Below are positions 1 to 26,143 of a stretch of 26,143 bases of DNA, in pieces. The notes beneath the pieces are model-generated. The model had not been told where the DNA came from, did not search any database, and saw only the letters and a list, made by a program, of their open reading frames with translations. Every line of letters starts with the position of its first letter. Positions within the stretch are counted from its first letter, which is position 1. The stretch is from positions 34,702 to 60,844 of the forward strand of contig CAYRPF010000009.1 of NCBI GenBank assembly GCA_964426185.1. The letters run 5' to 3'. The DNA comes from an uncultured archaeon. GTDB taxonomy: Archaea; Asgardarchaeota; Lokiarchaeia; Sigyniarchaeales; Promethearchaeaceae. Made by a program: the position numbers and the translations under genes.

Positions 1-106
1 AAGATATAATCTAATTTTGAAGATTTTCTCACTTAAATTCCATTATTAGCGGTTCATTAAAAATTCACATTCTTTAGGAATTAAGCAATTTTAAGTTAAA
101 AGAATG

Positions 107-118
107 TTTATATTTAAA
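107..118 (+). promoter_or_regulatory. Putative archaeal TATA box upstream of aminopeptidase gene
   Basis: TTTATATTTAAA preceded by purine-rich AAAAGAATG (BRE-like), about 50 nt before the ATG at 166. Confidence 0.35.
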
Positions 119-165
119 CCGAATTTAAACCAATTAATTCTTTTTCTATATAAGTGAGAAACACC

Positions 166-2661
166 ATGACTCAGATTATACCAACTTATTATATGGTTCA
201 TTTAGAACCTGATTTGGAACAATTTTCGTTTAAAGGATTAACTCTAATTGAGTGTTCAATAGAAAATTCTCTTTCGGAAATCCGATTAAATACAAAAGAG
301 TTGAAGATCCACAGCCTAAAAGTAATAAATTCCTCAAATTCTGAAGAAATTTCATCAAAATTTGAGCTGAAACCAGAAACGGAAGAATTAGTGATTAACA
401 CTGAAAATCCCATTTCTGGAACAGTTATTTTGGAAATTGAATTTGAAGGAACATTGAACGACATGCTTTATGGATTTTATCGAAGTCGTTTGACCTATGA
501 CGGAAAAGTTACATATATGGCAACCACTCAATTTGAAGAGCGAGATGCCCGAGCTGCTTTTCCTTGCTTCGACGAACCTGCATTGAAAGCCAAGTTCGAT
601 TTGGAGTTTCTCATTCCTGAAAATCTGGAAGCAGTTGCAAATACGGACATTTCTGAAGTTCAACCCGCTGCGAATGGAAAGAAACTGGTGAAATTTGAAC
701 AAACACCTGTCATGAGTACCTATTTATTATATTTCGGAGTAGGTGAATTTGAATTCTTAGAAGATAACTCTAAAGCACCTAAATTACGTATTGTTGCACC
801 GCCGGGAAAGGCTCAATATGGAAAATTTGCCTTAGATATCGCTCGAAAATCTTTTGATTATGGAGAAAAATTTTTCCAAGCCCCTTATCCTATTTCAAAA
901 TGCGATTTTATTGTTGTGGAAGATTTTGCGGCGGGAGCCATGGAAAATTATGGTGCAATCACCTTCCGAGAAAATTTGCTATTGGTCATTCCAGGGAAGA
1001 CTTCAACACCTCAAATGGAGTCGATTGCTTCCGTTGTGGCCCACGAAATTACCCATATGTGGTTCGGAGATTTAGTTTCACCTGCCCGTTGGAAATATGT
1101 TTGGCTAAATGAATCTTTCGCAACTTATTTCACCTCAGCAATTCCAGATTATTATTTCCCTGAATGGCGTTCTTGGGAATCATTAATTGGCGGACGTGGA
1201 TTAGGTGGGTTTACCCGTGATTCTTTGAAATCGACTGTGCCAATCGAACTTCCTGGTGATCAAGAGATTAATATTGATGCATCTAGTGCCCCAATAATTT
1301 ATGCTAAAGGTGCTCTCATCATGCGGATTTTAGAAGGATACATCGGGGAAGAAAAATTTTTCCAAGGTATTCGCCACTATCTTAACAAATTTGCATTTAA
1401 AGCCGCCACCAGCGATGACTGTTGGATTGCTTTTGAAGAGGCCATTAATGAACCAATTATAGAATTTGCCAATTCTTGGGTAAAGCAAAAAGGATACCCT
1501 TATATCACCGTTTCACAAGCTGGAAGCAAGGTACACTTAGAACAGCAGCGATTTACCTTACTTCCCTTAGAAGATGATGCAGTTTGGTTTATTCCCTTAA
1601 AAATTAGGGTATACACATCAGACGGGGCTGAAGAAATTTTAGATTTTGTTATGAAAACTCGTACTTTTGAATTTGATTTGCCTGAAAACACAATTTCCTT
1701 CAAACTAAATGCTGATCAAACCGGTTTTTATCGTGTTAAATATTCGGTTGATCATTTTCGCAAATTGGGCGAATTTGTCAAGAAGGGACAATTGAATGTT
1801 TATGATCGCTTTGGATTGCAGAATGATTATTTTTCATTTATGCAGCAGGGTGATTATGAAATAGATGATTATCTCTCTTTTCTACATAATTACTTTGGGA
1901 ACGAAAGCAGCCCATTGTGTCTTTCAAATATTGTTGCTAATCTTACTCGACTCGAATTACTTGTTCCGAGATTCCGAGAAAAAATTAAGGAAACAGGTCA
2001 AGTGATCGCAGAAAATGCTTTAGAAAAAATTGGATACGAACCACAGAGTGACGAAATTGGTATGTTAGCTGAAGTTCGCAATGATTTACTGTGGATGGGT
2101 GGTCATTTCGGTTCTTTAAAGATACGAAAATTTGCAGCGAAGCATTTCCAAGAATTATTGGCAGGGAATTCTATTTCTCCAAATATATTTCGAAGTGTGG
2201 TGCGACTAGGGGCAGAACAATTTCCAGATGCATGGGATTTTATGGTTGCTCAAGTGACCGATCCAAACGTGCCTGAAGCGGTTAAACAATATTGGCTGGG
2301 GGCTTTTGCATGCTTTACCGATCGTGATATGCTAGAAAAGGCCTTAGAGCTGAATTTAACTAAGATACCCAAACTCAATAGAGCCCAAATTCTTATCCTA
2401 GTATCTCGCAATCCTGTGGCAACTTCTTGGATTTGGGGGTATTACCACTCTAATTTCCAAGTATTGATGAAAGAATTGCCTAAATCGGCTTTGGGTAATA
2501 CGCTTGCAACTATCCCTCCTATCGGTGCTCTTACTGCAAAACCTGAGGTATTAGAATTTCTGGAACAAATTGGAAAGAAAGTTCCTCCTGCTAAAGGAAT
2601 TGTTGAAATGTCGGCTGAAATTGCCGAGCTTTATGCAAAAATCTATGAAAAATATAAATAA
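166..2661 (+). CDS. M1 family zinc aminopeptidase (puromycin-sensitive / tricorn-interacting factor F2/F3-like) with C-terminal ERAP1-like helical domain
   Basis: TQFEERDARAAFPCFDEP, GAMEN motif (AGAMENYG), HEITH-x18-E zinc motif (HEITHMWFGDLVSPARWKYVWLNE), IIYAKG catalytic Tyr. ATG at 166 preferred over GTG at 154. Confidence 0.95.
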   Translation: MTQIIPTYYMVHLEPDLEQFSFKGLTLIECSIENSLSEIRLNTKELKIHSLKVINSSNSEEISSKFELKPETEELVINTENPISGTVILEIEFEGTLNDMLYGFYRSRLTYDGKVTYMATTQFEERDARAAFPCFDEPALKAKFDLEFLIPENLEAVANTDISEVQPAANGKKLVKFEQTPVMSTYLLYFGVGEFEFLEDNSKAPKLRIVAPPGKAQYGKFALDIARKSFDYGEKFFQAPYPISKCDFIVVEDFAAGAMENYGAITFRENLLLVIPGKTSTPQMESIASVVAHEITHMWFGDLVSPARWKYVWLNESFATYFTSAIPDYYFPEWRSWESLIGGRGLGGFTRDSLKSTVPIELPGDQEINIDASSAPIIYAKGALIMRILEGYIGEEKFFQGIRHYLNKFAFKAATSDDCWIAFEEAINEPIIEFANSWVKQKGYPYITVSQAGSKVHLEQQRFTLLPLEDDAVWFIPLKIRVYTSDGAEEILDFVMKTRTFEFDLPENTISFKLNADQTGFYRVKYSVDHFRKLGEFVKKGQLNVYDRFGLQNDYFSFMQQGDYEIDDYLSFLHNYFGNESSPLCLSNIVANLTRLELLVPRFREKIKETGQVIAENALEKIGYEPQSDEIGMLAEVRNDLLWMGGHFGSLKIRKFAAKHFQELLAGNSISPNIFRSVVRLGAEQFPDAWDFMVAQVTDPNVPEAVKQYWLGAFACFTDRDMLEKALELNLTKIPKLNRAQILILVSRNPVATSWIWGYYHSNFQVLMKELPKSALGNTLATIPPIGALTAKPEVLEFLEQIGKKVPPAKGIVEMSAEIAELYAKIYEKYK

Positions 2662-2692
2662 TGCTTTTTTTATTCTTATTTTACATTTTTTA
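2662..2692 (+). terminator. U-rich archaeal-type terminator
   Basis: T-tracts (TTTTTTT...TTTT...TTTTTT) immediately after the stop codon. Confidence 0.4.
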
Positions 2693-2990
2693 TCTATTCA
2701 TATCTGATGTTTCGATTTTTTAACATCTAAATCCTTCCTTCAAGGTCAAGCCCTATCTACAGTTAACTACAGCATGACCGAGCACTAACGGATAAATAAT
2801 TGCTCAATTATATGTTAATTATATGCAAATATTCAACTGAATCTGCTTGTTGAGTGTGAAATTTGGATTTTAAGGATAAATTGAATAATAGAAATTCTGT
2901 AGGAAAAAAATCTTGCTGGAAACTTGAGAAAATTGGAAAGCGAAGTTAGATTGAAGATATAAAAGAAATGTTTAAAGGGGTAATTAATAA

Positions 2991-3063
2991 TGGGCGTATC
3001 CTGGTTTGAACAGGAGATCTCCGCAGTGTAAGTGCGGCGTAATAACCACTATACAATACGCCC
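2991..3063 (-). tRNA. tRNA-Val(TAC), intronless, CCA not encoded
   Basis: Reverse complement folds as a cloverleaf: acceptor GGGCGTA/TACGCCC + discriminator A; D-arm GTA-TAGTGGTTAT-TAC; anticodon stem CCGCA/TGCGG with loop CT-TAC-AC; variable AGATC; T-arm TCCTG-TTCAAAC-CAGGA. Confidence 0.96.
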
Positions 3064-3164
3064 TGAATTAAGGAATTGCTACGACAATTAAAAATAGGTT
3101 GAAATCGATTAAATTTTTTTCGTTTTTCCTTTCAAATATCCTTATAGATGTAATTGTGGTGCAT

Positions 3165-5270
3165 TTATTTGAAAAAGTTATCAATTTCGGTAGCAAGTGC
3201 ACCAGAAGACGGCGGTATAAATGTGATTATTTTATATATCCAAGGGAGTAGATATTGCTGATAATCAAGAATTGTTCCATCATAAAAAATTATGACTGCT
3301 TTTTGGTGTTGATTATTAGGTGCAGAAGCGCTCAGAGCATGAATTTTATAGAAATTATTGTTCCGAGAATAGATTTGGGCAATAACCGGGTCGTACTTAC
3401 GAGCAAGGTATTTATTTCGCTTCAAAACGCGGTACGTTGCTTTTTCTGCAGGGAATGAAATAAAAGAAAAGATATCGAAATATGGTAGAAGAGGTTGAAT
3501 CAATTCCAAGGGGATTTTATTTATGTCAAGAAGTAAAAATAGTGGAGTTTTTTCATTTTGTTTCTCATGTAATTGCGATAACCATGATTGTGTGATTGTA
3601 TCTGAAGAGTTTGCGAGGCTCTTGACTATATATCCTATCTGTTCTAAGCGATTTTTGATTTCTGCGGCTAAAACACCTTGAAAAAGAGATGTATTGCCGA
3701 AAAACACCACGGTAGCTCGCTTAAAGATTCGAGCGTGTTGAACTAATTTTGACGCATATTTTGCTGCAATGACGGGAGAATTAAAATTTGCATGGGGATT
3801 GATGGAAAGATCACCCCAAACCTTAGCATGATTGGAAATATCTACCGGAGCTAGATGCCGTATGATAAAACCTCGTGCTAAACTTCCCAATCCGGTGATT
3901 GCCAGATAAGATCTTATATCTATACATGAAGAAACTGAAAAAGTTGCTGCTGCATTTTCAAAGATAGGGTCGGTGAAGTGCCTAATATCCAGTAAAGTCA
4001 TAAACAATGTAGTTATTTCTCCAGTGAACTCACTTGTAAAAGTATAGGGAAGAGAATGGTTAGTGTGTTGATATATCACGGCTGTGAAGTAGTTGTACAG
4101 CTTTATAATGGTGTTGTTAAAATTTTGCTGTTCAGAAGCAGAATCAAGAAATAATTTGTCAAAATTTTGCTGTATTACTTTCGTAAGCCGGTCAAATGAG
4201 CATTTATGGGCTTGACAAAGGTTGTGTAAGAATTCGAGCGGACTGAATGGATATTCCTTCTTGTTATGATTTCCATCCTGAATTTGTGAATTTTGCTCTG
4301 TTTGGTGAATTTTCTTGCTTTTATTATCATTCTGAGTATACTGGGAGTAATTTCGATAATTTTCGATGTATTTCAGAAATCGCTTAAAAAATTTGCTGAA
4401 AAATCGATAATGACTGTTGTTTTGGTTAGATTTGAATAATTTCATGAGATATTCTTGAATTTCGGCGATTTCTTTTACCGATATCTCTATAGAGTATTTA
4501 TTTAGGAGAAACTGCGGTAAGTAATGGCAATCTTCGAAAATCAGTAGACTTTGATCGATGGAAACAAATTCATGGAAGAATCCAGGTTTGTATGGGTGAA
4601 ATGTGAAGACATCTGAGTAGGAAACGAAAATTACATGAAAATGCGGAATTAATTCAGAGAGAAAAGATTTAAGCGGCCAATGTGTTCCATTGTTTTGATA
4701 GAAATCCTTTATTATTGGTAAAGATGTATATTGAAAATAGGATGAATTATTTTCTAAATTCCATAATTCTTCTAAACCACCTTGGAGTTTGAAGAAAGAA
4801 TTAATATTATGTCCATCACTGGAAGAATCCGCTTGACATAAAGGAGGTACTGAAGAAGCTGAAGGAGATGATGAGGTTGAAGATGATAAAATGGATGCGT
4901 AATTTAACTGGTTGGTTGAGAAAAGTTGGTTAATTCCCCGAAAATCGCCAATTTGGAGTCGAGGGAATGAATGATCATATATGTGGGTGAAAATTTCAAG
5001 AATTTCGGATTTTTGAATGGAACTGTGCAAAACACAAACTAATTGTTGATGATTTTGAATAGCTACTGGAAGAGCTGCCTGAAGACTTAAACCTAAACTA
5101 GATCTAGGGGTAGAAGCATAAAAGATGATGTTCTTTCGACTATGAAGATCCATCTGCAGTGATTGAATTAAATTTTCTTCTTCTAGCTTTACATCAATTC
5201 CAGATTTTAATTCAAGGAGTTCTCTAGAAATTATTGGATGGGAAATAAGTTCACTTACTCGATCAGCCAT
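3165..5270 (-). CDS. XPD/Rad3/DinG-like SF2 helicase homolog, catalytically degenerate
   Basis: Motif order and spacing match XPD but the motifs are eroded: IIFYASTPRSS (Walker A position), LLIFEDCHYL (DEAH position), FSVSSCI (motif III), TVVFFGN (motif IV), KAVIIFYD and LLPWI (C-terminal XPD-like segments). Confidence 0.6.
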   Translation of the reverse strand: MADRVSELISHPIISRELLELKSGIDVKLEEENLIQSLQMDLHSRKNIIFYASTPRSSLGLSLQAALPVAIQNHQQLVCVLHSSIQKSEILEIFTHIYDHSFPRLQIGDFRGINQLFSTNQLNYASILSSSTSSSPSASSVPPLCQADSSSDGHNINSFFKLQGGLEELWNLENNSSYFQYTSLPIIKDFYQNNGTHWPLKSFLSELIPHFHVIFVSYSDVFTFHPYKPGFFHEFVSIDQSLLIFEDCHYLPQFLLNKYSIEISVKEIAEIQEYLMKLFKSNQNNSHYRFFSKFFKRFLKYIENYRNYSQYTQNDNKSKKIHQTEQNSQIQDGNHNKKEYPFSPLEFLHNLCQAHKCSFDRLTKVIQQNFDKLFLDSASEQQNFNNTIIKLYNYFTAVIYQHTNHSLPYTFTSEFTGEITTLFMTLLDIRHFTDPIFENAAATFSVSSCIDIRSYLAITGLGSLARGFIIRHLAPVDISNHAKVWGDLSINPHANFNSPVIAAKYASKLVQHARIFKRATVVFFGNTSLFQGVLAAEIKNRLEQIGYIVKSLANSSDTITQSWLSQLHEKQNEKTPLFLLLDINKIPLELIQPLLPYFDIFSFISFPAEKATYRVLKRNKYLARKYDPVIAQIYSRNNNFYKIHALSASAPNNQHQKAVIIFYDGTILDYQQYLLPWIYKIITFIPPSSGALATEIDNFFK

Positions 5271-5452
5271 TATTACTTGGTTAACAAGCCCTTAGATAGT
5301 TAAACAACCCCACCCCATTCGTTTATTGGATTTTTTATTGTAAATATAACGAATATGTTGGAAGAATTTATAGTTATAATAATATCTACAAAAAATTTCA
5401 TAGAATTTTCAAAAACTTTAAAATTTGCAGCAGAAATGAAAATAAAAAAGAA

Positions 5453-6268
5453 TTACCAATACTTTGCCACTCGTTCGGGATTAAAAACTGTCATTCGACA
5501 ATTAGGTAAGAATTTTCCGATATGCGCAATCAATCCTGCAGCCGTTGTGCCCGATTTACATCGGACTGCCGCTTCCATCGGACCCAATCTATCGATTTGC
5601 ATTATATCGATGGTATGGCCACGTTTGGCTAATGTTTTTTTGATCATTTGACGGGAAACACCCGTTGTAAAGATTGTGTCCCAACCTTCTTCTACCATCT
5701 GTCTGATTTTAACCAAGAAATTTTCAGAAAATTGGCCTTCTACTTTGGGTTTCCCTTTTTTTTCATAAGTTAATTTTGTGACTTCGAGCTCCACTGGTAG
5801 ATGGTTCATTAAACCGTATAGATGAATAATCTCTTTAGTTGAGAGTTTGTCATTACCCACCAATTGCTGTCGTAATCGAAAAAGGGGAATTAATACTTCT
5901 TTACTCGGACCTTCAATACCGATATCTACAAAAACCCCAAATCCGACCGAACCTATCGAAGTTAATTGCCCGATTAAGGGAGTATTTTTTGGAATATTAT
6001 TCGCATCAATGACCCGGCCGGTGAGTTCTTGTAAAATGCGAGAAACAAATTGGCATTCATCTTTATTAGGACCAATTAAAGTGATTTTTATCCTATTATC
6101 TAATCGAAATTCTAAATCGTCAATTTTCACGTCTAAATCGTGAGGGATCCGTTCTTCTAAAACTCGCTGAAAAGTACGCAAGAAATTAGTCCTTTCCTGG
6201 GCGGTTTTTGCCTTATTAATAGCATAAAATTGATACGCCGTAACATATGCGAGCGATGTGTGGTGCAT
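5453..6268 (-). CDS. Conserved archaeal uncharacterised protein, DUF2110-like (central S1/OB-like region)
   Basis: 271 aa; GQLTSIGSVGFGVFVDIG and the C-terminal region resemble the archaeal DUF2110 family (recognised from memory, not searched). Confidence 0.6.
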   Translation of the reverse strand: MHHTSLAYVTAYQFYAINKAKTAQERTNFLRTFQRVLEERIPHDLDVKIDDLEFRLDNRIKITLIGPNKDECQFVSRILQELTGRVIDANNIPKNTPLIGQLTSIGSVGFGVFVDIGIEGPSKEVLIPLFRLRQQLVGNDKLSTKEIIHLYGLMNHLPVELEVTKLTYEKKGKPKVEGQFSENFLVKIRQMVEEGWDTIFTTGVSRQMIKKTLAKRGHTIDIMQIDRLGPMEAAVRCKSGTTAAGLIAHIGKFLPNCRMTVFNPERVAKYW

Positions 6269-6410
6269 TTGATTTAACTTCCTTTGAAATTAGTAATTAA
6301 AATTACATTTAACTCTATAACTTCTCCAAATTCCATCGAATTTAGGAAAAAATATATAGGTTAAAAGAAAAAATGTACGATATAACTTATTTTTTTTGTT
6401 TTTCTTGAAA

Positions 6411-6417
6411 AAGGAGG
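6411..6417 (+). promoter_or_regulatory. Shine-Dalgarno sequence of the profilin-like gene
   Basis: AAGGAGG 6 nt upstream of ATG 6424. Confidence 0.7.
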
Positions 6418-6423
6418 AAGATT

Positions 6424-6804
6424 ATGGATATTGAACAACTCATCCCAGAATTTAATGCTTTTCAACAAGAATTTCCCGATTTCGATCTTTTTATCATTTT
6501 GGCCTCTGATGGAGAGGTTTTATACAGCAGCAATCCGGAAAAAGTTAATCCCGAAGAAACTCGTTCCTTAATGCACGCGTGGCTTAAGCGTGAATCTGCT
6601 TGTATGTTTGGCCAAAAGAGATACCCAATATTAAGTTGGGAACCCTTACAATTTGCGGCGCGTAATGTGAAAGGGAAAGATGCATTAGTAGGGACAATTA
6701 CCCAATCCAGCTATTACTTACTTGCTCATTTGAAGGCGGGTGCAGAATTGGCGCCAGCTATCGGTGCCATCCAGTTAAATCGAAAATTTTGGAAGCTTAT
6801 TTAA
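6424..6804 (+). CDS. Profilin-like protein (Asgard type)
   Basis: 126 aa; N-helix, IILASDGEVLYSS hairpin, helix ending in AW, MFGQKRYPIL, FAARNVKGKDALVG, strand, C-helix. Pattern resembles Asgard profilins. Confidence 0.65.
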   Translation: MDIEQLIPEFNAFQQEFPDFDLFIILASDGEVLYSSNPEKVNPEETRSLMHAWLKRESACMFGQKRYPILSWEPLQFAARNVKGKDALVGTITQSSYYLLAHLKAGAELAPAIGAIQLNRKFWKLI

Positions 6805-6878
6805 TTCATTTTTTTGGTGTCTAGCAGTGTTGTGCTTCATTTAAACAACTTTTTATCTTACACAATCTTACAGTACCC

Positions 6879-7382
6879 ATGAAACCTGAAAAAATTCTTT
6901 TTCTCCATGGTTATGAAAGTTCAGGGAAAGGATTTAAAGCTGAATTTCTCCGACAAATATTTTCGAAGATTCAAACTCCCACGTTAACAGGCGATTTATC
7001 CGCCCGCATGGAACAAATTCTTCCACTTTTTTTAGAACATGAGAGGTGGGTTATCATTGGTTCAAGTTATGGGGGGCTGATGGCAACACTTTTAGCTCAA
7101 AAGTATCCATCTCGAATTTCAAGGCTTGTTCTCCTTGCTCCAGCCTTAATTCCACCTTTATTTACTCCCGATCCATCTCTTTCTCCTATCGATATTCCCA
7201 CAGATATATTTCATGGATTAAATGATGATGTAGTTCCGCTCGAAACGGTAAAACCAATCGTAAAAAAGATATTTTCCAATTTAGAATATCATATCGTGGA
7301 TGATGATCATCGTCTTCATTCTACAACACGCCAGATCCCGTGGGAAAATTTACTCGTAAATAATACAATCAATCAAGGGTAG
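6879..7382 (+). CDS. YqiA/YcfP-like alpha/beta hydrolase (esterase)
   Basis: LFLHGYESS oxyanion region, GSSYGG nucleophile elbow, HGLNDDVVP Asp, DDHRL His. Confidence 0.85.
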   Translation: MKPEKILFLHGYESSGKGFKAEFLRQIFSKIQTPTLTGDLSARMEQILPLFLEHERWVIIGSSYGGLMATLLAQKYPSRISRLVLLAPALIPPLFTPDPSLSPIDIPTDIFHGLNDDVVPLETVKPIVKKIFSNLEYHIVDDDHRLHSTTRQIPWENLLVNNTINQG

Positions 7383-7405
7383 TAATTTGGAAAAACGGGC
7401 GAAAT

Positions 7406-8242
7406 TCACAAATACCATTGTGGTTCCATTCGAATTCTTAACGCATCTTCAAATCTTTTTCTTGAATTTGAAGGTAGGTTGAGAGTGATTTGACGAGCTT
7501 GAGATTTGCATGTCCTAAAACAAGCAAAGCAACGGATACAAGATTTATCGTCTACCATGAGCGAATTAAAATCAATAGCATTCACTGGACAAGCTGCATA
7601 ACATTCCCTACATGAAATACATTTTTCTTCATCTCGCACAGGTGCCTGAACCATTGTTTGTACCCGATATTGAGGATGAGGGAGGCTGTAATTAATATTT
7701 GGATTTTTCATATTAATTTCAAAAGGTTTTAGAGTATTTTCGGAAGGATCAGATGGTATTTTTCTAATTTTCTGGCTTAATTCTTGGCAAAATTGTCTTA
7801 ACTTTTGAAAATCTTCATTATCTGGACGGTTTATGGCTAAAGGAAATTGTTGGTAGGAAAAAGAATGTCTCCCGGTGAAAGTAGCTGCAGCAATGACCTT
7901 AAAACCTTGTCTTTTTAATATCCAAACTAATTCTTCCAAAGCTTTTCCTAAATTTACATTTCCATTTACTACAAGTGCCACGCAAAGTTGGTTTTCCCCC
8001 TTAATTGAATTTAATTTCTGGAGAAATTGATCGGGAATTCTACCTGAATAAATAGGGGCCCCTACAAGAATTAAATCACCATTCACTTTTTGAATGCTAT
8101 TTTTTCGGGATTCGTGAAGAGTAAGATCTATGATGGAAGAAATCTCTGACCCGAGATAATAAGCAATACGAAGACAATATTTTTTAGTATTTTTCGTGGG
8201 TGAGAAAAAGAGTGGTTGAATTGATTTCAGCTGCATATACAT
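7406..8242 (-). CDS. EFR1-type flavodoxin plus 2x[4Fe-4S] ferredoxin fusion
   Basis: N-terminal FFSPTKNT flavodoxin loop, GAPIYSGRIP, RPD motif; C-terminal CISCRECYAACP and CIRCFACFRTC. Confidence 0.85.
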   Translation of the reverse strand: MYMQLKSIQPLFFSPTKNTKKYCLRIAYYLGSEISSIIDLTLHESRKNSIQKVNGDLILVGAPIYSGRIPDQFLQKLNSIKGENQLCVALVVNGNVNLGKALEELVWILKRQGFKVIAAATFTGRHSFSYQQFPLAINRPDNEDFQKLRQFCQELSQKIRKIPSDPSENTLKPFEINMKNPNINYSLPHPQYRVQTMVQAPVRDEEKCISCRECYAACPVNAIDFNSLMVDDKSCIRCFACFRTCKSQARQITLNLPSNSRKRFEDALRIRMEPQWYL

Positions 8243-8337
8243 TTCTTTTTATTACCCCAAAAAATTTAAACTTCTGTCAATTTATTTTGATATAGAATGT
8301 TACCCCAAATGTTATAGAATAGTAAAAGTGAATTATT

Positions 8338-9060
8338 ATGTTTTCAACACCAGGACTTGGATATGACCGTGCGATCACCATATTTTCTCCCGATGGCCGC
8401 CTTTTTCAGGTAGAATATGCCATTGAAGCGGTAAGAAGAGGAACTACGGCCGTGGCGGTTAAAAATAAAACTGGAGTTGTTTTTGCAGTGGAAAGACGCA
8501 ATTTACCACTTCAAGAACATCTCGGAAGCGAAAAGCTATTTAAAATCGACGATCACGTAGGTGTTGCTATTTCGGGACTTACTGCTGATGCACGTACTCT
8601 TATTGATCAGGCTCGAGTTCACGCTCAAGTTAATATTTTAAGTTATGATGAAGAAGTTTCAGTGGTCGAAACAACCCGAGATCTCTGTGATCAATGTCAA
8701 TTATACACTCAAAATGCTGGTGTACGCCCCTTTGGTGTTTCTTTATTGATTGGGGGGGTAGATGAAGATGGGACAGTGAATTTATATCTTACCGATCCAT
8801 CTGGTGCCTTTTGGGGCTATAAGGCTTGTGCAATTGGAAGTGGTTCTACTCAAGCGCGAGAATATCTCGGTAATGAATATTCAGAAAGCATGTCATTTGA
8901 GGAATTACAACTTCTAACCATCCGAACCTTAAAAGAGGTAATTGAAGGAGATTTAGATTCAAATCGATTTGAAATTGCCGTAATTGATGCCAAGGATCGA
9001 AAATGGAAGCTTCTTTCCATCAAAGAAAATCAAACCCTTTTAGAAAAAATTACAGATTAG
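8338..9060 (+). CDS. psmA: Proteasome alpha subunit
   Basis: GYDRAITIFSPDGRLFQVEYA signature, RPFGVSLL, TDPSG. Confidence 0.98.
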   Translation: MFSTPGLGYDRAITIFSPDGRLFQVEYAIEAVRRGTTAVAVKNKTGVVFAVERRNLPLQEHLGSEKLFKIDDHVGVAISGLTADARTLIDQARVHAQVNILSYDEEVSVVETTRDLCDQCQLYTQNAGVRPFGVSLLIGGVDEDGTVNLYLTDPSGAFWGYKACAIGSGSTQAREYLGNEYSESMSFEELQLLTIRTLKEVIEGDLDSNRFEIAVIDAKDRKWKLLSIKENQTLLEKITD

Positions 9061-9076
9061 AAAAAATTACAGATTA
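9040..9076 (+). repeat. 17-bp tandem duplication spanning the psmA stop codon
   Basis: TTAGAAAAAATTACAGA at 9040-9056 and 9057-9073, followed by TTA. Confidence 0.85.
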
Positions 9077-9269
9077 AATCTTTTTTTCGAATTTTTCTTC
9101 TATTATTGAAATTCTTAAATAACATTCTTGCTTTATTTAAATAGAAACGGTAAGAACAGATATTGCCCCGATCGAGCAGCTTATAAGATAAAGTCTGTTA
9201 TGATTTTACAAAAATCGGTCAAATTTGGGCGATATTTCAATCTATAGGGAATAATTGGAGAAAAGTAGG

Positions 9270-10061
9270 ATGTCACACGCACGGGGTGGACCCAAAGGGA
9301 ATTTCGATTTGGGGAAATATATTATTGTCAAATTAGAAAAAGCCAATCGAAACTTTGAAATGATTGCGGATCCGAATGAGGCGTGGAAAGCAAAACAAAT
9401 CATCAAGAAATTACTGCAAAAAGAACCTGAACATCAGCTCCAAGTTGAGGAAATATTAAATAATTCCGATATTGATTTGGAAAGCATTTTTCCAACATAT
9501 GATTTCTTCTTAAATGTTAAAAAAGGAGATCGCGTTACTGAAGCAGATTTAGAAAATGCTTTTGCCACTACTGATCCTCGCACTATAGCAGCCTATTTTC
9601 TGATAGATGGTGATTTTGCTTGGACCAAAGCCCAGCGTGATCAATGGTTAGAGAAAAAACGGAAGCAAATTATCAACATTTTAGCTCGAAATTCGATAAA
9701 TCCCCAAACAAAGCGTCCTCATCCCCCCAATCGTATTGAAAAAGCCTTAGAAGAAGCACGAGTATCTATTGATATCAATAAACCAGCAGAAGAACAAATT
9801 GATGCAATTGTAAAACGAATACAAACCGTTATCCCCATTCGGATTGAAACTATTCAGATGGCTGTGAAAATACCAGCAGAATATGCTGCGAAAGCCTATA
9901 ATACAGTGGAGCAATATGCTCAAGTCAAACAATCAGAATGGCAAACGGACGGATCTTGGATAGGTATGATTTCCTTACCTGCTGGATTACAGATGGAATT
10001 GTTAGATAAATTAAATAAATTGACTCACGGACGGATGCAGAGTAAATTAATCCAGAAATAA
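9270..10061 (+). CDS. sbds: Ribosome maturation factor SBDS/Sdo1
   Basis: NFEMIADP, INPQTKRPHPPNRIEKALEEA, IPI, LPAG...KLNKLTHG; position between psmA and rrp4. ATG at 9270 preferred over TTG at 9255. Confidence 0.95.
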   Translation: MSHARGGPKGNFDLGKYIIVKLEKANRNFEMIADPNEAWKAKQIIKKLLQKEPEHQLQVEEILNNSDIDLESIFPTYDFFLNVKKGDRVTEADLENAFATTDPRTIAAYFLIDGDFAWTKAQRDQWLEKKRKQIINILARNSINPQTKRPHPPNRIEKALEEARVSIDINKPAEEQIDAIVKRIQTVIPIRIETIQMAVKIPAEYAAKAYNTVEQYAQVKQSEWQTDGSWIGMISLPAGLQMELLDKLNKLTHGRMQSKLIQK

Positions 10062-10324
10062 TTATCACTGGTTTCATTTCATTCTCGTGATAGTTCTTGT
10101 GAGTAGCTTTGACAAAAAAATAGGTGAAAGCTAACACACCAAGCAGGCTGTGATGACCTCATACCACTTTTCCTATTTCTTCCCGTTCAATAAAAATATA
10201 AAAAAAATCTAAATGCGGTCTATTACCATCATAGGAGCTTGACAACTGATTAATCGCTGATTGTCAACTTCAAATTTTGAAGATAAATAGACGTATTAAG
10301 AAAAAACAAACACAGTGAACCTAT

Positions 10325-11071
10325 ATGTCCGCGGAGAATAAACAAATACGCGAAATCGTTACTCCAGGTCAAGTAATTGCCTCTGATCCCGAGTTAATGG
10401 CTGGAAGAGGGGCGATAAGAGAAGCAAATGGGGATATCGTCTCTGTTTTCGTTGGATTGAAAGAAATTCGGGGAAAATATGTGAATGTAGTCCCTTTAAA
10501 TGGATTGTACAACCCTCAAATTGGAGATAAAGTCATTGGCCGAGTGATTGCAAAAACTCCTGTGAAATTTTTACTGGATATCAATTCCAAATTTTTAGGC
10601 ATTCTTAAACCATCTGATGCCTTTAAACGTTCTCATCGTACTCGAGGATATCCCAAAACCATGGGCACTTATCGACTCCCTCGGGAAAATGATATGGATA
10701 AGTTGAAAATGGGTGATATGCTAATTTGTAAAGTTCTTTCAGGATCACGCACAGAAGAACCCACTTTAACTAGTTTAGGTCAAGAATTAGGATTGATCAC
10801 AGAAGGTTTAGTTATTGCAATTGCTTCGACTAAAATCCCCCGAGTAATCGGAAAAAAGGGGAGTATGATTGCACTTTTGAAAAATTTGTTACATTGTAAA
10901 ATTTTTGTTGCTCAGAATGGGCGAATCTGGATACACGGTCGAAATCCAGAAAGCGAACGGTTATTAATTGAAGTAATTTATAAAATAGAACGTGAAGCTC
11001 ACACGACCGGCTTAACCGATCGAGTAAAAGCTTATATTATTAAAGAAAAGAAAAATAGAGGTATCAAATAA
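10325..11071 (+). CDS. rrp4: Exosome RNA-binding cap subunit Rrp4 (S1 + KH)
   Basis: IVTPGQ, YNPQIGDKVIG (S1), KIPRVIGKKGSMI (KH GxxG), VAQNGRIWI, EREAHTTGLTDRV. Confidence 0.96.
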   Translation: MSAENKQIREIVTPGQVIASDPELMAGRGAIREANGDIVSVFVGLKEIRGKYVNVVPLNGLYNPQIGDKVIGRVIAKTPVKFLLDINSKFLGILKPSDAFKRSHRTRGYPKTMGTYRLPRENDMDKLKMGDMLICKVLSGSRTEEPTLTSLGQELGLITEGLVIAIASTKIPRVIGKKGSMIALLKNLLHCKIFVAQNGRIWIHGRNPESERLLIEVIYKIEREAHTTGLTDRVKAYIIKEKKNRGIK

Positions 11072-11073
11072 CA

Positions 11074-12153
11074 ATGCCAATTTTAGTACCTGAACCTCAT
11101 GATGAGGTATGCTTTCGAGAAGACGGAAAAAGGTTAGACGGGCGCGCTGTTGATGAATTGCGCCCTTTTTCTTGCGAAGTTGGGGTTATAAAAAATGCAC
11201 AAGGCTCTGCACTTGTTCGACATGGAAAAAATCTGATTTATGCTGCTATTTACGGACCACGGGAAGTTCATCCCCGCCATTTAGCACGACCAGATCGTGG
11301 TATATTACGAGTCTATTATAGGATGGCTACTTTTTCGGTTCATGAGAGAAAAAGTCCTGCTCCGAATCGACGTGAAAACGAAATTTCTAAAGTAATTCGG
11401 GAGGCATTAGAACCAGTATTATTTTTAGAAGCCTATCCTGATTCTCAAATTGAAGTATATATAGAAGTAATTGCCGCCGATGGAGGTACTAGATGTGCTA
11501 GTACTACTGCTGCATCCTTGGCTTTAGCAGATGCTGGAATTCCCATGAAAAGTATGGTGGTAGGTGTGGCTGCAGGAAAAGCCCAAGGTAAGGTCCTTCT
11601 GGACTTAGGTGATAAAGAAGATAAGGTGGGACAAGCTGATATTCCATGTGTAGTGGTGATGAAAGATAAATCGATTTCACTTCTACAATTTGATGGAGAA
11701 ATGACTTTGGAAGAAATGAAACTCGGCTTTGAATACGTTCTTAAAGGAGCGGAAATCATTTATCAGAAACAATTAGAAGCATTACGTGAAAAATATAATA
11801 AAATTTCACGCCAAGCTGAAATTGAAGATGCAGAATTAAGCAAGGAAACTCCTAAAGAAGAAAAAACAGCATCAGAATCTACAGATACTGCGGTTTCTCC
11901 CGAATCTTCTGATATATTTAAGAGTGATGTGGAAGCAGAATCTGCTGAAAATACCAGATCTGCCGAAATTAATGAAACTCCTGAAGCATCTGAGACCCCC
12001 TCAACTGAAGGATCCGAAACAAAAACATCCCAGGAAGATGTTTCTTCCGTAGGTAAAGAAGCAAAAGAAGAAAATACACTTTCTGAAGAATCGGCTCCAT
12101 CTGAAGTACCCCCCCAAGCCGGTGAGGACAATCCCACAGGAGATGATAAATAA
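11074..12153 (+). CDS. rrp41: Exosome catalytic subunit Rrp41 with long acidic C-terminal extension
   Basis: RLDGRAVDELRP, YGPREVHPRHL, YRMATFSVHERK, ADGGTRCA, LLDLGDKED...ADIP. Confidence 0.96.
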   Translation: MPILVPEPHDEVCFREDGKRLDGRAVDELRPFSCEVGVIKNAQGSALVRHGKNLIYAAIYGPREVHPRHLARPDRGILRVYYRMATFSVHERKSPAPNRRENEISKVIREALEPVLFLEAYPDSQIEVYIEVIAADGGTRCASTTAASLALADAGIPMKSMVVGVAAGKAQGKVLLDLGDKEDKVGQADIPCVVVMKDKSISLLQFDGEMTLEEMKLGFEYVLKGAEIIYQKQLEALREKYNKISRQAEIEDAELSKETPKEEKTASESTDTAVSPESSDIFKSDVEAESAENTRSAEINETPEASETPSTEGSETKTSQEDVSSVGKEAKEENTLSEESAPSEVPPQAGEDNPTGDDK

Positions 12154-12983
12154 TGATGGATATTAACGATGTTGTTAGCAATTTAGAACGAAATTACATC
12201 TTAAAATTATTAAAACAAGGCAAGCGAATTGACGGTCGCGGACTTTTTGAATATAGAGAGGTTAAAATAAAAACGGGATTTATTCCCAAAGCGGAAGGTT
12301 CAGCTGATGTCTTTTTAGGTGATACTCGCGTTATGTGCGGGGTAAAATATGATATTGGAGCACCATTCTCAGATAATCCCGACAAAGGGGTATGCACTGT
12401 AATGACAGAATATGTTCCAATTGCTTCCCCTATGTTTGAACCCGGACGACCTGATGAAGTTGCTATTCAATTAGCACGAGTAGTTGATCGTGGTATTCGC
12501 CATACTAATTGCATTGATTATAAGAAACTCTGCATTAAGGAAGGAGAATATGTCTACATTCTGTTTGTAGATTGTTATATGATGGATTATTTCGGTAATT
12601 TAACTGATGCTTCTGCCATTGCAGCGATTGCAGCATTATTAAACACAAATTTACCCGGTGCTAAATTGAATGAAAAGGGTGAACCTGAATGGGATGGAAC
12701 ATATGCACCATTGACGATCTACGAAATTCCGTTAAGTATTAGTTTTGGAAAAGTAGGCGATGTGATTTTCGTCGATCCTAATTTATCGGAAGAAATGGTG
12801 TTAGATGGTTCTATTGCATTTGCTGTAGACGAGAAGAAGCAAGTAACTTCTATTCAGAAATATGGAAGTGCTACTTGGACTGTAAATGAAATAATGGAAA
12901 CATCGAAGAAAGCCATTGAAATTGCTGATGAATTACGAGCAAAATTGAAATTACGCCAACATGTTCAACAATCGAATTCATAA
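12153..12983 (+). CDS. rrp42: Exosome subunit Rrp42
   Basis: RIDGRGLFEYR, KAEGSA, FEPGRPDE, LARVVDRGIR, VDPNLSEE; TAATG overlap with rrp41. Confidence 0.96.
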   Translation: MMDINDVVSNLERNYILKLLKQGKRIDGRGLFEYREVKIKTGFIPKAEGSADVFLGDTRVMCGVKYDIGAPFSDNPDKGVCTVMTEYVPIASPMFEPGRPDEVAIQLARVVDRGIRHTNCIDYKKLCIKEGEYVYILFVDCYMMDYFGNLTDASAIAAIAALLNTNLPGAKLNEKGEPEWDGTYAPLTIYEIPLSISFGKVGDVIFVDPNLSEEMVLDGSIAFAVDEKKQVTSIQKYGSATWTVNEIMETSKKAIEIADELRAKLKLRQHVQQSNS

Positions 12984-13099
12984 TTTTTTTATTTCAAGTA
13001 ATTTTTCGAGGAATTTTTGAGTAAATCGGAAAATTCACAAAATTTTTTTAATTTGCTTCTTTCTCCTACTTATTCTTATTGCAAGTTGAAGTGAATTTT

Positions 13100-13387
13100 A
13101 TGGCTAAAACAAAAAAAGTGGGTATCTCAGGAAAATTTGGCCCAAGATATGGTTCTACCTTACGTAAACGATGGAATAAAGTAACTGAAAAGCAAAAAGG
13201 ACCTACCAAATGTCCTAAATGTGAATCTAAAATAAGAAATATGAGAAAGTTTGTTGGTGTGTGGGAGTGTCCTAAATGCGGAGCGCGTTGGACTGGTGGA
13301 GCATGGGAGAGCAGTACTGCCCGTGGAAAAGAATCTCATCGAATTGCCACACGATTAGCTCGTGAAACTTTAGAAGCAGAGAAGTAA
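13100..13387 (+). CDS. rpl37ae: 50S ribosomal protein L37ae (eL43)
   Basis: GKFGPRYGSTLRK, CPKC...GVWECPKCG, GGAW. ATG at 13100. Confidence 0.96.
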   Translation: MAKTKKVGISGKFGPRYGSTLRKRWNKVTEKQKGPTKCPKCESKIRNMRKFVGVWECPKCGARWTGGAWESSTARGKESHRIATRLARETLEAEK

Positions 13388-13439
13388 ACCTAAGACTTCA
13401 CTTGTTTTTTCATCTTTTTTCTATGAAGCGTGAATCGGT

Positions 13440-13694
13440 ATGCAGATTACAACCGAGGTTAAATTTATTTTTAATACAATCGAGCATCGGGATATTTTTT
13501 TTAAAAGCTTTTTACCTGAATTCAAGGGATTCAATGCTAAACGTTCTTCTTGGCAGATTTACCCTATTAATCCTGATTCAGCACATATCAATTTCCAGAT
13601 TCAAGCAGAGGATGCCACTGCATTTCGTGCTACCATAAATTCTTTGATTCAATTTGCAAGTGTGGTTGAAAAAACACTAAATCTTGTTGAATAA
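13440..13694 (+). CDS. pcc1: KEOPS complex subunit Pcc1
   Basis: 84 aa; SFLPE, KRS, IQAEDATAFRATINS; usual position in the exosome superoperon. Confidence 0.85.
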   Translation: MQITTEVKFIFNTIEHRDIFFKSFLPEFKGFNAKRSSWQIYPINPDSAHINFQIQAEDATAFRATINSLIQFASVVEKTLNLVE

Positions 13695-13703
13695 AGTTGA
13701 ATA

Positions 13704-13755
13704 TCATTTCTTAGAAAAGAATAATAATGCTCTTTTCTTAGAAAAGAATAATAAT
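13704..13755. repeat. Tandem direct repeat with palindromic core
   Basis: TTTCTTAGAAAAGAATAATAAT at 13707-13728 and 13734-13755 (27-nt period). Second copy lies in a perfect inverted repeat TCTTTTCT-T-AGAAAAGA (13731-13747). Confidence 0.85.
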
Positions 13756-13776
13756 ATTATAGGGAGAAAAATTTAG

Positions 13777-14397
13777 ATGCCAATAGTAACTCATCAAGAT
13801 GAATATTTGTTATCGAAGATTGAAGTAGAACTTGCGAATATGATAAACTCATTAGCGCGGGAAATTGATTCAATTAAAAATCAAGAAAAGAAACTAGGGG
13901 ATATGTATCAAGCGTATACCAAAGATTTGGGAAAATACATTAGAAAGATGAGAGATAAAAGTAAACAAATGGATGTTTTGGCCCGTGAAGATAAATCAGG
14001 AATCTCTAAAACTGAAGTCGATGCCTATAAAAAGCAAGTTCAAAAAGTGGATGACCGTATTCGAATGATTGAAGGCTACTATGATCGATTAAAGGATTTA
14101 GCTCTACAAAAGAACAATTTAACCAAACGGATGAAGGAATATGCAAGTTTAATGGTATCTCATGCAAAAATTAGAAATAATATTGTTGATATTGGCTTAA
14201 AGATAGAAAAAGAAAAGAACAAAATGGTCGCGGCTGAATCTATTTCAAGAAATGAAGATAAATTGAAAGATGCAGAACGTGAATTTGAGCGTAGTAAGAA
14301 AGAACTAAACAAAAAATGGGCTCAATTGGAAGAAGAACGAGCAGAAGTAAACCAAATGTGGAGAGCCTTGAAAAACTCAATAGATGATTTTGAATGA
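13777..14397 (+). CDS. All-helical coiled-coil protein, possibly BAR-domain-like
   Basis: 206 aa, K/E-rich heptad patterns, no Pro after residue 2, upstream AGGGAG SD-like sequence; function not assignable. Confidence 0.8.
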   Translation: MPIVTHQDEYLLSKIEVELANMINSLAREIDSIKNQEKKLGDMYQAYTKDLGKYIRKMRDKSKQMDVLAREDKSGISKTEVDAYKKQVQKVDDRIRMIEGYYDRLKDLALQKNNLTKRMKEYASLMVSHAKIRNNIVDIGLKIEKEKNKMVAAESISRNEDKLKDAEREFERSKKELNKKWAQLEEERAEVNQMWRALKNSIDDFE

Positions 14398-14426
14398 TGA
14401 AAATCAGTGTTTTTTCTTTGTTTATT

Positions 14427-15977
14427 TCAAATGATTTTAGTTATGATTTCTCGCAATTGATTTAATGAAAAAGGTTTTTTTAAGACGTCTATAAATCCGT
14501 ATTTTGATGGATTGGCCATAATTGGGTCGTTGGAATACCCGCTTGCAACAATGGCGCGAATATCTGGATCGAAAAATCTCAAATCTTGAATAACTTCTTT
14601 TCCACCTAAACCTCCTGGAATAGTGAGATCTAAAATTACAAGATCGAATTTGTGGTTATTATTGAATGCTTCTTTATACAATTGAATCGTATCTTCTCCA
14701 TTTTCGGTAAAAACCGTTTCATAGTGCAGATGTTGCAAGAGTTTTTTCAAAATTCGCTGAATTGCTTTATCATCTTCTAGAATTAAGATTGATTGCTTTG
14801 TTTCTGCTTTCTTGTTATCTTTTTTTAATTCCTTCTTTGAGGTCTTTAGGTGTTTTTTTAAAAGTGGAGGTTCTTCTTGTACTGGAAGATATACAAGAAA
14901 TTCGGAGTATGAATTATTCGGGTCCTCGGATGTATGAAATCCAATATAACCGTTGTGGTTTTTAATAATAGAATAGACTGCGGCCAATCCCAAACCATAT
15001 CTTGATTTTTTTGTGGAAAAATACGGTTCAAAAATATTGGTTTGTATCTTTTCGGGAATTCCTGTTCCTTCATCTCTGATAATGATTTCAATATATTTTC
15101 CTGGTGGAATTAAAATTCGGTTTAAGTTGCCAAAAGGCTTAAGAACTTGATTGTTAAATTCTCTATTATAAAATTTTATGAAAATTTCGCCCCCGTCTGG
15201 CATGGCTTGATCGGCATTCATAACTAGGTTTGAAATGACTTGTGAGATTTGGTTAGGATCCACAACTACAGGCCAGAGATTATGGTCAAAATCTAAAGTG
15301 CATCTTGATTTCGAACCTCTAAGAGAAAAGATCGCAGTTTCAGTAATAATCGGGGTAAGATCTACTTTAGATTTTATTGGTTGACCACCAGTGGCGAATG
15401 TTAGTAATTGTGTGGTTAGATTTTGTGCCCTGTGAATAGATTTCTCTGCATCTTTCAAGGTTGCTTTAATAAATTCCAAATCATTTTCTTCCAAAGCTAA
15501 AGTTATATTTCCTAAAAGAGCTGTAAGAATATTATTAAAATCATGCGCAATCCCCCCAGCTAACCTACCAATGCTCTCTAATTTTTCTTGATTAAATTGG
15601 ATTTGTGTCATTTGTTTAAGTTCGCTGGGCTTGAGGCAGAGTAAAATTGTAGAATTAGAAGTGTTTGTATCTAATCTATTTAAAGTAGCTTGAAACGGAA
15701 TTATATTCCCAGAAAAGTCTATAAGTTCTATTTTGAATGATACGGTTTCGATTTCACCTAGTTGAATGGATTTGAATAAACTCTTTTTATTTAAATGACT
15801 GTTCGGGGAAATAATTTCAAATATATTCTTACCTATTAGTTTCTCTCTAGTTGCCTCTAACTTCTTCAAACCTTCTGAATTAATACCAAGAATTTCGTGA
15901 GATTCTAAATCAAATAAGATATGGATTACCGAAGAATCATTATTAGGAGATGTTTTATCTTGCAGAATTGAAGAAAT
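14427..15977 (-). CDS. Hybrid sensor histidine kinase (PAS-HisKA-HATPase-REC), CckA/NtrB-like; start uncertain
   Basis: H-box LAGGIAHDFNNIL, N-box QVISNLVMNADQAM, G1 DEGTGI, F-box FEPYFSTK, G2 GLGL; receiver ILILEDD...LVILDLTIPG...KKPF. Frame stays open to 15992 and adds the PAS N-terminus. Confidence 0.9.
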   Translation of the reverse strand: MSSILQDKTSPNNDSSVIHILFDLESHEILGINSEGLKKLEATREKLIGKNIFEIISPNSHLNKKSLFKSIQLGEIETVSFKIELIDFSGNIIPFQATLNRLDTNTSNSTILLCLKPSELKQMTQIQFNQEKLESIGRLAGGIAHDFNNILTALLGNITLALEENDLEFIKATLKDAEKSIHRAQNLTTQLLTFATGGQPIKSKVDLTPIITETAIFSLRGSKSRCTLDFDHNLWPVVVDPNQISQVISNLVMNADQAMPDGGEIFIKFYNREFNNQVLKPFGNLNRILIPPGKYIEIIIRDEGTGIPEKIQTNIFEPYFSTKKSRYGLGLAAVYSIIKNHNGYIGFHTSEDPNNSYSEFLVYLPVQEEPPLLKKHLKTSKKELKKDNKKAETKQSILILEDDKAIQRILKKLLQHLHYETVFTENGEDTIQLYKEAFNNNHKFDLVILDLTIPGGLGGKEVIQDLRFFDPDIRAIVASGYSNDPIMANPSKYGFIDVLKKPFSLNQLREIITKII

Positions 15978-16135
15978 TTGACATTCACCTTCTTAGTATT
16001 TGAAACTTTTTTGATTACCAAAAATATTTTATTTCAAATATAATAAAATTGTTACGAATAATTAGAATAAAATGTTTTTTTTTTTTAATCATTGTTTTAC
16101 AAAGATTATAAGAATTTTTGCAACTTTTCAAATTC

Positions 16136-16945
16136 CTAAGAATTTAATTCTTCAAAATCTCCGATTTCTAAATATTCCTCCATACTTTTTGATTCAAGCA
16201 GTAAATAACCCGAATCGTTTATTCCCTTCAATTTAAAACCTTTTCCCTCTTTACCTTCAATTTTTGTGCCCAAATTATAAAGATTTTGATTGTATTCTTT
16301 TTTTAGTTGATTTTTGGTCTTTGAAGAAAAATTTGTAATTACATTTTTCCATATCTCCGCCAGAATGGTCGGTATATTCTTTTTTGCAAAATTTTGAATA
16401 TTTACATGATAATCAATCAAATCAGAAACTGAAACGGTGGTATTTTTTAAATTTTCAGGAAAATTAGTCGAAGAATTATTAAAATTAATACCCATTCCAA
16501 TTAATAAAATATGTTTTTCGGGAGTAGAAATAACTTCTAATAATATTCCACCGAGTTTACGAAGCTTATTGATTCTATTTTCTGAGATAATAACTAAATC
16601 GTTTGGCCATTTAATTTTTACAGGAATGTGAAATTCTTCAGAAATCATTCTCTTAAGAATGCTTACTACAGCGTAATGTAGAAAGATAAATTGCTGTGTT
16701 GAAAGAATATTGGGAAGTGGAATGGCTAAAGTCCCCCAAAAACCTCCTTCGGGAGAAAACCAATCATCATTTTTTCTTCCCCTACCATGATGCTGAATTC
16801 TCGCGGATAAAAACACTGCTTTTTCGTTCGAATCTTGAATAAATGGAATGATTGCATCTTGGGTTGAATTTACTTTATCTAAGAAGATATATCGAAGTGG
16901 AGGAGGCGGTAAACGTGAAAGATGTGAAGGAAGTGAAGGATTCAC
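16136..16945 (-). CDS. birA: Biotin-protein ligase (group I, no HTH)
   Basis: VNSTQD, QHHGRGR...WFSPEGG, IKWPNDL, KLGGIL, IGMGIN. Confidence 0.92.
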   Translation of the reverse strand: MNPSLPSHLSRLPPPPLRYIFLDKVNSTQDAIIPFIQDSNEKAVFLSARIQHHGRGRKNDDWFSPEGGFWGTLAIPLPNILSTQQFIFLHYAVVSILKRMISEEFHIPVKIKWPNDLVIISENRINKLRKLGGILLEVISTPEKHILLIGMGINFNNSSTNFPENLKNTTVSVSDLIDYHVNIQNFAKKNIPTILAEIWKNVITNFSSKTKNQLKKEYNQNLYNLGTKIEGKEGKGFKLKGINDSGYLLLESKSMEEYLEIGDFEELNS

Positions 16946-17114
16946 ATTTAATTTAATATTATTGATGGCAAAAAGATTCTCATTTCATTCCTACTCGGAA
17001 AAGTGTGCTTAGTTTTTTATTAATTTTTACATTCAGATTGCTGATTCCTAAATATTTTCGTTTTAACCAATATCTCTTCAACTACTTTTACAATGTGGAT
17101 TTCTCGAAGTTTGT

Positions 17115-17126
17115 TTTTATATAAAA
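17115..17126 (+). promoter_or_regulatory. TATA box for carboxyltransferase/megasynthase operon (possibly leaderless)
   Basis: TTTTATATAAAA centred about 27 nt upstream of ATG 17148, in the divergent birA/carboxyltransferase intergenic region. Confidence 0.5.
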
Positions 17127-17147
17127 TAACATTTATTTAAATCAATA

Positions 17148-18725
17148 ATGATTTTAAAAAAAACTAAAAAGGAACTAGATCCATCCTTGGTTCAGCTTTC
17201 TTCCTTAGATTCACTTAGAAGACAGTCTTTAAACGGTGGAGGCTCCCAAAAAATCGAAAACCAGCATAAAAAGGGAAAATTGACCGCACGTGAAAGGATT
17301 GAACTGTTAGTCGATCCTGGTACATTTATAGAAATCGATGAATTTGTGATGCATCGGGCCATCAAATTCGACATGCAGCAGCAAAAATATCTTGGGGATG
17401 GTGTGGTAACTGGATTTGGACTGATTCACGGGCGAAAAGTGTTCATTTATAGCCAAGACTTCACCGTAATGGGGGGTAGTTTGGGAAATGCACATGCTAG
17501 TAAAATTTCAAAGATTATGGACTTAGCCATAAAAAACGGATGCCCTATAATAGGACTTCTCGATTCTGGGGGCGCGCGCATTCAAGAGGGTGTGGATTCA
17601 TTGGCCGGTTTTGGCGAAATTTTTCATCGTAATGTGCAAGCCTCCGGTGTGGTGCCACAAATTTCGGTCATTCTGGGCTCATGCGCTGGAGGGGCCGTTT
17701 ATAGCCCGGCTTTAACGGATTTCATCATTATGGGTGGGAATCATTCATATATGTTCGTAACTGGTCCGCAAGTTGTTGAATCTGTAACTAATGAAAAAGT
17801 TTCCTTTGAGGAATTGGGTGGCAAAGAAATACACGGAAAAACTTCAGGTGTTGCTCATTTGACTACTGCCACTGAAGAACAAGCATTAGACTTAGTAAAA
17901 ATCTTACTTTCTTATCTGCCCTCAAATAATCTGATGGATCCTCCCATAAATCCAGATTTTAATGAACCAGAAAATAGTGCCAATTTGAATAATCTCATTC
18001 CCAAAAAAGAGAATGAACCCTATGATATGATTATAGTAATTAAAGGAATTGTAGATGAAAATTCATTTTTCGAAATATTTCCACAATACGCGCCTAATAT
18101 TATTACTGGTTTCGCTCGATTGGAAGGAAATTCCATTGGGATTATTGCAAATCAACCCTTATCCTTAGGAGGGGCAATTGACTTTCATGCTTCTGATAAA
18201 AGTGGACGATTCATTCGATTTTGTGATGCATTTAATATCCCGTTAATTACTCTGGTTGATGTCCCAGGTTTTATGCCTGGAGTCAATCAAGAACATGCCG
18301 GCATCATTCGTCATGGTGCAAAAATGATTTATGCCTATGCAGAAGCTAGCGTTCCTAAAATTACGATTATTACTAGAAAAGCATACGGAGGTGCTTATAT
18401 TGTAATGGCTTCTAAACATCTAGGTGCTGATATGAATTTTGCTTGGAATACGGCTCAAATTGCCGTAATGGGAGCTGAAGGTGCCTGTAAAATTCTCTAC
18501 CGAAAAAAGATCAAAGCTTCACCTAATCCTAAAATTGCTTTGCAAAATTATATTACGGCTTACAAGCAAGAATTTTCTAATCCATATCAAGTTGCAGAAT
18601 TAGGTTATGTGGATAAGGTAATTTATCCCTCAGAGACACGTTCAATAGTTATTAATTCACTTAAATTTCTCACAAATAAACGTGAAAATGTTCCAAAACG
18701 CAAACATGGTGTGTTTCCAGTCTAA
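17148..18725 (+). CDS. Acyl-CoA carboxylase carboxyltransferase subunit (PccB/AccD/MmdA family)
   Basis: GKLTARERI, GDGVVTG, QDFTVMGGSLG, DSGGARIQEG, GSCAGGAVYSPALTDF, DVPGFMPG, RKAYGGAY, AVMGAEGA, KRKHG. Confidence 0.96.
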   Translation: MILKKTKKELDPSLVQLSSLDSLRRQSLNGGGSQKIENQHKKGKLTARERIELLVDPGTFIEIDEFVMHRAIKFDMQQQKYLGDGVVTGFGLIHGRKVFIYSQDFTVMGGSLGNAHASKISKIMDLAIKNGCPIIGLLDSGGARIQEGVDSLAGFGEIFHRNVQASGVVPQISVILGSCAGGAVYSPALTDFIIMGGNHSYMFVTGPQVVESVTNEKVSFEELGGKEIHGKTSGVAHLTTATEEQALDLVKILLSYLPSNNLMDPPINPDFNEPENSANLNNLIPKKENEPYDMIIVIKGIVDENSFFEIFPQYAPNIITGFARLEGNSIGIIANQPLSLGGAIDFHASDKSGRFIRFCDAFNIPLITLVDVPGFMPGVNQEHAGIIRHGAKMIYAYAEASVPKITIITRKAYGGAYIVMASKHLGADMNFAWNTAQIAVMGAEGACKILYRKKIKASPNPKIALQNYITAYKQEFSNPYQVAELGYVDKVIYPSETRSIVINSLKFLTNKRENVPKRKHGVFPV

Positions 18726-18767
18726 TTTTTTCTTTTGCTATTAATAATAATTTGATTAATCTAAATA

Positions 18768-18772
18768 GGTGA
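18768..18772 (+). promoter_or_regulatory. Archaeal-type ribosome-binding site for the megasynthase
   Basis: GGTGA 4 nt before ATG 18777. Confidence 0.6.
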
Positions 18773-18776
18773 TATT

Positions 18777-21700
18777 ATGAAAAAAATACATGAAATTCAA
18801 AAACTTTTGGGTAATTCTGTTCCAATTTGGGGATATAATCCTCAAGGGTTGAAAAATATGGATATTTTGTTGAGTATCTCGAGAAATAGTGGAATTGGGT
18901 TATTTAATACCGCAACCTTTTCAATCCAAGATATTAATGAAATCTTAATTCAAATCTCTCAAAAATTAGATGAAACAGCATATTGGGGTATTTTAATACA
19001 TGAAGATAGTATAATTCCACGTCTTATATTTCCATCATCTAGAATAATTGTTATTTGCTCGTTTTCTCCTTCTTCCGCCAATCTTTCATTATTACAGCAA
19101 AAAACAGTGATGATTGGGGCCGAGGTACTTACAACAATTGAAGCTAAGGAAAAATCAGGTTGGGCTGATTTTTTCCTAGTTCGGGGAAATGAAGCAGGAG
19201 GTGTCGTGAGTAACATTAATTCTTTCATTCAAATTCAAGAATTTCACAAAATGGGATATAGTTTTATTATTGAAGGCGGTTTTGGTATATTTAATGTTGG
19301 AGCTGCCCTTGTTGGAGGTGCATTCGGAGTAGTCTTTGAGTCTCAATTGTATTTATTGAAGGAATCACCTCTTTCTTCTGCATACAAATCATACTTAGTT
19401 TCACTTCAAGAGAACGATTTCTATTTGGCAGTCGAAAATGAAATGTTTAATTATCGTTTAATAGGAAAATTAGCAAACAAATCGATTCGAAAAATAAAAG
19501 CTCAAGAGAAAGCATTCTATCAATATCTCATCAGTCAAGATGAAAATATGTCTCGTAATTTTTTCGAACAGCATTTTAATGCTTATCTTGATAAGATTTT
19601 CTCAGAAAAATCGCGTATTCCTGACTGGACTTCAGACAATCCCAAACATGCTTTTATGCCTTGTGATCATGGTATAATTTTTGCTCGATATGTAGCAGAA
19701 TGTTATGAAGACATTGCTGGATTTATTCAAGGCTTGAAAAACCTGATCAAACACCAATACAATCAGATTAAAACTAATTGGCCTTTTCAAGAATGTAGCC
19801 CAATCGCGCAATTATTAAATATCAAATATCCAATAATCCAAGGCCCAATGGCGAATATAACTGAATCTTTGGAATATGCTCAAGTTATTGCAGAAAACGG
19901 CGCATTGCCAACATTTGCACTTGGTGGTTTAATGGATCATGAAGCAGATCTGTTATTGCAGAAAGTTTCGCAATCTCCCTTACAAAACAAATCTTATATG
20001 GCAGGAATAATCGGGTTAGAAGTAGTTAAAAAGCGTCGAAATGCTCAATTAGAATCAATCAAAAAATATAAAGTTCCTTTTACCTTAATTGCAGCTGGCT
20101 CGGTTGAGCTGGCCAAACAAGTCATTCGGCAAGGGGAACGGGTGTTTTTACATACTCCAGCTCTGTCTATGTTTCGAGAAGCAATAAAAAATGGAATAGA
20201 ATTTATGATTTTAGAGGGCAGTGAATGTGGTGGTCATATTGGGACTCTTTCATCTTGGGTTTTATGGGAAAACGTATTAGAATATTGTGTTCAAGAAAAA
20301 AGTAATCTACCAGAGCGAATGAATGTTATTTTTGCAGGTGGCATTATCGATTCCAATAGTAGCACTATGGTTGCAATGTTACTTGGGGAACATCTTGATC
20401 AAATAAATCCTGCTATTCAGATGGGAACTGCATATTTATTCACTCAAGAAATAGTTACCTCAAAAGCTCTTTCTTACGTTTATCAAAATCTATTGTTAGA
20501 TCATCAAACAACAAGAGTTATTGGAGCAACCGTTAACACCAGAGCCAGGGTTATACCTTCTTTATTTACTTATCTTACAATTAAAAAAGAATTTGAACGT
20601 ATTACTCAAAATTTACCCATTTCGAAGCGTAAAGATTTATATGAGAAAGATAATCTGGGTGCACTTCGAATTGCCGCTCAAGGTGAAATTTGGAATGCTA
20701 AACATGTTCCTGGGACTGGAACCACCCAATTTCTCCCGATTTCTCCAGAAAAGCAGAAAATATCAGGGGCATTTATGACTGGAGAGATTATTTCCCTTCG
20801 TAATTCGGTCGTTTCAGTTAAGAATCTCCATTATGATATCGTAAAGGGGGGATTTCATCACCTTTCGGACGAATTCTTAAAAAGATTTACTTCATCTACT
20901 AAAACGCCCCATATTATCCAAAATAGAGAAATAATTGCCAATCAAGAAATTTCTATTGATTCTCGTGTAGCAATTGTGGGATTGGGGGGTGTATTTCCTG
21001 ATTCTAATAATATCACTGAATTTTGGCAGAACATTTTAATGAGAAAGTATTCAATATCTGAAGTTCCCTCAGATCGTTGGGATGCAGAAATTTATTATAG
21101 TTCCAATAAAAATGAGCCAGATAAAACGTATACAAAAATCGGGGGTTTCATCAAAAATTTTCAATTTAAACCAATAAAATTTAGAATTCCTCCACAAATG
21201 GCTGCAAGAATGGATCCTGTACAAAAATGGGCTCTAACAGCAGCAAAAGAAGCATTGTTAGATGCAAAATTCCCCGTTGATGGTAAAAAACCCATTAATT
21301 TAGCCGTAATTTTAGGAAATTCTTTAGGAGGAGAAATTCAACGGACTAATGACAAAAGAGTATTGATTCAAGAAATTAAACATATTTTTCATCAAGCCAA
21401 ACAACTTAATATGGCAACAACCTCAAGTCTCGTAGAATTGCAAACATATCTTGAAAATGAGCTGATCAAAGATATACCTCCAATAAATGAAGATACAATG
21501 CCAGGTGAATTGTCAAATATTATTGCCGGAAGAATTTGTAATATATTTAATTTAAATGGTAAAAATCTAACCACTGATGCTGCTTGTGCTTCAAGCCTGG
21601 CCGCATTGGATACTGCAGTTAAAGGTTTATTATTTGGAGATTATGATGCAGTTTTAGCAGGTGGTGCCGATAGATCCATGGATCCTGCAGTATTTATCAA

Positions 21701-24700
21701 ATTTTCTAAAATTGGGGCGTTATCTGCTAAAAAATCATGCCCTTTTGATGCTGAAGCTGATGGCTTTGTCATGGGAGAAGGCGCCGGTTTTGTGGTTTTA
21801 AAACGATTATCTGATGCAATTCGCGATAATGATAAAATTTATGCTGTGATTAGAGGAATAGGGTCATCATCTGATGGCCGAGGCAAGGGAATAACTGCTC
21901 CGAATCCCCAAGGTCAACAAAATGCCATTTTACGTGCTTATAATGCTGCAAAAATATCTATCGATGATATCCAATATATTGAATGTCATGGAACATCAAC
22001 AGTTATTGGAGATGCTGCTGAATTAAAGGTACTTCAAGATATTCTTAAAAATAAAGGTGGAAATCAAAAAATTGCAATCGGTTCAGTTAAAAGTCAAATA
22101 GGTCATTTGAAAAGTGCTGCCGCGATTGCCGCATTAATCAAAACGAGTTTGGCGTTGTATCATAAAACTATCCCTCCGTCTGTAAATTTTAATACACCCA
22201 ATCCAAAAATTGATTGGGAAAAAGCACCCTTTTATGTAAATACTCAAACCCAGCCTTGGGAACTTTCTGAAAGTTCAATTAGAAGGGCGGGTGTTTCAGC
22301 ATTCGGATTCGGAGGTACGAATTTTCATGTAGTTTTGGAAGAATATTCCCCGCAAAACTTAGATTTTCCAAAAATATCTCTGCCGGTTTACCATCTAAAC
22401 GAAAATTTTCCTTCCTTATCTCAACCTATAAATAATTTTTCAGAAATCAACGAGGATCTCTCTTTAGTTTTGATGTTCAGTGGACAAGGAAGCCAATTTG
22501 TTGGTATGGGGAAGGAATTATATCAAAAAATACCCGTAATTCGTGAAGTGTTAGATCAAGCAAATAATATTTCTCAAAATTTTGGTAATTTTGATCTTTT
22601 AAAAATTATGTTTGGGGATCCTAAGCGCTCGTTGGAAGAAAATCAGAAGATTTTAACACAGACACAGTTTACTCAACCTGCAATCTTTAGCTTAGAAATT
22701 GCTTTATATCGTTATCTCACCCAAAAAGGTCTCTCTCCAGGAATTGTTGCAGGGCATAGTTTAGGTGAATATTCTGCTCTAGTTGCTTCTGGTGTAATTG
22801 ATTTTGAACATGCAATGAAAGCTGTGATTATTCGGGGAAAAGCAATGAGCGAAGCGAGTTCAGAAATTTCATGTGGAATGGCAGCTTTATTATGTTCACC
22901 TGAACAAGCAGGCAAAATTATATCCCAAATCAATAAGGGCTTTGTGTCGATTTCTAATTATAATTCTCCCCGTCAGACTGTTATCTCTGGTGATTTGGAA
23001 GGAATTAATGAAACATTGAAATTATGTCAAACAGCTAAAATTACTGCTATACAACTAAAGGTTTCTCAAGCATTTCATTCAAAATTCGTGGCAGGTGCTG
23101 GTTCGAAATTGGCGGAATTTTTAAATTCTATTCCATTTAAGGCTCCCCGTATTCCAATTTTTAGTAATGTTTTAGGAAGTCAATATCCTCAAGATCCTCA
23201 ACGAATTAAAGATATTTTGGTGGATCAAATCACTTCGCCGGTTCGGTGGACTCAAGAAATTGAGCAAATTTACAATAAAGGTGGTCGAAGGTTTGTAGAA
23301 GTTGGACCTAAGAAAGCTTTATTCTATTTTGCAAACGAAATTCTTAGGAAAGAAAAGAACACAAAGTATTGGTTTACATTGTCTCCTAAAAATCCTGAAG
23401 TTGAACATCTTCAACAAACTATTGAGTCTGTTCTGAAAGAGGAAAATAAAATCCTTAAAAAGAAAAATTACAGAATTGATGCAAGTTTCACTTCACAAGC
23501 ATTCGATAGCAGAAGAGGTAATCCTTCAAAATCACCCCTTAGCATCTTAGAATCTGATAAGGAACTAAAAAAAATAATTAATCAACCTAATTTTGCGGAT
23601 TTTATCCGACATCAGAAAGATATTTTAATTCCTCTGTTGAAGTCCAACTTTAAGCAATATAATAAGATTCAAGTGTTGGAACAACAGCAAAGGCTAAAGC
23701 ATGAATCTCTAAACAAAATTTCATCAATTCCTTTGGGAATTACTGGAGTAGGTATTGGCCTACCGGGGAAAAATCGAAAAGTTTTCGATGATTCTAATAT
23801 TCAAGCAATTCTTCGGGGAGATAATTTTATTGAGCCTATTGATGAAAGATTAAAATATGACATTCTCGAGAAAAATATCGTTCGATTGAATAAAACTTCG
23901 ACAGGGCGCGCCTCTTTTATTGAGATTAATGACATTTCTCAAGTTATCCATCTTGCTGGTCAGATCGGGGAATTTTCTCCAGAAAAGGATTTCTTATTGA
24001 ATGAAAAATTACTCCATGCTTTAGATATTACTTCAAAATTAGCCATTGGGGCTGGATTTGAAGCGTTGAGAGATGCTGGAATCCCCTTGGTAAAATCTGA
24101 ACTGATAACTTCTACTGGAAAGAAAATTTCGGGTGATTGGGCACTTCCCGAAGAATTACAAAAGAATACAGGAGTAGTTTTTGCTTCTGCATTTCCTGGT
24201 TATGATAATTTTGCAAAGGATTTAACAACTCAACTAACTCAAAAATTTGAAAATCAAACCAAGAATCTTATTATTTCCAAGGTTAATCAACTTTTAGAAA
24301 AAATCGAACATCCCGTAATTAAAAAAGACTTACGCAAGTGGTTTGAAAAAGAAAAACAATTACTAACAGGAAAACAGCAAGATCTTCAAAAATTCAACAA
24401 ATCATTCCTATTTAGAATTCTTTCTATGGGGCATTCTCAATTTGCCCAGATAATAAAAGCTAAAGGACCAAACACTCAAATTAATGCTGCATGTGCAACT
24501 ACAACACAAGCATTTGCAATCGCCGAAGATTGGATTAAAACAGGAAGATGCAATCGTGTTATAATAATTTCAGGAGATTGTCCGACTACTAATGATCTAT
24601 TCCCTTGGTTGGGTGCAGGTTTTGTTGCAAGTGGCGCTGGTACAATCAAGCAAACATTAGAAGAAGCGGCTTTACCGTTTGGTAAAGGGCGAAATGGTTT

Positions 24701-26143
24701 GATCGCAGGAGCTGGTGCAACAGGTTTTGTAGTTGAACACCCTTCTGAGGCAAAACGAAGAGGTATAAAACCGATTGTCGATTTATTGGGGACTCATATA
24801 AGTAATAGCGCATATCATGGCTCACGTTTAGATAAGCATGATATTTGTTCTGCGATGGAACTTTTCATTTCTAAAATGGAAAATACATATGGAATTTCGA
24901 AATCTGAAATCGCACAACAAGGAATGTTCGTAAGTCATGAAACTTATACTCCTGCGCGGGGTGGTAGTTCTGAATCTGAATTGGAGGCACTTGCCTTCAC
25001 ATTTGGCTCTCAATCACATAACATTTTAATTGTTAACACTAAAGGTTTCACAGGTCACACGATGGGTGTAGGGATTGAAGAGGCAGTTGCGATAAAATCT
25101 ATTGAATTCGGGCAAATTCCTCCAATTGCAAATATTGAAAAATTAGATCCAAAATTTGAAGGTTTTAATTTTTCGAGAGGGGTTCAAGATAGAAAGAAAT
25201 ATGCTATAAGATTTGCTGCTGGATTTGGTTCACAACTTGCCATTTTATTATTTAGGACAAATACACCTGTTAATCGAAAGGATAATATAAAATACAAGTC
25301 TTGGTTAAATTCTATCGCAAGGTCAACTGAGTTGTACTTAGATGGAAGAATTTTAAAGATTAAATCTACAAAAGCTTCAAGAGAATTTCAAAAAAAGGCT
25401 ATAAAATTTTCTTCTTTGAATGTTCAAGAAAAAAATCTGCCCGTCCTTCCCTTTTTGTTAGAAATCATATCCAAAACAACAGGTTATGATGTCTCTGATC
25501 TTGATTCCAAGTATGATCTTGAAGAAGATTTGGGTATCGATACCATTAAGCAAGCGGAGATCTTTGGGCAAATCCGCGAAAAATGGCAAATACCAGAAAA
25601 TATGGATGTGAACCTTGCGGATTTCAAGACAATTGAAGACATTGTTTCGTTCATTTCAAAATTTAAGAATATAGATAGTGAAACTTCCGAAACATCGCAA
25701 GTTGTGAATCAAATTTCTTCTCCAAAAACTGAGATAGAATCGATAGAAACAAGTGTTCAAAAAATTATTGCAGAAATCACCGGATATGATGTGGAAGATC
25801 TTGAATTAGGATTTGATTTAGAAGAAGATTTGGGCATCGATACCATTAAGCAAGCGGAGATCTTTGGACAGATTCGTGAAAAGTGGCAGATACCAGAAAA
25901 TGCTGAAGTGAATCTTGCAGATTTCAGAACAATTAAAGATATTGTTTCGTTCATTTCAAAATTGAAGAATTTAGATGACGAAAGCTCCAAGACGACCCAA
26001 GTTATAAATCAAAATTCTTCTTCAAAAAATGGAATTAAATCGATAGAAACAAGTATTCAAAAAATTATTTCAGAAATCACCGGATATAATGTGGAAGATC
26101 TTGAATTAGGATTTGATTTAGAAGAAGATTTGGGCATCGATAC
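18777..26143 (+). CDS. Type I FAS/PKS-like megasynthase, 3'-truncated by window edge (>=2455 aa): ER0-ER-KS1-MAT-KS2-ACP-ACP-ACP...
   Basis: Manual translation from ATG 18777 shows no stop to the end of the window. FabK/NMO-like barrel 1 (RGNEAGGVV, ~18800-19750). Barrel 2 (YPIIQGPM, EGSECGGH, FAGGI, QMGTAYLFT, ~19800-20850). KS1 (VAIVG, TDAACASS, ECHGTST, KSQIGHLK, GFGGTNFH, ~20964-22346). MAT (FSGQGSQ, GHSLGE, QAFHS, PVRW, FVEVGP, ~22464-23350). KS2 (NAACATT, VSHETYTP, KGFTGHTMG, GFGSQ, ~23727-25256). ACPs (DLEEDLGIDTIKQAE). Confidence 0.95.
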   Translation, partial: MKKIHEIQKLLGNSVPIWGYNPQGLKNMDILLSISRNSGIGLFNTATFSIQDINEILIQISQKLDETAYWGILIHEDSIIPRLIFPSSRIIVICSFSPSSANLSLLQQKTVMIGAEVLTTIEAKEKSGWADFFLVRGNEAGGVVSNINSFIQIQEFHKMGYSFIIEGGFGIFNVGAALVGGAFGVVFESQLYLLKESPLSSAYKSYLVSLQENDFYLAVENEMFNYRLIGKLANKSIRKIKAQEKAFYQYLISQDENMSRNFFEQHFNAYLDKIFSEKSRIPDWTSDNPKHAFMPCDHGIIFARYVAECYEDIAGFIQGLKNLIKHQYNQIKTNWPFQECSPIAQLLNIKYPIIQGPMANITESLEYAQVIAENGALPTFALGGLMDHEADLLLQKVSQSPLQNKSYMAGIIGLEVVKKRRNAQLESIKKYKVPFTLIAAGSVELAKQVIRQGERVFLHTPALSMFREAIKNGIEFMILEGSECGGHIGTLSSWVLWENVLEYCVQEKSNLPERMNVIFAGGIIDSNSSTMVAMLLGEHLDQINPAIQMGTAYLFTQEIVTSKALSYVYQNLLLDHQTTRVIGATVNTRARVIPSLFTYLTIKKEFERITQNLPISKRKDLYEKDNLGALRIAAQGEIWNAKHVPGTGTTQFLPISPEKQKISGAFMTGEIISLRNSVVSVKNLHYDIVKGGFHHLSDEFLKRFTSSTKTPHIIQNREIIANQEISIDSRVAIVGLGGVFPDSNNITEFWQNILMRKYSISEVPSDRWDAEIYYSSNKNEPDKTYTKIGGFIKNFQFKPIKFRIPPQMAARMDPVQKWALTAAKEALLDAKFPVDGKKPINLAVILGNSLGGEIQRTNDKRVLIQEIKHIFHQAKQLNMATTSSLVELQTYLENELIKDIPPINEDTMPGELSNIIAGRICNIFNLNGKNLTTDAACASSLAALDTAVKGLLFGDYDAVLAGGADRSMDPAVFIKFSKIGALSAKKSCPFDAEADGFVMGEGAGFVVLKRLSDAIRDNDKIYAVIRGIGSSSDGRGKGITAPNPQGQQNAILRAYNAAKISIDDIQYIECHGTSTVIGDAAELKVLQDILKNKGGNQKIAIGSVKSQIGHLKSAAAIAALIKTSLALYHKTIPPSVNFNTPNPKIDWEKAPFYVNTQTQPWELSESSIRRAGVSAFGFGGTNFHVVLEEYSPQNLDFPKISLPVYHLNENFPSLSQPINNFSEINEDLSLVLMFSGQGSQFVGMGKELYQKIPVIREVLDQANNISQNFGNFDLLKIMFGDPKRSLEENQKILTQTQFTQPAIFSLEIALYRYLTQKGLSPGIVAGHSLGEYSALVASGVIDFEHAMKAVIIRGKAMSEASSEISCGMAALLCSPEQAGKIISQINKGFVSISNYNSPRQTVISGDLEGINETLKLCQTAKITAIQLKVSQAFHSKFVAGAGSKLAEFLNSIPFKAPRIPIFSNVLGSQYPQDPQRIKDILVDQITSPVRWTQEIEQIYNKGGRRFVEVGPKKALFYFANEILRKEKNTKYWFTLSPKNPEVEHLQQTIESVLKEENKILKKKNYRIDASFTSQAFDSRRGNPSKSPLSILESDKELKKIINQPNFADFIRHQKDILIPLLKSNFKQYNKIQVLEQQQRLKHESLNKISSIPLGITGVGIGLPGKNRKVFDDSNIQAILRGDNFIEPIDERLKYDILEKNIVRLNKTSTGRASFIEINDISQVIHLAGQIGEFSPEKDFLLNEKLLHALDITSKLAIGAGFEALRDAGIPLVKSELITSTGKKISGDWALPEELQKNTGVVFASAFPGYDNFAKDLTTQLTQKFENQTKNLIISKVNQLLEKIEHPVIKKDLRKWFEKEKQLLTGKQQDLQKFNKSFLFRILSMGHSQFAQIIKAKGPNTQINAACATTTQAFAIAEDWIKTGRCNRVIIISGDCPTTNDLFPWLGAGFVASGAGTIKQTLEEAALPFGKGRNGLIAGAGATGFVVEHPSEAKRRGIKPIVDLLGTHISNSAYHGSRLDKHDICSAMELFISKMENTYGISKSEIAQQGMFVSHETYTPARGGSSESELEALAFTFGSQSHNILIVNTKGFTGHTMGVGIEEAVAIKSIEFGQIPPIANIEKLDPKFEGFNFSRGVQDRKKYAIRFAAGFGSQLAILLFRTNTPVNRKDNIKYKSWLNSIARSTELYLDGRILKIKSTKASREFQKKAIKFSSLNVQEKNLPVLPFLLEIISKTTGYDVSDLDSKYDLEEDLGIDTIKQAEIFGQIREKWQIPENMDVNLADFKTIEDIVSFISKFKNIDSETSETSQVVNQISSPKTEIESIETSVQKIIAEITGYDVEDLELGFDLEEDLGIDTIKQAEIFGQIREKWQIPENAEVNLADFRTIKDIVSFISKLKNLDDESSKTTQVINQNSSSKNGIKSIETSIQKIISEITGYNVEDLELGFDLEEDLGID
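25441..26143 (+). repeat. Tandem 300-bp ACP-encoding repeats (2 complete + 1 partial)
   Basis: GAAGAAGATTTGGGYATCGATAC recurs at 25521, 25821 and 26121, an exact 300-nt period; units 2 and 3 are nearly identical where they overlap. Confidence 0.95.

What the first reader, a model, noticed from the sequence alone, without database searches (positions are those of the whole stretch)
16136..26143. ACP-dependent type I fatty-acid/polyketide megasynthase cluster in an apparent Asgard archaeon
Seen: a >7.3-kb ORF missed by the ORF track encodes ER-ER-KS-MAT-KS-ACPn. It lies 51 nt downstream of an acyl-CoA carboxyltransferase gene and divergent from a biotin protein ligase. These genes are contiguous with core archaeal genes (psmA, exosome, rpl37ae, pcc1) and carry archaeal-style TATA and GGTGA signals. 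Established: archaeal membranes are isoprenoid ethers, and archaea are generally considered to lack ACP-based FAS and type I megasynthases. Inference: this is a self-contained pathway (biotinylation, acyl-CoA carboxylation, malonyl loading, iterative elongation, enoyl reduction) making fatty-acyl or other long-chain lipids. That bears directly on the lipid divide and eukaryogenesis. It was probably acquired from anaerobic bacteria and then ameliorated.
Basis: partly seen in the sequence, partly recalled or inferred. Interest (0 to 1): 0.95.

Follow-up and report, generated by a model that had tools for sequence, protein, structure and literature searches.

The report
Asgard archaeal all-in-one fatty-acyl megasynthase cluster
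A Loki-type Asgard archaeon really does carry one giant gene with every activity needed to build and fully reduce a fatty-acyl chain, next to its own malonyl-CoA-making carboxylase, although archaea are still described as lacking such machinery; its product is unknown.

Summary
The 7.4-kb open frame reads dead ER-like, ER, KS, MAT, second active KS, then tandem carrier domains. It breaks off only because the contig ends inside the carrier repeats. Contig C101 overlaps by 19 nt in frame and adds KR, DH and a fused PPTase (about 3,583 aa in all). An α/β-hydrolase, BCCP and biotin carboxylase follow.

All 18 window genes are collinear with a closed same-genus genome, so a chimera is excluded. The same cluster (BirA, carboxyltransferase, synthase, hydrolase, BCCP, biotin carboxylase) occurs in Loki-, Hod- and Heimdall-group genomes. 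The KS2 marker was found in 60 of 400 Asgard genomes searched.

The closest described kind is the uncharacterised 'Type R' PfaA-like secondary lipid synthase of bacteria.

Recent capture from anaerobic bacteria is not supported. The gene sits in a deep Asgard clade, and the direction of interdomain transfer is unresolved.

Every carrier domain has Thr where carrier proteins have the cofactor-bearing Ser, so 'ACP-dependent' is inferred, not shown.

Patchy occurrence in Lokiarchaeia favours an accessory lipid over the bulk membrane.

This scan has noted the same family before on other genomes, including the same-genus closed genome.

The parts
16136..16945 (-). Biotin-protein ligase (BirA), 269 aa, divergent from the carboxyltransferase gene
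   Evidence: TIGR00121 100.2 bits (cut-off 83.1) and Pfam BPL_LplA_LipB. Found at the same place in G001, G031, H. aukensis, Hod and Heimdall loci.
16946..17147 (.). Divergent intergenic region of 202 nt, with an A/T-rich TATA-like box (TTTATATAAA, about 17116-17126) some 25-30 nt before the carboxyltransferase ATG
   Evidence: Read directly from the sequence. Promoter function is inferred.
17148..18725 (+). Acyl-CoA carboxyltransferase, single-chain PccB/MmdA type, 525 aa
   Evidence: Pfam Carboxyl_trans 636.5 bits; TIGR01117 746 bits, below its cut-off. 79% identical to the G001 orthologue.
18768..18772 (+). GGTGA ribosome-binding-like motif, 4 nt before the synthase ATG at 18777
   Evidence: Read directly from the sequence. 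Function is inferred.
18777..19796 (+). ERa: degenerate FabK/PfaD-like domain (aa 1-340), lacking the FMN and catalytic motifs of ERb
   Evidence: Profile-profile match to ERb: probability 98.4%, E 5e-15, 276 columns. No Pfam or PDB sequence hit of its own.
19797..20876 (+). ERb: FMN-dependent enoyl reductase domain of the NMO/FabK/PfaD type (aa 341-700)
   Evidence: Pfam NMO 56 bits; FabK structures 7l00 and 9pl0. QGPMAN and ECGGH are invariant in 15 homologues.
20949..22361 (+). KS1: PfaA/PKS-type ketosynthase with C-terminal extension (aa 725-1195); DAACASS, HGTST and GHLK present
   Evidence: Pfam ketoacyl-synt 243 bits, Ketoacyl-synt_C 145 bits and KAsynt_C_assoc; TIGR02813 positions 6-466. 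Motifs read.
22458..23366 (+). Malonyl-type acyltransferase (aa 1228-1530); GHSLGE and QAFHS motifs
   Evidence: Pfam Acyl_transf_1 158 bits; TIGR00128 FabD 247.5 bits, cut-off 260.9. Motifs read.
23994..25376 (+). KS2: second, divergent FabF-like ketosynthase (aa 1740-2200) with Cys-His-His-Lys intact, so not a Cys-less chain-length factor
   Evidence: Aligned to FabF 2gqd and 1j3n. Cys, both His and Lys are invariant in 20 diverse family members.
25434..26143 (+). Tandem carrier (PP-binding) domains: two complete and a third cut by the contig end. Thr (ACC at 25542 and 25842) replaces the phosphopantetheine Ser.
   Evidence: Pfam PP-binding. Thr aligns with the Ser of PigH and AcpM. The same LGIDT occurs in all copies of four Loki orthologues. 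Nearly all of about 120 homologues also have Thr there.
14427..15869 (-). Hybrid histidine kinase / response regulator. It is a conserved neighbour in the same-genus closed genome; a role in the cluster is not shown.
   Evidence: Pfam HisKA, HATPase_c and Response_reg. 60% identical and syntenic in G001.
8338..13694 (+). Archaeal core context: psmA, SBDS, Rrp4, Rrp41, Rrp42, rpl37ae, pcc1
   Evidence: Pfam. Collinear at 58-94% identity with closed G001.

Best explanation
This is a genuine, intact gene cluster of a Lokiarchaeial (Asgard) genome. It encodes an iterative, PfaA-like 'Type R' synthase with every step on one polypeptide of about 3,583 aa: ERa(dead)-ERb-KS1-MAT-KS2-ACP(3 or more)-KR-DH-PPTase.

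Proposed mechanism (inferred unless marked):
1. BirA biotinylates BCCP.
2. Biotin carboxylase, BCCP and the carboxyltransferase make malonyl-CoA.
3. The malonyl-type AT loads the tandem carrier domains. These are primed in cis by the fused Sfp/HetI-like PPTase, presumably on the conserved Thr.
4. The two active ketosynthases extend the chain, perhaps dividing the work by chain length.
5. KR, the PKS-type DH and the FMN-type ER reduce each round. No FabA-type dehydratase/isomerase was found, so the product should be a saturated or nearly saturated long acyl chain.
6. The conserved downstream α/β-hydrolase (GESFG nucleophile elbow) releases or transfers the chain.

The gene is common in several Heimdall-group families but patchy in Lokiarchaeia. 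The product is therefore more likely an accessory ('secondary') lipid than the bulk membrane.

Shown here: gene content, intact motifs, synteny, distribution. Inferred: every chemical step, the Thr-linked cofactor, the product.
For: Completeness:
- C9 ends and C101 begins with an exact 19-nt overlap, in frame.
- C101 carries KR, PKS_DH_N and ACPS on the same ORF. An α/β-hydrolase, BCCP and biotin carboxylase follow.
- The full-length same-genus orthologue (3,794 aa) has the same order. It scores 1052.6 bits on TIGR02813 PfaA, whose cut-off is 1010.1.

Intact catalytic residues:
- KS1 and KS2 keep Cys-His-His. The AT has GHSLGE.
- The ER keeps ECGGH, which is invariant.
- The PPTase has the IGIDLE and WTIKEAFSKA motifs. 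The hydrolase has GESFG.

Genuinely archaeal:
- All 18 window genes are collinear with a one-contig 4.36-Mb genome of the same genus.
- GC is 0.33-0.38 across the cluster (0.29 in the 1-kb bin holding most of BirA and the intergenic region), against about 0.34 for the genome.
- The cluster BirA, CT, synthase, hydrolase, BCCP, BC is conserved in Loki, Hod and Heimdall loci. One is the closed Ca. Heimdallarchaeum aukensis chromosome CP084166.
- The KS2 marker was found in 60 of 400 genomes of the phylum.

Self-contained:
- The synthase holds the only PP-binding domain found in G000.
- It holds the only ACPS-type PPTase in G000 and G001.
- No FabA/FabZ or PlsX was found in either genome.

Family:
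- Shulse & Allen 2011 (PMC3098273) describe Type R as one pfaA homologue, KS-MAT-CLF-ACP(3-6)-KR, followed by a PPTase gene. In Koribacter an acetyl-CoA carboxylase gene is in the cluster.
- Acidobacteriota relatives here show synthase, BC, then PPTase.
Against: - No product is known for any member of the family.
- Every carrier domain has Thr instead of the cofactor-bearing Ser. From my own knowledge, unverified here, an E. coli ACP S36T mutant is not modified by AcpS. Priming is therefore an open assumption.
- ERa is degenerate.
- The number of carrier domains in this genome is uncertain, because the assembly broke in the repeat.
- The role of the hydrolase rests on gene order only.
Confidence: 0.68

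Rival explanations
1. The synthase supplies the bulk fatty acids for ester-linked or mixed membrane lipids in these Asgard archaea. That would make it an archaeal, pre-eukaryotic route to fatty-acid membranes.
For: - The reductive loop is complete and has a dedicated carboxylase.
- Tandem carrier domains are associated with high throughput in Pfa synthases (PMC3098273).
- G000 has three PlsC-like acyltransferases.
- The canonical PcrB-type GGGPS was not found in this genus, including its closed genome.
- The synthase is present in most genomes of several Heimdall-group families: 25/31, 9/12 and 10/12.
Against: - It occurs in only 5 of 41 close Lokiarchaeial relatives, and in 2 of 13 genomes of its own family.
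- PlsC-like genes are in 40 of 41 relatives whether or not the synthase is present.
- The PcrB gap is shared with sister genera that lack the synthase, so it is not linked to the synthase.
- No PlsX was found in G000 or G001, and no PlsY in G000.
- Bacterial family members are regarded as secondary lipid synthases.
Confidence: 0.15
2. It is a specialised polyketide synthase rather than a fatty-acid synthase. The product would be, for example, a polyene, polyol or head-group-bearing metabolite. The mechanism would resemble that of enediyne PKSE enzymes, which also end in KR-DH-PPTase.
For: - The C-terminal KR-DH-PPTase order equals that of PKSE (own knowledge).
- The two active KS domains are unusual for a plain FAS.
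- Most bacterial members lack a fused ER.
- Occurrence is sporadic across many phyla, as is typical of secondary metabolism.
Against: - The Asgard form carries a conserved, motif-intact ER fused in cis.
- The best family model is PfaA, over its cut-off for the full-length orthologue.
- A carboxylase is conserved next to the synthase in archaea and bacteria.
- No tailoring, cyclase or enediyne cassette genes were seen in the flanks.
Confidence: 0.12
3. It is an inactive relic. With Thr in place of Ser the carrier domains cannot be primed, so the gene no longer makes anything.
For: Thr sits at the cofactor site in every copy. No described Thr-linked phosphopantetheine was found in the papers searched.
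Against: - The same Thr is fixed in nearly all of about 120 homologues from archaea and bacteria.
- Open frames of 3,000-3,800 aa and the catalytic residues are kept at 40-70% identity.
- A PPTase is fused in cis, and it is the only one found in G000 and in closed G001.
- This pattern indicates purifying selection on a working system.
Confidence: 0.03
4. It is an assembly or binning artefact: a bacterial contig joined to archaeal core genes.
For: The genome is a scaffolded MAG. The window begins after an N-gap and ends at a repeat-induced break.
Against: - There is no N inside the window.
- All 18 genes are collinear with a closed same-genus genome.
- The same cluster occurs in the closed H. 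aukensis chromosome and in dozens of Asgard MAGs.
- Composition matches the genome.
Confidence: 0.02

Closest known systems
'Type R' secondary lipid synthase cluster (Shulse & Allen 2011, PLoS One 6:e20146, PMC3098273; Koribacter, Solibacter, Elusimicrobium, Roseiflexus)
   Same: - One pfaA homologue with the order KS-MAT-second KS-like-ACP(3-6)-KR, and an associated PPTase.
- An acetyl-CoA carboxylase gene lies in the cluster in Koribacter.
- The product is uncharacterised.
- Relatives from Korobacteraceae, Bryobacteraceae and Chloroflexota share the core order.
   Different: - Here an ER pseudo-pair is fused at the N-terminus and the PPTase at the C-terminus.
- The full carboxylase, BirA and an α/β-hydrolase are clustered with the synthase.
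- The host is an archaeon; that paper does not mention archaea.
- The 'CLF' keeps its catalytic Cys-His-His.
- The paper does not report the Thr at the carrier site.
PfaA and the PUFA synthases (pfaABCD/E; NCBIfam TIGR02813)
   Same: - KS-MAT-tandem ACP-KR-DH backbone.
- FMN-type PfaD-like ER.
- Sfp/HetI-type PPTase.
- The full-length orthologue passes the TIGR02813 cut-off.
   Different: - No FabA-type DH/isomerase domains were found anywhere in the genome, so cis-polyunsaturation is not expected.
- There are no separate PfaB, PfaC or PfaD subunits.
- A second active KS is inserted between AT and the ACPs.
- The carrier site is Thr, not Ser.
Enediyne polyketide synthase PKSE (SgcE, CalE8; own knowledge)
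   Same: An iterative type I enzyme that ends in KR-DH-PPTase and primes itself in cis.
   Different: - PKSE has one carrier domain, no ER and no second KS.
- It makes a polyene together with a hot-dog thioesterase and an enediyne cassette. None of these was seen here.
Archaeal ACP-independent fatty acid synthesis (ketothiolase/DUF35 complex; bioRxiv 10.1101/2024.07.05.601840)
   Same: It is proposed as a source of fatty acids in archaea, including Asgard archaea.
   Different: It is CoA-based and non-decarboxylating, with no carrier protein, and is made of unrelated proteins. [quoted passage not shown]

Membership tests
Type R secondary lipid synthase (Shulse & Allen 2011) | A single pfaA homologue with the order KS-MAT-CLF(second KS)-ACP(3-6)-KR | tested here: met
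   The order is KS1-AT-KS2-ACPn-KR(-DH) in the window plus C101 and in about 120 homologues. G000 has at least 3 ACPs, and its relatives have 3-5.
Type R secondary lipid synthase (Shulse & Allen 2011) | A PPTase encoded directly with the synthase | tested here: met
   An ACPS domain is fused to the C-terminus (71 bits). It is the only one in the genome. In the paper it is a separate downstream gene, so here it is a fused form.
Type R secondary lipid synthase (Shulse & Allen 2011) | Common descent with the named Type R members (Koribacter, Solibacter, Roseiflexus, Elusimicrobium) | tested here: inconclusive
   Relatives from the same families (Korobacteraceae, Bryobacteraceae, Chloroflexota) fall in the same KS2 tree. 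L022, a relative labelled only Acidobacteriota, shows the Koribacter-like order synthase, BC, PPTase. The type strains' own sequences were not compared.
PfaA subfamily (NCBIfam TIGR02813) | Whole-protein score over the curated cut-off of 1010.1 bits | tested here: met
   The full-length same-genus orthologue P0005 scores 1052.6 bits. The two pieces of this genome's gene score 772.6 and 181.7 bits separately.
PUFA synthase system (pfaABCD) | FabA-type dehydratase/isomerase domains (PfaC) that set cis double bonds | tested here: not met
   No PF07977 match in G000 or in closed G001. Only a PKS-type DH is present (PKS_DH_N).
Canonical acyl carrier protein domain | A conserved Ser in the D-S-[LI] motif that bears 4'-phosphopantetheine | tested here: not met
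   Thr aligns with the Ser of PigH and AcpM. LGIDT occurs in every copy. Whether Thr is modified cannot be tested with these tools.
Biotin-dependent acyl-CoA carboxylase (BC + BCCP + single-chain CT) | All three components and a biotin ligase are present | tested here: met
   CT scores 636 bits. BC shows CPSase_L_D2, Biotin_carb_N and Biotin_carb_C, and BCCP shows Biotin_lipoyl. BC scores 593 bits on NF006367, just under its 597 cut-off. BirA is over its cut-off. Substrate (acetyl- or propionyl-CoA) was not determined.
Enediyne PKSE | KS-AT-single ACP-KR-DH-PPTase without an ER, with the enediyne cassette nearby | tested here: not met
   The carriers are tandem, a second KS and a fused ER are present, and no cassette genes lie in the flanks.

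The most novel reading that the evidence does not exclude
Asgard archaea make fatty-acyl chains de novo on a carrier-protein megasynthase. [quoted passage not shown] The carrier arm would be fastened to threonine, a linkage not described so far. The chains would enter membrane or membrane-associated lipids, so the archaeal side of eukaryogenesis already had a route to fatty-acid lipids. On one rooting of the tree, the bacterial 'Type R' synthases would even descend from an archaeal form.
Probability: 0.15. Interest if true: 0.95.

Novelty: new variant of a known kind. Interest (0 to 1): 0.75.

Why it matters
[quoted passage not shown] The origin of eukaryotic fatty-acid membranes from an archaeal host remains open.

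Here a complete carrier-based synthase with its own malonyl-CoA supply is shown to be a real and widespread Asgard gene set. Its synteny is conserved, and it is present in closed genomes.

That makes the question testable. One gene can be expressed, its carrier domains examined for a Thr-linked cofactor, and its product identified. The same gene is a marker for choosing enrichment cultures for lipidomics.

The limits are that the product is unknown, that the bacterial relatives are 'secondary' lipid synthases, and that occurrence within Lokiarchaeia is patchy.

Tried and rejected
- **Sequencing runs.** No read-laying run was made.
- **Whole-protein homologue search.** It timed out. The search was repeated on the KS2 region alone.
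- **Literature.** Searches combined Asgard or Loki names with PKS, FAS, PUFA, ACP and carboxylase terms. None found a description of this synthase. What turned up was a generic statement that Asgardarchaeota MAGs hold PKS clusters. One search failed.
- **Thr-linked cofactor.** Searches for the motif LGIDT and for Thr-for-Ser carrier sites found nothing relevant.
- **PlsC link.** I looked for a link between the synthase and PlsC-like acyltransferases. These occur in 40 of 41 relatives regardless of the synthase.
- **GGGPS link.** I looked for a link with loss of canonical GGGPS. The PcrB gap covers sister genera that lack the synthase.
- **Rooting.** Rooting the KS2 tree with the paralogous KS1 gave a very long branch (5 changes per column). 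I do not rely on the root.
- **Contamination or chimera.** Considered and rejected.
- **Not attempted.** No structure prediction or complex prediction was run. Neither would have changed the verdict.

Full report
**1. What is in the window**

The region 16136-26143 holds three genes.
- A biotin-protein ligase lies on the minus strand at 16136-16945.
- A single-chain acyl-CoA carboxyltransferase lies at 17148-18725.
- Fifty-one nt further on, an open frame starts at 18777 and is still open at the last base.

Pfam and NCBIfam place four domain types in the large frame:
- an FMN-type enoyl reductase of the NMO/FabK kind at aa 344-593;
- a PfaA/PKS-type ketosynthase at aa 729-1138, with its C-terminal extension to aa 1194;
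- a malonyl-type acyltransferase at aa 1233-1527;
- PP-binding repeats from about aa 2220.

- The first 340 residues have no family hit of their own. Even so, a profile of 15 homologues matches the profile of the ER domain at 98.4% probability. This copy lacks the QGPMAN and ECGGH motifs that are invariant in the live copy, so it is a dead ER-like domain.
- The stretch at aa 1740-2200 aligns to FabF structures with the Cys, both His and the Lys in place. These four residues are invariant in 20 diverse relatives. It is therefore a second active ketosynthase, not a chain-length factor.

The GGTGA before the synthase start and a TATA-like box before the carboxyltransferase gene are there as described.

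**2. The missing half exists**

The window is G000:C9:34702-60844. It starts right after a 100-N scaffold gap and stops at the contig's end, inside the tandem carrier repeats. A tblastn search with the carrier region found contig C101.

The first bases of C101 overlap the last 19 bases of C9 exactly and in frame. The frame goes on for 1,133 more codons. It holds the end of a carrier domain, a KR, a PKS-type DH and an Sfp/HetI-like PPTase.

These genes follow on C101:
- an α/β-hydrolase with a GESFG elbow;
- a LeuB-like dehydrogenase;
- BCCP;
- biotin carboxylase.

The joined protein is about 3,583 aa with at least three carrier domains. Collapsed repeats cannot be excluded.

**3. It is archaeal, not a chimera**

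A genome of the same genus exists as one contig of 4,361,485 bp. NCBI names its protein 'Candidatus Lokiarchaeota archaeon'. It holds an uninterrupted 3,794-aa orthologue that is 64% identical over the window's part.

All 18 genes of the window lie in the same order and orientation in that closed genome. They run from the aminopeptidase at the left end, through psmA, SBDS, Rrp4, Rrp41, Rrp42, L37ae and Pcc1, to the synthase.

GC content is even across the window apart from a dip to 0.29 in the bin at 16-17 kb, and matches the genome.

The phylum is Asgard. The 'same phylum' genome G055 gives a KS2 match at C1:490079-491443. That coincides with the match in locus L015, which comes from the named chromosome CP084166, Ca. 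Heimdallarchaeum aukensis.

**4. Distribution**

With the KS2 domain as a specific marker, 60 of 400 genomes of the phylum have the gene.
- It is frequent in five families: 25/31, 9/12, 10/12, 2/3 and 1/1. Named homologues and the tree point to Heimdall-, Hod- and Kari-group lineages, but the family codes themselves carry no names.
- It is rare in Lokiarchaeia: 10/135 in one family, and in the window's own family only its own genus (2/13).
- It was not found in the other families searched.

Among 41 close relatives, 5 have it.

The order BirA, carboxyltransferase, synthase, α/β-hydrolase, BCCP, biotin carboxylase recurs in Loki, Hod and Heimdall loci. Thermoplasmatota relatives and bacterial relatives from several phyla (Acidobacteriota, Myxococcales, an actinomycete) also keep carboxylase genes next to the synthase. 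Relatives also occur in Chloroflexota and Gemmatimonadota; a scan of species-representative genomes found at least 577.

**5. What it is closest to**

Shulse and Allen (2011, PMC3098273) defined 'Type R' secondary lipid synthase clusters. Each has one pfaA homologue, KS-MAT-CLF-ACP(3-6)-KR, followed by a PPTase gene. They occur in Koribacter, Solibacter, Elusimicrobium and Roseiflexus. In Koribacter an acetyl-CoA carboxylase gene sits in between, and the product is unknown.

The core order here is the same. A relative labelled Acidobacteriota (L022) shows synthase, BC, PPTase. The full-length orthologue also passes NCBI's PfaA subfamily cut-off, at 1052.6 bits against 1010.1.

The Asgard form differs in four ways:
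- the N-terminal ER pseudo-pair is fused;
- the C-terminal PPTase is fused;
- the whole carboxylase, the ligase and the hydrolase are clustered with it;
- the host is an archaeon.

It is not a PUFA synthase proper. No FabA-type dehydratase/isomerase was found in this genome or in the closed one.

**6. Origin**

In a 204-row FastTree and a 95-row IQ-TREE of KS2, three groupings recur.
- The window groups with its genus, inside a Lokiarchaeial clade (99*).
- That clade is sister to a Heimdallarchaeaceae clade (99-100*).
- All forms with the fused ER pair, except a small Desulfoluna-like group, fall in one almost wholly Asgard group.

Bacterial sequences and most Thermoplasmatota sequences form a separate large clade. 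Nearest bacterial KS2 domains are 43-48% identical, against 54-61% for other Asgard lineages.

When the tree is rooted with the paralogous KS1, the bacterial clade nests among Asgard grades. That root sits on a very long branch, and I do not trust it.

The data therefore do not support a recent capture from anaerobic bacteria followed by amelioration. An old interdomain transfer is likely, but its direction is open. The patchy occurrence in Lokiarchaeia needs either many losses or transfers within Asgard.

A few MAG labels inside the Asgard clade (Zixibacteria, Bathyarchaeia, Methanobacteriota) may be binning errors.

**7. The carrier site**

All carrier domains of this gene read LGIDT. So do those of its three Loki orthologues and nearly all of about 120 homologues, bacterial ones included. 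The Thr aligns exactly with the phosphopantetheine Ser of PigH and AcpM.

Three facts point to a working enzyme whose cis PPTase probably primes Thr:
- the Thr is fixed family-wide;
- frames of 3,000-3,800 aa and the catalytic residues are kept;
- the synthase holds the only PP-binding domain found in G000 and the only ACPS-type PPTase in G000 and G001.

That linkage is unproven, and I found no description of it. 'ACP-dependent' is therefore an inference.

**8. Bearing on membranes**

The genome has three PlsC-like acyltransferases, but such genes occur in 40 of 41 relatives with or without the synthase.

No PlsY was found in G000. No PlsX or FabA/FabZ was found in G000 or G001.

A canonical PcrB-type GGGPS was not found in this genus. 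The same gap covers four sister genera that lack the synthase, two of them represented by closed genomes, so it is not linked to the synthase.

I therefore rank an accessory lipid above the bulk-membrane reading. The latter is not excluded, above all for the Heimdall-group families where the gene is nearly universal.

**9. State of knowledge**

[quoted passage not shown] Shulse and Allen do not mention archaea. A cold-seep BGC survey only lists Asgardarchaeota among phyla inferred to encode PKSs.

The protein has been in GenBank since the first Lokiarchaeum metagenome, under generic names such as 'Pks15/1' and 'SDR family oxidoreductase'.

Earlier notes of this scan describe the same family on other genomes and reached the same nearest known kind. 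Those genomes include the closed same-genus genome, a Heimdall-group genome and Marine Group II. I reached it independently from the paper, and those notes do not count as evidence.

Noticed in passing
G000 whole genome; G001, G002, G010, G011 and other genomes of family f1: A canonical PcrB-family GGGP synthase was not found in genera g1 (own), g2 and g6 of the window's family, and g5 and g7 gave only weak matches below the cut-off. These genera include three closed genomes. By contrast, 30 of 41 relatives have one at 110-196 bits. A tblastn search of G000 with a relative's GGGPS gave nothing better than E 0.1. Either a divergent enzyme does the job, or ether-lipid synthesis differs in this subclade.
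   Followed up: partly
window 25542-25544, 25842-25844, 26142-26143: Thr codons occupy the phosphopantetheine Ser position of every carrier domain. The swap is fixed across almost the whole enzyme family, bacteria included.
   Followed up: yes
window 11794-12153 (Rrp41, aa 240-359): Rrp41 carries a C-terminal tail of about 120 residues that is acidic and rich in Ser, Thr and Glu, beyond the RNase PH domains. The G001 orthologue is longer here (380 aligned positions against 359).
   Followed up: no
window 6424-6804: A 126-aa protein has no Pfam match. It is conserved at 69% identity and in the same position in the closed same-genus genome.
   Followed up: no
G054:C12:46203-47567, G051:C1:136568-137914, G050:C171:9841-11166, G087:C190, G095:C8: Some genomes of the phylum encode free-standing KS2-like proteins of about 500-560 aa, 43-48% identical to the window's KS2. 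In most of these genomes they occur in addition to the megasynthase; in G050 it is the only match.
   Followed up: no
P0095, P0076, P0039: Homologues labelled Zixibacteria, Bathyarchaeia and Methanobacteriota nest inside the Asgard clade of the KS2 tree. The first two have the Asgard-type architecture with the fused ER pair, while the Methanobacteriota-labelled one lacks it and sits in the ER-less subgroup. The MAG labels may be binning or classification errors.
   Followed up: no
L002 (G000:C101) 4319-5404, minus strand: A LeuB-like isopropylmalate/isocitrate-family dehydrogenase sits between the α/β-hydrolase and BCCP in G000 and G001. It is absent there in G002, G031 and the Heimdall loci. 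A role in the cluster is doubtful.
   Followed up: partly

Follow-up and report, generated by a model that had tools for sequence, protein, structure and literature searches.

Why should one archaeal gene encode two ketosynthases (KS) on either side of a single acyltransferase (AT), and how would they share the work? The question is raised by an open reading frame in the window, the whole 26,143-nt stretch of Asgard-archaeal DNA analysed here, which has the domain order ER-ER'-KS1-AT-KS2-ACPn (Table 1). The sequence-only reading of this DNA took the two ketosynthases to be parts of a single module. The ORF is better read as an iterative megasynthase, and we consider it probable, from the sequence comparisons below, that KS1 and KS2 are two working decarboxylative condensing domains which share one malonyl-type AT and one ACP array and split the cycles by substrate. 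The protein would be an ACP-dependent type I fatty-acid/polyketide megasynthase, the Asgard-archaeal form of bacterial Type R, with its N-terminal two thirds encoded in the window.

The megasynthase gene is cut by the contig end within the tandem ACP repeats. Its continuation lies on a second contig, C101 (L003:3-3404), which encodes ACP-KR-DH-PPTase and is joined to the window contig via P0004, a protein of another assembly that spans both. The full-length megasynthase comprises about 3,683 aa with four ACPs, in the order ER-ER'-KS1-AT-KS2-ACP4-KR-DH-PPTase. The DH of the C101 tail is of the PKS type (PF21089), and the PPTase is the C-terminal ACPS domain of that ORF (L003 aa 1016-1120). The carrier motif of the ACPs is LGIDT, with Thr where Ser is usual in all ACPs of the family, so that the carrier chemistry of this Type R-like family may itself be unusual. 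Searches of the genome with Pfam models found no KS, AT or ACP outside the megasynthase, and FabH was also not found; priming must therefore be intrinsic to the megasynthase. The gene neighbourhood contains acetyl-CoA carboxylase parts. A separate alpha/beta hydrolase gene follows the megasynthase and is a candidate for product release. The sequencing runs with the KS2 stretch are DNA runs only, with hydrothermal vent, marine and sediment metagenome labels, and no RNA run is listed.

Table 1. Features of the megasynthase locus in positions of the window; aa numbers refer to the megasynthase ORF unless KS2-domain numbering is given.
Feature	Position	Strand	Remarks
Biotin protein ligase, BirA-like	16136..16945	-	divergent from the carboxyltransferase gene
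Acyl-CoA carboxylase carboxyltransferase subunit (malonyl-CoA supply)	17148..18725	+	directly upstream of the megasynthase
Megasynthase ORF	18777..26141	+	2455 aa; runs off the contig at its 3' end
FMN-type enoyl reductase region, N-terminal	18777..20678	+	two FabK/PfaD/NMO-like repeats; second is Pfam NMO, aa 344-593
KS1, type I/PfaA-like	20961..22358	+	Pfam/NCBIfam aa 729-1194
KS1 catalytic Cys937	21585-21587		DAACASS
KS1 catalytic His1071	21987-21989		HGTST
KS1 catalytic His1110	22104-22106		set completed by Lys1105
Malonyl-type AT	22467..23357	+	GHSLGE, AFHS; Pfam/NCBIfam aa 1231-1527
AT-KS2 linker	23358..23738	+	about 127 aa, no family match
KS2, FabF/type II-like	23739..25259	+	distinct 'HETYTP' class
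KS2 Phe1806 (F152 of the KS2 domain)	24192..24194	+	FabF back-gate Ile108 position, by alignment (PMC9006962)
KS2 helical hairpin insertion	24201..24368	+	aa 1809-1864; exceeds FabF by about 50 aa; helices 155-188 and 192-210 in the model (KS2-domain numbering)
KS2 catalytic Cys1906	24492-24494		NAACATT
KS2 Phe1949 (F295; FabF F202 equivalent)	24621-24623	+	back-gate partner of Phe1806
KS2 gating loop 2, SAYHGSRL	24807..24830	+	Ser2011 for FabF Asp265, Leu2018 for Pro272
KS2 catalytic His2054	24936-24938		in HETYTPARGGS
HETYTPARGGS	24936..24968	+	invariant Glu beside the catalytic His; 3-residue insertion, invariant Arg-Gly-Gly
KS2 catalytic His2094	25056-25058		TKGFTGHTMG; set completed by Lys2089
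KS2 gating loop 1, GFGSQL	25221..25238	+	gate Phe kept; FabF Asn404 replaced by Leu/Val/Ile
Tandem ACP repeats	25455..26141	+	two complete, another truncated where the contig ends

The claim of two apparently active ketosynthases flanking one AT stands. Each retains an intact Cys-His-His-Lys set; the KS1 and KS2 residue coordinates of the sequence-only reading proved correct throughout, and the FASAFPG and NSAYHG motifs that it named are also present. Among homologues at 46-72% identity the set is invariant in both domains (106/106 for KS1 and 118/118 for KS2), and it recurs in all 78 KS2 domains taken from named genomes. Alignment of KS2 to FabF structures by HMMER places the Cys, both His and the Lys in register. 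The two domains are also conserved to a similar extent: mean pairwise identity is 57.0% for KS2 versus 55.4% for KS1, the invariant columns number 67 of 465 versus 59 of 474, and the divergences of KS1 and KS2 correlate with r = 0.90. Both ketosynthases look catalytically competent and under equal constraint, and conservation of KS2 as strong as that of KS1 argues that KS2 is neither a chain-length factor (CLF) nor a relic. In addition, stand-alone KS2 paralogs of 537-561 aa exist with the same signature as KS2, which points to an autonomous enzyme type; no conserved neighbour genes accompany these paralogs in five genomes, so that their surroundings offer no clue to function. The domain order varies as well, with ACPs between KS1 and AT-KS2 in two variants (L024 and L079) and with KS1-AT and KS2-ACP on separate proteins in a split one (L065).

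The two ketosynthases had been called unrelated. They do belong to different lineages, but they share one fold, and their alignment (23% identity, E 2e-5) is limited to the N-terminal half. KS1 finds its best PDB sequence matches among type I and trans-AT KS, together with the PfaC KS; PDB 7ZMA (517 bits) was rejected as a special KS1 relative, its score coming from two stretches of one 1,690-aa PKS chain. By comparison, the best 60 PDB matches of a KS2 profile are all type II KS, and the Pfam ketoacyl-synthase matches at KS2 are weak (36 and 18 bits). The AlphaFold2 model of KS2 (pLDDT 90, pTM 0.90) leads to the same neighbours: Foldseek returned FabF for all of its best matches, and the nearest structures are act KS, AntD, ishigamide KS and FabF, with Z of 44-46. 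FabF/KAS II and the type II PKS KS-alpha enzymes are thus the closest relatives of KS2 in both fold and sequence, and have in common with it the Cys-His-His-Lys set, the Thr-x-Thr that contacts phosphopantetheine and the GFG loop. Unlike FabF, KS2 forms part of a type I chain, carries HETYTPARGGS and usually a 50-aa helical hairpin, and scores 121.6 bits against the FabF model TIGR03150, below the cut-off of 493.75. We suggest that a FabF/type II-like ketosynthase would have joined the chain as KS2 at an early date and evolved together with KS1 from then on.

The helical insertion after FASAFPG is present as predicted, yet it is a hairpin of about 50 aa, not of about 65, and it varies between lineages, being missing in 42 of the 118 homologues. 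Its proposed likeness to the KS domains of fungal and mycobacterial FAS was not supported. Yeast FAS (Z 31.5) and mycobacterial FAS (Z 32.6) stand much lower in the structural ranking than the KS of type II and type I PKS, although some 20 additional residues align.

The gate region separates KS2 from FabF more sharply. In FabF, the open gate needs the D265-N404 pair and the loop-2 Pro, and with an I108F substitution elongation is mainly of C6 to C8, longer acids being blocked (review, PMC9006962). KS2 carries D265→S in 118/118, P272→L in 117/118, I108→F in 117/118 and N404→L/V/I, so that the four gate positions are occupied by Ser, Leu, Phe and Leu/Val/Ile in 117-118 of 118 homologues, and its Arg-Gly-Gly insertion falls at the FabF Gly310 site, the side pocket of the open gate. 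KS1, by comparison, retains the FabF-type gate Asp, Pro and Asn in 106/106. By alignment, KS2 therefore appears to lack the open-gate signature of FabF and to carry Phe at the I108 back gate, a feature newly recognised here, whereas KS1 appears canonical. Directly behind the back-gate Phe lies the hairpin, which could create another acyl channel.

The layout itself is not rare. It was catalogued in 2011 as the Type R secondary lipid synthase, KS-MAT-CLF-ACP(3-6)-KR, of Koribacter, Solibacter, Elusimicrobium and Roseiflexus (Shulse and Allen 2011, PLoS One 6:e20146, PMC3098273), which consists of a single pfaA-like gene with a PPTase gene and often an acetyl-CoA carboxylase gene alongside, and we find it in at least 488 species of bacteria and archaea from at least 8 phyla. 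The window and C101 together show the order KS1-AT-KS2-ACP4-KR-DH; the PPTase, fused here, has a gene of its own downstream in many bacterial loci. In KS2, the identity is 45-48% to loci of the same architecture in Korobacteraceae, Bryobacterales and Anaerolineae (Chloroflexota), which are of the same lineages as the strains named in 2011 but are not those strains, and Elusimicrobiota fragments occur among the KS2 homologues. The archaeal form differs from bacterial Type R in its additional N-terminal FabK-type ER didomain and C-terminal fused PPTase; in bacterial Type R-like loci, ACAD-EtfAB-Fe/S genes are present instead. A further difference concerns the second domain, labelled CLF in the Type R paper and here found with a full catalytic set. 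No product is reported for Type R in the literature searched, and the layout accordingly does not match a characterised synthase with a known product. No paper was found that uses the name 'KS-AT-KS', and the literature searched on Asgard or Marine Group II PKS/FAS does not describe the architecture, except for the 2011 catalogue and a passing 'novel PKS' in a Heimdallarchaeota MAG (PMC7472256).

PUFA synthases (PfaA-D of marine bacteria and the thraustochytrid subunits) offer another close comparison. Like the megasynthase, they are iterative and combine tandem ACPs, a PfaA-like KS and a FabK/PfaD-type ER. In the Pfa system the second KS is type I-like, resides on another subunit, is paired with a Cys-less CLF and is accompanied by FabA-type DH domains, whereas in the megasynthase the second KS is FabF-like and lies in cis between AT and ACPs; neither a PfaC-type KS-CLF pair nor a FabA-type DH was found in the megasynthase. 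The PfaC KS-CLF structure (6RIW) ranks low against the KS2 model (Z 32.8) and is absent from the best 60 matches of the sequence profile search, and the megasynthase reaches 772.6 bits against the PfaA model TIGR02813, below the cut-off of 1010.1. Enediyne PKSEs (KS-AT-ACP-KR-DH-PPTase) are likewise iterative type I enzymes of a PUFA-related clade with a fused C-terminal PPTase, but carry only one KS and one ACP and are not known to contain an ER.

The suggested division of labour between the two ketosynthases has an experimental precedent, in that two active KS with different substrate preferences operate in one PUFA synthase (PMC11962503). Most likely, we propose, the elongation cycles are shared out between KS1 and KS2 according to substrate. 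KS2 would make or accept the acetyl primer and run the first short-chain condensations, and KS1 would then elongate medium and long chains. This assignment, KS2 for priming and short chains and KS1 for longer ones, is probable because the back gate of the acyl pocket is Phe/Phe and the open-gate apparatus of FabF is missing from KS2, arguments drawn from alignment to FabF and from the generalisation of a single review; the roles could also be the opposite. Both KS of PUFA synthases take C2 as well as C4 (PMC11962503), so a clean split into priming and elongation is not what the precedent provides. The archaeal product is probably saturated fatty acyl chains, given that the ER is fused.

Among the alternatives, the strongest, though unlikely, is that KS2 does not elongate at all and acts as a chain-initiation or chain-length factor, which only decarboxylates malonyl-ACP to an acetyl primer or, as the partner of KS1, sets chain length. 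KS2 indeed occupies the position annotated as CLF by Shulse and Allen, its closed-gate features are similar to those of type II PKS KS/CLF systems, and a genome with neither FabH nor a loading AT needs a primer generator. However, the active Cys is gone from known CLF (KS-beta) and KSQ domains, in CLF usually together with the rest of the catalytic set, and KS2 keeps Cys and His-His-Lys in 196/196; the strong constraint on its acyl-accepting Cys and on the gate Phe argues for full ping-pong condensation.

We give slightly less weight to an intramolecular KS1:KS2 heterodimer, KS-CLF-like with both halves live, in place of two homodimers. KS-fold enzymes are obligate dimers, and the chain that follows a canonical AT should come back near the KS. 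In PfaC and type II PKS two KS-like units form such a pair, the second with the first, and PDB 6RIW is among the matches of both KS1 and KS2. Nevertheless, the stand-alone KS2 paralogs must find a dimer partner of their own, and both the variants with ACPs between KS1 and AT-KS2 and the split variant speak against such pairing.

A terminal non-canonical reaction of KS2, either the OleA-like head-to-head Claisen condensation of two acyl chains that had been put forward for this locus or an off-loading cyclisation, leading to very long or branched lipids, is highly improbable. The KS fold is capable of such chemistry, with the KS-like bicyclase SalC among the structural matches of KS2 (Z 38.1), and the surroundings of its active site are unusual, with invariant Glu401 and Arg407 (KS2-domain numbering). 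OleA (4kti) is nevertheless distant from KS2, at Z 23.7 versus 44-46 for type II KS, and is of a non-decarboxylative type, with a FabH/thiolase-like fold and without the His-His-Lys malonyl set, which is invariant in KS2; with its Thr-x-Thr contacts and GFG KS2 keeps the full decarboxylative equipment, and the hydrolase gene offers a separate means of release. Finally, a decaying or purely structural KS2, to which the weak Pfam scores and the altered HGTGT motif might point, is effectively refuted by conservation at KS1 level across hundreds of species and by catalytic residues that every KS2 domain checked retains.

In most iterative type I synthases a single KS serves all cycles, with PUFA synthases as the known exception. 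The present family, which occurs in hundreds of lineages from soil, sediment and the sea, has a second KS of type II descent built in between AT and ACPs. The literature has listed this domain as an inactive CLF, and a corrected label alters how the family should be modelled, mined and engineered. A 2024 preprint describes archaea as lacking FAS I, FAS II and ACP (10.1101/2024.07.05.601840), a statement with which the complete ACP-dependent synthases in 17 of 21 sampled Heimdallarchaeaceae genomes contrast. The tree points to acquisition of the synthase by archaea from bacteria, and an ACP-dependent synthase in Asgard archaea bears on the 'lipid divide' and on the origin of eukaryotic acyl lipids. 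More tentatively, and as a possibility we rate well below the sharing of cycles by two working ketosynthases, the 'HETYTP' KS2 may constitute a distinct, unrecognised class of closed-gate, FabF-derived KS, a built-in priming and short-chain engine that makes Type R megasynthases self-sufficient FAS. In the Heimdall group, some Loki-group Asgard archaea and Thermoplasmatota, such a bacterial-derived synthase may be the cell's only ACP-dependent FAS and may feed PlsC-type acyltransferases. If this is true, the 'HETYTP' self-sufficient FAS would give the archaeal relatives of eukaryotes a concrete means of making acyl lipids of the bacterial type.

The megasynthase runs as one frame to the window end, which is also the contig end and lies within tandem ACP repeats. 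A second contig of the same genome, C101 (locus L003), starts inside an ACP repeat and continues, in one 1133-aa frame, with a KR, a PKS-type dehydratase (DH) and a 4'-phosphopantetheinyl transferase (PPTase), followed by an alpha/beta hydrolase gene. Because a 2029-aa protein of another assembly, identical to the window protein across 1425 aa and containing four ACPs, spans both contigs, the whole enzyme is ER-ER'-KS1-AT-KS2-ACP4-KR-DH-PPTase, about 3,683 aa. In its carrier domains Thr replaces the phosphopantetheine-accepting Ser (LGxD-Thr); this motif recurs in almost every ACP of 120 homologs and in 239 of the 243 ACPs in the named-genome loci (80 related loci), and is, by this sampling of sequences, a family-wide trait.

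Features of the megasynthase region and of related loci (nucleotide positions in the window unless a locus is named)
Feature	Position	Strand	Details
Megasynthase ORF	18777 to window end	+	2455 aa, single frame, translated
FMN-type enoyl reductase (ER; NMO/FabK)	aa 344-593		Pfam/NCBIfam; second, weaker copy (ER') N-terminal to it
KS1	aa 729-1194		Pfam/NCBIfam, strong ketosynthase match
Malonyl-type acyltransferase (AT)	aa 1231-1527		Pfam/NCBIfam
KS2 (excised domain P0002)	aa 1655-2175		Pfam/NCBIfam, weak ketoacyl-synthase match
PP-binding repeats	C-terminal to KS2		Pfam/NCBIfam
LGxD-Thr ACPs	25455-26141; L003:3-200
Archaeal exosome superoperon	9255-12983		SBDS-Rrp4-Rrp41-Rrp42
Hybrid histidine kinase/response regulator	14427-15869	-
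Stand-alone KS2 paralogs	L015:9971-11635; G009:C1, G166:C197, G098:C171, G154:C190		537-561 aa
Ca. Heimdallarchaeum aukensis, complete genome	L005:3166-15715		ER-ER'-KS1-AT ORF, then KS1-AT-KS2-ACP3-KR-DH-PPT ORF
Ca. Sulfotelmatobacter locus	L011:1-21246

By its rankings in profile, Foldseek and structural-alignment comparisons, KS2 is a ketosynthase of type II-like character that sits within a type I chain. The excised domain matches FabF models and structures with Cys, both His and Lys in register, and the best 60 matches of its profile search are only FabF, FabB, KasA and type II PKS ketosynthases. Among solved structures, KS1 comes closest to PKS ketosynthases of the type I and trans-AT kinds, to Pks13 and to the PfaC KS (6RIW, 258 bits), and the two domains share 23% identity, in their N-terminal halves only (E 2e-5). 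The AlphaFold2 model of KS2 (30 homologs in the alignment) is confident (pLDDT 90.1, pTM 0.90), and FabF structures filled the Foldseek list (TM 0.82-0.87 on target). In an independent all-against-representatives structural alignment, the model reached Z 44-46 with actinorhodin KS, AntD, ishigamide KS and FabF, 36-40 with type I KS, 32.8 with PfaC KS-CLF, 32.6 with mycobacterial FAS and 31.5 with yeast FAS. On re-check, all motifs and coordinates assigned to KS1 and KS2 by the sequence-only reading were correct; the insertion that it placed after FASAFPG is indeed helical (a hairpin, model helices 155-188 and 192-210 in KS2-domain numbering), but about 50 rather than ~65 aa long.

KS2, KS1 and bona fide FabF from two bacterial genomes were aligned and read against a review (PMC9006962). 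FabF has two gating loops, whose open state needs the D265-N404 pair, a loop-2 proline and a side pocket at G310; the pair is "totally conserved" save in type II polyketone KS, the G310M mutation blocks the pocket, and the back gate I108-F202 lies roughly level with C7-C8 of a bound acyl chain (PMC9006962). The ~50-aa hairpin of KS2 directly follows the back-gate Phe and is absent from 42 of 118 members, which carry a FabF-length segment instead; it is therefore not essential to the core role of KS2.

Gating and back-gate positions (FabF numbering)
FabF	KS2	KS1
D265	Ser 118/118	Asp 106/106
P272	Leu 117/118	Pro 106/106
N404	Leu/Val/Ile	Asn 106/106
G310 site	Invariant Arg-Gly-Gly insertion	No insertion
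I108	Phe 117/118	Met/Leu/Ser
F202	Phe	Phe

The catalytic Cys, His, His and Lys do not vary among 106 KS1 and 118 KS2 domains excised from full-length homologs, save for a single Met and a single gap at the Lys position and a single gap at the second His. All 118 KS2 domains carry the KS2-specific HETYTP motif unchanged, and it is likewise kept, with the catalytic set, in 78 KS2 domains from named genomes. By mean pairwise identity (57.0% for KS2 versus 55.4% for KS1) and invariant columns (67/465 versus 59/474), KS2 is conserved as strongly as KS1; their pairwise divergences correlate (r = 0.90), as expected for parts of one gene co-evolving under constraint. The earlier suggestion that both ketosynthases are active is supported by the retained catalytic residues and the equal constraint; the observation of two such domains is real and robust, and KS2 counts as alive in every sequence test. 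A CLF, relic or purely structural domain is contradicted by the conservation data. That KS2 serves only to generate the primer, or acts in a CLF-like manner, is at odds with its strictly retained Cys and is unlikely.

Architectural variants bear on a KS1:KS2 heterodimer. Several Heimdall-group genomes encode stand-alone KS2 paralogs on top of the megasynthase, with no conserved neighbours found at these five loci (L015, G009, G166, G098 and G154). One Kineosporiaceae locus (L065) has a KS1-AT protein and a KS2-ACP6-KR-DH protein, and in some Anaerolineae (L024, L079) the order is KS1-ACPn-AT-KS2-..., the ACPs being shifted while AT-KS2 stay together. Both the paralogs and the split or re-ordered forms make pairing of the two domains less likely. 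A head-to-head Claisen condensation by KS2, as the sequence-only reading had proposed, is very improbable, since the domain retains the His-His-Lys malonyl set and matches OleA poorly (Z 23.7). A vestigial KS2 is excluded by the conservation data to near certainty.

The two-KS layout is no singular oddity but characterises the family of an already catalogued, uncharacterised synthase type. Shulse and Allen listed it in 2011 as Type R, termed the second KS-like domain CLF, noted an acetyl-CoA carboxylase gene in Koribacter and placed the cluster among types with uncharacterised products (PMC3098273); no report of the product or chemistry of this layout was found in the literature searched. The retained loci come from lineages that also hold Type R (Korobacteraceae, Bryobacterales, Chloroflexota), and Elusimicrobiota are represented among the matches by fragments. 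Scanning one genome per species, we found KS2 relatives in at least 488 species, most of them Acidobacteriota, Chloroflexota, Actinomycetota and Myxococcota. In a separate homolog search, the matches listed include over 100 long proteins, which belong to Loki/Promethearchaeota, to Heimdall-, Hod-, Thor- and Kariarchaeota, to Thermoplasmatota and to a small number of bacteria. Domain maps show KS1-AT-KS2-ACP(2-6)-KR-DH in almost all of 80 retained loci, with PPTase fused or adjacent and the ER didomain fused only in Asgard. The two-ORF layout of Ca. Heimdallarchaeum aukensis reflects either duplication of KS1-AT in tandem or an assembly/frameshift artefact. Within the phylum, KS2 is patchy (30/201 sampled genomes), occurring in 17/21 genomes of the family of Ca. 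Heimdallarchaeum aukensis, 6/7 of another family and only 1/41 of the main family of the window organism's own order. Archaeal KS2 sequences form a single clade (SH-aLRT 100) in a quick maximum-likelihood tree with FabF as its root. This clade groups with Chloroflexota (97) and is nested within bacterial diversity, a placement that suggests a bacterial source, provisionally owing to long branches and a distant outgroup.

The Ca. Sulfotelmatobacter locus and most bacterial loci carry WS/DGAT, a CCG/4Fe-4S protein, EtfB, EtfA and acyl-CoA dehydrogenase (ACAD) upstream; downstream they have an acetyl-CoA carboxylase of the fused eukaryote type (1904 aa). Of the 80 loci, 59 contain the ACAD cluster. 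These flanking genes may form a trans enoyl reductase replacing the fused Asgard ER, with a wax-ester/TAG outlet. In a Bellilinea sp. MAG (Anaerolineae; G004, locus L008), the fabF model matched only the two megasynthase KS domains, so in this organism as well the megasynthase may serve as primary FAS.

The exosome operon in the window, together with the names borne by the nearest homologs, shows its organism to be an Asgard (Loki/Promethearchaeota) archaeon. In the window, a carboxyltransferase gene, from which a biotin ligase gene diverges, lies directly upstream of the megasynthase; C101 carries biotin carboxylase and biotin carrier protein genes, so the carboxylase parts absent from the window adjoin the megasynthase there. 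C101 further holds an isopropylmalate/isocitrate dehydrogenase-like gene. Across the whole genome (completeness 92%), no KS, AT or ACP outside the megasynthase, no FabH and no PlsY were found; three PlsC-type acyltransferase genes lie on contigs C5 and C6.

Relative to the literature searched, what is new is that the so-called CLF is, by its sequence, a complete FabF-like KS belonging to a closed-gate class of its own, that the family is very widespread, and that Asgard and Thermoplasmatota archaea have a self-contained version. Because the genome has no other KS, AT or ACP and no FabH, the megasynthase would have to prime itself from malonyl units and perform every condensation. In PUFA synthases a two-KS division of labour was shown experimentally, each KS accepting different acyl-ACP intermediates (PMC11962503); we conclude that both KS would condense, sharing out the cycles by substrate. 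Of the two, KS2 is the better candidate for the priming and short-chain steps, given its closed-gate signature with a Phe/Phe back gate, and KS1 for the longer chains; the assignment is drawn from the alignment, and the roles may be reversed. With its fused ER, the archaeal form probably makes a saturated acyl chain, for which the downstream alpha/beta hydrolase is a candidate for release and the three PlsC-type acyltransferases are possible users.

What the first reader, a model, noticed from the sequence alone, without database searches (positions are those of the whole stretch)
25441..26143. All carrier domains have Thr instead of the phosphopantetheine-accepting Ser (GIDT, not GIDS)
Seen: ACP1 and ACP2 read DLEEDLGIDTIKQAEIF (Thr codons ACC at 25542 and 25842). 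ACP3 reads DLEEDLGID followed by AC- at 26142, which is Thr whatever the third base. Established: ACP/PCP domains are primed on an essentially invariant Ser (PfaA motif LGIDSIKRVE). The substitution occurs in every copy while the KS, AT and ER active sites are intact, so it is unlikely to be an error or decay. Inference: either a non-canonical Thr-phosphopantetheinylation by a specialised PPTase, or carriers with a different modification or a structural role. I recall similar GIDTVKQAE motifs in uncharacterised bacterial synthases, but this is unverified.
Basis: partly seen in the sequence, partly recalled or inferred. Interest (0 to 1): 0.88.

Follow-up and report, generated by a model that had tools for sequence, protein, structure and literature searches.

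The report
Threonine-type carrier domains, Asgard megasynthase
Every acyl-carrier domain of a giant fatty-acid/polyketide-type enzyme in an Asgard archaeon has threonine where studied carrier proteins have the serine that holds the phosphopantetheine arm; this is fixed across a large enzyme family and the only arm-attaching enzyme found in the genome is fused to the same protein, so an undescribed threonine-linked cofactor is likely but unmeasured.

Summary
Observation confirmed: ACC at 25542 and 25842, AC- at 26142. The ORF continues on contig C101 as ACP(Thr)-KR-DH-PPTase. The whole protein is ER-ER-KS-AT-KS2-ACPx3-4-KR-DH-PPTase, in a Lokiarchaeia genome, flanked by acetyl-CoA carboxylase genes.

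The Thr is a family trait, not decay. Among homologues chosen by the KS2 domain alone, 343 of 354 intact ACPs have Thr and 11 have Ser; in named bacterial genomes it is 268 of 268. All four Thr codons are used. Ser occurs as scattered, nested changes. KS, AT, KR, DH and PPTase catalytic residues are essentially invariant. No Ser-carrier and no second PPTase was found in this genome or in a one-contig genome of the same genus.

Best reading (~0.78): the fused Sfp-type PPTase attaches phosphopantetheine to Thr. This is inferred, not measured. Against it, E. coli ACP S36T is not acylated, and a distinct PPTase clade was not resolved.

The cluster family is known (type R, Shulse and Allen 2011). 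I found no paper noting the Thr. This scan has reported the same trait several times on other genomes. A cultured host, Nonomuraea gerenzanensis, has a single-Thr-ACP version suited to testing.

The parts
18777..26143 (+). Type I iterative FAS/PKS-like megasynthase ORF, open at the contig end; continues on G000:C101:3-3401 as ACP(Thr)-KR-DH-PPTase
18777..19781 (+). First ER-like (FabK/PfaD-type) repeat, no conserved catalytic His; probably non-catalytic (inferred)
19806..20555 (+). Second ER repeat (PF03060 NMO; TIGR03151 FabK-like), His487 invariant
20961..22358 (+). KS1, Cys937-His1071-His1110
22473..23357 (+). Acyltransferase, GHSLG Ser1328, xAFHS (malonyl-type by known motif rules)
23724..25256 (+). 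KS2, family-specific second ketosynthase, Cys1906-His2054-His2094 invariant in 280/280
25440..25676 (+). ACP1; Thr2256 (ACC, 25542-25544) at the phosphopantetheine site
25731..25976 (+). ACP2; Thr2356 (ACC, 25842-25844), first residue of helix II in the model
26034..26143 (+). ACP3, cut by the contig end after GID + AC; 19-nt overlap with the start of C101, which reads ACT (Thr)
17148..18725 (+). Acyl-CoA carboxyltransferase; biotin carrier and biotin carboxylase lie on C101 (5477-5677, 5993-7486)
16136..16945 (-). Biotin protein ligase, divergent

Best explanation
The domains are working acyl carriers primed on threonine. The Sfp-type PPTase fused to the end of the same polypeptide transfers 4'-phosphopantetheine from CoA to the Thr hydroxyl at the start of helix II, giving a phosphodiester to a secondary alcohol. 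The holo-carriers then take malonyl from the AT (supplied by the flanking acetyl-CoA carboxylase) and shuttle chains among KS1, KS2, KR, DH and ER to make a reduced fatty-acyl or lipid product, perhaps released by the adjacent alpha/beta-hydrolase. Shown: sequence, position, fold, conservation, gene linkage, absence of a detectable alternative carrier. Inferred: the modification, the enzyme that makes it, and the product.
For: (1) ACP-blind sampling: a KS2-only search of 50%-identity clusters gave 343 Thr, 11 Ser and nothing else among 354 ACPs scoring >=60 bits; 123 proteins Thr-only, 3 mixed, 4 Ser-only. KS2-selected named bacterial genomes gave 268/268 Thr in 77 loci. (2) All four Thr codons are used (Asgard ACT16/ACA15/ACC15/ACG8; bacteria ACG122/ACC115/ACT23/ACA8), so the residue is held, not the codon. 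(3) Ser appears in at least five separate places nested among Thr proteins on a KS2 tree, sometimes within one polypeptide (S-T-S), so the two hydroxyl residues are interchangeable at this site. (4) Domains with other residues have lost the whole motif (<=58 bits against a median of 103). No other Ser or Cys column is conserved (maximum 30% and 1.3%). (5) PPTase residues matching Sfp H90, D107, E109, K150, E151 and K155 are present in all aligned fused domains except two E-to-D changes. AT Ser, KS Cys-His-His, KR Tyr and DH His are likewise invariant. (6) The fused domain is the only PPTase found in G000 and in one-contig G135, and no stand-alone carrier was found in either, while the positive control G142 scored 1e-28. 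60 of 62 Asgard genomes with the synthase have a PPTase hit; about 51 of 80 bacterial loci have one within 10 kb. (7) From my own knowledge, not checked here: ApbE flavin transferases form a phosphoester to Thr by similar chemistry.
Against: No measurement exists. E. coli ACP S36T could not be acylated (PMC13343975), so ordinary priming rejects Thr. The PPTase tree is unresolved and I could not name a residue that makes room for the methyl group: the family Arg five residues after the E109 equivalent persists in a Ser-only member, and the Thr three before W147 also occurs in Ser-carrier controls. A Thr/Ser-only spectrum is not unique to a catalytic site: the TGY Thr at -22 behaves similarly. 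G000 is 92% complete and genome searches for short ACPs are insensitive (PF00550 found G000 but missed it). The score filter uses a model trained on Thr domains, and relatives are not independent.
Confidence: 0.78

Rival explanations
1. The Thr domains are unprimed scaffolds or docking units. Thr is kept as a helix N-cap (T-x-x-Q capping box), and acyl chains travel on CoA or on a Ser-carrier acting in trans.
For: Thr is the first residue of helix II and Gln at +3 is 98% conserved. E. coli S36T is not acylated. Some Asgard genomes have stand-alone Ser-ACPs. An ACP-independent, CoA-based fatty acid route is described in archaea (10.1101/2024.07.05.601840).
Against: No stand-alone carrier in G000 or G135, which would leave an invariant fused PPTase and an invariant AT serine with no substrate. 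No Asn or Asp at this site in 841 intact domains, whereas the Thr at +35 tolerates them (15/841). The D-L-G-x-D recognition loop is 99% conserved. Copy number of 1-6 matches tandem carriers.
Confidence: 0.1
2. The Thr carries a different adduct, such as a direct O-acyl ester or a non-Ppant CoA-derived group.
For: The hydroxyl is conserved and Thr is rejected in E. coli ACP.
Against: The linked transferase is an ordinary PF01648/Sfp-type enzyme with complete catalytic motifs. Ser variants arise repeatedly in the same enzymes. Decarboxylative KS chemistry needs a thioester on a long arm (established knowledge).
Confidence: 0.05
3. Sequencing error, decay, or recoding of ACN codons as Ser.
For: The window ends in a near-identical repeat and probably lost one repeat unit in assembly.
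Against: Independent contigs agree at the codons. The trait is family-wide across two domains of life with all four codons. The AT catalytic Ser in the same ORF is an ordinary AGT.
Confidence: 0.01

Closest known systems
Type R secondary lipid synthase cluster (Shulse and Allen 2011, PMC3098273)
   Same: KS-MAT-second KS-like domain-ACP(3-6)-KR with a downstream PPTase, sometimes an acetyl-CoA carboxylase gene between. Relatives found in Roseiflexus, Acidobacteriota and Elusimicrobia, the same lineages. The Roseiflexus sp. locus L094 has three Thr ACPs.
   Different: Here ER-ER is fused in front and DH and PPTase behind, in an archaeon. The paper calls the second domain a CLF, but it keeps Cys-His-His in 280/280. 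The paper never mentions threonine or archaea. Product unknown.
PfaA tandem ACPs with PfaE (bacterial PUFA synthase, TIGR02813)
   Same: Best NCBIfam match; the complete congener P0002 passes the cut-off (1052.6 against 1010.1 bits). Tandem ACPs with the TGY...DLG[IV]D motif, PfaD/FabK-type ER, Sfp-type PPTase.
   Different: Thr instead of Ser, KQAE instead of KRVE, extra KS2, fused PPTase; no PfaB/PfaC-type genes in the locus.
PigH tandem ACP (prodigiosin; PDB 5Y08)
   Same: Closest solved sequence (E 2.5e-21); same fold.
   Different: PigH has DLG[VI]DS (Ser).
Fungal type I FAS with C-terminal PPT domain
   Same: Priming enzyme fused to the megasynthase; the PPTase profile hits FAS alpha subunits.
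   Different: Different architecture; the fungal PPT is AcpS-type and acts on Ser (own knowledge).

Membership tests
Acyl carrier protein (PF00550) | Profile match over the curated cut-off | tested here: met
   40.2 bits against cut-off 20.8
Acyl carrier protein (PF00550) | ACP helical-bundle fold with the acceptor at the start of helix II | tested here: met
   pLDDT 92, helix II begins at the Thr, TM about 0.8 to solved ACPs
Acyl carrier protein (PF00550) | Serine at the acceptor position | tested here: not met
   Thr in every copy
Acyl carrier protein (PF00550) | Carries 4'-phosphopantetheine | not testable with these tools
   Needs mass spectrometry
Type R secondary lipid synthase | KS-MAT-(second KS/CLF)-ACP(3-6)-KR order | tested here: met
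   with extra fused ER, DH and PPTase
Type R secondary lipid synthase | Downstream PPTase with hShxH motif | tested here: met
   Fused, SITHS
Type R secondary lipid synthase | Homology to the named members (Roseiflexus, Koribacter, Solibacter, Elusimicrobium) | tested here: inconclusive
   Same genera or lineages found by KS2 (L094, L145, P0106) but the exact strains of the paper were not retrieved
Type R secondary lipid synthase | Second domain is a non-catalytic chain length factor | tested here: not met
   Cys-His-His invariant in 280/280; the published label, not the membership, looks doubtful
PUFA synthase (PfaA-E) | TIGR02813 cut-off | tested here: inconclusive
   Window fragment 772.6 < 1010.1; complete congener 1052.6 passes, helped by repeats
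PUFA synthase (PfaA-E) | PfaB/PfaC (KS-CLF, FabA-type DH pair) in the cluster | tested here: not met
   No other KS/AT gene in G000; none in the complete locus L157
Sfp-type PPTase | Two-lobed domain with SH, GxDxE and WxxKE(A)xxK motifs | tested here: met
Sfp-type PPTase | Distinct Thr-specific clade | tested here: inconclusive
   Tree poorly supported, 6 controls only

The most novel reading that the evidence does not exclude
A natural, family-wide O-phosphopantetheinyl-threonine, installed by a co-adapted PPTase that is partly orthogonal to AcpS/Sfp, runs an ACP-dependent type I fatty-acid synthase in Asgard archaea.
Probability: 0.45. Interest if true: 0.85.

Novelty: new variant of a known kind. 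Interest (0 to 1): 0.7.

Why it matters
The acceptor serine is treated as invariant in all carrier proteins, and S-to-T is used as an inactivating change in E. coli ACP. A natural Thr-linked phosphopantetheine would be an undescribed protein modification, would correct annotation rules that call such domains dead, and could give an orthogonal carrier/PPTase pair for labelling and pathway engineering. It also decides whether a type I FAS-like enzyme present in 62 of 400 Asgard genomes can work. [quoted passage not shown] The test needs only an 80-residue and a 230-residue protein.

Tried and rejected
Literature: ten full-text searches found no report of Thr-phosphopantetheinylation, of the GIDT motif, or of this synthase in Asgard archaea; subscription papers are mostly not held, so absence is weak. 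One review id was not held. Expression: no RNA holder listed, which is no evidence either way. PPTase clade: tree unresolved; candidate specificity residues did not separate Thr from Ser systems. Alternative attachment residue in the domain: none conserved. Recoding, error and decay: rejected. Trans-acting Ser-ACP: searched with PF00550, four custom profiles and alignment A3; none in G000 or G135. Complex prediction was not run: an enzyme-carrier pair would pass by likeness to solved structures and cannot tell Thr from Ser chemistry. I recall GCA_021498095.1 as Ca. Harpocratesius repetitus but could not confirm it. The KS2 tree is midpoint-rooted, without an outgroup or a one-clade test; the argument rests only on Ser lineages being scattered.

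Full report
Observation. The window is the end of contig C9 of a 3.26-Mb genome, 92% complete. An ORF at 18777-26141(+) runs 2455 codons to the contig end. Two complete carrier domains read DLEEDLGIDTIKQAEIF, with ACC at 25542 and 25842, and the third is cut after GAT-AC. Contigs from independent runs agree at these codons, apart from a synonymous ACT. The Thr aligns to the phosphopantetheine Ser of PigH and AcpM. It is the first residue of helix II in an AlphaFold model (pLDDT 92) that matches solved ACPs at TM about 0.8.

The rest of the gene. Contig C101 overlaps the end of C9 by 19 nt and begins DLGIDTIKQ (codon ACT). It continues through KR, DH and a C-terminal Sfp-type PPTase, followed by an alpha/beta-hydrolase gene. 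A 99.3% identical record, P0001, spans both pieces and has four ACPs, all Thr, so the window probably lost one 300-bp repeat. A congener on a 4.36-Mb contig has the whole gene, 3795 aa with five Thr ACPs, in the same gene order: biotin ligase, carboxyltransferase, synthase, hydrolase, then biotin carrier and biotin carboxylase; G000 has the same set. The host is an Asgard archaeon: exosome genes lie upstream and the closest homologues are named Lokiarchaeota/Promethearchaeota. GC of the ORF (34.9%) matches the genome (34.2%).

Family-wide trait. A first search that included the ACPs gave 525 Thr and 9 Ser among 544 domains, but that is biased by the query. I repeated it with KS2 alone. In 150 clusters at 50% identity, 343 of 354 intact ACPs have Thr and 11 Ser; 123 proteins are Thr-only, 3 mixed, 4 Ser-only. 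In named bacterial genomes (Chloroflexota, Acidobacteriota, Myxococcales, Calditrichia, Actinomycetota and others) 268 of 268 have Thr. All four Thr codons are used; the four Ser codons I could read are AGT, one step from ACT. On a KS2 tree, Ser occurs in at least five separate places nested among Thr proteins, which fits repeated reversion; the tree has no outgroup. Domains with any other residue have lost the whole motif. The synthase is in 62 of 400 Asgard genomes (65 hits, 3 weak), and nearly universal in some families (28/31, 9/12, 10/12).

Is the machinery that needs a carrier intact? KS1 and KS2 Cys-His-His, AT Ser/His/Arg, KR Ser/Tyr/Lys and DH His are invariant apart from gaps. The fused PPTase keeps the residues matching Sfp H90, D107, E109, K150, E151 and K155 (numbering from my memory of Sfp). 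KS2 therefore looks catalytic, not a chain length factor. The first ER repeat lacks a conserved His; the second has it in 70/70.

Is there another carrier? In G000 the only PF01648 hit is the fused domain and the only PF00550 hit is this gene. Profiles built from stand-alone Asgard carriers find nothing in G000, nor in one-contig G135, while the control genome scores 1e-28. Other Asgard genomes do have stand-alone Ser-ACPs with their own PPTases, so PPTases are not exclusive to this synthase (128/400). No other Ser or Cys in the domain is conserved. An enzyme whose job is to prime a carrier is thus kept intact, fused to the only carriers found.

Mechanism. The simplest account is phosphopantetheinylation of Thr by the fused PPTase, with the enzyme working as an iterative, reducing FAS/PKS fed with malonyl-CoA by the flanking carboxylase (confidence about 0.78). 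The modification is inferred. Against it: E. coli ACP S36T is not acylated (PMC13343975); the PPTase tree does not resolve a dedicated clade and no methyl-accommodating residue could be named; and a Thr/Ser-only spectrum also occurs at the structural TGY Thr. The structural reading (helix cap T-x-x-Q) is weakened by the absence of Asn or Asp at the site in 841 domains, against 15 at the +35 Thr, and by leaving PPTase and AT without a substrate. The product is unknown.

What is known. The architecture matches the type R secondary lipid synthases of Shulse and Allen (PMC3098273); a Roseiflexus locus has three Thr ACPs and an adjacent PPTase. That paper does not mention threonine or archaea. The best NCBIfam match is PfaA, but PfaB/PfaC are absent. 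Ten searches found no report of Thr-linked phosphopantetheine. [quoted passage not shown] This scan has noted the same trait on several other genomes; those notes gave me the type R lead and are not counted as support.

Experimental handle. Nonomuraea gerenzanensis (NZ_LT559118.1) encodes KS-AT-KS2-ACP-KR-DH with a single ACP reading DLGVDTVKQAEIF, then a single-chain acetyl-CoA carboxylase and a PPTase. With one carrier and a cultured host, it is the cleanest system for a T-to-A test.

Verdict. Real, family-wide and apparently unreported in print; a new variant of carrier priming inside a known but uncharacterised cluster type. Interest 0.7.

Noticed in passing
window 16136-26143 plus G000:C101:3-7486: Complete type I FAS-like synthase with acetyl-CoA carboxylase subunits, biotin ligase and a hydrolase in an Asgard archaeon; present in 62/400 Asgard genomes, though a 2024 preprint says archaea lack type I FAS.
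   Followed up: partly
window 23724-25256: The second KS keeps Cys-His-His in 280/280 homologues, so the published 'CLF' label for type R looks wrong; its reaction (priming, late elongation or head-to-head condensation) is unknown.
   Followed up: partly
window 18777-19781: The first of two ER-like repeats has no conserved catalytic His, while the second does; possibly a pseudo-domain.
   Followed up: partly
window 25731-26143: The window has one ACP repeat fewer than the near-identical record P0001; ACP2 looks like a hybrid of two repeats (assembly collapse or strain difference).
   Followed up: partly
L158:8908-22830 (Nonomuraea gerenzanensis NZ_LT559118.1): Cultured actinomycete with a single-Thr-ACP synthase, a single-chain multidomain acetyl-CoA carboxylase and a PPTase; the 11.85-Mb record is filed as a plasmid but is probably the chromosome.
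   Followed up: yes
L054:9657-9854, L055:10001-10198, L056:4708-4893, L057:5960-6148: Lokiarchaeia that had no hit to the synthase carry a stand-alone Ser-ACP (W[TDN]S motif) with an Sfp-type PPTase beside a ~500-aa gene and other enzymes; function not examined.
   Followed up: no
L060:4313-4513, L061:4666-4866, L063:860-1060, L064:5355-5555, L065:5342-5542, L068:4460-4660: A conserved ~82-aa ACP-like protein in one Asgard family (f13) has no conserved Ser or Thr at the acceptor site yet a well-kept C-terminus, in a fixed gene neighbourhood; unexplained.
   Followed up: no
L046, L047 (G016, G015); P0055, P0070: S-T-S carrier arrays: the Ser copies use AGT and have lost Gln at +3; across the set 10 of 17 Ser domains lack that Gln against 6 of 833 Thr domains.
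   Followed up: partly
L076:39-6542 (P0227): A Ser-only synthase sits next to a divergent PPTase lacking the family Arg motif, hinting at PPTase replacement after reversion; single case, long branch.
   Followed up: partly
L073:1-5515 (G015): Tandem duplication of a PPTase-hydrolase-biotin carrier-like segment after the synthase.
   Followed up: no
window 8338-13694: Archaeal proteasome/exosome gene run (proteasome alpha-like, Rrp4, Rrp41, Rrp42, Rpl37ae, Pcc1) directly upstream, syntenic with L157; ordinary, and ties the synthase to an archaeal contig.
   Followed up: partly
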